This document shows, piece after piece, positions 1 to 64,000 of a stretch of DNA of 64,000 nucleotides (position 1 is its first letter; each line of letters begins with the position of its first letter). The stretch lies in the NCBI GenBank assembly GCA_024679065.1, contig JAGIQG010000004.1, positions 54,436,001-54,500,000 of the forward strand, written 5' to 3'. Position numbers and translations under genes: made by a program. Origin of the DNA: Sphyrna mokarran. Lineage: Eukaryota. The notes below the pieces were generated by a model. It had not been told where the DNA came from and searched no databases. It was given only the letters and a program-made list of their open reading frames with translations.

Positions 1-169
1 CTGATTTGGTGTATATATCTATAACTGCTGAGCTGTTTCTTTGTGAACTCAGAACTGCTCTGGCCATTCCATGTTGGGTGGAGGGAATTGTCCTTGTTCA
101 TAAGTCATTAAAGACCTTGCATTGGGTGCATGTGTCCAGTGCTGTTTGTGTAAAGAGCCAATTGAGTAC
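1..169 (+). repeat. Direct repeat copy 1 (homolog at 63832..64000)
   Basis: Ungapped manual alignment, about 19 mismatches in 169 nt. Confidence 0.9.
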
Positions 170-239
170 TTTAGATTGCTGTTACTCAGGGAATTCTAAT
201 AGATTCCTTAAGCATGATTTCTCCTGTGTACATCCAAGC

Positions 240-1060
240 TGACTTAGTCTGATTATACCATTACCTTCTAAACGCTGAGTTATTAAATCCTGATGAAGAA
301 CTCAAGCAATTTCCCTAGGACTAATGTTTGGGTCCCTGCCTGCAGTTCACTGTTTTCTCTCTATCTTCCTTTTTGAATATTGCGCTTATATTAGCTATCC
401 TCCAATCTGTAGGAACCAGTGCAGCGTCCAAAGAATTTTGGAAAATAACCACCAATGGATCTACTATTTCCATGGATAATTCCTTAAGCACACTGGGATC
501 AAGATCATCAGCCCGCGAATATTTATCCACCTTCAATCCCATCAATTTCTCCAAAGCCATTTCTCTACTATTGCTGATTTCCTTCAATTTCTGACTGAGA
601 GTTGTTTCTCTCAGAACTTCTGATACATTATTCATGTTTTCCTTTGGGGAGATTGAAGTAAAGTATGAATTTTATTCCTTGACCACTTCTTTGTTCCCAT
701 TATGAATTCTCCTGTTTCTGACTGTAAGGAGCCTACATTCGTTTTTACCAAACTTTTTCTCTCTACATATCTGTACAAATTTTTACAGTCAATTTTTATG
801 CTCCTCGCTAGCTTAGTTCCATTCTCTCTTTTCCCCTTGTTAATCAATCCTTGGTCCTCTTTTGCTGAATTTTAAACTGTGCCCAATCCACAGGCCTGTT
901 GCTTTTTCTTGCCAATTTGTATGTTTTTTTTTCTTGAATCTAATATTATCTCTAATTTTCTTTGCCAGGCATGATTTGGCTAGAGTTCCCTCACCACCTT
1001 TGCACCAGATGGAATAAATAGTTTCTGGGGTTCACCTATTTGTTTCTTAAATGCCTGCCA
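240..1060 (-). mobile_element. Old CR1 ORF2 fragment
   Basis: LKELSMEIVDPL, PTDWRIAN, GSLQSETGE. Confidence 0.8.
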
Positions 1061-1466
1061 TAGTCATTTCACTGTCTTTCCTTTCATTAATATTTCCCAA
1101 TCCATAATGGAATGCGACATACCAACGTAACAGAGTATCAACAAATGGGAGCAGAGTAGGACACATGGTACAAGGACAACATTTGATTCAATTGGAGTTT
1201 CCAAAGGAGAATTGGACAATTATCTTTCGAGAGAATATGTAGGGCTACGAGGAAAAGTGCATGAAGTGGGATTAGGAGAGTTGTTTTTGCAAACAGCTGG
1301 CATGGACATGACAGGCAAAAGGCCCTTTTTTGTGCTGCAAACATTTTATTATATGACTCTAAGTGAATTTTATCTGAATGCATGCAAGATTCATCTCAAC
1401 ATAGGTGAAGTGACCGCACAAGTAGAAACAAATTGATATTACACGATTGTCTTTACGGAAACATCG

Positions 1467-2850
1467 GCTGTAATTCTCCCATCACGGTCCACAACTTTTC
1501 TGTTGGGTCACAGTGAGAGATGCGTGTCATCGTCATTGAATAGGGATTTGCGCATGCGCCAAGAATGCATGCGCATCTCGTGGAGCTGGCGAACAGTTGC
1601 TGATTAGACCATGTTGCAAACTGGCAGGAAGTCAGGTAAGTAATTTAAATCTTTTTAAATTATGCTTAAATATGTTTATTAGTTCATTATCAGGTCCTTT
1701 CACGCCCTGATTGAATCTCCCACCCTGCCAGGAATATTTCTTTCAGGTGGGTTTCAGATCAGCTCCCACGCTCAGGAAACTAGCAGGAGACCTTGCTGGA
1801 ATGACGGGGCCTCCTGGGGCTCCCCAGTGGATGGTTGGCAGTGGGTGGTGCTGCCTGGGCATGGGCATACTGGCAGTGCCATCATGTTCCCCAGGGTGCA
1901 CATTGGCATTGCTAATTGGGCCTCGGGCAGTGCCAATAGGGAAGGGCTTATTGTGGGCAGGGCTCAGGGGTGATCGGTCAGGTTAGGTGTACCACTGCCA
2001 CTCTGCAGACAGTATTAGTCTGGGATGGAAGGAAGGCAGTGATTGGGGTGGGCTGGAGGGAGATCGTCTCCTGGGGGTGGATGGCCTGCCTACGGTGAGG
2101 GTCGGGCTGATGGGGTCTGCCAAGGTGAGAGGGCTGAGGGGGTGTTCTGTGCATCGACACACTCCAGGATGGGGACTGGGGGTGGGGTGGCAGGACTATG
2201 ATCGGGCTATGGGTGGCAAGAGGGGCAGTCCAGCAAATGGGGTGTCTGACAGATTGGGACAACTACGCATGTACAGAGTTCCAGAATGGTCAAACTTTGG
2301 CATGAATACCCCCCCCCCCCCCCCCCCGCCATTTCCAGGTTTTTAATGAGATTCATGACTGGTACTTCTGCAGTGCACAATGTGCGGAGATTTGGGTGAG
2401 AAGCTGAACTGATGAAAGAGTCGGCAGTTTTCCCACGGATTCAGTTTGGGAGAATCATTCCTATAGTTGCAAGTTGACCCAGGCCAGAAACATTCAGATT
2501 TCATATTGTGACAGAAAAGGAAAAAAGGAAAATGAGGTGAGGTGATGCCTTCCCACTGCCGTCCAGGTGCCCCTCTTCATTCCAGGTTGCCCGAATGTAG
2601 GAGCTGGCCTGAACCCCACCGGAATGAATTATTCCTGGCGGGATAATTAACATATTTAAAATATAATTTAAAAACGATTTAAATTACTTACCTGCCTTCC
2701 TTTCGGTTTCCTGCATGGTCTGATCAGCGACTGTTCGCTGGCTCTTGGAGATGTGCATGCTTTCCTGGCGTATGTGCAAATCCCTGTTCAATGACGATGA
2801 TATGCATCCTTCAACAGAAGAGTTGCAGGCCGTGATGGGCGAATTGCAGA
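1467..2850. mobile_element. Fold-back / MITE-like element with ~300-bp imperfect terminal inverted repeats
   Basis: 1467-1765 is the imperfect reverse complement of ~2600-2850 (ctgtaattctcccatcacgg / ccgtgatgggcgaattgcag). Confidence 0.6.
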
Positions 2851-5800
2851 CTTTGTTTCCGGATTAGTACAGTTGTGAGAAATCATTAGTTAAATTTTAT
2901 GAGAAATCATGTTGGCTCAGAAGCTGAAGATATAGAACCAGTCTGGAAGGAGCTCAGAAACAGCAATCTGTCACTGGTGTGAATAGATTATAGGCCTCCT
3001 GACAGTGCTTACACTGTAGGACAGAGTATACATCAACAAAAATTGAGGTTTGCAAGAAAGGTACTGCAATGATTATAGAACGTAGAACACTCCAGCACAA
3101 ACAGGTCTTTCGGCCCACGAGTTCTGCCGATCACGTCTATATCTACCAATCCGCATTCCTATCTAAAGATCACCTTAAGATCACCTTATGGGTGATCTTA
3201 ATCATCTCACAGTTTTATTAAACTAAATAGCCAATTGTAGTTTTAAGGTCAAGTTCATGAAGTGCATTTGTGATTGTTTCTGGGAACAATATATTCTTGG
3301 ACCAATCAATGTCTACACTATTTTAAAGCTGATGATAAGTGATGAGGTGGAATTTATTCTTGGCCTCGTGGTAAATATTTTCTAGGAAAGATGTTGTCCT
3401 AACATGTAGAGTTTTGAAATTGGCTTTAGATTCTGAAAATTTAGCCTGAAGCTAGTGTTTTAAACTAAATAAAAGCAATTATATAGATATGAAGATGAAG
3501 TCATGAGAGAACGATTTTAAAAGTTAAGCTGGTGAGCAAGCAAAACAGGCATTTAAGTAGATATTTCATAATTCTCATTAAATATGTATATATTTGTGTG
3601 GGGTTAGCTCATTCTCCTTATATCTGTGTGGGTTCCCTCTGGATGGCGAGATAAAACTAGAAGACACCATATAGTTTTGGCCTCCTTATTTAAAGAGGAT
3701 ATTCTTGCACTGGGCAAGTTTATTCTAGGGATGAATGGTTTGGCTTACAAAGTTTGAGCCAATTAAAGTGATTAATTAAAAACATGCAGTCTCGTTTCTT
3801 TAGGCATTGAATTAATGATTGTTAGAGTTATATTTTAAATTGTTTTTGCATCTAATTTCTATTTCCCTTTCTAATTTGCCAATTCTAATTCTCCATCTTT
3901 TTCAGTCCTTCATTAATTTCTCAATTTCTAAATGTCTTTGATTCACATACACTTTGCCCTGATAGGAACCAAAGCCTCAGAAGCCCTATTGCCTTTGTTC
4001 TGTTTTCAGTTCATATCTACAGCAATATACAAGGCAAAGCTATTCAGCCATTACCAATTACCATGTCAATAAAAGTGTACTTGCACTATGAACAATTATG
4101 AGGCCCAACTTGCTGTTGCGAGTTTAATGAGCAATTAATCTGCAAATGCAATAGCTTTATCAAAGAAAAGGACTGAAACTAGTGATTAATTGGTGCAAAA
4201 CCTCCACCACAGAATCTCATCCCAAGTACAAATGCACAATCTGTTTCTTGCCATTAGGGGTGGGGGCCTGTCCTGGGCTCAGTTGCAAGTCGTCTACTTC
4301 CACCAGAGGGTGCAAGTGTGCATGGACAGATCTCAGTTCTGTGGAAGAGAGATCTGTCAAGCACCCCCCACCGCCGCCGCCTCCCCCAACTCTAGATATT
4401 GCTGGCCTCCTTGGTGAATCGGCAAACACCATTGCCCAAATGAAGCTGACTAAAACACCACCCCCTGCCCTTCCTGCCCAACTGATTGTCTCCTGAGACC
4501 TCCGCCCTGGTCTAGCTGAACGCCGTTGCAGAGTGAGCAGCTTCCTCCCCAGCTGCTTGCTCTTGCCGAGTGCATTGTTCCCGTCCAGCGTTATCTCATT
4601 GCAGAGTGCGCAAATTGCCTTCCCCAACTCCCTTTCGGCCTTGGCCCAATCATGGCCCCCTTCCTATTCTATGCCCCACCTCCTCAAGCCCCGCCTCCTC
4701 GAAATATTGAAATTAGCCTCGTGCCCTTTTAAGGTGCAAGGCTGATTATGCTGGGCATCTGGGCCTGTTAAAATCGCGAATAGTGAGACATCGGGAAACT
4801 CAATCTTTCATCTCTTGCACAATCTTACCAATTCACCCTATCCCGTAATCAGCATGACAAGAAGATAAGATTGTTCCCCATGTGTTTACTATCCTTACCC
4901 TTCTAATGATTGAAATTTGTTGAGGGAGTCTTGCTGCATCTGGTATATGGTACACCCTGATGACGTTGTACATTGGTAGTGGAGAGATTGAAATCTAAGA
5001 TAGCGGTGGATAGAGAATTGATAAAGTATGATGTTTTGTCCCGGATTGTGTGGAGAGTTTGAGAGTTGCTGGAGTAACATTTATCCAAGTTCGTCCATCT
5101 CACTCCTGAGTTGTGATTAAATGATAGCAGGAAGGCTTTGAGGAGCCTGAAAGTAAGTTGCTCATTGCAAAATTCCCAGTTTCTATCCTATTCTTGTGAC
5201 CATAATATTATATGGTTCGTCCAATTAAGTTCTGGTCAATGATAACCCCTGGGTAATGTCTCTAAATGTCAAGGGGAAGTGGTTTGTTCTCACTTGTTCG
5301 ATATGTTCATCTTCTGACACTTCTGTGGTGAATGATAATTGCCATATATCACTGCAAACCTGAATACTTTCCAGGTCTTGCTGCATATGGACACAGACAA
5401 TGACAACCTCTCTAGGTATGGGGGAAGACACTAACGAGTCCAGAAAATACTGTTCTGGGTTTGGTAATCATACTGAAATTTGAATTTCAACATGGTAATC
5501 AGTCTTGCACCAATTTCCAGCACATGGCTGATTACGTTCAAAAATATTGCCTTGGAGACTTATGATCAGCCAGACACCAGTCAGAAGTCCCACTATAGAC
5601 TTCCCACTGATGTCTTCCTGCCTGGGCTACTCACGCTGTGCAACGATCTGGGAGAATTACCCCTGTGATGACTTAGACAATAGAACTGCTAGAATCATCA
5701 TGGACGCAGCAATTCTAGGAAAATGCACACTGTAATCTTTTTGAAGATAAATATAGCTTTGCCCATTCAATCCACATACTAAAAAAAATGTCTTGCTCTG

Positions 5801-7342
5801 TTCCCTACACTCAGAGATTTAGGACGCTGGCCCTTTTTGGTGTACTGCTTGTGGTGCTGTACTTCATTTTGCAATGGGGGCGGGGCTGAAGGAGACGGGG
5901 CCAGTAGGGTAGGGGTGGGAGGGGTGGGGTCAGACTTGGGGAATTGATGGGTGTAGCCTTCTGGAATTTCAAAATCAATATATTCCACCATTTATTGTGC
6001 ATTTCTTACAAACACATGATAATTTTGTGCTTGAACTCTATAGAAAGACCTTCGGTCTACTGGTATTCGCAATCTTACTTTTTTGCAGCCTAAACCTTAC
6101 TGGACTCAGCCAACTGACACACGTTACAACATCACAGTGAAAACTACACAATCCTGAATCACAGGCAGATGGACATCAGCCAGAATACCTGTACCATCTC
6201 ATTTTTCCTGTTGGACCTCTAGGATTTGTCTCTGTCTGAGCTACGTTCCCTTGGAGTGACAAGGAATCAATTTCTTCTAGATTACAGTGGGCACTGCCTG
6301 TATTGTTCTCTCCAGCTCATTCCATCTCATCAAGTACAGATTTGATACAAACATATGGGTCGCATATTTCATTTTCCAAGTTAATTTTGAATACTATATT
6401 ACATTAAATGTAATTGAAAATAATTTATTGGATCAGCCTCTGGTCTAAATTTCTGTAGCACTCGGGGCGAATGGGAACAAAGTTATGGGGAAAAACAGGA
6501 TTAGGCTATTGAGTTGGATGATCAGCCATGATCGCAGTGAATGGCGGAGCAGACTTGAAGGGTCAAATGACTTCCTCTTGCTCCTGTCTTCCATGTTTCT
6601 GTGTATTCTAGTGATCTATCCTCCATAACAGTAGAACCTGTGTCCCTGTGCAGATTAGCATGTCTGTCTCTCTAATGGAAATGAGTTATCTTAAAGAATA
6701 ATTTTGGAAGCAGCTTCAGTGCATTTTATGAAGTTTGGGGCGCAGAGGCTTTCCTCATCCCTCTATATCCTGTGACCGAAAAGACCGTGATTCAGGTAGT
6801 ATTTATTGCGAATGGTTGCTTCACCTCAGCCAGTCACTCGGTGACAATGGACTTTGAAAGACAGCTTTTAAATTTGTTACACAATAGAAATTAATACTCA
6901 TTTTTACAAATTGAACGGATTGACACTTGAAGTCCAAGCCACTCCTCGTGAAATTGTATGATACAAACCATGCACACTGCATTTTAAGAACGATCACAAG
7001 TTGACATTACAAAATATCGATGCCAATTAGTTGCTAATATCACAAGAAAATCATCACGCACATTTGAAATCCGGAAGATTTTCAACTTGTCGACAACCTC
7101 AAACTGGTTTTGGAAATCTTACCCTGGTCACCGAAAGCACCCGAATTGGTTTGGTTCTATAATAGTCCAGCGAAGAATTCTGCCAGTTGTGATGTTCTAG
7201 ATAGTTAGTTAGCCTGGCTGCAATCAGTGTCAACAGTAATGGACGCATTTTAAGGTTTATAATAGAATAGTCTGACCTGCACTCATAAATATCTCACATC
7301 TGCAAACAGTATTTAGATTTTCAGCTTCTTTCTTTATCACGT

Positions 7343-7420
7343 TCACTTCAGCATACAATGCGCGTTTGTTTTGTTTAAGTTTTGATAAGTCAGCTTGTTA
7401 TCACCATCTCTTTGTTTAGT
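7343..7420 (-). pseudogene. Paralog B terminal ITIM exon, frameshifted (TKQRDGDNKLTYQNLNKTNAHCMLK*)
   Basis: Acceptor ttttcccAG. Homolog of 23761..23904 with a ~34-nt deletion after LTY; the ancestral LYAEVNV is now out of frame. Confidence 0.8.
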
Positions 7421-7982
7421 CTGGGAAAATTACATTCAATATCACATAAATACATCGTCCAATCATTATTGAGGCAGTTGACATTTTAACGAAAGTCTTA
7501 TGGAATTTCCTTTCATTAGTTCCAATTTCAGATTTTATTCGGATTTTGGACCAGCTTCCTTTCCCTTCTCTGCAGTCCTCCCCCAAATCTTGTTGAAATT
7601 CCGTTTGAACTTTCATGTGAAATGAATTCGTCTGTTAATATAGCTCATTGAAGAAAACAGATTAATTATTTGACCAAAAATGAAAAAGTAACTCCGTGCT
7701 GCTCTGTTAAGGCTGTTGGGAAAGTTGATAGTACACAAGATTAATTTAAGGCCCAATTGTCTGAATATCGATAGCCGCAGTGCCTTGCTTATCCCACGAG
7801 GTAAGGCTCTTGGTCACATTTTTCAATCGCCTTACCTCCCGATCTCTGGGGCATGAGGCAAAAATGACGAACTTGTTTGAAATCAGTCGACAGAGCACAG
7901 TTGGCAGATTAAGCAAGGGACCTTCCCATTTCCTACATTTCAGTGTCGTATCACATAATATTGATGCCATTACAGTAAATGA

Positions 7983-8093
7983 TTAAAGACCGATCTTGGA
8001 ATATACGATACTTTCCTCCTTCTGCCTGGGGTTCGCCTTTTCCCTGATCTCAGTTTTGATTTTGACATAGCTGGCTGTTGTTGGTGCCGTGTT
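7983..8093 (-). other. Paralog B alternative terminal exon with two Tyr motifs (NTAPTTASYVKI...EESIVYSKIGL*); acceptor apparently CAG->CAA
   Basis: Open frame containing ASYVKI and IVYSKI, with the Tyr residues 22 aa apart. Preceded in phase 0 by atctattttacAA. Confidence 0.6.
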
Positions 8094-8399
8094 TTGTAAA
8101 ATAGATATTTTCCACATGTAGTTGGTGAATTTCTTGTTTCGTAGTTTGGGACAAGCATTATTCCAGTCAGAGCCGAAAAAGAAACGTGGATAATATTGAC
8201 TCTGATTTTTGTGCAAAACCGACTACAAACCCGCAGCCCGATTTGCATCTCTCCAGATTGCTATTTCAAACCAAGTCAGTAAGCCAAATGCCAATTCATA
8301 AGGACTTGTTGAAATCTGTCCCATAAAGATAAAACTTGCTCCAATCCGCTCAGATTCTGAACAATTAATCAATATTGACTTTGTCATGTATGGTCATAT

Positions 8400-8682
8400 C
8401 GTAGAATCCATACAGTGCCATTCGGCCTACAGAGCCTGCACCCATCACAATCCCACCCAGGTTCTATTCCCTTAAATCCAACTAATCCCCGCTAATCCCC
8501 TGAAATTAGGGAGTAATTCGCTTAATCTGCACATCTCTGGAGTGTAGGAGGAATCCAGAGTACCCGGAAAAAACCCACGCCAACATGGGGAGAATATGAA
8601 TGTACAAACTCCACATAGGCAGTTACCCGAGGCTGCAATTGAACGCGGGTACCTGGCTCGTGAGGTAGCGGTGCTAACCACC
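8400..8682 (-). mobile_element. V-SINE
   Basis: Reverse-complement V core and tRNA-like head ending at ~8680. Confidence 0.75.
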
Positions 8683-8815
8683 TATTCTGAGTATCTTTCA
8701 CCTCAATCTCTCAATCCTACCTGAGAATAGATGGTGTGCTCTTTCTTGTGTCTTGCGTTGGAGGGTTCTTTTTCTTCCCTCAGGCTCAGAGTAGCGTAGG
8801 CGGCAATGTTCTCAC

Positions 8816-8830
8816 CTGGCCTTGTCTAGC
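8816..8830 (-). other. Paralog B candidate 15-nt micro-exon (ARQGQ), phase 0-0
   Basis: ccttatttttacAG|GCTAGACAAGGCCAG|GTGAG, with strong splice sites on both sides. Confidence 0.55.
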
Positions 8831-10443
8831 CTGTAAAAATAAGGCACAAAATATCGAAAGCGGCGAGTCTGTTCTTATAGCTAGCTACTGTCAATTCTAA
8901 TTAATTCTTCCAATGCAGACAGTAAACGGTAAAACTATGTTGCAAGTGTACTCTTTCCCTCTTCGACTGTTGTCGAACCAATACAGTGGAGAGTATTTGT
9001 TTAATCAGTTAAAAGGATATTGGCTTCGCTAGTTAAGCTAAAATATGTTGACAGTCAATAATTGCCCTTGAACCGCTCCAGTTGGTGTGGGGTACGTGCG
9101 CCCCTGGTGTTTTTAGGGAAGTACTTCTAGGGTTACGACTTAGCGACAGTGAAGGAACTGTAATACTTTTCCAAGCCAGAGTTTCACTGGTTTAGAGGAA
9201 AACTTCAACGTGGTGTTCCTATATATCTGGCAGCTTTGAGATAGGGCGAGTTGGTGCTGCTGGAGAGCCAGATCAGTCGGAAAGAAAAGCAGAACTTCTT
9301 CAAATAGGCATTCCTGGAAGATAAGTGTCAGTGAAGTAAACATTAAGATAAAAGCAAATATTGCAATGTTGGAATCTGAAACAAAATCAGAAAACACTGG
9401 AAAATCTTAGTAGGTCTGATAGCATCTGAGGAGATTGACTAGACCATTGGCTGTATTCTGTTTCCACTGATGCTGTCAGACCTGCTGGATTTCCAGGATT
9501 TTCTGTTTTTGTCTCAGATTCCAGCATCCATAGTATTTTACTTTTAGCTTTTCGGCCTTATATACGCTGCCATTGTCCTTTTAGATGACAATGTTCTGAG
9601 TTTAGAAGGTGCTGTCTAAGAAGCCCTAATGAGTTCCGACAATGTATCTTGCAGATAGTATACAGTGGTGCCACTGTGTATGGTGGTGGAGGAAGTTTTC
9701 TTTGTGAGTGGGTTGCCAATCAAACGCCCGGCTTATCCTGAATGGTGTCGAGCTTCGTGTTGTGGCACTGCCTTATCCAGGCAAGTGGCAAGTATTCCAT
9801 CACACTCCTCACTTGTGCCTTGTAGATTGTGCACTTGCTTTGGGGAGTCAGTAGGTGAGATACTCGCTGCTAGATTCTTAGCCTCTGACCTGCTGTCATA
9901 GCTGCAACGTTTATGTAAAAATATAAGAAATATAAGAATATAACAATTTGGAACAGGAATAGGCAATTTAGCACCTCAAGCCTGCTCTGCCATTCAATAT
10001 GATCATGGCTGATCTCATTTCAGCCTCATCTGCACCTTCTTACCCATTCTCCAAAACCATTCACCGGAGGGAGCAAACCATGTGACACACTACTAGTTAC
10101 AGCTTGCCAAACAGAAAAAGACCCATTGTTCTCACTCTCTGTTTTCTGTTGGTTAATGAATCCTCTATCCAAAATAATATATTACCACTTACCCCATTTT
10201 ACCGTCGTTATTAACCTTCTGTGAGGCATCTTATCAAATGCATTCTGAAAGTCCAGATATACTATGCCTATAGAATCTCCTGTAACAATTTCCACTTGTT
10301 ACATCTTTGAAGAGTTAGGTAAACATGATTTACATTTCTTAAAAACATGCTGACTCTGGTAGATTTGTGTTTTGATTTTCCAAATGTCCCTTTACTACTT
10401 CCTTAATAATGTATTCAAGCAATTTTCCAATGACAGACGTTAT

Positions 10444-11464
10444 TGACGAGTGACGAGTGACGGGTGACGAGTGGTGTGCCTCAGGGGTCTGTTTTGGGGC
10501 CCCTGCTGTTTGTAATTTTTATAAATGATCTGGATGAGGGTATTGAGGGATGGATCAGTAAATTTGCAGATGATACTAAAGTTGGTGGTGTGGTAGATAG
10601 TGAAGAGGGGTGTTTTAGTTTACAGAGTGACTTGGACAAGTTGCAGAGCTGGGCCGAGAGGTGGCAAATGGAGTTTAATGTGGAAAAGTGTGAGGTAATG
10701 CACTTTGGCAGGAACAATAAATGTGTAGAGTATAGGGCTAATGGTAGGGCTCTTAATAGTGTTGAGGAACAGAAGGATCTTGGTGTATGTGTCAATAGAT
10801 CCCTGAAAGTAGGCAGTCAAGTGGATAAAGTTGTTAAGAAGGCATATGGAGTCTTAGCTTTTATTGGTAGGGGGATTGAATTTAGGAGCCGCAGCATCAT
10901 GTTGCAACTGTACAAAACTCTAGTGCGGCCGCACTTGGAGTATTGTGTGCAGTTCTGGTCCCCACATTATAAGAAAGATGTGGAGGCATTGGAGAGGGTA
11001 CAGAGGAGGTTTACCAGGATGTTGCCTGGTATGGAGGGCAGGTCCTATGAAGAGAGGTTGAAGGATTTGAGGTTGTTTTCGTTAGAAAGGAGGCGGCTAA
11101 GAGGGGATCTTATTGAAGCATATAAGATGATTAGAGGTTTAGATAGGGTGGACAGTGATAGCCTTTTTCCTAGGATGGAGAAAGCTAGCACGAGGGGACA
11201 CAGCTTTAAATTAAGGGGTATGAGTTATAGGACGGATATCAGAGGTAGGTTCTTTACTCAAAGAGTGATTAGGGAGTGGAATGCCCTGCCTGCAGCTGTT
11301 GTAGATGCGCCAAGTTTGGTGGCGTTTAAGAGGTTAATTGATAAGTATATGGAAGAGAAGGGAATGGTTTAGTTTGGAGGGGCATTGCTTTTTATTTTGG
11401 TCGGCACAACATCGAAGGCCGAAGGGCCTGTTCTGTGCTGTATTGTTCTATGTTCTATGTTCTA
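10444..11464 (+). mobile_element. Young 5'-truncated CR1 LINE (open RT C-terminal ORF 10464..11372) nested in an older antisense CR1
   Basis: SGVPQGSVLGP, KFADD, RPHLEYCVQFW; short 3' UTR ending in (ttctatg)n. Confidence 0.95.
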
Positions 11465-13373
11465 AACTAACTGACTTAGTTTTCTACCGTTTATATTTCT
11501 ACATTTTTGAACAGACGTGTTACTTTAGCCATTTCCCAATCCCCTACAATCCCTACGTTGGAGAAGAAGGTCATTTGGTCCATCGATTTTGCGCCAAGTT
11601 TCTGACAGGGCATCTTATTCTGGCCCACCCCTATTCCTATTCCTGTAACCCTATGCATTTACCAAGCTAATCCCCTAACATACACGTTCTAGGACACTTA
11701 GGGACAATGTAGCATGGCCCATTCACCTAATCTACTGGAACTTTTCCAGAATCCAGGAATTTTGGGATTTCAAACCAATGCTTCCATTATCTCTGCTGTC
11801 ACTCTCTTTAAGATGTAAGTCATCATACCCTGGAGAATTGTCTGCCTTTAATCACAATAGTTCGCTCAGCACTTTTTCTCTAGTGAAGGCGATTATTTTA
11901 AATTCCTCCTTTTGAACCATCACTGCATTACTTGTTAATACTGATATGGCTCTAGCCTCCTCCAGTGTGAAAACCGGGACAACATATTGATTTAGTGCTA
12001 CCACCGTTTCCGTGTTCTCCGTTATTAATTCCCCAGTCTCGTCCTCTAAGGAATCAATGTTGTCTTTAGCTATTCTCTTCCTTTTTATGTAGTTAAGGAA
12101 TCTTTTCCTCTCTGTTTTATATTGGCACTGGATTTGCTGCCACGCAGACATATGGCTGATTTGGTTCAGTTTCTGGCTAATGTTCTAAATTTGAAACCGA
12201 GAGTGCTTCATAAATTTACCCGCATTTAAAATTGTCACTATTTGGAACACCGCTCATAATTATATAATTAATAATACACATTTTTAATTTCCTACTTACC
12301 TCCAACCGCCGCCCTCCCCAACCTTATTGGAGAACCATTGTCTTCTTATTGCAACCTATTGGAAGACTTGACTGCGATGCCTGAGTTTGTCTTCCTTTTA
12401 CTTCCAGAAATTTCCACTCTAGGGTGGAAATCAACAGCCTGGACTCTAGCAAATCCTCGCTCTTAGCGTCACTCCTCTCCCTCCGCCTCCCCTACCTTGA
12501 CTTCCATGCGCCATTGTGCGCTCTGGAGAGATTTCAGGCCAATTATGATACCAGTAGCAGTGTTCCAGCCTGGCTTAGCCAATACACCAAAATTTGGGAC
12601 CTTCCTTGTCTGTCTATCTGTGCGAATACTGTCTATTTTAAGCAGCTGGACATCTGGAAATATCCTTATTTTGAAATAAATTTAAATTTCTAAGGGGAAA
12701 TCAACAGTATATAATTGTTGTGAAGGTAAATAGTTATCAGGTGCTTAACATAAAAAAAGTTAGAAACAAGCAATACTTTCAAAGTAGGCAGGCCTCAACT
12801 GGAAATCGTGTACCATTCCGTCCGGGACCTGCAATTTGGGAAAGATGTTAAGGTTTGGAGAGGAGATTTACTGGAACGTTCAGTGATGTGAGGGAGACGA
12901 AAGAATGTATCATTGTTCTCCTTACAACAGGGAAAGAATTCTCAGAGGTTTAATTTGAGCAAACGAGGCAACACTGTTACTCTTGGTAGTTTTGCTTGCT
13001 AACCAGGGGATTCGGATTTTGAAAATTGGGGAAGATAAATTTTTCTGCAACTTGGTATTGTAATCTGTAATGGCCGGATTGTCTGAGTGGCGGAAGCATG
13101 TTGAATGGCAAAAATCAGAAAGGAAATTGGAGAAACGTTTTTAAAAAATGTCGGCTGTAGGTAAAGCGTATGAGAGCGGAACTCGCTGGACACTTATTCC
13201 AAAGAGGGGGCACAGCTACTTTCTTTCCATACTATAAAATTTTATGGTTATTTCATAACCATTTGGTATCTTCCCGGCTGAATATAGAATTTTCTTCTCC
13301 CCGTCGCCCTCCATTCATGTCCACCTCCTCACGCTACGTTTTTGTAATATAAAATAAGGCATTGCCACTCTAC

Positions 13374-13417
13374 CTGTTCTTCTCTCTGAGCTGCTTCTCG
13401 GGAATTTCTATTATCGT
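13374..13417 (-). other. Paralog B 44-nt cytoplasmic exon (DDNRNSREAAQREEQ), splice sites intact
   Basis: Acceptor ttctttctcttttAG, donor CAG|GTAGAG. Same length and phases as gene A exon 5. Confidence 0.78.
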
Positions 13418-13850
13418 CTAAAAGAGAAAGAAGACATGAACAACTGAATCAGTGCATAAACGAAACCAGTATCATGCTTTTGACGCTAAACAAATTTATA
13501 TAAAGGAACCTGTGCGCTGAGGTTGTTGAGCAGCATCAACCACAGTATACTGTGCATTACCTTCTCATTACCAGCAGTGACCCGCGGCCCACAAGGTCGA
13601 CTCAAGTCTTTGTACAATGGCGGGAAGGATGTGATAGGAAATCGATAACACTTCGACAATTTCAAGTTTTCAAAATCTGCTTTACGTTGCCCTTTTCAAG
13701 TCTCAATCACATAACACTCGTGTGATATCAACTTCATTCTTTAATGATTTTGCAAATGCTCTTTATTTCTCTGTAATAAATCTATGTATTTTAACAACAT
13801 CACCGCGCACGGGAAAATAAAAATAAGCAGCGAAATGTTAAAGGTACTCA

Positions 13851-13927
13851 TCAGCTTGATGCTTTTAATTTGATCCTCGTCAAAATAATTACGAACAGTA
13901 AAATAGCCAATGCGCCGCCTGCACTAT
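13851..13927 (-). pseudogene. Paralog B TM exon (DSAGGALAILLFVIILTRIKLKASS*)
   Basis: Homologous to 34568..34666. The 5' part is deleted, leaving an in-frame phase-1 acceptor ttcctgtAG. The donor reads G|ATGAGTA (GT->AT), so translation runs into TGA. Confidence 0.8.
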
Positions 13928-13994
13928 CTACAGGAACAAATGATTGAAATAAGAAACTGCGCAACTTATACACAGTCATAAATAGGATGTAGAA

Positions 13995-16135
13995 AAATGC
14001 AAGGTAAGTCCATTCAAAATTCTGACAGCAGCAGGGAAGAAGCTGTTCTTGAATCATATGGTACATGACTTCAGACTTGTGCATCTTTTTTTCTGACGGA
14101 AGAGGGAGTATCTGTGGTGCATAGGGTCCTTGATTATGCTGGCTGCTTTGCCCAGGCACTGGGAAGTGGAGACAGAGCCAATGGATGAGAAGCTGGTTTG
14201 TGTGATGGACTGGGCTGCATTCACAACCTTCTGTAGTCTCTTGCCATACCAAGCTGTGATACAACCAGAATGCATCTGTAAAAGTTGGTACGAGTCGTAG
14301 CTGACATGCTAAATTTCCTTAGTCTTCTGAGAAAATAGAGACTTTGGACTTTCATAACTATGGTGTCAGTGTGGGGGTACCAGGACAGGTTGGTGACCTG
14401 GACACCTAAACGTTCTACTTCATCCCTGTTGATGTTAATGGGCATGTTCTTTACGCTTCCTGAAGTCAATAACAATCTCCTTCGTTTTGTTGGCATTTAG
14501 GGAGAGAATATTGTTGCCAAACAAGTTCACCAGATTCTTTATCTCACTCTTTACGTTGTCTCACTATTGTTTGAGATCTGATCCAGTACGGTGATCATCA
14601 GCAAACTTGAAAATCGAATTAAAGGGGAATTTGGCCACACTGTCAAAGGGATAGGATCACCAGTTAGGATAATCATGAAGCAGATGGTACATAAAACATA
14701 GTACAGTACAGGCCCTTCAGCCTTCGATTTGTTGTGTTTAGCTTTGTCCGAAACCAAGATCAAACTAAACCACTCCCTATCATTCTGGTGTGCTCCATTT
14801 GCCTATTCAATAACTGTTTGAAAGTTCCTAAAGTATCTAACTCCACTATCACACCATTCCACACTCCAACCACTGAGTAAAGAACCTACCTCGGATATCC
14901 CTCCTACCTCCCACCCGATGAAATAGTCTCTGAACGTCCACTCTACCTATCCCCCTCATCTTATAAACTTATTAAGTCACTTCTCATCCTCCTCCACTCT
15001 AAAGAGAAAAGCCCCAGCTCTCTCAACCTTTCCTCATAAGACCTACTCTCCAAATCAGGTAGCATCCTGGAAAATCTCTGCACTCTCTCCAATGCGTCCA
15101 CATCCTTCTTATAATGAGGTGACCAGAACTGTACACAATATTCCAAATGTAATCTCACCAATGCCTTCTTTAGCTGCAGCATAACCCTATGGCTCTTAAA
15201 CTCAAACCCCCTGTTAATAAACGCTAACACACTACACGCCTTCCTCACAATTCTATCCACTTGAGTGGCAACCTTCTGAGATCTGTAGATATGAACCCCA
15301 AGATCTCCCTGTTTGTCCACATTCTTCAGAACCCTGCTGTTGACTATGTAATCCACATTCAAGTTTGTCCTATAAAATGAATCACTTCGCATTTATCAGG
15401 GTTAAATTCCATCTGCCACTTTTCGGTCCAGTTCTGCATCCTACCAATGTCTGTTTGCAGCCTAGAAGAGCCCTCCACCTCATCCAGTACTCTTGGTATC
15501 ATCAACAGATTTACTGACCCCTCTTCCAAGTCGTTGATAAAATTCACAAAAGCAGAGGACCCAGCTCTGATCGCTGTGGTACGCTGCTGGTAACTGGCAT
15601 CCAGTTTGAAAATTTTCCATCCACCATTACCCTGTGATCTTCTGTGAGATAGCCAGTTACTTATCCAATTGACCAAATTTCTTCCTATACCGCACCTCCT
15701 TATTTTCTTCATGAGCTTACCAAAGCGAACCTTACCAAACGGCTTACTAAAATCCATGTGTACGACATCAACTGCTCTACCTTCGTTTGCACACTTAGTT
15801 ACCACCTCAAAGAACTTTGTGTTGCCTGTCGTTAATAATTGTGGTCTGTGAGTTAGGAAATTCAGGCTCCAGTCACTGACAGAGATGCTGAGGCCCAGGC
15901 CAGAGTTTGGAGATAAGTTTCATGGGAACAATGGTGTTGAAGGCTGAGCTGTAGCCAATAAATAGGAGTCTGGCATAGATATCCTTTTTGTTTAGGTGTC
16001 CAAGGTTGAGTGCAGCGCCAGGAAAATGGTGTCTGCTGTGGACCTGTTCTGGTGGTAGGCAAACTATCGTGGATTCATGTAGTCCGAGAGGCTAGAATTG
16101 ATTTGTGCCATGACTAGTCTTTCAAAGAACTTCAT
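13995..16135 (-). mobile_element. Rex1/Babar-type LINE fragment, split by the CR1 at 14690-15815
   Basis: LYFLRRLRKF, TNFYRC, SGCITAWYG motifs. Confidence 0.75.
14690..15815 (-). mobile_element. CR1 LINE 3' fragment nested in a Rex/Babar LINE
   Basis: VHMDFSKPF, WQMEFNPDKC, LHLEYCVQFW; tail at ~14690. Confidence 0.88.
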
Positions 16136-16139
16136 ATTA

Positions 16140-16950
16140 GATGCATAGAGCCAAAATCAAGATTAAAGCCAGAAATTTCAGCACTTGTGTGATTTTGTAG
16201 AAGATAGAGGAAGGAGAAATGTTAGCTTTCTGAAAGAGCCATAGAGATCCAAAAAGGTGTATTCATGTGTTTTTTTCATTATAGAAAGATGCTTTTAAGA
16301 TGGAATGTGAAGAATTGATGAGCATGCTAGAATCTCTTGAACTTAGCCTCAAAGATCTTGGTGATAAATCTTTAATGCGAACAAGCTGCAGCCATAACAG
16401 TGGAGAATAATTCAGGTGATTTTTGCAAAGATTAAAGAGGAGTCAGGCAAAAATGTTTTCTCCCACTTTTTTCAGTTGGTTTATATAGTGAAAATATTCT
16501 TGAATTGCTGAAATTGGTTGGCAGTCACAACTTTAATATACACCAATGATCCTGTTCTTATTGCTGACTCTGAAAAGAAACTGAAAGATTTTGGATTGAG
16601 TTCAGTGAAAGTGAGAAGGGCTGAGCATAAATTGTAAAAATATTTTGCAGTGCCCAGAAAAAAAATCAGTGCAAGCAAGAAATAAGACAAAGGATGCAGT
16701 GGTTGGAGACGCATTTCAAAGCTCCAAATTAGCCATGAAAACAAAGCTGAGAATCGTGGAATACTATGACATAATTGTCATAAGGAGTGCATGTTGGACA
16801 TTGAGAAGTGCTAGTTTAAATGAGACCAAAAGAACTCTGCTGCCAAAATGAGGAAGAGACTGTTCGAATATTCTGGGCACGTAAGAAAAACGTGATTGAG
16901 AAGCTTTGCAATGGAGAATGCAGATGATAAAAGTGAGATAAACAAAACTA
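16140..16950 (+). mobile_element. Degenerate RTE-clade LINE RT fragment
   Basis: ERAIEIQKGVFMCF... and YTNDPVLIADSEKKL (decayed YADD motif context typical of RTE). Confidence 0.6.
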
Positions 16951-17489
16951 TATATTTAAAATATAGATTCAAATCAGACGAATGAAGATGATCTACACTC
17001 CTTGAGCCAAATAAATGTAGATGTCTGTGGTGGTTAATATCTTCTTAAAGCATTGTACTCGAAAACAGATTTTTAAGTTTGTTTATTAGTGTCACAATAA
17101 CAGTGAAATTACTGTGAAAATCCCCTAGTTGTCACAAACTGGTTCCTGCCCGTTGATGAAGCATTCTACATTCCTTTCAGATCATTCTCCCATCCCGCTT
17201 CATCTCATCTGCAAATTTGGAGATGTTGTATTTGCCTCTAACTAAATTCATTAATATCCATTGTGAATATTTGGGGTCCTAACACTGATCTGTGTGGTAC
17301 AGTTGTACTGTAACATAACACTGAGGAAGAACTTCACATGGCCAACAAACATAACAAGTTTTTTGGACTATGGGAGGAAAGTGGAACTGCTGGAGGAAAT
17401 CTGTGCAGACTCTGCACAGATAGTGACCCAACCCAAGTCCCAGCTGCTGTGATTCAGCCATACTAAGCACTGCCACCATGTATTACGAG

Positions 17490-18655
17490 AGAGAGTCTGA
17501 TGTCAATAGAGGGGAACAATTCGGGTCCGATTGTCCAGGTTATGATAACAATACTTGGAAAACAGTGGCAGAATTAGACAGTGTGGAGTTATGAGGGAAA
17601 GGATGCTTTACAAATCAATTGGAATTATATGAGCATGTAACTAGTAGAGTTGACGATGGGGAGCCAGTGGATATGGTTTATTTCCATTTTCAGAACGCTT
17701 ATGATAGTTAAATACATGGGATTGTAGTTAAGTGTATTGAGATGGATAGGAAATTCATTGGCAGACAATAGAAATAGATGTCTTTCTAACTAGCGGGCAG
17801 TAACTCGTGTGGTGCCACAGGGATCAGTGCGAGCATCTAACTAGTCACAATTATAATTAATGAATTTAGATGGAGCCAAATACAATATCTCCACATTTAC
17901 AGATGAGGCGAAGCTGGATGGAGGATGAGCTGAGGGATGTAGGATGCTTCATCATTATTATCTGGATAAACTGAATGAGGTGGGCAAATGTATGGTAGAT
18001 GCAGTATAATGTGAATAAATGTGAGGTTATCCCCTTTGGTAGCAAAAACGGGAAAGCAGGTTATTATCTGGCTGTAAATTGAGAGGGAGGATTGTGCAAT
18101 GGGATCTTGGTGCTCTCCTAGCACCATCACTGAAAGAAAGGAAATGGTATGCTGGCCTTAGTGACAGGATTTGAGGAGAGGAGCTGGAATGTCTTGCTGC
18201 GATAATACAGGGTCTTGGTGAGGCCACATTTGGAGTATTGTGTGCAATTTTTGTCTCCTAGTCTGAGGAAGGACTTTCTTGCTGTACAGGGAACGCGGCA
18301 GAGGTTTACCAGGCTGATTCCTGGGATGGTGGGACAGATGTCTGAGGAGCAGTTGATCTGGGTAGGATTATATTTGCTGGGATCAGAAGAATGAGGGGGA
18401 AATCTCATAAATCTATAAAATTCTTGCAGAACCCGATAGTGGGGGGAGTCCAGAACCAGGGATCATAGTCCAAAGATATGGAGCAAATCTTTTTTAAGAT
18501 TGAAATGAGGAGTAATTTCTTCATGCAGAGAGGCAGGCCTGTGGCATTTAGTATCAGAAAGCAATTGAGGCCAAAGCATTTTGTTCTCAAGAAATTAGAC
18601 TAATACTTGGGCAAAGAGACATCAAAGAGTATGGGGAAAGATGGGATTGAGTTGG
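17490..18655 (+). mobile_element. Old CR1 RT/3' fragment
   Basis: Decayed GVPQGSV, RPHLEYCVQF, RFTRLIPG. Confidence 0.8.
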
Positions 18656-18983
18656 ATGATACGGCACACTGGTCAGCACTGCTGCCTCAGTGCCAGGGAC
18701 AGATTTTGATTCTGGCCTTGGGTTCTATCTGTGGAGTTTGCACAATCTCCCCATGTCTGTGGGTTTCCTTAAGTGCTCTAACAGGGATGGATTAGCCATG
18801 GTAAAGACACAGTTATGAGAACAAGGCCTGAATAAGATGCTCTTTTGATGAGTTGATGCAAACTCAAATGACCTCCTGTGCTGTAAGTGTTCTATGATCT
18901 GCCCATGATACTGAGTGGTATGTTCTGAACTTGCTGTTTTCCTGCCAAGTTTAGGCTATTCTGTTTACTAGCTAAACAACTAG

Positions 18984-19183
<200 letters not shown>

Positions 19184-20588
19184 GTTATAAAAAAATATAA
19201 TTCTTGCACAGTACGTCATTCAACTCTATGGATAGCTTAAAGCATAGAGGAGAAGGCTCAGGAGGGGATCAGCTCTAATTTGTTCTATTATTTTTACATT
19301 GGCTTTTTTATGGCAGTTGCCTTACCTGCAGACAATAAATGTACTAATTTTGAATCTGACCTATACTGATGTATTTCAATCCTTGCATATTAAAAGTAAG
19401 ATGCAGAGAGTGGGTCCTACTGGGGATCCACATGGAATATTGTGAAAACATGTTTCATGTTTTTTTGTCAGCGTGATTGCTTACTTACAAGATAATGGTG
19501 TATTTGAGCAAATTAAACCCTTCTTTCTTTGCCCCTAATTACATTAGGGAAATGGGTAGGCCATTTAACCCTGTAAACCTATTTCACTATTCAGTGATGT
19601 CATGGCAGACTTACGACTGAACTCCGAAAACCGGGCATTCTCTCTCATGCGCCATGCTATTTGTTTAAATTTCTATGAAAGGCCGGCTCTGGAAATAGTG
19701 TGAAACTGAAGAGACATTCTGATTCAGAAATCGCCTTTTAGATCATCCAAAACCTTCCTGTAGAAATCCTGCTTTAGCAAATTCTGCCCATTGTGTCTTA
19801 TGTGTGTGGTTAATTGGACCTTCTTGTGAAAATTTTTGCTCTGTAAATTGCTGTAACTGCTAATAGTTAATAGAACGAGGGCATTTCTGAGACTCGCAAA
19901 CAACAAGGTAAAGTGCATCTTATGAGAAATAAGGATTGAGAAATAGGGTGGGTTATGTCCAATCTGAACAGGGTACAAAGAGTAGATTGGTGGGGAAAAA
20001 TCCATTAAAGGGGTACTTGTGTGATCAAAAATTATTAGGTTTAATTTTGTGGTCAGTTAATGAACTGTTAATATAAAAACCTCATGGGAATTTGACCTTT
20101 CAAAAATGAAGTGATGTACTTTGTCCAGCAACTTGTGGCAATTCACAATTTTGCGAAAAGCTCTTCTGTATCAAGTTGGTGGCCAATTTTCACATAAGCC
20201 ATATGTGTCAATCATATTTTTTCTTCCCCCTAAATGTTGTCCCTATCAAAAGTTGGGATGTTTACATGAGCTGAGGGAGAAGACCCTTTTAGTAAAGGGC
20301 ATTGTTCCCCACTATCCTTTGTTCTGTTGACTCATTTTTTGCGAAGAATTTGTTGACACTGTAAAACCATCCCTATTAGCATAGTATAACTGATTCTGGG
20401 GGATTCCCAATGTGGGTTACATCAGCTGCTCTAGTACATACAATTTGGCAGTCAGAAAACTATTGCAACTTTCTTGAAATGATTTAATTAGTGCCCTTAT
20501 AATTAATTGCATTGCTCATATTTAAGAGAAAATTAATTTCTTTACAGTAAATATTTACACTTTTCAATGTATCTCTTTTGAATTCTTG

Positions 20589-20610
20589 GTTTAATTTTAT
20601 TTATAACTGA
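20589..20610 (+). pseudogene. NUDT21: NUDT21 last coding exon (FNFIYN*), followed by presumptive 3' UTR to ~22150
   Basis: G TTT AAT TTT ATT TAT AAC TGA is the NUDT21 C-terminus. The acceptor reads TG instead of AG. Confidence 0.85.
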
Positions 20611-22339
20611 AGTTTATGAATATCTCAGACAATATCATGGTGACCATCTAAGTCCAGTTTCCATGAACATTGACCATGGCTTCTAACAGCCACGGACTTG
20701 ATCAGTTCTTCGAATCCAACCAGTGGCATTTTGTAGCACCTGCCCTGATTTGGCTGGTACTTCTGTTCAACTCTACAATAAATGAAGACAAAGAACTAAA
20801 TGGTGCATTTTTTTAAAGAAGAAGTGTTTCTTTCTGCTAGTGTAATGGTTGCATTATCTACTTTATTAAATGGATAAAATATCTTTTCTGAGGGTTTTAA
20901 TTGTAGAGAGATTTCACCCTGATCCTTTTGACTTTGTAATTGGATGTAACACCCCCAATCTAGTAGGATTGGCAATTCACTAAATGGATTTTGTGGCTTT
21001 GAGTTCTGTGACAGAAAGTGTTTCACTGCTCTTCTTGCTGTCCAACACAAATCTCATACATGTTTAATCTTGTTTATGATCAGATCTGGGACTCATGGGT
21101 TGAGATTTTAACTTTTATCTGTTTTACACAAATTAATGTTTTCTGCTCATTTCATGTGCTTAAATGTCCTGACTGCTGCTGGTTTGAGGGCCTGTCCAAC
21201 TTTCCCCAGTGTTTGCTGAGTATGATTTAAATTGTGTGAAGTATTTTAATCTTCAGAACAAAGCAATGCTCAGAATGATTGGGAACTGCAGTGAGTGCCA
21301 GATTGCAGGCAGTCATAACGCCGTTTGCAGATCTTAAGTTTTCTAAAAAAAACACATTGAGTCTTAAAACTATAAAGCACTAAACTGTTTTGAACTGCAC
21401 TAAAGTATTGAGGTTAGCTTGGGCTGTTCTTTTTTAAAAATGCAATTCTGAATGGTAATGAATGCAGATCTAGGGGTTTTGTGTTTCCAGTTGGTGGTTC
21501 AACAGTTAATTTATTACTAATTTTATATGGGAAAGATGTTGAGTTCTTTCTTACCAAGAAATCTGGAAGTTAGCATATGGGAATTATAGAATCATTATCG
21601 ACTGTAGTAGTTCAAAGCTCACTGTAACCTTGGTGATAAACGAGTTCTTGCCTGTATTATCAACTCTTGAAAATAGTATCTTTCCTGTCTTGAAGCTGTA
21701 TGTCCATAGTGTTGCCCAACTGGCAGAATAGAATGTTAGAACATCACGTTTGGCAGATGTAGGATGCAATTAATAGTGCTGTCAGTAGGATTGCTGTAAT
21801 CCTGTATAATTAAACGGCACTAAAAATGTTGCGGTTTATACAATATTTTGCCTTAAAATTGGCTGGTGCCAGGAGACAACTGTAAAGATAGTAAAATAAG
21901 AATGGGTCCATCATCAGTAGGAGAGATTTCAAAAAATATTACTTTAGTGTACAGCACTTGACTTTATATAGTCCTGCTGGCATTTGAACGTGCTATCACT
22001 GGTTTTGTTGGAGCTTTGACAATCTAAAAGAAATAAACAGTTGGTTTCACTCCATCTCCATCATCTTGGCCTCTGTTTCTTACCAGCTTTACACCCCCCC
22101 CCCCAACACCAAATAAAAATTTAAAACTGATCTCCATTTTCAGCAAAGTAGCTCTGTGGAATTTTATAATCTGTATATACAATCCCTCTATTCTTCGTTA
22201 TGGAACCTGACCAAGGTTTCTGTGTCTTCTGACCCATTGGAATTAGTTGATTTACAATTTTCATGCACAAGATTCACTAATGTTTTTAGCCAGCTGGCAC
22301 ATTTTATGTCACTACAATGAAAACTGCATTGGTTAACAG

Positions 22340-22577
22340 TCTGTGCCAGGGGCCTACGTGTGATTCCTGGCATGGGTCACTGTGTGGAGTTTGCACATTC
22401 TGACAATATCTATATGGGTTTCTTCCAGATGCTCCGGTTTTCTTTCACACTCCAAAATGTGCTGGTTAGGTTGAACATACTAAATTGCCTCGTAGCGTCG
22501 GTGGTTAGTAGGGTTATGGGTTAGGTCCTGTGTGGGATTGTGATTGGCCGTTTCCTGCACTATAGGAATTCTATGAC
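22340..22577 (+). mobile_element. V-SINE
   Basis: gtgtggagtttgcacatt, gctccggttt, tail ttctatga. Confidence 0.75.
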
Positions 22578-23760
22578 AGCATGGTTGGTGTCTGTTTGCT
22601 AAATTGTCTCCTTGATCCTGTTGGATCTTCGGGGTTGACTAACTGAACTGTACTTCTCTGGGAGCAGCACAAAAATGAAGCAACTTTTTAGTGGTTGATG
22701 TATTTAAAGTATTCTGACTAGTCTAGTTATGTTTTCTCCTTTTTAAAAGTAGGATTATGTTGTTGCAGGCAATCAGCTTATCTGTCCTTCTCTTGAAACT
22801 GGATAACTTATTCTTGAGTTCTATTAAACAGTCTGAATTTTGTGGAATGGTGGTGCATTGAATTTCTCATTATCCTATGCCACATAGTTGTTGATTACAA
22901 CACGTTTACTGTTGCCTCAGACAGAACAAATTTTAAAAAGAAAACTATTAAACACAAATATTTGTTTTTTTTAAGTTGAATTAATTGACAACTAACGCTC
23001 CACAATGAATCTTCAAATCTAATCTCAAACCATGGAAATTAAATGTTAAGAACTATCATAAACTGACGTTACAAAATCTGTATGACTTGGTTGATACCAT
23101 TTCAAACTTCAGTAAAATTATAACATTCTACCCAAAGAGATAAAATATTCACAAAGCCCTCTTGGTATGGAAAAGCACCTGATATTAGACTTGTTGCATT
23201 GGATAAGTGACCAATTCTCCTGTTTTACTACCTTGGCTTTGTGGATGCTCACCATTATTTTGTAGTTAATTGCAATAAATGAAACTGTATGGTTAATGAA
23301 CAAATATCAGAAGGCCTTGGGTCACAGTGGGTACCTGCTTCTGAGGCAGAAGCTCTGGGTTCAAGTCTGACTTCAGGAGTTGCTTGTCAAGAAAGGCTGG
23401 TCAAGGAATGTTGCTAAATAAGTTGAGTAACTTGTGAATCCTTAATGTACACCAAAGGTAGACAGTAAGAACAGGATAAATTTTCATCACATGGTCAGCC
23501 ATCCAATGGAAATTAATTGAAGCCTCTACCATCACTTCTCACTCACTCAGGGTACAACATAATGGTGCATTATTAGAGCAACAGACTCCTTGGAGGGTTA
23601 AATACCTGGTGTCTATTAGACTGGTACCAATATCTGCGGTAACCCCCAGACCTGATACCTTGTTATGAGTTCAGAGTGCTATAGGTTAGATCCTTCAGAC
23701 AAAGTTGAGGAATCAAATACTTGGACCTACATCTATAAAAAGCTCAATTTTGGATTGTTT

Positions 23761-23904
23761 TTAGATTTTCAACTTCTCTCTCTCTGTCACGTTTACTTCT
23801 GCATACTCGACATGTTTGTCTTGCTGTTTAGATTTTGACGTTTTCTTGATGTCAGCGAGCTGCAGAGTGGCGTAAGTCAGCTTGTTATCTCCGCGTTGTT
23901 TAGT
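23761..23904 (-). CDS. Gene A terminal exon with two ITIMs (TKQRGDNKLTYATLQLADIKKTSKSKQQDKHVEYAEVNVTEREKLKI*)
   Basis: Acceptor gttttcacAG, phase 0, TAA at 23761-23763. LTYATL and VEYAEV match the (I/L/V/S)xYxx(L/V) consensus and resemble the SIRP-alpha LTYADL...EYASV tail. Confidence 0.85.
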   Translation of the reverse strand, partial: TKQRGDNKLTYATLQLADIKKTSKSKQQDKHVEYAEVNVTEREKLKI

Positions 23905-26900
23905 CTGTGAAAACAATGTTTGATACCTGTTAACTCATCAGCTCATTACTTGAGGCAACTCGGTTTTTAAAAAGGCTGTCATGAAGTTTTCTCTCATTTC
24001 AAGTCACAATAAATAAAAACACGGCCCATCAAGTTTAAAGAATTCTCTTTGGAGCAATTTAGTCCCCTTTTCTCTTATGCTAAAGAAAAGTGGCCATCCA
24101 ATTTCCTTTTGAAATTATTGGTCTCTGTTTCCCTCTATCCCTGGCAGCCCACAAACCTATCTCCAAACTGTTCGTAACCCCACCCCCTTCCCCACGTCCA
24201 ATGAAGGTGTATCAATTAATGATCTGAGCTGTATCTGGAAATATACAAGGATCTTCTCTATCTGTATGGATTTGCATTTTTCATGATGCTGGTTTTGACA
24301 GGGGCGTTGTTACGTGAGTTTCTTATTTTGTGGTTTAGAACAATCATCACAGCCAGCCCCCAAAAGGAAACGGAGTCCAGTGCTCTTTTTATATTGCCTC
24401 TGATTACTTTTTCCAATTAAATCAGGTGGCGAAATGCTGGTGCTTTATTGGACGGAATAAAATGAGTCCTAAAGCCAAACCATCTTGTGCAGTTTCAGTA
24501 ATGATTGTGACAATAAGAGTGTTAATCCTGAATGAAAATAGTTTGGATATTAATTGCCCCTAGTCTCTCTGTCCTACCTGGGAATAGACAGTGTGCTCTC
24601 TCTCATGTCTCCGTTTGGAGAATCCATTGTCATGTTTCAAACTTAGACTGGCATAGGCAACAGTTTCCTTATTTGGTCCTTGTTGAACCTGCAGAGAGGA
24701 AAAGAAATGGCATATTAGCAGAGAGCTATCCATCATTTGGAACTGAGCTTGAGAATGAAAATATGTAGATGGCAATTGATAACATTAGGGTACCATTACA
24801 CACTAGCCACTGCTTTTTCCAATATTTCACAAATTATTTACCCGTATTTACAATTGAGGTGATCTCGAACATCACTAATAACTATCCTATGAATAGTACA
24901 AACAAATCATTTCCTCCCCCTTTTTCAACTATCTCATTTTACTTAATTTGACATGTATTTCTGCACATTCCATCCCTCGGTAGAAATCTCCAATTCCACT
25001 GCCTAACCCAGAGGATTAGTGTGCAGAACAATTCAGGCACCTGCAGCCAATCTGAATCAGCTAAGACAGCAGAAGCGGAGGTAAAAGCACATATCAATGT
25101 AAGGAATAGGAGTATTTGACCTCTTGGCACGCTCCACCATTCAATAGGTTAATGGCTGATTTGATCGGGGTCTCAACTCCACTTTCCTGTTTATTCTCTA
25201 AGAAGGAATTCCTCATCTTTTTACAAAGAGAGATGTGGTTGAGTGGCATTTGCTGTTTCATTCCATCTAAATAGTTTGAATGACATTCTACTGTTCAATA
25301 CTACATAGAAAATAGGAGAAGCCCTATCTTCTATATAGTATTGGCCCTTGGAGCCTGCTACCCTATTCATCACAATCATAGCTGATCGTCCAGCTCAATA
25401 GCCTAATCATGCTTTCTCCTCCTAAACCTTTAATCTCATTGACCCCAAGTGCTTTATCTTGCCGACTCTTGAATACATTGTGTTTTGGCATCAACTGATT
25501 TATGTGGTAATGAATTCCACAGGCTCACCACTTTGGGTGAAGAAATGTCTCCTCTTCTCTCTCCTAAATGGTCTATCTTCAATCCTCAGACTGTAACCCC
25601 TGATTCTGGATTCCCGCACACCGCCCCCCCGCCCCCGTCCCCGCACCATTAGGAACATCCTCACTGCGTCTATACTGTCTAATCCTGCTAGAATTTTATA
25701 AGTATCTAAGATTCCCCCCATTCATCTGAACTCCACTGAAAATAATCTTAACCTGGTTATTCTCTCCTCATACATTAGTCCTTATGTGACACGACTGAAG
25801 ACAGCAATTAATCACCTGAGCCCTAGCACATCAGTGCGGCACTTTCTCAGAATAGTGTCCTAGGTTCAATCACCTTCAGCTGCTTCATAAATGACTCATT
25901 CAATCAAATGTGGGTTTGACTGCGCAATGTTCAGCACTATTTGCAAATCCTAACATAATGAAGCAGCCCATGCACAAATGCAGCAGGACCCAGACAGCAT
26001 CCAGGTTTTGGTAAACAAATGACAAGTAATATTCATGACAGACAAATGCCAGTTAATGGCCATTTCGAATAAGAGATGGTCCATTGCCCCTTGATATTTA
26101 ATGAAATTACCATCACTGAATCCCAAACTATCAATATCCATTGACTGGAAACTGAACTGGATTAGCCATAAAAGTGCTGTCACTACTAGAGCACGATAAA
26201 AGTTAAGAATCCTGTGGCAAATAATTCATTTCTTGACTCTCCGAATCCTGTCCACCATCTACAAGGCAAAAGTCAGGAGTGTGATGGAATACTTTCCATT
26301 TGCCTGGATAAATGCAGTTCCAAAAACACTCAAAACGTTGGACACCATTCAGGACAAAGCAGCCTAATTAATTTATTGAGAAAAGGTATCAATCTACAAG
26401 ATGCATTGCAGGTGCACACTGAGGTTCCAAAGGCAGAGCTTTCCAAACACACGGCCATTACTGTCCAGAAGGATAAGGTCAGCTGATACCTGCAAACACC
26501 ACCACCTATAAGTTCTCCTCCAAGTCACTTAACATCTTGACTTAGAAATACATGCCAATCCTTCACTGACTTTGGGTGGAAATCCTGTGATTCCCTTGCC
26601 AACAGCACTGTGGGTGCACCTCAGGAACTGCAGCAGTTCAAGAAGGCAGCTTATCACCACTTTCTCAAGGGCAAATAGGGATGGTCAGCAAATGGTAGTT
26701 TTAAAAATGCATTTGTGGGATATGAGTGTCATTGGCTGGCCAGCATTTATTGCCCATCCCTACTTGTCCTTGAGAAGACAGTGCTGAGCCACGTTCTTCA
26801 ATCATTGCAGTCCATGTGCTGTGGGTTGACCCACAATGCCATAATGGAGGAAATTCCAGGGTTTTGACCAACCAACTGTGAAGGAACAGCAGCAATATAT

Positions 26901-29900
26901 TTCCAAATCAAGGTGGTAACTGCCTTTAAGGAGAACTTGTAGGGGGTTCTGCTCCCATGTATCTACTGCCTTTGTCCTTCAAGATGGAAGTGGTCATGGG
27001 TTTGGAAGGTGGCGTCCAGAATCATTGGTGAAGTGCTGCAAGAATCTCCTGGTTTTGGAACAATTTAAATTATGAAAATGTTATCAGTTGGATGAATATG
27101 TCACAATAAATATTAATGTTTATCTTGCCCTTTTAAATCATAGAATCCCTGCAGTGTAGAAAGAGGCCATTCAGCCCATCAGGTCTACACTGACTCTCAA
27201 CATAGCATCTTTCTTAGGCCCATCCAACACCCTATCCCCATTATCCTACACATTTATCTCCACTGTTCCCCCTATCCTACATGTTTTGGGATACTAAGAG
27301 ATAATTTAGCATGGCCAACTCTCCTAACAAGCACATCTTTGGACTGTGGGAGGTGACCAGACCAGCCAGAAGAAACCCACACAGACAGGAGGAGAATGTG
27401 CAAGCTTAATAGTGTGGAGGATGTGCTACCTTAATAATAATAATATGTGGGCAAAAACGAAGGAATTGATGCTGAAACATTATAGATGACTAGTAAGTTC
27501 TCATTGGCGTATTACGCTCCATTCTGAGAACAACATCGTTGGGAGTATTAGAAAGTAGGGGTAAGTTCAAGTGACCTCAGTCTGTACTGTTGGATATTAG
27601 AAATATGGTATGGATTTATGTGAGTTTAATTTAATGTTTCTGTGTAAGAAAGGATAAAACTCTGATTAGGTTTTTGTTAAACAAAGGTGCGTACATGTAT
27701 GAGATGGGAGGCGTGTTTGTTTCATTTTAAACTGTTTCTATTGTGATTACAGAGTTTACAGTTTAAAAAGTAAGTAAGGGCTTGGAGAAAGATTGAGCTC
27801 TTATTTAGCAGTTAGCCATCTTTAGGGAAAAAAGCCCATGTGTTTTTAATTTAACTGAACCCATGGTAGATAACTCTTAGCAGCTAGAGAGATAGCAGCT
27901 CATTCAGCTCCGCCAGAAACAAGACAGTGAATTAATAGGCAAGAATGTGAATCCCAGAAACTAAACCACAGTTAATTCTAGAAACCAGAGAATGAAAAGA
28001 GGGGTTGCAGGAAATTGAAGTTTTGAGAACAAGACTGAAAGAAACTGAACAATTGTACTATTTAAGAACAGCTGAAAAGTAAAGACCGAGGAATGTGGCT
28101 TAGTGAGAAACCAAAGGTCTGAAGTAATCATAGGGTTGATGATATCTTGTTGCAGCCTTTGAAGCAATAAGTGAAACAATTGTGAAGCAATTGGTGGTTC
28201 AATCCCTGAGAGGTTTTGTGGAAAACTCGAAAGCGTGTGGCTATTCAAGACAAATGAGTTACTGAAAGGATAGTTTTAAATCCTGGAAGTGAATCTTTTC
28301 TGGAAGTAGTTGAGGGAAAGCATTGTTTGAAAGAAGATTTTGAGACATGCCTTTTTGAGAATGATGATGTGGAGTTGTCAGCATTGGGGTAGGGTAGACA
28401 CAGTAAGTAGTCTCATAACACCAGGTTAAAATCCAACAGGCTTACTTGGTAGCACGAGCTTGTGGAGCTTTTGGAGAACTGTCCTTCATCAGGTGAATCT
28501 CTACTGTTGAAGGCACAGCTTTCTCAAAGCTCATGCTACCAAATAAACTTGTTGGACTTTAACCTGGTGTTGTGAGACTACTTACTTTCCGAGGGTGGAG
28601 TCTAAAAACGCTCGTGTGAATGCTGGAATCCAGTGATGTTAGTTGACTCACAGTGTAATAAGCATCTGGGAGATTTGAGGAAAAACACTTAGAAGTTCGA
28701 TTGGGTGGCGTCTGCCGCTGGATTTCAGAATGGATGTTATCTGATCACAGTTAGCCTGTTGCGTTACAAGGATTGTGTATTTACTGCGAATATTCTAGCC
28801 TAAGATGTATTTTGTAACCTGTGTTTTCCTTAAGATTTTCTGTTGTTAAAAGCAAACTTACAGTCCTGTGACTCGGTTCATCCACTTTTCTAAACTAAAA
28901 TGTAAAAGTTACGGTCTTTTGAGTGAGGACCTATTCTGGGACCTTCCCTTCAGTGGCAACATCACCTGGGATTGTAACGGAAGAATGCAAAGCTTGGGAG
29001 CAGTTGTCCATAGATTTACTAGAATCGTACTGGAGGGAGGGACTCACGTTAGGGAGACTAGAGAACCTATTATTGTTCTCCTCACAACAGAGAAAGAGAA
29101 AGTGTGTTTAAAATTGGGAGAGATTTTGACGAGTAAATAAGGAGAGAGTGTTTTCAATCGTGGGTGGTTCAATGTCCAAGAGACAGAGACTTCAGATCAT
29201 CAAAATCATCAGAGATAGATGAGAGTTGTTGTCTGGAATACACTTCCTGGAAAATTGAGGCGTGGGTGGGGAGGGGAGGGGGGGAGGGGGTGCAGGACAG
29301 ACGCAGATTCCCTTGAATAAATAAAAATGAAAGATCATATGTAATGAGTGGGGAATTGGGCTAAATGAATAATTATCTCAACTAAGTGGCACATAGAGAA
29401 TAGCCTCTTTTAGGAGCTGCTACTTACTTCTTTCGATGCATTTCAGTTCTACGCTTCTAATCGTCACCCATGCAGATGGTGGGCAGGGAGAAGGAAGAGG
29501 ACTGCCTCTTGGATCTGGGTAAGTTGGTCGTTAAGGCAACTGGCAGTCAAGTTGGTCACCTGCCCCTTCACTGCGGCTACGTTCACAGCAAGCTGGATTT
29601 AGAGAGGGAACAGGCTATGTCTGCTGACAGATTTCAGTTCGATAGGCGCCATGGGGACTGATGGTGCATGACTGTGCCCTGTTACTGACATTTATGGTTT
29701 AGTTAATTAAGTTCTTCTACCATTTGTTTTAGTTATAATGTCCACCGGCGCTATCATCCTCTGTCCTTTTGATCAATACCGTAAGAAGTCTCACAACACC
29801 AGATTAAAGTCCAACAGGTTTATTTGTAGCAAACGCCACTAGCTTTCGAAACTGGCTGTTCCTTCGTCAGGTCAATGCGAGTTCAATCCCAGTGCATCTC

Positions 29901-32900
29901 AACATCATAACTTTTGATTAATATCAACTTTTCGTTCTTTTGTAAGATTAAAAAAATGAATTAACTATTTATCGGATTGATTGAAATATTTATTTCTATT
30001 CCTCCGTATTCCACCTTTTTGGAGCATAAAAGATATTGTCTTCTTACCGTCTCATCATTCTGACCGGCTTCCACGGAATTTCTTTTGGCACCTAGAGAAA
30101 AGAAGAAATTGAGTTTGAGTAACTTTCTGAATGTAAGTAAAATCAAAAACATGCTTTCCATTCTGAACACTTTTACTACCAAAAAGAAGGAGCCTTGAAA
30201 ATTTGAAAATTCTACTGTGATCTACCTCCAATGGAGCACACTGTCTTTAGCGTGATGATGACAAACATGTGACAAGAGAGTCGCTAAGTTACAATTGAAA
30301 TACCACCAGAGGGAGACGTAAAACAGTCTGCCAGTTCCATATTAGCCATTTCACATTGTCGCAGGAAATTAATTAAGAGTGTTTACACTACAAGGTCCTG
30401 ATATTTTTAAAAATGTGGAACATTAAGAAGGTGTACAAATTGAAAAAAAAACAGTTCGAATGGGAAAATTGAATATTTGCATTTCAAAATTAATTTGCGT
30501 TGCCATATTCAACTCTGTGGTTCAAGGCGGGACTCCACGATGGTCGTTTGCCTCCCTGGAGCAGGGGTGCAAGATGTATCAGACAGGGTAGAGGGCATTT
30601 TGAAGGGTAAGGGGACCAAGGCGGATGTGATTATTCACGTAGGAGAGAAGGATGTAGGAAGGAAGAGCAGGAAAATTATACGAAGGCAGTTCAGGGAGTT
30701 GGGGGGTAGGCTGAAGAGCAGGGCCTCCAGGGTGGCGATCTCAGGGCTGCTTCCAGGGCCGGGTAATAGTGGAGCCAGGAAAAATGAGATCCTACAGCTG
30801 AATGCGTGGCTGAAGGACTGGTGTAGGGCAGAGGGTTTCACATTTGTGGATAACTGGGAAATCTTTGTGAAAGAAGGGCACTTGTATAAAAGGGATGGGG
30901 AACACTTAAATGGGAAGGGCATGAATATCTTAGCTGGGAGGTTAGCTGGATTGTTTCGGCAGGATTTAAACTAATATGGGGGGGGGGGGTGGGGGGCCTG
31001 ACACGATAGCTCGATAGAGAGCGAGATGGGAGATACAGTAACCTTGGATGAGAAGAAATATACTAGGGAGAAGGAGGTTCTGAGTGGTCTTGGAGGTCTG
31101 GAGTGTGTCTGTTTCAATGCGAGGAGCATAACAGGAAAAACAGATGAACTTAGGGCCTTAATGTTTGCGAAGAACTTGGATGTGGTTGCGGTGACGGAGA
31201 CGTGGTTAAAGGAAGGGGGGCAGTGGCAACTGAACATTCCTGGGTATAAGTGTTTCAGGCGTGACAGGGGAGGGGTCCAGAAGAGGTGGAGGAGTGGCGT
31301 TGTTAGTTAAGGAGAGCATCACGGTGTGCAGAGGGAGGACAATACAGAGGAGTTAGGAGCAGAGTCGCTGTGGGTGGAGTTGAGGAATAGAAAGGGGGCG
31401 ATTACTATGCTAGGGGTGTATTATAGGCCACCCAACAGTCTGCAGGTAGTTGAAGAAGGCATATGTAAAAACATTTTGGATAGGTGTAGAAAGAACAGAG
31501 TCGTTATAGTGGGAGATTTTAATCTCCCTAGGGTGGATTGGAAAGTACCTAGAGCTGAGGTTTTGGACAGGCAGGAATTTGTAAAATGTGTACTGGAAGC
31601 ATGGTTGGAGCAGTATGTGGCTAGCCCGACGGGAGAAGGGGCTATATTGGATTTAGTTCTGAGTAATGAGCCAGGGCGGGTGGTTGATGTTGTAGTATGG
31701 GAACATGTGGCTAACAGTGACCACAATTCTGTCTACTTTGGGGTACAGATGGAAAAGGATGCTTGTTGCCCTAGGGGCAGGGTGCTGAATTGGGGGAAGG
31801 CTAACTACGGTCGGATTAGGCTGGAACTTATGGAAACTGATTGGGAATAGTTGTCCGAGGATAATCCACGCTAGGCATACGGGACTCTTTCAAGGGAATA
31901 CTGAAAATGTTCCAAGATAGATATGTGCCGGCTCAGAGGAAAGATGGGAAAGGTAGGATTAGAGAGCCGTGGATTACTAGGGATATTGAGGACTTGGTTA
32001 GGAAGAAAAGAGAGGCGTACGATAGGTCAAAGCAGCTGGGAACGGAGATAGCGTTGGAGGAATATAGAGAGAGTAGGAGGGGGCTCAAACGGGGAGTTAG
32101 AAGGGCAAAAAGGGGACATGAAATGTTTTTGGCAGATAGGATTAAGGAAAATCCAAAGGCTTTTTACTCCTATGTTAGGAATAAAAGGGTGGTTAGAGGA
32201 AAAATCAGACCTCTTAGGGACAGAGGAGGGGAACTGTGCTTAGAGCCCGAGGGAATGGCGGAGATCCTGAATGAATACTTTGCATCGGTATTCACGAAGG
32301 AGAGGGGCTTGTTGACAGGTCCTGTCTCTGAGGGAGCTGTGGACCAGTTGAGGGAAATATCCATACGAGGGAGGAAGTGTTAGAACTTTTAGGTAGCATT
32401 AAAACTGATAATTCTCCGGGGCCTGATGGAATTTATCCCACGCTGCTTAGGGAGATGCGAGGTGAAATTGCTGGGCCTCTGACGCAAATCTTTGTCTCTT
32501 CTTTGGACACAGGTGAGGTCTCAGAAGACTGGAGAATAGCTAATGTTGTACTGTTGTTTAAAAAGGGTAGTAGGGATAACGCTGGGAATTATAGGCCGGT
32601 GAGTTTGACATCAGTGGTAGGGAAGCTGTTGGAGGGGATTCTTAGAGATAGGATGTATAGGCACTAAGAGCATTGCGATCTGATTAGGAATATGCAGCAT
32701 GGATTTGTTAAGGGGAGGTCGTGCCTGGTAGAATTTTTTGAGGAGGTGTCGAAAACGGTGGACGAAGGGCGAGTCTTTGAAGTCGTCTATATGGATTTTC
32801 GTAAGGTGTTTGACAAAGTCCCTCATGGGAGGTTACTGGAGAAGGTCAAGGCTCATGGGATACAAGGACAGATAGCTAGATGGATAAGTAACTTAGTAAT

Positions 32901-35900
32901 AGGAAACAGAGAGTAATGGTGGAAGGGTGTTTTTCTAGCTGGAGGTCGGTCACTAGTGGCATGCCGCAGGGCTCAGTACTAGGATCTCTTCTATTTGTAA
33001 TATATGTAAATGACTTAGAAGAGGGAGTAAGTGGAGTGATCAGCAAGTTTGCAGATGATACAAAGAGGGCTGGGCTTGCGGATAGTGAGGAGCATTGTCA
33101 GGCGATGCAGCAGGACATAGACAGGCTGGTAGCTTGGGCAGACAGATGGCAGATGGAATTTAATCCTGATAAATGCGAGGTGATGCATTTTGGGAGAAAG
33201 AATGTAGAGGGGAGGTACATGATAAAGGGTAGACCTATTAGGAGTACAGAAACACAGAGGGACCTGGGGGTGCAGGTGAACAAGTCTCTGAAGGTGGCAG
33301 AGCAAGTGGAGAAGGTTGTGAAGAAAGCATATAATATGCTAGCCTTTATAGGAAGGGCTATAGAGTACAAGAGTTGGCCTTTAATGTTGCAGTTGTATAA
33401 AACGTTGGTTAGACCTCATTTGGAATACTGCGTCCAGTTCTGGTCGCCTTACTACGGGAAGGATGTGGGGAGTCTGGAGAGAGTGCAGAAGAGGTTTACC
33501 AGGATGCTGCCTGGCATGGAAGGTCTGAGTTACGAGGAGAGGTTAGTCAAATTGGGACTGTTTTCCTTAGAAAGACGTAGACTTAGAAGAGATTGAATGG
33601 AGGTGTACAAGATTATGAGGGGTATAGATAGAGTAAACAGGGTTAAGCTTTTTCTTAGGATGGACTCGAATAACACGAGGGGTCACGGGCTTAGGGTGAG
33701 GGGGGTAAAGTATAATTTGGATGCTAGAGGGAGTTTTTTCACACAGAGGATGGTGAGGGTATGGAATGCGCTGCCAAGTAAAGTGGTGGAGGCAGGTTAC
33801 TCTGGAGTTATTTAAGAAATATTTAGATGGGCACATGAACAGAATGGGAATGGAGAGGTATAGAAAACTGATTTAAAATAGGGATCATGAGCCTTGGGGG
33901 TGCCCGGGAAGTGTGTAAATAGATGATGATATTGATGTACTTGTTTTTATCCTACAGGTGCTTTGGTCCACCTTGTTGTCTAACGAGGGGCATACACGCG
34001 ATGAGTGGTCAGAGGGCTGCTTTTGGATTTTTTTCGAGAGTATCCTACTGCTTCACGTCGTTAGTGTACGCTTGAGCTGGACCATTTGATGGGCAACACA
34101 ACATCTCAGCGACTATCGCTGTGCTGTGCAGATACATGGATTTGGGCCTGTGTCTGTGGGAGTTTGCGCATTCTCCTCGTGCTTGCGTGGGTTTTCTCCG
34201 GGTGCTCCGGTTTCCTCCCACATCCCAAAGATGTGCTCTTAGGCTAATTGGAAAAACAAATTCTCCCTAAATTGTCTCTAATTTGATTTTTAATCCATAG
34301 ATCTATAAACATGGACATGGATCGCGGGTAGTGGTGGGAACATTGGGATGGCGGCGCGGGCTCGTTGGGCCGAAGGGCCTGTTTCCCGTGCTTTTTTTTG
34401 TTCTTAACCACATAACGCACTTGAGGTATCAACTCCGGTATTTAAAAGATTCAGCAGGGTGTTCTCTATTCTGTACAATGAAGCAGTATCACCCGCCGTT
34501 TATGTCTTAACAGTTTAATTGGGCATAACAAAATAAAAGTTTGCGGTGAAATAAGAAAATTTCTTACCAGATGAAGCTTTTAATCTGAGTCTCGTCAAAA
34601 TAATTATCAACAATATAACAGCCAGTATGCCACCTGCACATCCGAAAATGTGCGTAAGGTTGATTTCTGAAATATTTACAAGATAAACAAATGATTGAAA
34701 TAAAAAATTATAGAACATAGCAAGATTTATACACGATTTTGTGTCTAGCACGGGAGGGCGCGGCGCAAAGTTGTCTTTCCTGTAATTGTGTCCATTTATT
34801 CTGCGTGGGGACCGACAATTTATTTCTATAGGCAGTAGCGATAAAAGGATTATAATGTGTCCCATACAACAGTAACGCAATTTATGGAGGAGACAAATCT
34901 ATAAAGGCGCAGGAAACTCCTCTCTAGGTTTGAGGCCTTTTCGGTCAGAGTAAAAGGACTTACACTTGTGATACACCAAACAGATGCGCACCGGCTACGA
35001 AGGATAGCAAAGTTTTTCACTCTTCAGCACGTCAACCGGTGAACACTACTGCAGCTCTTAGTAGGTAACAAGAACAACTTGCATTTAACATTCCAAAACG
35101 CCTAAATGCAGCTTTATCAAACATAATCAAACCACAATCAAACCGCTGGAGGTAGAATTCAGGGAGCGTCGAAAATGAGACAATTGGAAAGGCGGGGATA
35201 CTTAGAACGGGAATTGGATTCAGACAGCGGAACGCACTGTGTGGAAATAACGATTTTATAATACATCAAAATCTAATATTTAGGATGTAAAAGTGACAAC
35301 TAAAACTGAACATTTTTATTTGTGCGTTTATTTCGTTTGGCAAGAATTTGACGAGGAATAAGCACATTGGACCATAGAAAAGTTAAACCACAAAAGGAAG
35401 CCACTCGGCTCATCTTGTCCATAGCAGCTCGTGGACACCAGGTGTCCTTTCTAATCTCACCTTCCTGCGGAAGTTCCGGCCCATAGCCCTGTGGCTTATT
35501 TAAGGTGCAGATCGAAGTACTTTCCTAAAAAAAAGAACGTTGGGTCTCTGCCTCCACTAACTCAGGCAGCGTATTCCAGACACCCACCATCCTTTGTGTA
35601 AAAAAAAGACATTCCTTGTGTCTTCTCTACACTTTCTGCCACTTATATTAAATCTATGACCCCTGTTTCTAGAATTCTCCGTCAAGGGAAACGATTTCAT
35701 CCTGTCCATTCTATCTCTTCCCCTCATAATTGTGTACACTTCTGTCAAGTCACTTCTCAGATTTCTTTATTCCATGGAAAATAATCTCAGTCTATCGAAT
35801 CTCTCTTCACAGCAACACTTTTCTAGCTCCGGCAATCTCCCGTTTCAGGAAAATGTTCTCCCTCCTCCAGCTAGAAAATATCTTAATCATTTTAATTCGT

Positions 35901-38900
35901 TACCATTGAAGTGACTTTGAGATCAAACAAAGTCCATAATAACCCTGTAAATTCGAGTTTGAACAGTTGCCCAGCTACATTAATAATAAATAATACAAAT
36001 CGCTGTCTTTACCTCTGCTCGTTTCGGTAAATGTTTGGAATCTTACCTTGATTGACAGTGTAGCTGACGCTGGCGGGCATCTTAAGGGAGATATGAGATG
36101 CCAGACATGTATAAACGACTCTGTTCTGGAGAGACTGTGCTTCTTCCAAAGAACTGGAGACCTCAAAAAGACCATCCACTGTCTCGTTTCTCACAGTTTC
36201 TATTCCGGCCAAAATTTCCACACCATCTCTACGCCAGGAGATTTTTAAACCCTCCGGGTAAAATGCAGCCGTTTTGCACTCGAATCGTAGAGAAGTCGCT
36301 GAATTATCTTTAATCCGAACGATTTTCAATGGTGTTGGAGGAACTTTTAACAGGGGGAAAAATCATTTTTGTATTGAAAAGAGTAAATTCTCAATTGCCG
36401 AACTCGATATGCTTTTACGCTCATACTGTAATAATAGTTATCGTGCTGTCGCGTTTTTTAAACTTCGGGCGTGCGTTTATTTTATATAATGTTATACGAC
36501 GCTCAGCAAAATTGCCGGATATTTTGCAAGCGGATCATTCTCCCAGACATGGTTACAACCAGGGGAGAAAGTGTCACTGTTCGGAATTAAAGCCATGATG
36601 TGGAGATACCGGCGTTGGACTGGGGTAAATACAGTAAGAAGTCTCACAATATCAGGTTAAAGTCCAACAGGTTTATTTGCCAAATACATGATTATTTGCC
36701 AGATAAAAAAATACTTGCCAAATAAATCTGTTGGGCTTTAACCTGGCGTTACTTCTGACGGAATTAAAGCAACAGATCCTGGCGCGGGATTGTGTTTGGC
36801 AGCAGTGACCTCCATTCAGATTCCGGTCCGAATGTATCAGTCAGGGAGCACCAACCAGTCAGCACGAACATTGGGTTCTATTCGGATTTTTCTGGAAGAA
36901 TCATTGTGGTACTAAACGTTGTGTGTTCGTTTGAAAAATGACCTACTTCAAACATTTAATGTCTCCAAACTTATTTTGCTTTGTTGATTAATGTTAAGAT
37001 GCGTGAAATCAAAATACCTCTGATTTCTAAATTGGCTCCAGACAAGATGTAATGATATGTATAGATTAAAACCCGTGAGTTACTATTGATTACTATTGAT
37101 TCTTGAACATTTCAATGTCCAAGGTCGAGGTTTCAGATTGTGCATCTTTCACCAAAATATCTTTCTGGGGCCGGGATGTGTATGTTGGAGTATTTCGCAA
37201 GCCAGGATAATTTTTGATAATTGTATATCGCTATGCAGATCACAACACCCAGGGATTAATTCCAGAAATAAAATGTTGGGTAAACTGAGCTGGTTTGACT
37301 GAGTTTTCATTTCAGATTTCCAGCATCGCAGTATTTTGCTTTTATTTGATTGGTAGTTTACTTTTCTGCAGTTTTATTCCATCTGCTGTCTGGAGAAGAT
37401 TCTGTTTCGAGCAGTTCAAAGTTCCAATTTTCCGATGAGAAACTGTCTATCTGTCTATCGGTTTTCTACCTCAACTTCCGTCAGTTCATGGGGACAATGC
37501 ACCGAAGTAATGAACTACATATACCAGGTTTATAGAAATGTTCGGTGGTATCCATTCCCCTCTTTACAGTTGTGAGTGCATCATCGAAAGTCCAATTGGC
37601 GCACCCCAGAAGTTCAAACAAGGGTTTCGAGCACTTTAACTGTCCTGTAAAGTCTAGGACCCCGGGGTTGGAATCCAGCATTGAGGGAAAGATCAAAACC
37701 CTCCTTCTCAGTGGATTGTAGAATTCCATTGTGGAAAGATCTTGGGATTTCAAACAAGTTCCTAATGGACACAATTACAACATATAAACTGTTATGTTAG
37801 GAACAGGCGCCCATTCAGCCTGATTCTTTGTGCTCTGCCAACCTTGGTGATAGTGATTAGTACTGCTGTCTCACGACGCTAGGGAGCGGGGTTCAATTCC
37901 GGCCTCGGGTCGGTGTGGAGTTTGCAGGTTCTCCCCTTGTCTGGGTGGATTTCCTCCCGATGCTCCGGTTTCCTCCCACAATCCAAACATGTGCTGATTA
38001 GATGGATTGGCCCTACTAAATCGCCCCTTAACGTTAGGTTGTTTGGCAAGGTAAACACCTGGGGGATGCGGCCTGGATGCGATTGTTGTCGGCGCAGGTT
38101 CGATGGGCCAAATACTGTAGGTATTCTATAATTCTGCCTGATCTCTAACTTAACTCCATTTGTCCGACTTAATTCATTCTTAGCAAAAATCGTGCCGTCA
38201 CAAATTTAAGGCAATGACAAAGAAAGTGTTACATCGGCAATTTCGAACAATGGGCGGAAAAGGAATCTGATTTTGGAAATACTTGTTGCTGTATTGGGGA
38301 ATTTTCACCTGCATTTATTATGAAGGCACTACGAGTGAGGGTTCAGAAAAGATTTATTGGAGATTTATCAAGGTCAAGGGATTTAGGTTATATGCAGAAA
38401 CTGAAGAAACTACGGTTGTTCTCTTTAGATCTGATAGTTTTAAGATGAGGCCAATTTTGATAAAGTCAGTAAGCAAAAACTGTTCTCAGTGACACAAGAG
38501 TCGGCAACCAAAATGTGTTTGGCAAAAGAACGCAAGGATTCTGATCTTTGAGTGGAACGTAATTACTCTGTTATTGTTACCATGTTGTTCAGCTTAAATC
38601 GCGAGCAGTGTGTAGGGATCCCGATTGCTTTTCGCTTCCTGGTTAAATCAACTAACTCGGCAGAGAGCGCATTTCGAAACGGTCCTTAATCAACTGAAGC
38701 GCCGTGAATAACCGCTCTTACTTTCCTCGAAATCTTCTTCTTGCAATCACCTTTGCGGGGGAAGGTGGGGGCGAGGGGTGGAGGGTGATGTGTTACTCCG
38801 TGCAGTTCTCGCCCCGCACGCTGCCAATATTCCTTCCTCTTTGATGTAAATTAAATGATTTTTGAAGTTTGGTAAAACATTTGACCTGGGAGATGTTAGG

Positions 38901-39869
38901 ATTGCTTACATTGTTCAATTGTAACACCGTTGCGGCGACAAAGAACCAGACCCTGACATTTCATCACAACATCAATGCAAAATACTGCAGGGGCTGTACA
39001 TTTGAAATACAAATGGAAAATATCGGGAATGTTCAGAGGTCGGGCAATACCTGTGTAGAGAAACTGAGTTAACGTTTCGGATCATTTCGTCATCGACATG
39101 AAATGTTAACTTTGTTTCCCTCCATAGAGAGAACTGACCTTTTGAGGTTATTTCGTGTATTTCCATTGCTTAATTTCAAAATGAAAATATCCACTATACA
39201 TCGAGGTCAGTGGAAAACAATCCAGTGTTCTGTAAAAAGAATTCGTTAAAACCAGCTTTTCCTCCGGTGATAAAAAAAATCACGCCGAGCTGAAAGCCTC
39301 CAGTTTACAATTACACCTACCGTATACAGTAAGCTGGGTGCCAGTTCCAGTTTCAATAGATTTTTCTAGATATTTTACTTTACAATAATACACTCCGGAA
39401 TCTGCAAAAGTCACATTCAGGAATTCAAGCGAACTACTTCCCTTGCCCGCATCAAATCGCTTTCTGCTGTCTGGTTCGAGAAAGGATTGCTCTCCATGTT
39501 TCCACCAATGAACATCGGGCATATCAGGAAATAAGGGAAATGTGCAGAGTATGGAAGCATTCGCACCTGTGCTCACGTTCAAGTATTTAGGGATCTGAAC
39601 CACTTTGGCCCAAGTTACTCCGGCGGCTGTCAGGAAGGGAACAAAGGCGGTGATGTAAAAGATAAAGAAAAATATCTGAGAGAAGTAAATTATAAAAATA
39701 AGCAATCGAATTAGAGGAGCACAATATCCAATTTTACAGTAAGTAACAGCTGCAGAAACTTTTAAATTAGGACCTGCCGTTGTAAAATCGGCAGCATCTA
39801 ATAACGAAATGTACCTGGCCAAAACACGCCCAGAAGAGCCATGTAGTGAACTGTAACTTGTATCGACAT
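23761..39869 (-). CDS. Gene A: SIRP-like / non-rearranging antigen-receptor-like inhibitory IgSF receptor (leader-V-C1-TM-cytoplasmic 2xITIM), 314 aa; join(39815..39869,39321..39626,36047..36343,34568..34666,30048..30091,23761..23904)
   Basis: Six exons assembled by hand. All introns are GT-AG with compatible phases (1,1,1,1,0), giving a 945-nt open frame. Domain motifs are listed under the individual exons. Confidence 0.85.
24215..24330 (-). pseudogene. Decayed alternative tyrosine-motif exon of gene A (homolog of 7983..8093)
   Basis: Aligns with the paralog-B exon (KTSIMKNANP..QIEKILVYFQI vs KTEIREKANPRQKEESIVYSKI). The acceptor and first Tyr are deleted and the frame is shifted. Confidence 0.6.
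28403..28586. repeat. Palindromic (fold-back) Penelope-terminus element
   Basis: gtaagtagtctcataacaccaggttaaaatccaacagg ... cttgttggactttaacctggtgttgtgagactacttac inverted pair. Confidence 0.75.
29781..29876 (-). mobile_element. Penelope terminus with hammerhead motif
   Basis: Minus strand CTGACGA-a-ggaac(agcca)gtttc-GAA-AGCT-A followed by the same terminal sequence as the other copies. Confidence 0.65.
30048..30091 (-). CDS. Gene A exon 5, cytoplasmic (GAKRNSVEAGQNDET)
   Basis: Acceptor ttcttcttttctctAG, donor ACG|GTAAGA, 44 nt, phase 1-0. A homolog of the same length lies at 13374..13417. Confidence 0.82.
30510..34408 (+). mobile_element. CR1 LINE, long but inactivated (ORF1 esterase fragment, APE endonuclease, RT) with long 3' UTR; inserted in gene A intron 4
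   Basis: VVCLPGAGVQDV (SGNH-esterase-like ORF1); CFNARS, VTETW, VGDFN, SDH (APE); PQGSVLG, KFADD, RPHLEYC (RT). Several stops and frameshifts. Confidence 0.95.
34568..34666 (-). CDS. Gene A exon 4, transmembrane (EINLTHIFGCAGGILAVILLIIILTRLRLKASS)
   Basis: Acceptor atatttcAG, donor G|GTAAGA, 99 nt, phase 1-1. Hydrophobic helix followed by basic stop-transfer residues. Confidence 0.9.
36047..36343 (-). CDS. Gene A exon 3, Ig C1-set domain
   Basis: Acceptor tttccccctgttaaaAG, donor G|GTAAGA, 297 nt, phase 1-1. C1-set motifs FECKTAAFYP, ISW, YTCLASHISL. Confidence 0.93.
37845..38135 (+). mobile_element. V-SINE in gene A intron 2
   Basis: gggttcaattcc, gtggagtttgc, tgctccggtttcctcccaca. Confidence 0.8.
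38630..38731. promoter_or_regulatory. Candidate intronic enhancer: Ets-IRF composite element and STAT GAS site
   Basis: GGAAgcGAAA on the minus strand (38630-38639) and TTCCTCGAA (38723-38731) in a CpG-containing, apparently unique stretch of the V-C1 intron. Short motifs that could be chance. Confidence 0.3.
39321..39626 (-). CDS. Gene A exon 2, Ig V-type domain with germline-encoded J-like G strand
   Basis: Acceptor ttcccttcctgacAG, donor G|GTAGGT, 306 nt, phase 1-1. Motifs VVQxP, ILCTF, VHWWK, DSGVYYC, GTGTQLTV. Confidence 0.93.
39815..39869 (-). CDS. Gene A exon 1, signal peptide (MSIQVTVHYMALLGVFWP)
   Basis: ATG at 39869, hydrophobic core, phase-1 donor CAG|GTACAT. Joins the V exon to give ...FWPAAGVTWA-KVVQ. 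Confidence 0.7.
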
Positions 39870-40387
39870 GTTGCATTTCGTTGGCTACATACTGCAAATG
39901 ACAATGCTGCCTACGATGGTTTGCTAAGTAATAAATTCCATCGTTAAATTTCCGAAACGTGTGATCATGACATCAAAGATCCCATGATTGAAACAGCGTA
40001 TTGTGTTCGTTTACATTGGGGAGGGGGAGAGGTGGGGGAGGAAGGTCGCTGTAGAAGCTGACCTCCTAACCGGAAGACTATCACTTAAAGATCATTGTTT
40101 TTTTGCAGCCTTTTTCGGAACACTTCGTCCCGGATTTTCTTTGTCAATACCAGACTTTGATTCTTCACTTAATCCTGAAAATAAAGATGCCCGCTGCGGG
40201 CGGCCTTCCACCGCTTCATCTGAAATACCCTTCTTCCTGTTGGAGCGTAAAGTCTGCAAATATTTAGACCTGAGTACTTTGAACTGAGTGCTATCGGACC
40301 TCAAGCAACTTCCAGCCATCTGACTTGTAGCAGAATCATTGGAATAACCATTCAGATTAACAATCTTTCTATATTAGTTGCACTCCA

Positions 40388-40426
40388 ATCACCCGATGAA
40401 GGAGCAGCGCTCCGAAAGCTCGTGAT
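40388..40426 (+). ncRNA. Minimal type-I hammerhead ribozyme motif (Penelope-associated, core variant CCGAUGA)
   Basis: atcac-CCGATGA-a-ggagc(agc)gctcc-GAA-AGCT-C-gtgat: stem I atcac/gtgat, stem II ggagc/gctcc, palindromic AGCU in place of stem III. Confidence 0.55.
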
Positions 40427-41989
40427 ACCAAATAAACCTGCTGGACTTGAACCTGGTGTTGTGAGACTTACTATATTAATTTCAAAATTGTTGAGGCCAA
40501 CTGTAACCTCACAGAGCCAGACATGAAATTTTAGCTCTATATCTACATGTTTCCATTTTACAGTCCAGCAGATCTGATGCGCAACAAGTGATTCTCGTGG
40601 AAATAACAATAGCAAAATATCACGGATACCAGAAACCTGGAAAAAGAAACACAGAAAGCGCTGTGAACAACTCAGCAGGTTTCGCAGTATCTGCAGAGGG
40701 AGCAAACCAGTTAAAATTTCGAGTCGAATATAACTTTATTCGGAAAGAAGGAATTTTTGCCGTGTGTTGGGTGATTCCACAGATGGAATTGCCAGGAGAA
40801 GAAAACTAAATCAAACGTCGTCAAGCCGATTGTAAAAGGGAAAGACATCTCAATAAAAGTAAGGGCGATTACTCGCAACAATCAGTTTGTGGTGGGTTGC
40901 AGTTTTCAAATCCGCTCTTTTGTCGAGTTAGTTGATCTGAATCAGGAGAGGAAATTAGCCAGGAATCCTGTTCCTCGTTGGCGCCCGTTGCAGCTGCAGG
41001 CTCGGTAAGAACAGGATGAGACTAGACTGCAACTAACTTCCATCTGTATACTCGAAACCTCTGGTTCTTTTGCCAATCACCTTAAATCTATTTTATATTT
41101 CCCGATGTTTGTGTTACTGGGAACACTTCTTATTTTATAAAATTTTTTCATAACTTTAAGATCGCTATGCAGCCTCGTTTTAACCTTCTGGATTCTAAGG
41201 AAAACGACCATAGCTTCTCCGGCTTTTCCAACTAATTCCAATCCCTAACTTTGGCAAATGTTCAACAAATCTGCGCCCTTTCTAAATTCCCGACATCCTT
41301 CAAACTTGAGCGGAGTTGTTAACTCAGGTTGAACTTGTGGATTATGAAGGTTAAGAATAGCTTCCTTACTGCATCCTTCTCCCTGTTAAAGAAGTCCCGT
41401 GTTCTCAACAACTTCCTCATTTGTTCCGAAATCCATCAAATATCGCATTTTCTCCCCGAGATCTTTCACTGAAATCTCCTTTCTCTTTGCAATCAGTGAG
41501 ATCCGATTATCTCAGTTTCTCCTCATAGTTCTATATTTATGGAAGGTAGTAAAGGTGGCAGATCTTCAGTAAATATAAATGTAACTGAGCTGACATCTGA
41601 GCTAATTGGATGTGGGTTAGCCATACAATTACTTTTGTTATTTGGTGATAGTGAATGCCGTGAGGCATATAACAATGAAATGGAATAGATAGCATTTCTA
41701 TTTACTCCGTTCTGTTCTAAAGGGGGGAACTCCGGGTAGCACCTTAATTACCGAAGAATAATTGTCCGCCTCAACTGTCTTCCCTTACTGAATCCAATAT
41801 TTGCCCAACTCTTCACTCCTATAGAGGAACCTATTATCCCGCGGGAATTTACAAGGAACAACTAAAATTTAAAAAAAAATCATGATGGTCAACATTGGAA
41901 TAGCTCCAGAACGCCAAGCTCAAGAATGTCTTAATTGGTTGTGATCTTTCTCGTCACTGCTGCTGAATTTTTCAAAGGGCAGAAAGTGG

Positions 41990-42305
41990 CGGCACGGTGG
42001 CACAGTGCCTCTACTAACTAATCCACTGATGCCTCACAGCTCCAGGGACACGGGTTCGATTTCAGCCTTGGGTGTAAAGTTTGTACATTCTCTCGAAGTC
42101 TGTGTGGGTTTCCTCCAGGTGCTTCAGTTTTCTCTCACAGTTCCAAGTTTAAGTGGACTGGCCCTTAGTGCCCCAAGTGTGTAGTTCAGGAGGATTGTGT
42201 GGGATTACAGAGATGGGGATGGGGGTGTTTGGTAAACTGTTCTGTAGGAGATTCGGTGCCGATTCGATGGGCAAAATGGCCTTCTACCGGACTGCAGGGA
42301 CTCTC
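41990..42305 (+). mobile_element. V-SINE
   Basis: ggcacggtggcacagtg head, gggttcgat B box, V core. Confidence 0.8.
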
Positions 42306-44449
42306 AAAATGCTGCATGACATTTTCCATTAGAAGCACGTGCAGTCATGAGTAAACCATAAAAATATGTCAGAGACTAAAATTTTTAATTGAACAGAAGA
42401 TCTAGAATTATGAAAACAAAATTGATGAATGTTGGAAACATGAAATTAAATATCAAATATTCGAAATGGAATTCAGAGGTCCTGACTTCTGTGAAAAAAG
42501 TCAGGAGTCATAGAGAGACTGATGTACTCCTGAAGGTTGAATCATATGACCTTGTTCATGTAATATGAAATGACATTGGAACAAGAGTCGCGCTCTTCAG
42601 CTCTGTGATAGGGGCAATGAATGGAGAATGAAAGGAGGGAAGCGGTGAATGGGAGGGTATGAGAGGGAAGCAGCTAATGGGAAAGTTAGGGCAGCGAGCG
42701 GGAAGTTTGGGAGAGGGAAGTGGCGGGTAGGAGTTTCAGCAAGTGGGAAGTTTAGGAGAGGTGGTGAGCAGATGAGCCGGGAAAAAGTGGTGAGCGGAAG
42801 CTTCGAGAAAGCAGCAAACATGAGAAAGGTAATGGGGTCAGTAAATTACATGGAGTTAACAAGTTAGTTGGAGCATTTTCTGCCAGCTAGGTTTAAAGCA
42901 GCACATAGAATCTTTCAATCAGCTTTATATAACAATGCTGAGTCTATTAGAGAGATGGCATTTGGATTTAATTGATGATGGTAAACAAACGTGTCAACCT
43001 TAGTTCATTGATAGTACTTCGATTCCTGGCTTGGGTCACTGTCTGTGGAGTTTTCACGTTCTCCTTGTGTCTGCGTGGGTTTCTTCCGAGTGCTCCCATT
43101 TCTTGCCATAGTCCAAAGATGTTCAGGTTAGGTGCATTGACCATGCTAATTTTTTCCTCAGTGTAACCAACCGCGCCGGAATGTGGGGACAAGGGGATTT
43201 TCACAGTAATTTGATTTCAATGTTAATATAAGCCTCCTTGTGACATGAATAAATGAACTTTAACCTTAACACTTTCTCCATACGCCAAAGGTGATGGGCT
43301 CTGTTCCCACGCCAATAAGATCAACACAAATTCTAGCAGCACCGATGAAGAACTGCGTGACAGAGGATGCTCTATTTTGGACGAGATGTTGGAACAAGAC
43401 TCCCTCATTCTCCAGCCGTGAATGTAAGTAATGCCAGAAGATTATTGGAGTAAGAGCAGACTTCCATACAATATTTATCATTTGTTCATTAAAAGTAAAT
43501 GGACGGAATTTTTCGACCCTTGCTCCTGCAAGTGAACGCGAAAAATGTAGCGTTCAGCCAAATGCCATTACCTGCAGCAAAACCAGAGAATCCCGTCGGC
43601 ATGGACGCCAGAAAATATCTTATTTATCCGTGTTGTTTGGGGGACTCTGCTTTGCACAAATTGTTGTCTATTTCCAAAAAACAGTGACTGCATTTTGAAA
43701 TGTACATCATTAGTTAAAACGCTCTGGGAGGCTTGTATAGCTCGTCTTCAAGGCTTGTACAGACTTGCTTTCTTTTCTTGAACGCCAGTCGCGCTGCGGA
43801 TTCCCTGATCCTTTACAGGACCAAAGATTTGGCTCAGTGCCAAATTCTCCATCCTATCTTCCGCAGGGCGAGAGCAGCCGGAAAATTATGATCTATATGT
43901 GATGCATATTTTTCTAATGGTCTTGTTGTGCAAAACAAACTCCACCAACTTAATTGGAGTTTTTGTAAGTAAACGGGTGGGCATTTTGCTGCACTGCGAA
44001 GGATTAGATCAGATATATCTATACGACTAAAAGGGATACGTTGTTAAAGCTTTTTCTCTTGTACTGATCAGGTAAAATGCAAGAATATCATATTTCAAAC
44101 CAACAGAAAAAGTTATGCCACAGGAGATTGCTTTACAAGTCAACTCTGATTGGCCAAAATATTGCAATGATAAAAGCAACTGGGAACTATAGATGCTGCA
44201 TGCTTCCAGGCAATTCAGAAAGATGCAGAGCATGTTCATTTTGTTTCAGAGAACCGGCCCCTGAATTTGAACGAAGGTTATAAGTAGCATGTATATGTAG
44301 CATGTAAACAGCCATATTACTAACTTGACTAATTACTTTATTTGTTTGTTACTATATATAGCACAGGCACAATTGTTCAGTAAGTACTGCCAAAATCACA
44401 TCTAACAGTCGATGTTTGGTTTAGATTTTGCAAACATGGCCTGTAGACC

Positions 44450-45400
44450 ATAAAGACCACAGGATATAGGAGCAGAATTAGGCCATTCAGTCCATCAACT
44501 CTGCTCTATCATTTGATTATGGCTAATATGTTTCACAGCCCTATTCTCCTGCCTTTCCCCCCAACTTCGATCCCATTAACAATCAAGAATTTATCTTCTC
44601 TGTCTTAAATAAACTGAATGAGCTGGTCTCCAAAGCTTTCTGTGACAATGTATTCTACAGATTCGCTATCCTCTGACTAAAGAAATTCCTCCTCATCTTT
44701 GTTGAAAAGGGTTGTCTCTGTATTCTAAGACTATGCCTTTGGACCCGACTGTTTCCTATTAATGGAAACATCTTCTCCACATCCATCCTATCCAGGCCTT
44801 TCAGTATTCTATAAGTTTCAACAAGATTCCTCTTCATCCTTCTAAACTTCATTGAATAAAGATCAGAGTATACAAATTCTCCTCATACATCAAGACTTTC
44901 ATTTCTAGCATCATACTCATGAACCTTCTCTGGACCATCTCCAAAGTCAACACATACTTCCTTAAATGTAGGGCCCAAAATTGCTCACAATATTTCAAAT
45001 CTGGCCTGACCAGAGTCTTAGAAAACCCCAGCAATGCATCCCTGCTTTTGAATTCTAGTCCTCTTGAAATGAGTGCTAACATTACATTTGATTTCCTAAT
45101 TATCAACTCAACCTGCAAGTTAACTTTATGAGAATCCAGAACTTGGATTCCCAAGTCCCTCTGCGCTTCTGATTCCTGAATGCCTTCCCCATTTAGAAAA
45201 TAGTCTATGCCTCTATTCTTTCTACCAAGGTGCATAGCCTTACACTTTCCCACATTGTATTCCGTTCGCCATTTCTTTGTCTACTCTCCTAACCTGTCCA
45301 AATATTTCTGCAGCCTCTCAGTCTCCTCAATACTACCTGTATCTCCCCTAAATTTTCTCACCTGCAAACTTTGCCACAATGTTATTATCCATTATAGCTG
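44450..45400 (-). mobile_element. Old CR1 3' fragment
   Basis: KTLVRPDLKYCEQFW, ETYRILKGLDR. Confidence 0.85.
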
Positions 45401-46108
45401 AAAATAAAGCAAATTGTACACAAAGCTAGTTCTGAAATATTCTCAGAAAAACAGTGACATTTCTCTAAATTTAATTATATTTTAACATTCAAGCTGATTT
45501 CAAGATTTTTAGTTCGCATTTCAGTTTTCAAAATCAGCACGGCGGGGATCGCAAAACATATTTACAAATGTTTTGTTGAGAGATGCAAGGTTTCAAATTA
45601 ATGTCTTAAGTTACTTTTCATCTCAATTTTGAACGAGTAACACAGGCATTATGCAACTTGCAGGTCCCAAAATGGGCGCAGCGTCTAACCACAAGTGTTT
45701 CCATTATATCATGAGCAGAATCGCTGTGCAGTTCTTGCAATTTCCCATTAGCTTTACCTGCCAGTGCACGTTGCGGTATCCAATTAGCTGACTGAAGAAA
45801 TCAGCTATAAGAAGAGACATCTTCCACAGACAAGTTGCAAAGATTCTCACTCGAGTAACTGCAATTGCGCATTACAAACTGAAATCTATGTCTTTGTAGT
45901 CATCATCAGAATTGAATAAATTATAAATAGGAAGAATTTACGAAGTCTAGCAAATGGAAATAGGAGTTAAATTCACACATAAAGACCACCCACTGAGTCA
46001 CACACATAGAACAAGTGGTATTTATAATGTGCCTTCAACATAGTAAATTATCATAAAAACATTATCAAACACTTTTTAATACTGAGCAATGTTGGTGACT
46101 GGCATACT

Positions 46109-47200
46109 TTAGAGGAAGTAAGAAGTCTCAAAACACCAGGTTAAAGTCCAACAGTTAATTAGATAGTAAACTCACAAGCTTTCAGAAACGCTGTTCCTTC
46201 GTCAGGAATGTGGAAAGTTCTGATCAGAGAAGGGCAAATAAAGACAGTTTACAGAATACTGATTAGAATGCGAGTCTTTATAGCTAAACTGCTATTCAAA
46301 TCTTAAAGATGCAGACAATGTGAATAGAGACAGCATTACGCATAGATTAAAGAGATGTGTATTGTATCTAGGCAGGACAGTAAGTGGGATTTGCAAGTTC
46401 AGGCAAGTCATGGGGGTTATAGATAGTGCAACATGAATCCAAGATCTAGGTTGAGGCCATCCACATGTGTACGGAACTTGGTCATCAGTCTCTGATCAGC
46501 AACTGCACTGTCGTGTGTGGTGAAGGCTGCCTTGGAGAACGCTTACATGAAGATCAGAGGCCAAATCCCCGTGACCGCTGAAGTTTTCGCCAACAGGAAG
46601 GGACAGCCTTGCCCGATGATGCCATGACAATGGATGAATGAACATCGCTTGACAATCTCCAGACAAGATTCTTCCCTTCCTGTTGGTGAACACTTCAACG
46701 GCCACGGGCATTCGGCTTCTGATCTTCAGGTAAGCATTCTCTAAGATGGCCTTCACAACACACGACAACGCAGAGTCGACAGCGTAGAGTCGTCGGATGA
46801 CCAAATTCTGCACATATGAGGATGGCCTTAACCCGGATCTTGGGTTCATGTCACACTATCTGTAACCCCCATGGGTTGCCTGAACTTGCAACCTGTCCTG
46901 TCTGGAGGCAATACACATCCCTTTAACCTATGCTTCATGCTATCTCCACTCATATTGTCTGCATTTTTAAGACTTGAACAGCAGGTTAGCTGTAAATTCT
47001 TGCATTCTAATCAGTATTCTGTAAGCTGTGTGTGCCTTTATATGCCCTTCTCTGATCAGAGCTTTCCACAAACCTGACGAAAGAAAAGCATTTGCGAAAG
47101 CTTGTGGATTTACTATCAAATAAACTGGTTGGACTTTAACCTGGTGTTGTGAGACTTCTTACTATGTTTACCCCAGTCCAACACCGGCATCTCCACATCG
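46109..47200. mobile_element. Penelope-like element remnant with inverted termini, probable GIY-YIG fragments and hammerhead-like motifs
   Basis: Inverted copies of gtaagaagtctcacaacaccaggttaaagtcca at both ends; DLHVSVLQG / DLQVSIL-like fragments on both strands; CTGACGA...GAAAGCT at ~47074 and antisense at ~46180-46206. Confidence 0.75.
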
Positions 47201-47279
47201 AGGCTTTAAAGGACCACAGAGAGAAGCTTTGGGGATGGAATTCCAGAACTTAGGCCCTTTGCAGCTGGAATGATCATCA

Positions 47280-48010
47280 GTTTTGATTTTGATTTGATTT
47301 ATTATTGTCACATGTATGAACATATAGTGAAAAGTATTGTTTTGTGCATGCTGTGAGACAAAGCATACTGTTCATAGAAAAGGAAAGGAAAGAGTGCAGA
47401 ATGTAGTGTTACATTCATAGCTAGGGTGTTGAGAAACTTTAAATTAATGCAAGGTAAGTCCATTCAAAAGTCTGAAAGCAGCAGAGAAGAAACTTCTTGA
47501 ATCATGTTGGTACGTGACCTCAGACTTTTGTATTTTCTCCCTGATGGAAGAAGGTGGAAAAGAGAATGTGCAGAGTGTGTGGAGTCCTTAATTATGTTGG
47601 TTGCTTTGCTAAGCTAGCGGGAAGTGTAGACAGAATCAATAGATGGGAGGCTGGTTTGCATGATGGATTGGGCTACACTCATGACTTTTTGTAGTTCTGC
47701 GCATATTGGGCAAAGCAGGAGCCAGCAAGATGTGATACAACCAGAAAGAATGCTTTCTATGGTGCATCTGTAAAAGTTGGTGAGAGTTGTAGCTGACACG
47801 CCAAATTTCCTTAGTCTTCTGAGGAAGTCGAGGCGTTGGTGGGCTTTCTTATCTGTAGTGTCAGCATGGGGGCACTAGGACAGGTTGTTGGTGATCTGAA
47901 CCTCTAAAATCTTGAAACACTTGATGCTTTCTACTTCATCCCCGTTGATATAGACATGTTCTGTACGCTTCCTGAAGTCGATAATAATCTCCTTCGATTT
48001 GGTGATATTG
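47280..48010 (-). mobile_element. Rex1/Babar-type LINE 3' fragment
   Basis: LTNFYRCTIESILSGCIT; short tandem tail at ~47280-47300; homologous to 14000-14520. Confidence 0.78.
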
Positions 48011-49809
48011 TCTGACAATGGCAGAGTGATGAAAATTGGAGATAGAGCGGAGGCTACAACTGAAGTCGACTCAAGCTCCTAGAGATTTTTGAAAGCTAGG
48101 TTGGGAATTTTAAACTAATGGTGCTGTAGGACCAGGAGGCAATGTTGATCAGCAAGTATAGAGTGATGAATTAACAGGACAAGGGATGAGTTATACGCAT
48201 GTACACAAATTCATATAAGCACACACAATACACATTCACATATAAGCACTTGCATGTGCAGAAACACAGGCACACATAGATATTCACACACAGTCATGAA
48301 TAGTCACTTTGCAGTACAAAACTTTAGAATTGTTGATGATATAAGTTGAGATGTGATTTTTTTTTCAATCTGTCCTGGTAAGTTAAAGACAAAAAGCTTG
48401 AACAGCATATTTCTTTTTCAGCAATGCTCATGAATGGAAAGGCTTATATTTTTGGAGCAACTTGCATGACTTCAGGTTACCCCAAAACATTTTTCCACCA
48501 ATGAAGCTTATTCATATATAGCATGTTTGCATCGTTAGCCAGATCAGCATTTATTGCCCATTACTAGTCGTCCTTCAGAAGATGGTGGTGAGCTGCCTTC
48601 TTGAACTGCTACAGTCAATGAAATGTAAGTACAGCCACAATGCTGTTAGGAACGGAATTCCATGATTTTGATCCAGCGATAATGGAACAGCGATATATTT
48701 TGAAATAAGAATGGTGTGTGACTAGGAATACATACACAAGCTCATATACACACAGATAATCCAATAGGCATTCACACACATATACAAACATATTCATCTA
48801 TGTAAACATATACTCACATGTAGGCATACATGCAGACATACAGGTAGGGAAATTGTGAAACACTTAAATGGAAAACAATGGATCAATCTACTTCCTTGCT
48901 CAAGCAGCATGTTTATATTTCCACATTCCCTCATTTTTATACACATTTTGTCTATAGTATTTTGCTTATCCAGGTTTCCACCTTACCATAGCGACCTTAG
49001 ACAAGCTCACAAATGAAATTCTCTGTGCTATGACTACACAACCTCTTCATTGCAAAGACTGTCTTCTATTACTCCTGTAACATTATCTGTCGTCACCCCA
49101 TCTCAATCCTCCGAACTGGAACAGTTAGCCATGCCGAATTAAATTCCATTACAGAAATACAAGTATACAGAGATATGAAATGGACTGTCCACCTGCTTGC
49201 ACCACTATACACAGTGACAATTATACCAATGTATTCCTGACTGATTTCTTCCATCCTGCTGACTTCCAGTTCGTATGGCTTTAGTTCATTCATAACTCTG
49301 CTGCCAACATAATTTCTTGCACCAAATCTCCTATGACCTTTACTCTTATTGTGGCTGATCTACAATTGTTCCCCAAACCCTCGTGCCTCAAATGTAAAAT
49401 TCTCATATATAGTTAGATTTAGTCTTGACCGTGATCTTCCTCACATCAGGAACTCGTCCAGCCAATCACCCCCCTCCCCACCCTATTATTCATTCCTTAT
49501 CTGCGGAACGTAACACATTACCCAAACTTTTACATTCATTGCTCAGACCTTATTCTCTTTCTAAACTTTCCTGCACTTCTGTTAACATTGTCTTTATTTC
49601 GAAGGGGATAGAATCCCAACAGTGCAAAAGACTATGCGATCCATCAAGTCTGCACTGACTCTTCAACAGAGGAGTCTACCTCGGCCGTATTCCCATAATC
49701 CCATGTTTTCACGCCGTTATTCTTGCTTACCCACACATCCTGGGATTCTGAAGGGTTATTTAATATGGCCAATCTACCTAACCTGTTAGAACCACTTCTT
49801 CAATGAAAC

Positions 49810-52090
49810 TTAGTCACAGAGGTTCATAGCATGGGAATAGACCCTTTGGGTCAACTTGTCGATGACATGCAGTTTTTACCACTAAGCTAGTCCTAAGTGT
49901 CCACATTTGGCCAATATCTCTTTTACCTATCTTACTCATGTAAATGTCTAAATACTTTTTAAAACACCAAAGTGTATCTGGCTCTACTATTACCTCAAAT
50001 AGCTTATCCAGATACTCACCACCCTCTGAGTGAAAATATTTCCCGTCTGGACCCTTTCGTATCTCTCCCCTCTTACCTTAATCCTGTGCCCTTGAGATTT
50101 AGTCTCCCCTATGTTTTGGAAAATATGTTGACTATGTATGCCCCTCATTATTTTATAGACGTCTATAAGATAACCCCTGAGCTCCCTGCGCTCTAGGGTA
50201 AAAAGTCCAAGTCTATCCAACCTCTCCTTATAACTCAAATCATCAAGTTACAGTGGAATCCTATAAATCTTTTCTGCACTCTTTCTAGTTTAATAATATC
50301 ATTTCTATAATAGGGTGATCAGAACTATACACAGTATTCCAAGTGTGACCCTTACTAATGGCTGTTCAACTTCAATGAGATGCTCCAACTCCTGTATTTA
50401 ATGTTCTGACCAATGAAAACAAGTACGCCAAATGCCAACATCAACACGCTGTCCACCTGTGACTCCACTTTCTAGGAGCTATATATTTGTATTCCTAGAT
50501 TTCTTTATTCCATAACTCTCCTCAGTGCCCTATAATTAACTGAGAAAGTCATGTCCTGGCTTGATCTGCTGAAATGCATCAGCTCACATTTATCTAAATT
50601 AAGCTCTATCCTGCCATATTTCGGCCCACTAGTGTAACTGATCAAGGTCCTGTTGCAATCCTAGATAATCTTCTTCACTGTGCCATTATGCCACCAATCC
50701 TAGTTCATCTGCAAACTTAATATCCATGCCTCTTAAATTCTCATTCAAATCATTAATATAAATGATAAATTACAGTGGACCCAGCACTGATCACTGAGGC
50801 ACACCACTGGTCACAGGCCTCCAATTTGTAAAACAATTCTCTGCAGCTACGGTCTGTTTTCTGTCATCAAGCTAATTTTGTGTCCAATTGGCTACATTAC
50901 TCAGGATCACATGAGATTTAACCTTATGCAACAACCAACCATGCAGTACCTTCTCAAAGTCCACGTAGGCAATATGAACTGCACTGTCCTCATCTACTTT
51001 CTTGGTTATCCCTTCACAACACTCAATCAAATTCACAAAACATGATTTTCACTCACAAAGCCGTGCTTGCTGTCCCTAATCAGTCCTTGCCTCTCGAAAT
51101 ACCTGTAGACCCTATCCCTCAGAATATCTTTTATCAACTTACCCATTACAGTTGTTCGGCTCATCTGTCTATGGCTCACAAGTTTTTCCCTACAGCTCTT
51201 CTTAAACAAAGGCACAACATTTGCCACCTCCAATCTTCAGACACCTCACCCATGGCTGTTGATGATTCAAATATCAATGCTAGGTAACTGCAACTTCTTC
51301 TCTAGCCTCCTCCCTGGGATACATTTTCATTGGGTTACAGGGATTTATCTACCTTGAGGTGCTTTAAGTCTTCGAACACCTCCTTCTCTGAAATATGTAT
51401 ACTCCTCAAGCCATCACTATTTATTTCCCCAAGTTTCTTAAAATCCATGCCTTTCTCAACAGTAAATACCAATGAGAAATGTTAATTTGAGATCTTACCC
51501 ATCTCTTGTGGATCTGCACAAAGATGACCTCTTTGATCCGCAAGAAGTCCTGCTCTCTCCTTAGTTAGTCTTTTGCCGTTTGTGTATTTATTTGTAGAAG
51601 CTCTTTGGATTCTTCTTTGCATTTTTTGCCCTCCTAATTTCTCTCTTAATTCTACCCCTACACCCTCTATACTCTTCAAGAGATCCACTTGGTCCCAGCT
51701 GCCTATGAATGTCATGTGTCCCCTTCTTTTCGTTGACCAGGGTTTCCATATCCCAAGTCACCCAGAGTTCCCTACTTCTACCCTTCACTCTAAAAGAACG
51801 TAATTACCTTGAACCCTGCAAAACACAGTTTTGAAAGCCTTTCACTTACCAGCTATCCCTCTGCCTGCCAACAGATTCCCCCAATCAACTTTCTATCTAA
51901 TCTTATCTAATGTGATGGAAATCGACCTTGCTTCAATATAGAATTTTAACTTATGGGCCAGACCTATTATTCTCTTAGTTATCTTAAAACTAATATAATT
52001 AGTACCAAAGTGATTTCTCATTAACATTTCTGTCACCAGCCTTTCCTTATTTCCCAAGAGGAGGTCACATTTTGCCCCCTCTCTAGTTTT
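49810..52090 (-). mobile_element. Old CR1 ORF2 fragment
   Basis: ANVVPLFKK, KHGFV, ERLDRLGLFTLERR. Confidence 0.85.
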
Positions 52091-52167
52091 CCTTCCTTCT
52101 ATTATGTATTTGACTGGTTGCGTTATTCTTTTTGGTTAGAACTTTTAGTACCCATTTCTAATTTAAA

Positions 52168-53935
52168 GAACGAAGAACTAAGAACAAAACAGCACGGGAA
52201 ACAGGCCCTTCTGCCCAACGAGCCTGCGCCGCCACCCCGATGTTCCCTCCTCTACCCGCGATCCCTGTCCATGTTTATAGATCTATGGATTAATAACCAA
52301 ATTTGAGACAATTTAGGGAGAATTTGTTTTGCCAATTAGCCTAAGAGCACATCTTTGGGATGTGGGAGGAAACCGGAGCACCCGGAGAAAACCCACGCAA
52401 GCACGGGGAGAATGCACAAACTCCCACAGGCACAGGCCCAAATCCATGTATCTGCACAGCACAGCGATAGTCACTGAGCTGTCGTGTTGCCCATCAAATG
52501 GTCCAGGTCAAGCGTACACTAACGACGTGAAGCACTAGGATACTCTCGAAAAAAATCTAAGAGCAGCCCTCTCACGACCCATCGCGTGTATGCCCCTTGT
52601 TAGACAACAAGGTGGACCAAAGCACCTGTAGGATAAAAACAAGTACATCAATATCATCATCTATTTACACACTTCCCAGGGGTTCCCAAGGCTCATGGTT
52701 CCTATTTTAAATCAGTTTTCTATACCCCTCCATTCCCATTCTGTTCATGTGCCCATCTAAGTATTTCTTAAATAACTCCAGAGTACCTGCCTCCGCCACT
52801 TTACTTGGCAGCGCATTCCATGCCACCACTATTCTCTGTGTGAAAAAACTCCCTCTAGCATCCAAATTATACCTTACCCCCCTCATCCTAAGCCCGTTTC
52901 CCCTCGTGCTATTAGAGTCCACTCTAGGAAAAAGCTTAATCCTGTTTACTCTATCTATACCCCTCATAATCTTGTAATCCTCTATTAGATCTCCTCTAAG
53001 TCTACGTCTTTCTAAGGAAAACAGTCCCAATTTGCCTAACCTCTCCTCGTAACTCAGACCTTCCATACCAGGCAGCATCCTGGTAAACCTCCTCTGCACT
53101 CTCTCCAGAGTCTCCACGTCCTTCCGATAGTAGGGCGACCAGAACTGGACACAGTATTCCAAATGAGGTCTAACAAACATTTTATACAACTGCAACATTA
53201 AAGGCCAGCTCTTGTATTCTATACCCCTTCCTATAAAGGCTAACATAGTATATGCTTTCTTCACAACCTTCTCCACTTGCTCTGCCACCTTCAGAGACTT
53301 GTTCACCTGCACCCCCAGGTCCCTCTGCGTTTCTGTACTCTTAATAGGTCTACCCTTTATCATATACCTCCCCACTACGTTATTTCTCTCGAAATGCATC
53401 ACCTCACATTTATCAGGATTGAATTCCATCTGCCATCTGTCTGCCCAAGCTACCAGCCTATCTATGTTCTGCTGCACCGCCTGACAATGTGCCTCACTAT
53501 CCGCAAGTCCAGCCATCTTTGAATCATCTGCAAACTTGCTGATCACTCCACTTACTCCCTCTTCCAAGTCAATTATATATATTACAAATAGAAGAGGTCC
53601 CAGTACCGCGCTCTGCGTCACACCACTAGTGACTGACCTCCAGCTAGAAAAACACCCTTCCACTATTACTCTCTGTCTCTTACTACCAAGCCAGTTACTT
53701 ATCCATCTAGCTCCCTGTCCTTGTATCCCATTAGCCTTGACCTTCTCAACTAACCTCCCTTGAGGGGCTTTATCAAACGCCTTACTCAAATCCATATAGA
53801 CGACATCAACGGCTCGCCCTTCGTTCACTGTTTTCGTCACCTCCTCAAAAAATTCTACTAAATTTGTAAGGCACGACCTCCCCTTAACAAATCCATGCTG
53901 CGTATCCTTAATCAGATCGCAACGCTCTAAGCAAT
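52168..53935 (-). mobile_element. 5'-truncated CR1 LINE, same family as 30510..34408, RT frame open
   Basis: QHGFVKGRSCLTNL, YMDLSKAFD, KFADD, RPHLEYC; 3' UTR near-identical to 33870-34408. Confidence 0.95.
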
Positions 53936-54025
53936 ATGCATGCTTCAAACGCATATATATAAATACAAGGTCTGCTGATGTTGTGATGATGTCACTGCAC
54001 GATCTCGTGATCTTGGCTAATAGGG

Positions 54026-54333
54026 GTGGCATGGTGGCACACTAGTTTGCGCTGCTGTCCCACAGCGCCAAGGACCTGGGTTCAATTCCAACCTTGGATC
54101 ACTGTCGGTGTGGAGTTTGCACATTTCCCTGTGTCTGCGTAGCTTTCCTCCGAGTGCTCCAGTTTCTTCTCCACTCCAAAGATGTGCGGGTTAAGTTAAT
54201 TAGCCATGATAAATTGTCCTTTAGTTCAGGGGACTAGCAGAGTAAAGATGTAGGGTTATGGAGATAGGTAGGATTGCGTCGGTGCAGGCTCAAAGGGCCA
54301 AATAGCCACCTTTTGCACTGTACGGATTCTATG
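54026..54333 (+). mobile_element. Full-length tRNA-derived V-SINE (HE1-like)
   Basis: tRNA-like head with B box (gggttcaattcc), V core gtggagtttgcacatt...ctccgagtgctccagtttc, CR1-like tail ggattctatga. Confidence 0.85.
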
Positions 54334-54844
54334 ACAAAGTATTCTAATTGAGGGGTTAACTTATTGTTTCTTTTGGCAGATAGTGATTTGCCCATTGAGC
54401 ATTTCCAATATATTCTCTTTTACATTACGTACTATTGCACTGAGTCTACAGCACAGATACAGACTATTCGGCCCAATTGATATACGCTGGCATTTATGCA
54501 TCTCTCCCTCTGTTCATTTATCCCGATCAACATATTTCCGTCTGCCTCATTTGCTTCTCTCTTAAATGTGTCTACAGCATTCCTCTGAATGATCCCTATA
54601 TCTAGTGTATTCCATATTCTTACCGCTTACTATGTCTAGAAGCTTCTCGCGAATTCTCGATTGGATATATTTACATCTGTTGTATGTTTCTATCCTCAAG
54701 TTTCGTGTTCCCTCACAAGTGGACCCATTTTCTCTACATCAAATCTATTAACACTGTTCATATTTGCAATGACCTCCATCGGGTCTCCCTTCAGCTTCCA
54801 TTTCTTCACTCATTTACAATGCTTCGAGTATTGGCCATTATTCA

Positions 54845-55110
54845 CTTAGTAATACTCACTCCTCCCTGAGAAAGTTGTGTTTTCAAGCCATACTCCGGGA
54901 CATGGCCACCAAGAATCTAGATGGACATTCCAGTGCAGTGCTGAGCGAATGCTGCATTGTCGGAGGTGCTGAGTCCACAATGCGACGTTAAACCTAGACC
55001 CCACCTGCCTTCGTGGGTGACGACTAGTTTGATGAAAAGCAGAAGAGTTATCCCCAGTGCTCTGATTAACTTCATCACTCAATCAACATCTCAAAAAATA
55101 AGATTTTGGG
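54845..55110 (+). mobile_element. Deu-domain SINE (SacSINE1-like)
   Basis: ccagtgcagtgctgagcgaatgctgcattgtcggaggtgc...gacgttaaacc, matching the Deu core as I recall it. Confidence 0.65.
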
Positions 55111-55603
55111 GCGTTTGTTGTGCACACGTTTCCTCATCATGGCAATGGCCACACTTCACAAGTTGTCTGTAAATAGGTACGGCAAATTCGGTTTAAAAAT
55201 TACGAATTTTTTCCCAGTTATTGAGACCGTTGGTACTTGTTAATAACTGAAAAAAAATTCTAGCAGCTGTTTCTAGAGCAATCTTACATATCTTAACAAA
55301 ACACTTCCCCAAGAGCAGGGAGCATCCTTCAAATATCTTCGCAACACTGCCATCCCAGATTGACCTGAGGAGGTCGCTGTTTCCCGCAAATTGTTGCTGG
55401 GTTGGAGTAATAATTGTCGGAATTGTGCACCGAATATTGCTCCGGAATATCTCATTATTCTCAATGTGTAAATTGTGGTCCAAATGTTCACCTTCAAATA
55501 ACATTTATTTTAATATCCTATCTGTTAATGTGAATTTGTACGCTTATTGTAAAAATTTGAATTGAAAAGCTATGTGCGCGCTTGTGATAAACATGTGTCT
55601 TGC

Positions 55604-55716
55604 CTTTGGCACTGTCACAGCTTGAAATACTGCCCAAGGATGACTATCAGCACAATTATTACCAATAGACTCACTCAATATCGAGCGCTATTAAAGGACA
55701 ACGACATTGGGAACGC
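55604..55716 (-). pseudogene. Paralog C decayed TM exon
   Basis: Acceptor ttcttggtttgcAG; VSLLVIIVLIVILGQYFKL*QC; donor-like AG|GCAAGA. 113 nt with stops, in the correct order downstream of the V and C1 remnants. Confidence 0.6.
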
Positions 55717-56039
55717 CTGCAAACCAAGAACAGTAGAGATATAACGCCGTTAATATCATTACATACGGCGAGAATACCAGGAATACACTGGATCAGAACT
55801 TATCAGTGTAGTGACCATTTAATACAAATACTGATTTAAAAAGTATCAAATTACTGTGTTCTATGTTCTATGTTCTACTGCCTACTGAAACAGTTCACAT
55901 TCGGACTAATACTTCGTCAATGTAATAAAAGATTACAACAACTTCAATTGCTAATAAGCTTCTAAAAGAAGTTACTGGATTATGAAATAGGACAAATGAA
56001 CAAGCGTTTCCGAAAAAGAAGCGAACGATGTAATTTACA

Positions 56040-56245
56040 AATTCGGATCTGAACAGAAAGAGGAGTCATTTCTGCGGGTTAATGCCGTAGCTTTTTAAGG
56101 TACTTCATATATTCTGACCGTCCTTCACTATTTAGTAGTAATGACACCAGGTCCAATTTTCATGCTATTTTTCCAGGAAAGTCGCTGAGGAGAATTTACA
56201 CTCCATCGAGTCAATCCTCGGATGAATGGGGTGAATTTGGGAGGG
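56040..56245 (-). pseudogene. Paralog C decayed C1 exon
   Basis: SWKNSMKIGPGVITTK**RTVRIYEV resembles gene A SWRRDGVEILAGIETVRNETVDGLFEV. Shared aagtcgctga block and similar acceptor flank; the C..FYP segment is deleted. Confidence 0.6.
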
Positions 56246-57074
56246 AAGGAAAATGATTTTGTTTTTTAAATGTTGATTACTATTTTATTTCAATAGCCTA
56301 TAATTTAGCACACATGTTTAGGGCAGAGCGTATTACACTGCGCTTCATTGGAGCTTTTTAAATTTCTTCGTTTTCAAACATTATTTATCATAGAGTTAGA
56401 AATTAAATGGACCCTGAACAGAGAAAGAGAAGTGACAGACATAAATATGGGTAGTAGAATCACTAGGCTATAGAGCATAGAGAGAAGTCATTTGGCGCAT
56501 GTTGCCTGTGTTGGTTCTTTGAAAGAATTATATAATTGGCTTCACCATTGGTCTTTCTCCAAAGCTCTGAATCTAAATTTTTAAGTGTGTATCCTAATCC
56601 CAATAATAAAATTATTATTGCTTCATCCAGAGAGGGAATTCCAGATCGTAGCATTTTAGCTCGGAAAACATTTTTTTTCCCTTCCGATCTTGCTCTTTTG
56701 ACCATTTTCTTGTATTTGGTCCTTTGATTACTGAATCATAGTTTATCCTGTCAGAGAATCTGACGACCATACAGCGAAGGAACCCATTTGCTCAGTGTGC
56801 TAGGTTGATTCGACAAATGTAATCCAGTTTGTCTAGTGGACTGATTTATTCATTTACCTTTAAAAAATACGAATAATCTTTTACAATAACAAGTTGTAAA
56901 GTTAAGTAGATGTTTGTAAATCGGGAATCTTACTCCAAGGCTGGCTGGATACTGATACTAGATGCAAAACCCAATGCAGTTGTCTCATTCCTACACTCTT
57001 CACTAACTCGTTGATATTTTACTAAGTGTCTTTTGTGTAGTTGACCCCTGAAACATCCAGAACTTGCAACTCAA

Positions 57075-57356
57075 GGGGCACAAGGATCATTGAGCCGGTT
57101 CCATTCCCAATTCTTCCCAACAGAATCACTTATAGTCAGGTTCTTTGAAAATCACAGTGGAGAAATAGAGGGGATCTCCACACTTGTTTGCAAGATTTGT
57201 CTTTCGCTTCTTAGTCGTTCAAGAATTCTTCGTTATCCTGCTGGTTCTTTCATTGATTCCTCTTGAAAGTGCAGGAAGATGCAGGCGATGTTTGTTCGCT
57301 TGAGTGCAACTTTAAGTGGAGAGGATTTGGTTAATTGTGAAATCTCCCAACACCAT
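57075..57356 (-). pseudogene. Paralog C decayed V exon
   Basis: Frameshifted fragments DFTINQ, TNIACIFLHFQEE, QDNEEFL and GRIGNGTGSMILV align with the gene A V domain. Confidence 0.65.
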
Positions 57357-60024
57357 CAGAAAGCCAACATCAATAGACATCTGTGGCAGTGCAATCCTCA
57401 GAATCAGAATACATTTGAAGCATTCCGGACAATTCAAGTTGACTGAATGCAAGCAACAAATGGCATCCAATAGTTCGGACTTTGTGGGTTCAGACGAGAA
57501 TAGGTCAGAGATCAGTGACATAATGTGTAGAGTGGGGAGTTTTGCTGATGATTGCACTACGTACAAAATCATTAACAACTCCTCAGGCACTGAAGCAATA
57601 CTTGTCTGTATGAGACAAGAACAGTAAAACCTTTGGGCTTTGCTTCATAAGAGGAAAGTGACATGTGCGCCAGATCTCGTGCAAGGCAATAATCATTTCT
57701 AAACCGAAATAATCAACCCATCATTCCTGAATTTCAAGAGGTATACCATGGCATAATATCCCCCTCCCCCGCCACAATCACTAAAGTAACCCCAACTCTA
57801 ACTATTGTGGATTACTATTGACAAGAATTCTAATTGACTCACTCTTGCAAATACTGTGGTTACATGAACAGAAGAGAGGCTGGGAATTCTGTGGCAAATA
57901 GCTCAATACCTGACACCCCAAATCCTCTGTATTATCTACTATACACAACTTAATTGTATGGTGGAGCTTGGCTGGATGAATGTGTTTCCAGAGGCTGGAA
58001 GCTATCTGGACAAAGTTATCCGTTTGATTGGCACCTCATCCACCACTTCGCACATTCGTTTCCTCTACCATTTGTCCCAAGAGCAAAAACATCTACACAA
58101 TGCAAAGGGGCAACTCACCAAGTCTGCACGGACGTCACGATCAATTTCAAACTTTATATCTTGACCACCTGGAGAGCAAGAGCAGCAGATGCATGGGAAT
58201 TCCAGACCTGTACTTCCCTTCCTGAGTGATACAACATCTTGACTTGAGACCATATCACCATTTTGTCTCTGTCTCCGTGCTAAACTCCTGGAACATCCTC
58301 CCACCACCATCACCCCGGAACAGCTTTCAGGTGTTCCTTCATCATATGGACTGCAATGATTTAAGAAACAGCTCATTATCATCTTCTCAGGTGAAATTAG
58401 GGATGAATAGTTAATGCCTGTTTTGTCATATCCCTTGAACTAATAAAAGATGTAATGCAACCTGAACATTTCCTGTTTTACTTTCAGATTTTCGGTATCC
58501 ACATCATATTATAACTCCAAAGTGTTCCCTGATTGGTTGTCCCTTGTGGAGGAATTGTTATTGGAATGGAAAACAGTAACTTTGAAGGGCAATAGTGCTA
58601 AAAGGGCAAATTGGTTGGAAGGGGCTTATTAAATGGGCAATATGTTTGGAACATCATTTGTGGTCAAAAATGAAAATGCCCTTTCTTAAAAAACTATCTG
58701 GACTGCAGCTTGTAAAATAACAATCACTCCAGGTGAATCAGCTATACCTTCTTCTCTGAATGCACAGCTTGCAGGCTTTGCATTTACAATGGCAGCTTTG
58801 GAATGAACGCTTGGCTTCCAGACTTAGTTAAAGTCAGAAAAATTTATTCCATTGTTAAGAACCAGTTGATAGAAATTGCTAGGATATTCGAAATCCCAGA
58901 AGGCAAACTTGGGATGTTGGGTGTTTTTTGCAATTTACTCTAATGTGCGGAAAGGTGTGAAAATCAGAGTAGAATATGTCAGTCTTATTGTAAGAATCAA
59001 AATAAATGTTTATTAACAATAATATACACAACAAAAAGACAACTAAAGCACCAAACACTTAGCTACATTAATAGCCAATCACAATGCATTTTAACTGAAC
59101 CAAGTTCAAATTTCTCTATTTTCCTAACTTTATGGCTAAACCACTCTAAGTAACACCCCATAACTTTTAAACTATGAGCAAAATCTAGCAATAGTTACCA
59201 TTTCCAGCACATATATCCCTTATGGGGTTACTTGTGAATTAGAATAGAGACAAACTGGCTGTTTGTCTCTATTCTCCTCATAAAGTTGTTTCTTCAGGCA
59301 TTTCTGTTATGGGGATGAACACAAATTTCTGCTGTGTGTGGCTATGATGTTCAACCAGTTTTCTGAATAGGATAATCTCTGTCACTGATGTATTAATTTT
59401 TCCTATTGATCCTTTCTTATTTGTATTACTTGTCTTCGAAGTCCCTCTCAAAGACATTTCTTAGATATGCTCACCCTTTTAAAAATAAAGTTGCCACTCA
59501 CGCTCATCTCTTTCGAACTTTTACCATTCTACACCCCATTGTTATCCACTTCCCATTGTTAAATATCTGTTGACATTATTACTTGGCAAATCTTCATATT
59601 CAAAACCTCAGTTACTTCAGCTCAGTCAACATGTCTTCCTAACCAATTGTCATTTAAATATAGTTTGCTCCCTTATAACCATGTTCCACCAGAACATATT
59701 TTGAATTATTAGATTCCTTAACTTTTATTTTATCACAACTCCTTGACACGTTGCTGACTACAAACTTATTTCTCCTGTGAACTAGCTATGGTATAAGTCG
59801 TTAAACAATCAGCAAGTGAACTACTAAGTCATTAAATTCTGCAGCCAATGCCTTGAATAATTTTCTTTGTCATCTTTTACCACTTGGTTGTTTTCATACA
59901 TGGATCAAAGTCAGATACAAATGTGAATTTTTAAAATATATTTTGATCCAACATTAATGTTTTTTAAAATCAGATTATTTCTTTTGGCTGTTGTGAAGGG
60001 GCATGCCTGATAACTAGAATAGAA

Positions 60025-61220
60025 ATATCAAAACATAGAAACTGGAAGAAGGAGTAGGCCATTTGGCCCTTAGAGCCTGTTCTGCCATTCATAATGGTCA
60101 TGACTAATCTTCAAATTCGATATACTTACCCTCTTTACCCTCATATCTCTTGATCCCTTTAGCCCCAAGAGCTATATGTAATTTCTTCTTGAAGTCAAAG
60201 TTTTGGCCTCAACTACTTTTCTCAAATCACATATTCACCACTCTCTGGATCAGAATTTTCTTCTCACCCCTGTTCTGAAAGGTTACCCTTTTCCTCAAAC
60301 AATGCCTCCCAGTTCTGGGCTCCCCCATTGTTGTGAACATTCTTTCTGAATCTATCCTGTCAAACTCTGTTAGAGTGTTATGAGTTTCTAGAAGATATCC
60401 TCTCACTCTTTTAAATTTCAATGATTGTAATCCTAACCAACTTAGTTTCTCTTGATACATTAGATCTGCCATCTCAGGTGTCAGCCTGATAAACCTTTGT
60501 TGTACTCTCTCTATAACAAGAGCATCTTTCTTAGATAGGGATACCAGAACTGCACACATTGCACCAGGTCTGGCCTCACCAAAGTCCTGCACAATTGCAG
60601 TTAAACATCCATATTCCAATCATCTCGCTATGAAGGCCAACATGCTATTGCCTTCTTTATGGCCTACTGTACCTGCACATACACTTTCAGTCACTGTTGT
60701 ATGAGACCATCAAGGTCTAGAGTATCCACTTCACTCAATTTACATCCATTTGATTATTAATCTGTCTTCCTATTATTGCTACCAATGTGGATAACCTTAA
60801 ATTTATTCACATTCTCCTGCATCTGTCATGCATATGCTCTTAAACTGAATAAGTCCAAATCACACGGAAACATCTCTGCATTCTCCTCATAGCTCACACT
60901 CCCACCCAACTTTGTGTCATCTGCAAATTTGGAGACAGTACATTTAGTACCCTCTTCCAAATCATTAATATATAACATGTATATTTGGGTCCTAGCAGAG
61001 ATCCCTGCAGTAGTCCACTAGTCAACATATGCCAAGCAGAAAAAGACATATTTATTCCAACTTCTTGCTTCTATCTGCTAGCCAGCTTTTGATCCATCAC
61101 AAGACATTTAACTGTACATAATAGTCTATTATGTGTGACCTTGTCGGAAGCCTTCCGAAAGTCTAAGTAAGCCACATCCACTGGTCCTCCTTAGTCAACT
61201 CTACTAGTTAAACCTTCAAA
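60025..61220 (-). mobile_element. Old CR1 3' fragment
   Basis: IERVQQRFIRL, decayed FADD (gtcatctgcaaa on the plus strand). Confidence 0.8.
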
Positions 61221-61540
61221 GTGTGGAAGTTAATGAGTTCAGATTAAAGTTTCACAATTGAAATTTAAATTGTATGAAATTTAAAATGTTCAAATTAAAG
61301 TTTTATGCTTTCTCTGTGCAGTAATCAAAAATGTTTATCAGCTTACTGATCTTCAAAGGGAGTCATTCTCTACTATTTTTTCATAGGCCCCATAACATTT
61401 TCCTTTTTTGGTCCTCATCAGAAGGTGAACAATACCAGATTTTTTCCATAACAAATACAAAGGCAAAATATGTGGATATGCTATGCCAATGAACAATTAA
61501 CAAAAGTCAATTTTTCATCAAATGAGAAAGGGTGAAAAGT

Positions 61541-63780
61541 CAGGCTTTTTACTTCTATGTTAGGAATAAAAGGGTGGTTGGAGAGAAAATCGGACCTCTT
61601 ATGCACAGAGGAGGGGAACTGTGCTTAGAACCCGAAGGAATGGGGAGATCCTGAATGAATACTTTGCGTCAATATTCATGAAGGAGAGGGGCTTGTTGAC
61701 CGGTCCTGTCTCTGAGGGAGCTGTAAACCATTCGAGGGAAATATCCATACCGAGGGAGGAAGTGTTAGAGCTTCTAGTTAGCATTAGAACTGATAAATCT
61801 CTGGGGCCTGATGGCATTTATCCCAGGCTACTTAAGGAGGCGCGAGGTGAAATTGGTCGGCTTCTGACCCAAATCTTTGTTTCTTCTTTGGATACAGGTG
61901 AGCACCCAGAGGACTGGAGAATAGTTAATGTTGTACTGTTGTTCAAAAAGGATAGTAGGGATAACCCTGGAAATTATAGGCCGTTAAGTTTGACGTCCAT
62001 GGTGGGGAAGCTGTTGGAGGGGATTCTTAGAATAGGACGCATAGGCATTGCAATCTGATTAAGGATACGCAGCGTGGCTTTGTTAAGGGGAGGTCGTGCC
62101 TTACGAATCTGGTAGAATTTTTTGAGGAGGTGATGAAAATGGTCGATGAAGGGTGAGACACTGATGTCGCCTATATGGATTTCAGTAAGGCGTTTGACAA
62201 AGTCCATCATGGGAGGTTAGTTGAAAAGGTCAAGGCTAATGGAATACAAAGACAGGTAGCTAGATGGATAAGTAACTGGCTTGGTAATAGGAAACAGAGA
62301 GTACTAGTGGAAGGGTGTTTTTCTAGCTGGAGTTCAGTCACTAGTGGTGTGCCACAGAGCTCAGTATTGGGACCTCTTCTATTTGTAATATATATAAATG
62401 ACTTGGAAGAGGGAATAAGTGGAGTGATCAGCAAGTTTGCAGACGATACAAAGATGGCTGGACTTGTGGATAGTGAGGAGCATTGTCAGGCAATACAGCA
62501 GGATATAGATAGGCTGGTAGCTTGGACACATAGATGGCAGATGCAATTCAATCCTGATAAATGTTAGGTGATGCATTTCGGGAGTAAGAATGTAGGGGGG
62601 AGGTATATGATAAAGGGTAGACCTATTAAGAGTATAGAAACGCAGAGGGACTGAGGGATGCAGGTGCACAAGTCTCTGAAGGTGGCAGAGCAGGTGAAGG
62701 TTGTGAAGAAAGCATATGGTATGCTAGCATTTTTAGGAAGGAGTACAAGAGCTGGCCTTTAATGTTGCAGGTGTTTAGAATGTTGGTTAGACCTCATTTG
62801 AAATACTGCATCCAGTTCTGGTCGCCCTACTACTGGAAGGACGTGGAGACTCTGGAGAGAGTGCAGAGGAGGTTTACCAGGATGCTGCCTGGTATGGAAG
62901 TTCTGAGTTATGAGGAGAGGTTAGGCAAGTTGGGGCTGTTTTCCTTAGAAAGACGTAGACTTAGAGGAGATCTAATAGAGGTGTACAAGATAATGAGGGG
63001 TATAGATAGAGTAAACAATGTTAAGCTTTTTCCTAGGTTGAATTGAAATATCATGAGGGGTCACGGGTTTAGGGTGAGGGGGTAAAATATAATTTGGATG
63101 CTAGAGGGAGTTTTTTCACACAGAGAGTGGTGGGGGTATGGAATGCACTGCCAAGTAAGGTGGTGGAGGCAGGCACTCTGGAGTTATTTAAGAGATACTT
63201 AGATAAGCACATGAACAGAATGGAAATGGAGGGGTATAGAAAACTGATATAAAATAGGGATCATGAGCCTTGGGAGTTTTCTGGGAAGTGTGTAAATTGT
63301 CAACGATATTCCTGTTTTATCCTACAGATACTTCAGTCTGCCTTGTTGTCTAACAAGGGGCATACACGCGATGGGTCATGAGAGGGCTACTCTTGGATTT
63401 TTGGAGAGCAGCCTAGTGCTTCATGTCATTAGTGTATGCTTGAACTGGACCAATTGATAGGCAACACGACAGCTCAGTGCCTATTGCTGTGCTGTGCAGA
63501 TACATGGATATGGGCCTGTGTCTGTGGGAGTTTGCAGATTCTCCCCGCGCTTGCATGAGTTTTCTCTGGTGCTCCTGTTTCCTCCCATACCCCAAAGATG
63601 TGCTCTTAGGCTGATTGGCAAAACAAATTCTCCCTAAATTGTTTTGCAAATTTTGTTGCAATGCATAGATCTATAAACATAGATAGGGATCATGGGTAGA
63701 AGTGAGAACATCGAAGTGGTGGCGTGCGCTCGTTGGGCCGAAGGGCCTGTTTCCCGTGCTGTTTTGTTCTTTGTTCTTTG
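61541..63780 (+). mobile_element. 5'-truncated CR1 LINE, third copy of the long-3'-UTR family
   Basis: RT motifs in ORFs 61621..62058, 62175..62567 and 62762..63046; same 3' UTR. Confidence 0.93.
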
Positions 63781-63831
63781 ATTTAATTGGCAAATATGTA
63801 TGTCAATGAAAAATGTGAAATATCTCTGGTC

Positions 63832-64000
63832 CTGATTTGCTGTAATTGACTATAACTGCTGAGATGTTTCTTTGTGAAGTCAGAACTGCCCTGGCCATTC
63901 CATGTTGGATAGAGGGATTTATCCTTGTGCACAAGTAATTAAAGACCTTGCATTTGGTGCATGTGTCCAGCGCTGTTTGTGTTAAGAGCCAATTGAGAAC
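63832..64000 (+). repeat. Direct repeat copy 2 (homolog of 1..169)
   Basis: Same alignment, offset 63831 nt. Confidence 0.9.

What the first reader, a model, noticed from the sequence alone, without database searches (positions are those of the whole stretch)
23761..39869. Intact non-rearranging VJ-C1 inhibitory receptor: antigen-receptor-like ectodomain on a SIRP-like double-ITIM tail
Seen: one exon encodes a V domain including the J-type GTGTQLTV strand, followed by a single C1-set domain, an uncharged TM and LTYATL/VEYAEV. No RSS heptamer-nonamer was seen around the V exon. Known: C1-set domains are largely restricted to Ig/TCR, MHC/B2M, tapasin, B7-H6 and SIRPs. Mammalian SIRP-alpha is V-C1-C1, while V-C1 is the TCR/light-chain layout. 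Inference: a cartilaginous-fish innate inhibitory receptor family resembling a pre-RAG antigen-receptor precursor, probably annotated only as 'SIRP-like' if at all.
Basis: partly seen in the sequence, partly recalled or inferred. Interest (0 to 1): 0.85.

Follow-up and report, generated by a model that had tools for sequence, protein, structure and literature searches.

The report
Shark SIRP-like V-C1 inhibitory receptor gene
This is an intact shark gene for a cell-surface receptor with one antibody-like variable domain, one constant domain and an inhibitory signalling tail, a member of a large, little-studied cartilaginous-fish family that resembles mammalian SIRP-alpha.

Summary
On the minus strand, 39869-23761, seven exons with AG/GT borders and matching phases give 351 codons: leader, one-exon V+J, one C1-set domain, an uncharged TM and three tail exons. 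No RSS was found.

The tail has four tyrosines, not two: VAYASL, TVYSQ-T, LTYATL and VEYAEV, spaced 23/13/23.

The gene belongs to a large family. Every named member I saw is from a shark, ray or chimaera. Pipelines label them SIRP-alpha-like, SIRP-beta-like, NCR3LG1-like, tapasin-related-like, Ig-lambda-like or TCR-beta-like. Best identity is 72-77%, to Scyliorhinus canicula. Some relatives have short tails and an Arg in the TM, so the family looks like a paired inhibitory/activating set.

AlphaFold and fold searches confirm a true C1-set domain and a compact V lacking C''. It is not UrIg2.

Orthology to tetrapod SIRPs is unresolved, and so is the "pre-RAG precursor" reading.

No RNA run was listed, so expression and splicing are unshown.

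First-stage notes flag sister copies elsewhere in this genome; none was followed up.

The parts
39815..39869 (-). Exon 1: start codon and most of the signal peptide (55 nt, ends in phase 1, donor gtacat). Split leader with a 188-nt intron.
   Evidence: Sequence read. tblastn of Heterodontus P0154 residues 1-19 matches 39869-39813 at 58% identity. Phases and borders. An out-of-frame ATG lies 7 nt upstream.
39321..39626 (-). Exon 2: end of leader plus a compact V domain with a germline-joined J-like G strand (GTGTQLTV). Cys27 and Cys81 of the exon translation, Trp40, three N-x-S/T sequons.
   Evidence: Pfam V-set 5e-12 (46.4 bits, cut-off 26) and I-set 1.7e-9. AlphaFold pLDDT 91.3, with only one bridging residue between strands C and D. 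Foldseek and VIA matches to VNAR, TCR V-alpha, V-lambda and NCAM Ig1 are tied.
36047..36343 (-). Exon 3: single C1-set domain (starts VPPTPLKI; Cys22, Trp36, Cys79, YTCLASH).
34568..34666 (-). Exon 4: short stalk with an N-L-T sequon, an uncharged transmembrane helix and an RLRLK stop-transfer.
   Evidence: 83% identical over 30 residues to Heterodontus P0154.
30048..30091 (-). Exon 5: 44-nt juxtamembrane exon that restores the frame (phase 1 to phase 0).
   Evidence: borders ctctag | ... | gtaaga. Found through the P0154 alignment. Phase arithmetic.
24578..24688 (-). Exon 6: first tyrosine pair, VAYASL (canonical ITIM) and TVYSQ, 23 residues apart.
   Evidence: 57% identical to P0154/P0160.
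23761..23904 (-). Exon 7: second tyrosine pair, LTYATL and VEYAEV (both canonical ITIMs), 23 residues apart, then TAA.
   Evidence: 69% identical to Heterodontus P0154/P0162. The first AATAAA lies 2245 nt downstream.
30477..33836 (+). Decayed non-LTR retrotransposon inside intron 4, on the opposite strand. Not part of the gene, but it explains the long intron and the GC skew.
   Evidence: ORF pieces. Pfam GDSL-like ORF1, Exo_endo_phos_2 and RVT_1. Copies at 52179-53931 (91.6%) and 61542-63771 (86.5%).

Best explanation
This is an intact gene for a type I membrane receptor of a cartilaginous-fish family that works like SIRP-alpha.

Shown: the ectodomain is a germline-joined (non-rearranging) compact V domain followed by a single C1-set domain. 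The TM is uncharged. The tail carries two pairs of tyrosines, each pair 23 residues apart, and three of the four lie in canonical ITIMs.

Inferred from how SIRP-alpha and other ITIM receptors work: ligand binding by the V domain leads to Src-family phosphorylation of the tail tyrosines. Each bis-phosphorylated pair docks the tandem SH2 domains of an SHP-1/SHP-2-type phosphatase, which damps activation of the cell that carries the receptor.

Sequence-based inference: relatives in other species have similar ectodomains but short tails and an Arg in the TM. They probably pair with an ITAM adaptor, which would make the family a paired inhibitory/activating receptor set evolving by tandem duplication.
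For: Gene model:
- Seven exons with AG/GT borders and consistent phases give 351 codons without a stop.
- Every exon has a counterpart in a RefSeq model from Heterodontus francisci, P0154.

Domains:
- Pfam V-set and C1-set are above their cut-offs.
- Both AlphaFold models have pLDDT 91.3.
- All 46 listed Foldseek rows and all 50 listed VIA rows for the C1 model are class II beta-2 or Ig light-chain constant domains.

Tail:
- Among 41 family proteins with ITIM tails, spacing between successive tyrosines peaks at 23 (42 cases) and 22 (13), and at 14 (22) and 16 (12). This gene's spacing is 23/13/23.

Family:
- An all-library HMMER scan with the C1 exon gave 405 hits at E<=1e-3.
- 110 of the 196 proteins stored by then are family-like.
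- All named family members are chondrichthyan, and many are labelled SIRP-alpha-like or SIRP-beta-like.

SIRP affinity:
- The ESM Atlas places homologue P0154 nearest to SIRP-alpha clusters, 0.96 with 205 of 256 features shared.
- A family profile hits the SIRP-alpha ectodomain 2wng at 1.7e-30 and SIRP-gamma at 6.2e-27.
- In a C1 tree the family (SH-aLRT 93) joins a group holding lungfish 'SIRP-alpha-like' domains (82). It is separate from UrIg2 and from MHC-I alpha-3.

Paired forms: 24 family proteins have tails under 45 residues, and by my eye 9 of them have an Arg in the TM segment printed.

The SIRP-alpha mechanism is taken from passages of the review PMC12975943.
Against: - No RNA run was listed, so expression and all six junctions are unshown.
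- An out-of-frame ATG lies 7 nt upstream of the start codon.
- After splicing, the second tyrosine motif reads T-V-Y-S-Q-T, which is neither an ITIM nor an ITSM.
- The ectodomain does not single out SIRP. With the family profile, Ig chains (135 bits) and UrIg2 (128 bits) score above SIRP-alpha (109 bits), and single light chains reach about 90 bits.
- With the C1 exon alone, no SIRP is among the best 60 PDB sequences.
- The layout is V-C1, not the V-C1-C1 of mammalian SIRPs.
- A search with a family tail found only Callorhinchus proteins. Tail homology to SIRP-alpha is therefore not demonstrated here. The resemblance to its four-tyrosine tail is recalled, not computed.
- No ligand is known.
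Confidence: 0.72

Rival explanations
1. The family is an independent cartilaginous-fish invention, derived from an antigen-receptor-like, UrIg-like or B7-H6-like V-C1 ancestor. It reached a SIRP-alpha-like ITIM tail by convergence and is not the counterpart of tetrapod SIRPs.
For: - Every named family-like protein is chondrichthyan.
- Of the 10 non-family hits named, 8 are from bony vertebrates. These are multi-C1 proteins scoring only 24-61 bits per domain with the family HMM, against 116 bits or more for family members.
- There is one C1 domain rather than two.
- The C1 exon's best PDB matches are UrIg2, Ig, B7-H6 and class II beta, not SIRP.
- ITIM tails arise repeatedly in IgSF receptors (general knowledge).
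Against: - The C1 tree puts the family next to lungfish 'SIRP-alpha-like' C1 domains (SH-aLRT 82) and away from a verified UrIg2.
- The Atlas features of a homologue are nearest to SIRP-alpha clusters.
- SIRP-alpha and SIRP-gamma rank 7th and 15th of 12296 PDB matches with the family profile, although each has only three domains.
Confidence: 0.3
2. This is a living relic of the non-rearranging V-C1 receptor that the RAG transposon invaded.
For: - V and J lie in one exon, directly followed by one C1 domain and a TM, which is the layout of a TCR chain.
- It has a split leader with a 188-nt intron.
- The V model matches shark VNAR and TCR V-alpha as well as anything else.
Against: - The J-like strand lacks the F/W of FGXG.
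- The same argument applies to all SIRPs (PMC2785349).
- UrIg and UrIg2 have linkage to the MHC and to Ig/TCR loci in their favour (PMC12227049).
- First-stage notes place the MHC genes of this genome on other pieces (unchecked).
Confidence: 0.08
3. The gene is silent or recently dead, one decaying copy in a birth-and-death cluster, despite its open frame.
For: - A decayed partial copy lies 10 kb downstream.
- Retrotransposons fill the introns.
- No RNA run was listed.
- There is an upstream out-of-frame ATG.
Against: - 351 codons over seven exons are open, and all twelve splice signals are intact.
- All invariant and nearly invariant family residues that the alignments report in window-exon numbering are, by construction, present in the window exons.
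- Both domains fold with pLDDT 91.3.
Confidence: 0.1
4. It is a ligand of the B7-H6/NCR3LG1 type (V-C1, presented to another cell's receptor) rather than a receptor.
For: - Several relatives are labelled NCR3LG1-like.
- B7-H6 chains match the C1 exon at E about 2e-6 to 6e-6.
Against: - B7-H6 is not among the best 60 PDB matches with the family profile, while SIRP-alpha and SIRP-gamma are.
- The tyrosine cassette with conserved spacing, and the short-tail relatives with an Arg in the TM, are features of paired receptors.
Confidence: 0.06

Closest known systems
SIRP-alpha (PTPNS1/SHPS-1) and the SIRP paired-receptor family
   Same: - N-terminal V domain with a germline-joined J-like strand, followed by C1-set domain(s), a TM and an ITIM tail.
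- Paired short-tail members with a basic TM residue.
- Annotation pipelines name many relatives SIRP-alpha-like or SIRP-beta-like.
- The family profile hits 2wng at 1.7e-30.
- The SIRP features are taken from PMC12975943 (passages) and PMC2785349 (abstract and passages).
   Different: - One C1 domain instead of two.
- A compact V with 53 residues between the cysteines and no C'' strand.
- Orthology, CD47 binding and SHP recruitment are untested.
- The family is expanded in tandem over megabases, according to unchecked first-stage notes.
UrIg / UrIg2 (shark non-rearranging antibody-like genes)
   Same: - Single-exon VJ with a split leader, followed by C1-type domains, in elasmobranchs (PMC12227049).
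- UrIg2 (9dmx) is the top PDB sequence match of the C1 exon, 2.2e-13 summed over three domains.
   Different: - UrIg2 has nine to eleven C domains, and the paper describes no ITIM tail.
- The best single UrIg2 domain scores only 23 bits with the C1 exon.
- A verified UrIg2 (P0007, 1.3e-142 to 9dmx) falls in another part of the C1 tree.
TCR chains and Ig light chains
   Same: - V-J-C1 order. TCR chains also share the TM.
- The V and C1 models superpose on TCR V-alpha, V-lambda and light-chain constant domains.
   Different: - V and J are joined in the germline and there is no RSS.
- The tail is long and carries ITIMs.
B7-H6 (NCR3LG1)
   Same: - V-C1 ectodomain.
- The name is given to several relatives.
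- It matches the C1 exon at about 1e-6.
   Different: - It is not among the best 60 PDB matches with the family profile.
- B7-H6 is a ligand without paired activating forms (recalled).
NITRs of bony fish
   Same: Recalled, not tested: V domains with a J-like motif, ITIM tails or a charged TM, and large tandem clusters.
   Different: Recalled: the second domain, where present, is not C1-set. No NITR appeared in any search here.

Membership tests
SIRP family | Membrane-distal V-set domain with a joined J-like G strand | tested here: met
   One exon, 39626-39321. Pfam V-set 46.4 bits against a cut-off of 26. SIRP-alpha, -beta and -gamma D1 chains match at 3e-4 to 7e-4. The domain is compact and also passes I-set.
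SIRP family | [quoted passage not shown] | tested here: not met
   Only one C1 exon lies between the V and TM exons. There is no second Ig exon in the 1380-nt intron before the TM exon or anywhere else in the window.
SIRP family | Cytoplasmic ITIMs that recruit SHP-1/SHP-2 (alpha type) | tested here: inconclusive
   Three canonical ITIMs and a fourth tyrosine form two pairs, each 23 residues apart. Phosphatase binding is not testable with these tools. A tail search reached no tetrapod SIRP.
SIRP family | Paired activating members with a basic TM residue | tested here: inconclusive
   By my eye, 9 of 24 short-tail family proteins from other species carry an Arg in the printed TM segment. No such exon is in this window. 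Adaptor binding is untested.
SIRP family | Common descent with tetrapod SIRPs (trees, synteny) | tested here: inconclusive
   The C1 tree joins the family with a group holding lungfish 'SIRP-alpha-like' domains at SH-aLRT 82. That lungfish protein ties between SIRP-alpha (9e-22) and IgA (1.4e-21) in the PDB. No mammalian SIRP, TCR, IgL, class II, tapasin or B7-H6 rows were available. Synteny was not tested.
SIRP family | CD47 binding by D1 | not testable with these tools
   No binding data, and no CD47 search was made.
C1-set Ig domain | C1 sequence signature and seven-strand C1 fold | tested here: met
Rearranging antigen-receptor V gene segment | V and J separated, each flanked by a heptamer-spacer-nonamer RSS | tested here: not met
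   V through J is continuous in one exon. There are 0 exact RSS in the window. One loose hit near the exon is within background.
UrIg / UrIg2 | VJ followed by several C1-type domains, grouping with UrIg C domains | tested here: not met
   It has a single C1 domain. That domain lies in a different part of the tree from a verified UrIg2 and a white-shark homologue.

The most novel reading that the evidence does not exclude
The family is the direct cartilaginous-fish counterpart of tetrapod SIRPs and keeps the ancestral form: a non-rearranging receptor shaped like a TCR chain (V-J-C1-TM), with a two-by-two tyrosine cassette and activating partners. SIRPs would then have begun as one-C1 paired receptors at the base of jawed vertebrates, with the second C1 of mammals a later duplication. 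That would give a living model of what a V-C1 receptor did before or beside RAG-based rearrangement.
Probability: 0.3. Interest if true: 0.6.

Novelty: new variant of a known kind. Interest (0 to 1): 0.45.

Why it matters
C1-set domains are almost confined to antigen receptors, MHC molecules and a few associates. Non-rearranging genes that join a VJ exon to a C1 domain are used to reason about how Ig and TCR arose.

This gene shows that sharks carry, besides UrIg and UrIg2, a large family of V-C1-TM receptors with SIRP-alpha-type inhibitory tails and likely activating partners. I found no paper on that family. In databases it hides under six unrelated automatic names.

If it is the SIRP counterpart, it dates the SIRP paired-receptor system and its tyrosine cassette to the common ancestor of jawed vertebrates, and it suggests a one-C1 ancestral form.

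It also matters for annotation. Labels such as 'Ig lambda-like', 'TCR beta-like', 'tapasin-related' or 'FcRn-like' on these genes are misleading.

Tried and rejected
- **Direct TM-to-tyrosine-exon splice.** Joining the TM exon straight to the first tyrosine exon gives a stop, because the phases are 1 and 0.
- **Candidate linking exon at 29097-29048.** This block is conserved with the downstream copy. I rejected it because neither AG gives an open frame. The true 44-nt exon is at 30091-30048.
- **RNA evidence.** The look-up of sequencing runs listed no run, so read laying had nothing to work on and was not called.
- **Reaching tetrapod SIRPs.**
  - A search with P0154 gave 31 hits, all chondrichthyan.
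  - A search with the family alignment gave 38 hits: 36 chondrichthyan and 2 weak teleost Ig proteins.
  - A search with the tail of P0053 gave 2 hits, both Callorhinchus.
  - These searches work by shared words and within a length window, so the blanks do not show absence.
  - As a result I could not build V or C1 trees against real SIRP, TCR, IgL, class II, tapasin or B7-H6 sequences.
- **Ectodomain exons for the downstream partial copy.** None was found in 13900-23700. The best DNA match has E 0.08 and the best protein match E 0.1. A look-alike of the start of the C1 exon at 16442-16266 is not significant.
- **VNAR relationship of the V domain.** VNARs lead the Foldseek list, but VIA ties them with NCAM I-set, TCR V-alpha and V-lambda. 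I therefore claim no special VNAR relationship.
- **Literature.**
  - Six answered searches found no paper describing a chondrichthyan SIRP-like V-C1 family. The library lacks most subscription journals.
  - PMC10530332 (the UrIg paper) and PMC3805090 are not held.
  - Supplements were not opened; those of PMC12227049 and of the shark genome papers could mention these genes.
- **Joined model.** Full-length searches used database proteins of other species instead.

Full report
**What is there**

Reading the sequence around each open stretch gives seven exons:

| Exon | Coordinates | Length | Content |
|---|---|---|---|
| 1 | 39869-39815 | 55 nt | leader |
| 2 | 39626-39321 | 306 nt | V with J |
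| 3 | 36343-36047 | 297 nt | C1 |
| 4 | 34666-34568 | 99 nt | stalk and TM |
| 5 | 30091-30048 | 44 nt | juxtamembrane |
| 6 | 24688-24578 | 111 nt | first tyrosine pair |
| 7 | 23904-23761 | 144 nt with TAA | second tyrosine pair |

- All acceptors end in AG and all donors begin with GT.
- The phases run 0/1/1/1/1/0/0, and the total is 351 codons plus stop.
- The Ig exons are flanked by phase-1 introns, as is usual for IgSF genes.
- The 44-nt exon was not obvious. The TM exon ends in phase 1 and the next tyrosine exon starts in phase 0, and a direct join gives a stop.
- I found that exon because a RefSeq protein of Heterodontus francisci (P0154) aligns to it, as it does to all the other exons.
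Every search used single exons of the window or full-length database proteins of other species.

**Domains**

*V exon*
- It passes Pfam V-set (46.4 bits, cut-off 26) and also I-set (38.1 bits, cut-off 23.7).
- It has only 53 residues between its two cysteines.
- In the AlphaFold model (pLDDT 91.3) there is a single bridging residue between strands C and D, so C' is minimal and C'' is missing.
- Foldseek lists shark VNAR domains first.
- The G strand carries G-T-G-T-Q-L-T-V but lacks the F/W of the classical J motif.

*C1 exon*
- It passes Pfam C1-set (31.8 bits, cut-off 21), while the C2-set models stay below their cut-offs.
- It models at pLDDT 91.3.
- The C1-set call is therefore sound.

*Other features*
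- The TM core has no charged residue.
- No RSS is present: 0 exact matches and one loose hit within background.
- V and J are continuous in any case.

**The tail**

After splicing, the tail holds four tyrosines, with successive spacing of 23, 13 and 23 residues:
- V-A-Y-A-S-L
- T-V-Y-S-Q followed by T
- L-T-Y-A-T-L
- V-E-Y-A-E-V

Three fit the ITIM consensus. The second fits neither the ITIM nor the ITSM consensus.

The same cassette recurs across the family. In 41 family proteins with ITIM tails, spacing between successive tyrosines peaks at 23 (42 cases), 14 (22), 22 (13) and 16 (12). Conservation of the spacing from chimaera to sharks and rays argues for function. A distance of about 23 residues suits docking of tandem SH2 domains, as in SIRP-alpha. 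That last step is inference from the known mechanism (PMC12975943, passages).

**The family**

An all-library HMMER scan with the C1 exon gave 405 proteins at E<=1e-3, 133 at 1e-10 and 5 at 1e-30.

With a family HMM, 110 of the 196 proteins stored by then score 150 bits or more in one stretch and are at most 560 residues long. Their make-up:

| Class | Count |
|---|---|
| TM, tail of 45 or more residues, at least one canonical ITIM | 41 |
| TM, tail under 45 residues | 24 |
| TM, long tail, no canonical ITIM | 13 |
| No TM by my crude rule | 28 |
| Skipped for lacking the YxCxVxH motif | 4 |

Every family protein whose name I saw is chondrichthyan. The species are Scyliorhinus canicula and S. 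torazame, Heterodontus francisci, Heptranchias perlo, Mustelus asterias, Cetorhinus, Carcharodon, Hemiscyllium, Chiloscyllium, Stegostoma, Pristiophorus, Pristis, two Mobula species, Narcine, Hypanus, Hemitrygon, Leucoraja and Callorhinchus.

Their automatic names are inconsistent: SIRP-alpha-like, SIRP-beta-1-like, NCR3LG1-like, tapasin-related-like, Ig lambda-like, TCR beta-like and FcRn-like.

The window's exons are at best:
- 72% (V) and 77% (C1) identical to S. canicula proteins;
- 57-69% identical (tail exons) to Heterodontus proteins.

The exact gene is therefore not among the proteins I retrieved. In the C1 tree the window groups with the two S. canicula proteins (SH-aLRT 96), inside a 13-row clade (97) that includes rays.

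Among the 24 short-tail proteins, nine by my eye carry an Arg in the printed TM segment, several with a V/F-D-H ending. That suggests activating partners. One of them (P0003) has the V domain closest to this gene's. No such TM exon is in this window.

**Relation to known families**

Evidence pointing towards SIRP:
- With the family profile, the SIRP-alpha ectodomain (2wng, 109 bits) and SIRP-gamma (98 bits) rank 7th and 15th of 12296 PDB matches. They fall behind multi-domain Ig chains (135 bits) and UrIg2 (128 bits) and just ahead of single light chains (about 90 bits).
- The ESM Atlas puts the Heterodontus homologue nearest to SIRP-alpha clusters, at 0.96.
- In a quick C1 tree of 67 rows over 100 columns, the family is one side of a branch (SH-aLRT 93). 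It joins a group holding lungfish 'SIRP-alpha-like' domains (82, unstarred). It is apart from MHC-I alpha-3 and from a cluster holding teleost Ig-like domains and UrIg2 (90).

Evidence against, and caveats:
- With the C1 exon alone, no SIRP is in the best 60 PDB sequences. UrIg2, Ig, B7-H6 and class II beta lead.
- The UrIg2 label in the tree is verified: P0007 matches 9dmx at 1.3e-142.
- The lungfish label is weak: its PDB matches tie between SIRP-alpha (9e-22) and IgA (1.4e-21).
- The tree lacks mammalian SIRP, TCR, IgL, class II, tapasin and B7-H6 rows, because no tool gave me those sequences.

My reading is that it works like SIRP-alpha. It is not UrIg or UrIg2, and it fails the V-C1-C1 criterion of mammalian SIRPs. 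Its descent relative to SIRPs is open.

**What is known in print**

- The idea that a V plus C1 receptor such as SIRP is close to the antigen-receptor precursor is old (PMC2785349, abstract and passages).
- SIRP is listed among the joined-VJ IgSF members (PMC11599192, one passage).
- UrIg and UrIg2 are the published shark non-rearranging candidates (PMC12227049, abstract, section 7 and passages; PMC10751288, passages).
- I found no paper on a chondrichthyan SIRP-like V-C1 family in six answered searches.
- The library lacks most subscription journals, and I could not see supplements.

**Surroundings**

- Intron 4 holds a decayed non-LTR retrotransposon on the plus strand. Two further copies are in the window.
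- A partial, decayed copy of the gene's 3' half lies downstream at about 13922-7326, without V or C1 exons.
- First-stage notes, unchecked, report sister genes 5.8 kb beyond the window's end, 22 kb before its start, up to 8 Mb away, and on another piece. They place the MHC genes on other pieces.

**Verdict**

- Expression is unshown, because no RNA run was listed.
- I rate it a new variant of a known kind, of moderate interest.

Noticed in passing
window 7326-13922, minus strand: A partial, decayed copy of the gene's 3' half. The TM exon (13922-13854) runs straight into two stop codons. There is a juxtamembrane-like piece near 13430-13362, a first tyrosine exon (8819-8721, A-Y-A-T-L and T-I-Y-S-Q kept), and a last exon (7429-7326) broken by a frame shift between its two tyrosine motifs. 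No V or C1 exon was found upstream of it within 13900-23700.
   Followed up: partly
window 30477-33836 (+), with copies at 52179-53931 (-) and 61542-63771 (+): A non-LTR retrotransposon with a GDSL-esterase-like ORF1, an AP endonuclease and a reverse transcriptase, broken into at least eight ORF pieces. The copies are 86-92% identical, so the family was active fairly recently.
   Followed up: partly
window 23905-23934, minus strand (end of intron 6): The intron sequence just upstream of the last exon translates to a decayed copy of the '...TVYAQ' end of a tyrosine exon (Y replaced by F, stops upstream). In Heterodontus P0154 an extra tyrosine stretch is present at this place, so the cassette grows and decays by tandem duplication.
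   Followed up: partly
window 39874-39876, minus strand: An out-of-frame ATG lies 7 nt upstream of the start codon that homology supports. It could lower translation if the transcript starts upstream of it.
   Followed up: no
database proteins P0003, P0166, P0033, P0038, P0119 and others (other species): Short-tail relatives share a distinct TM with an Arg near its outer end and a V/F-D-H at its inner end. This is a candidate adaptor-pairing signature worth testing against shark DAP12 and FcR-gamma.
   Followed up: partly
database proteins P0001, P0008, P0176 (Callorhinchus and others): Some gene models contain two C1 domains or a C1-V-C1 order. They may be fused neighbours or real exon duplications. 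If real, V-C1-C1 forms exist in chimaeras.
   Followed up: no
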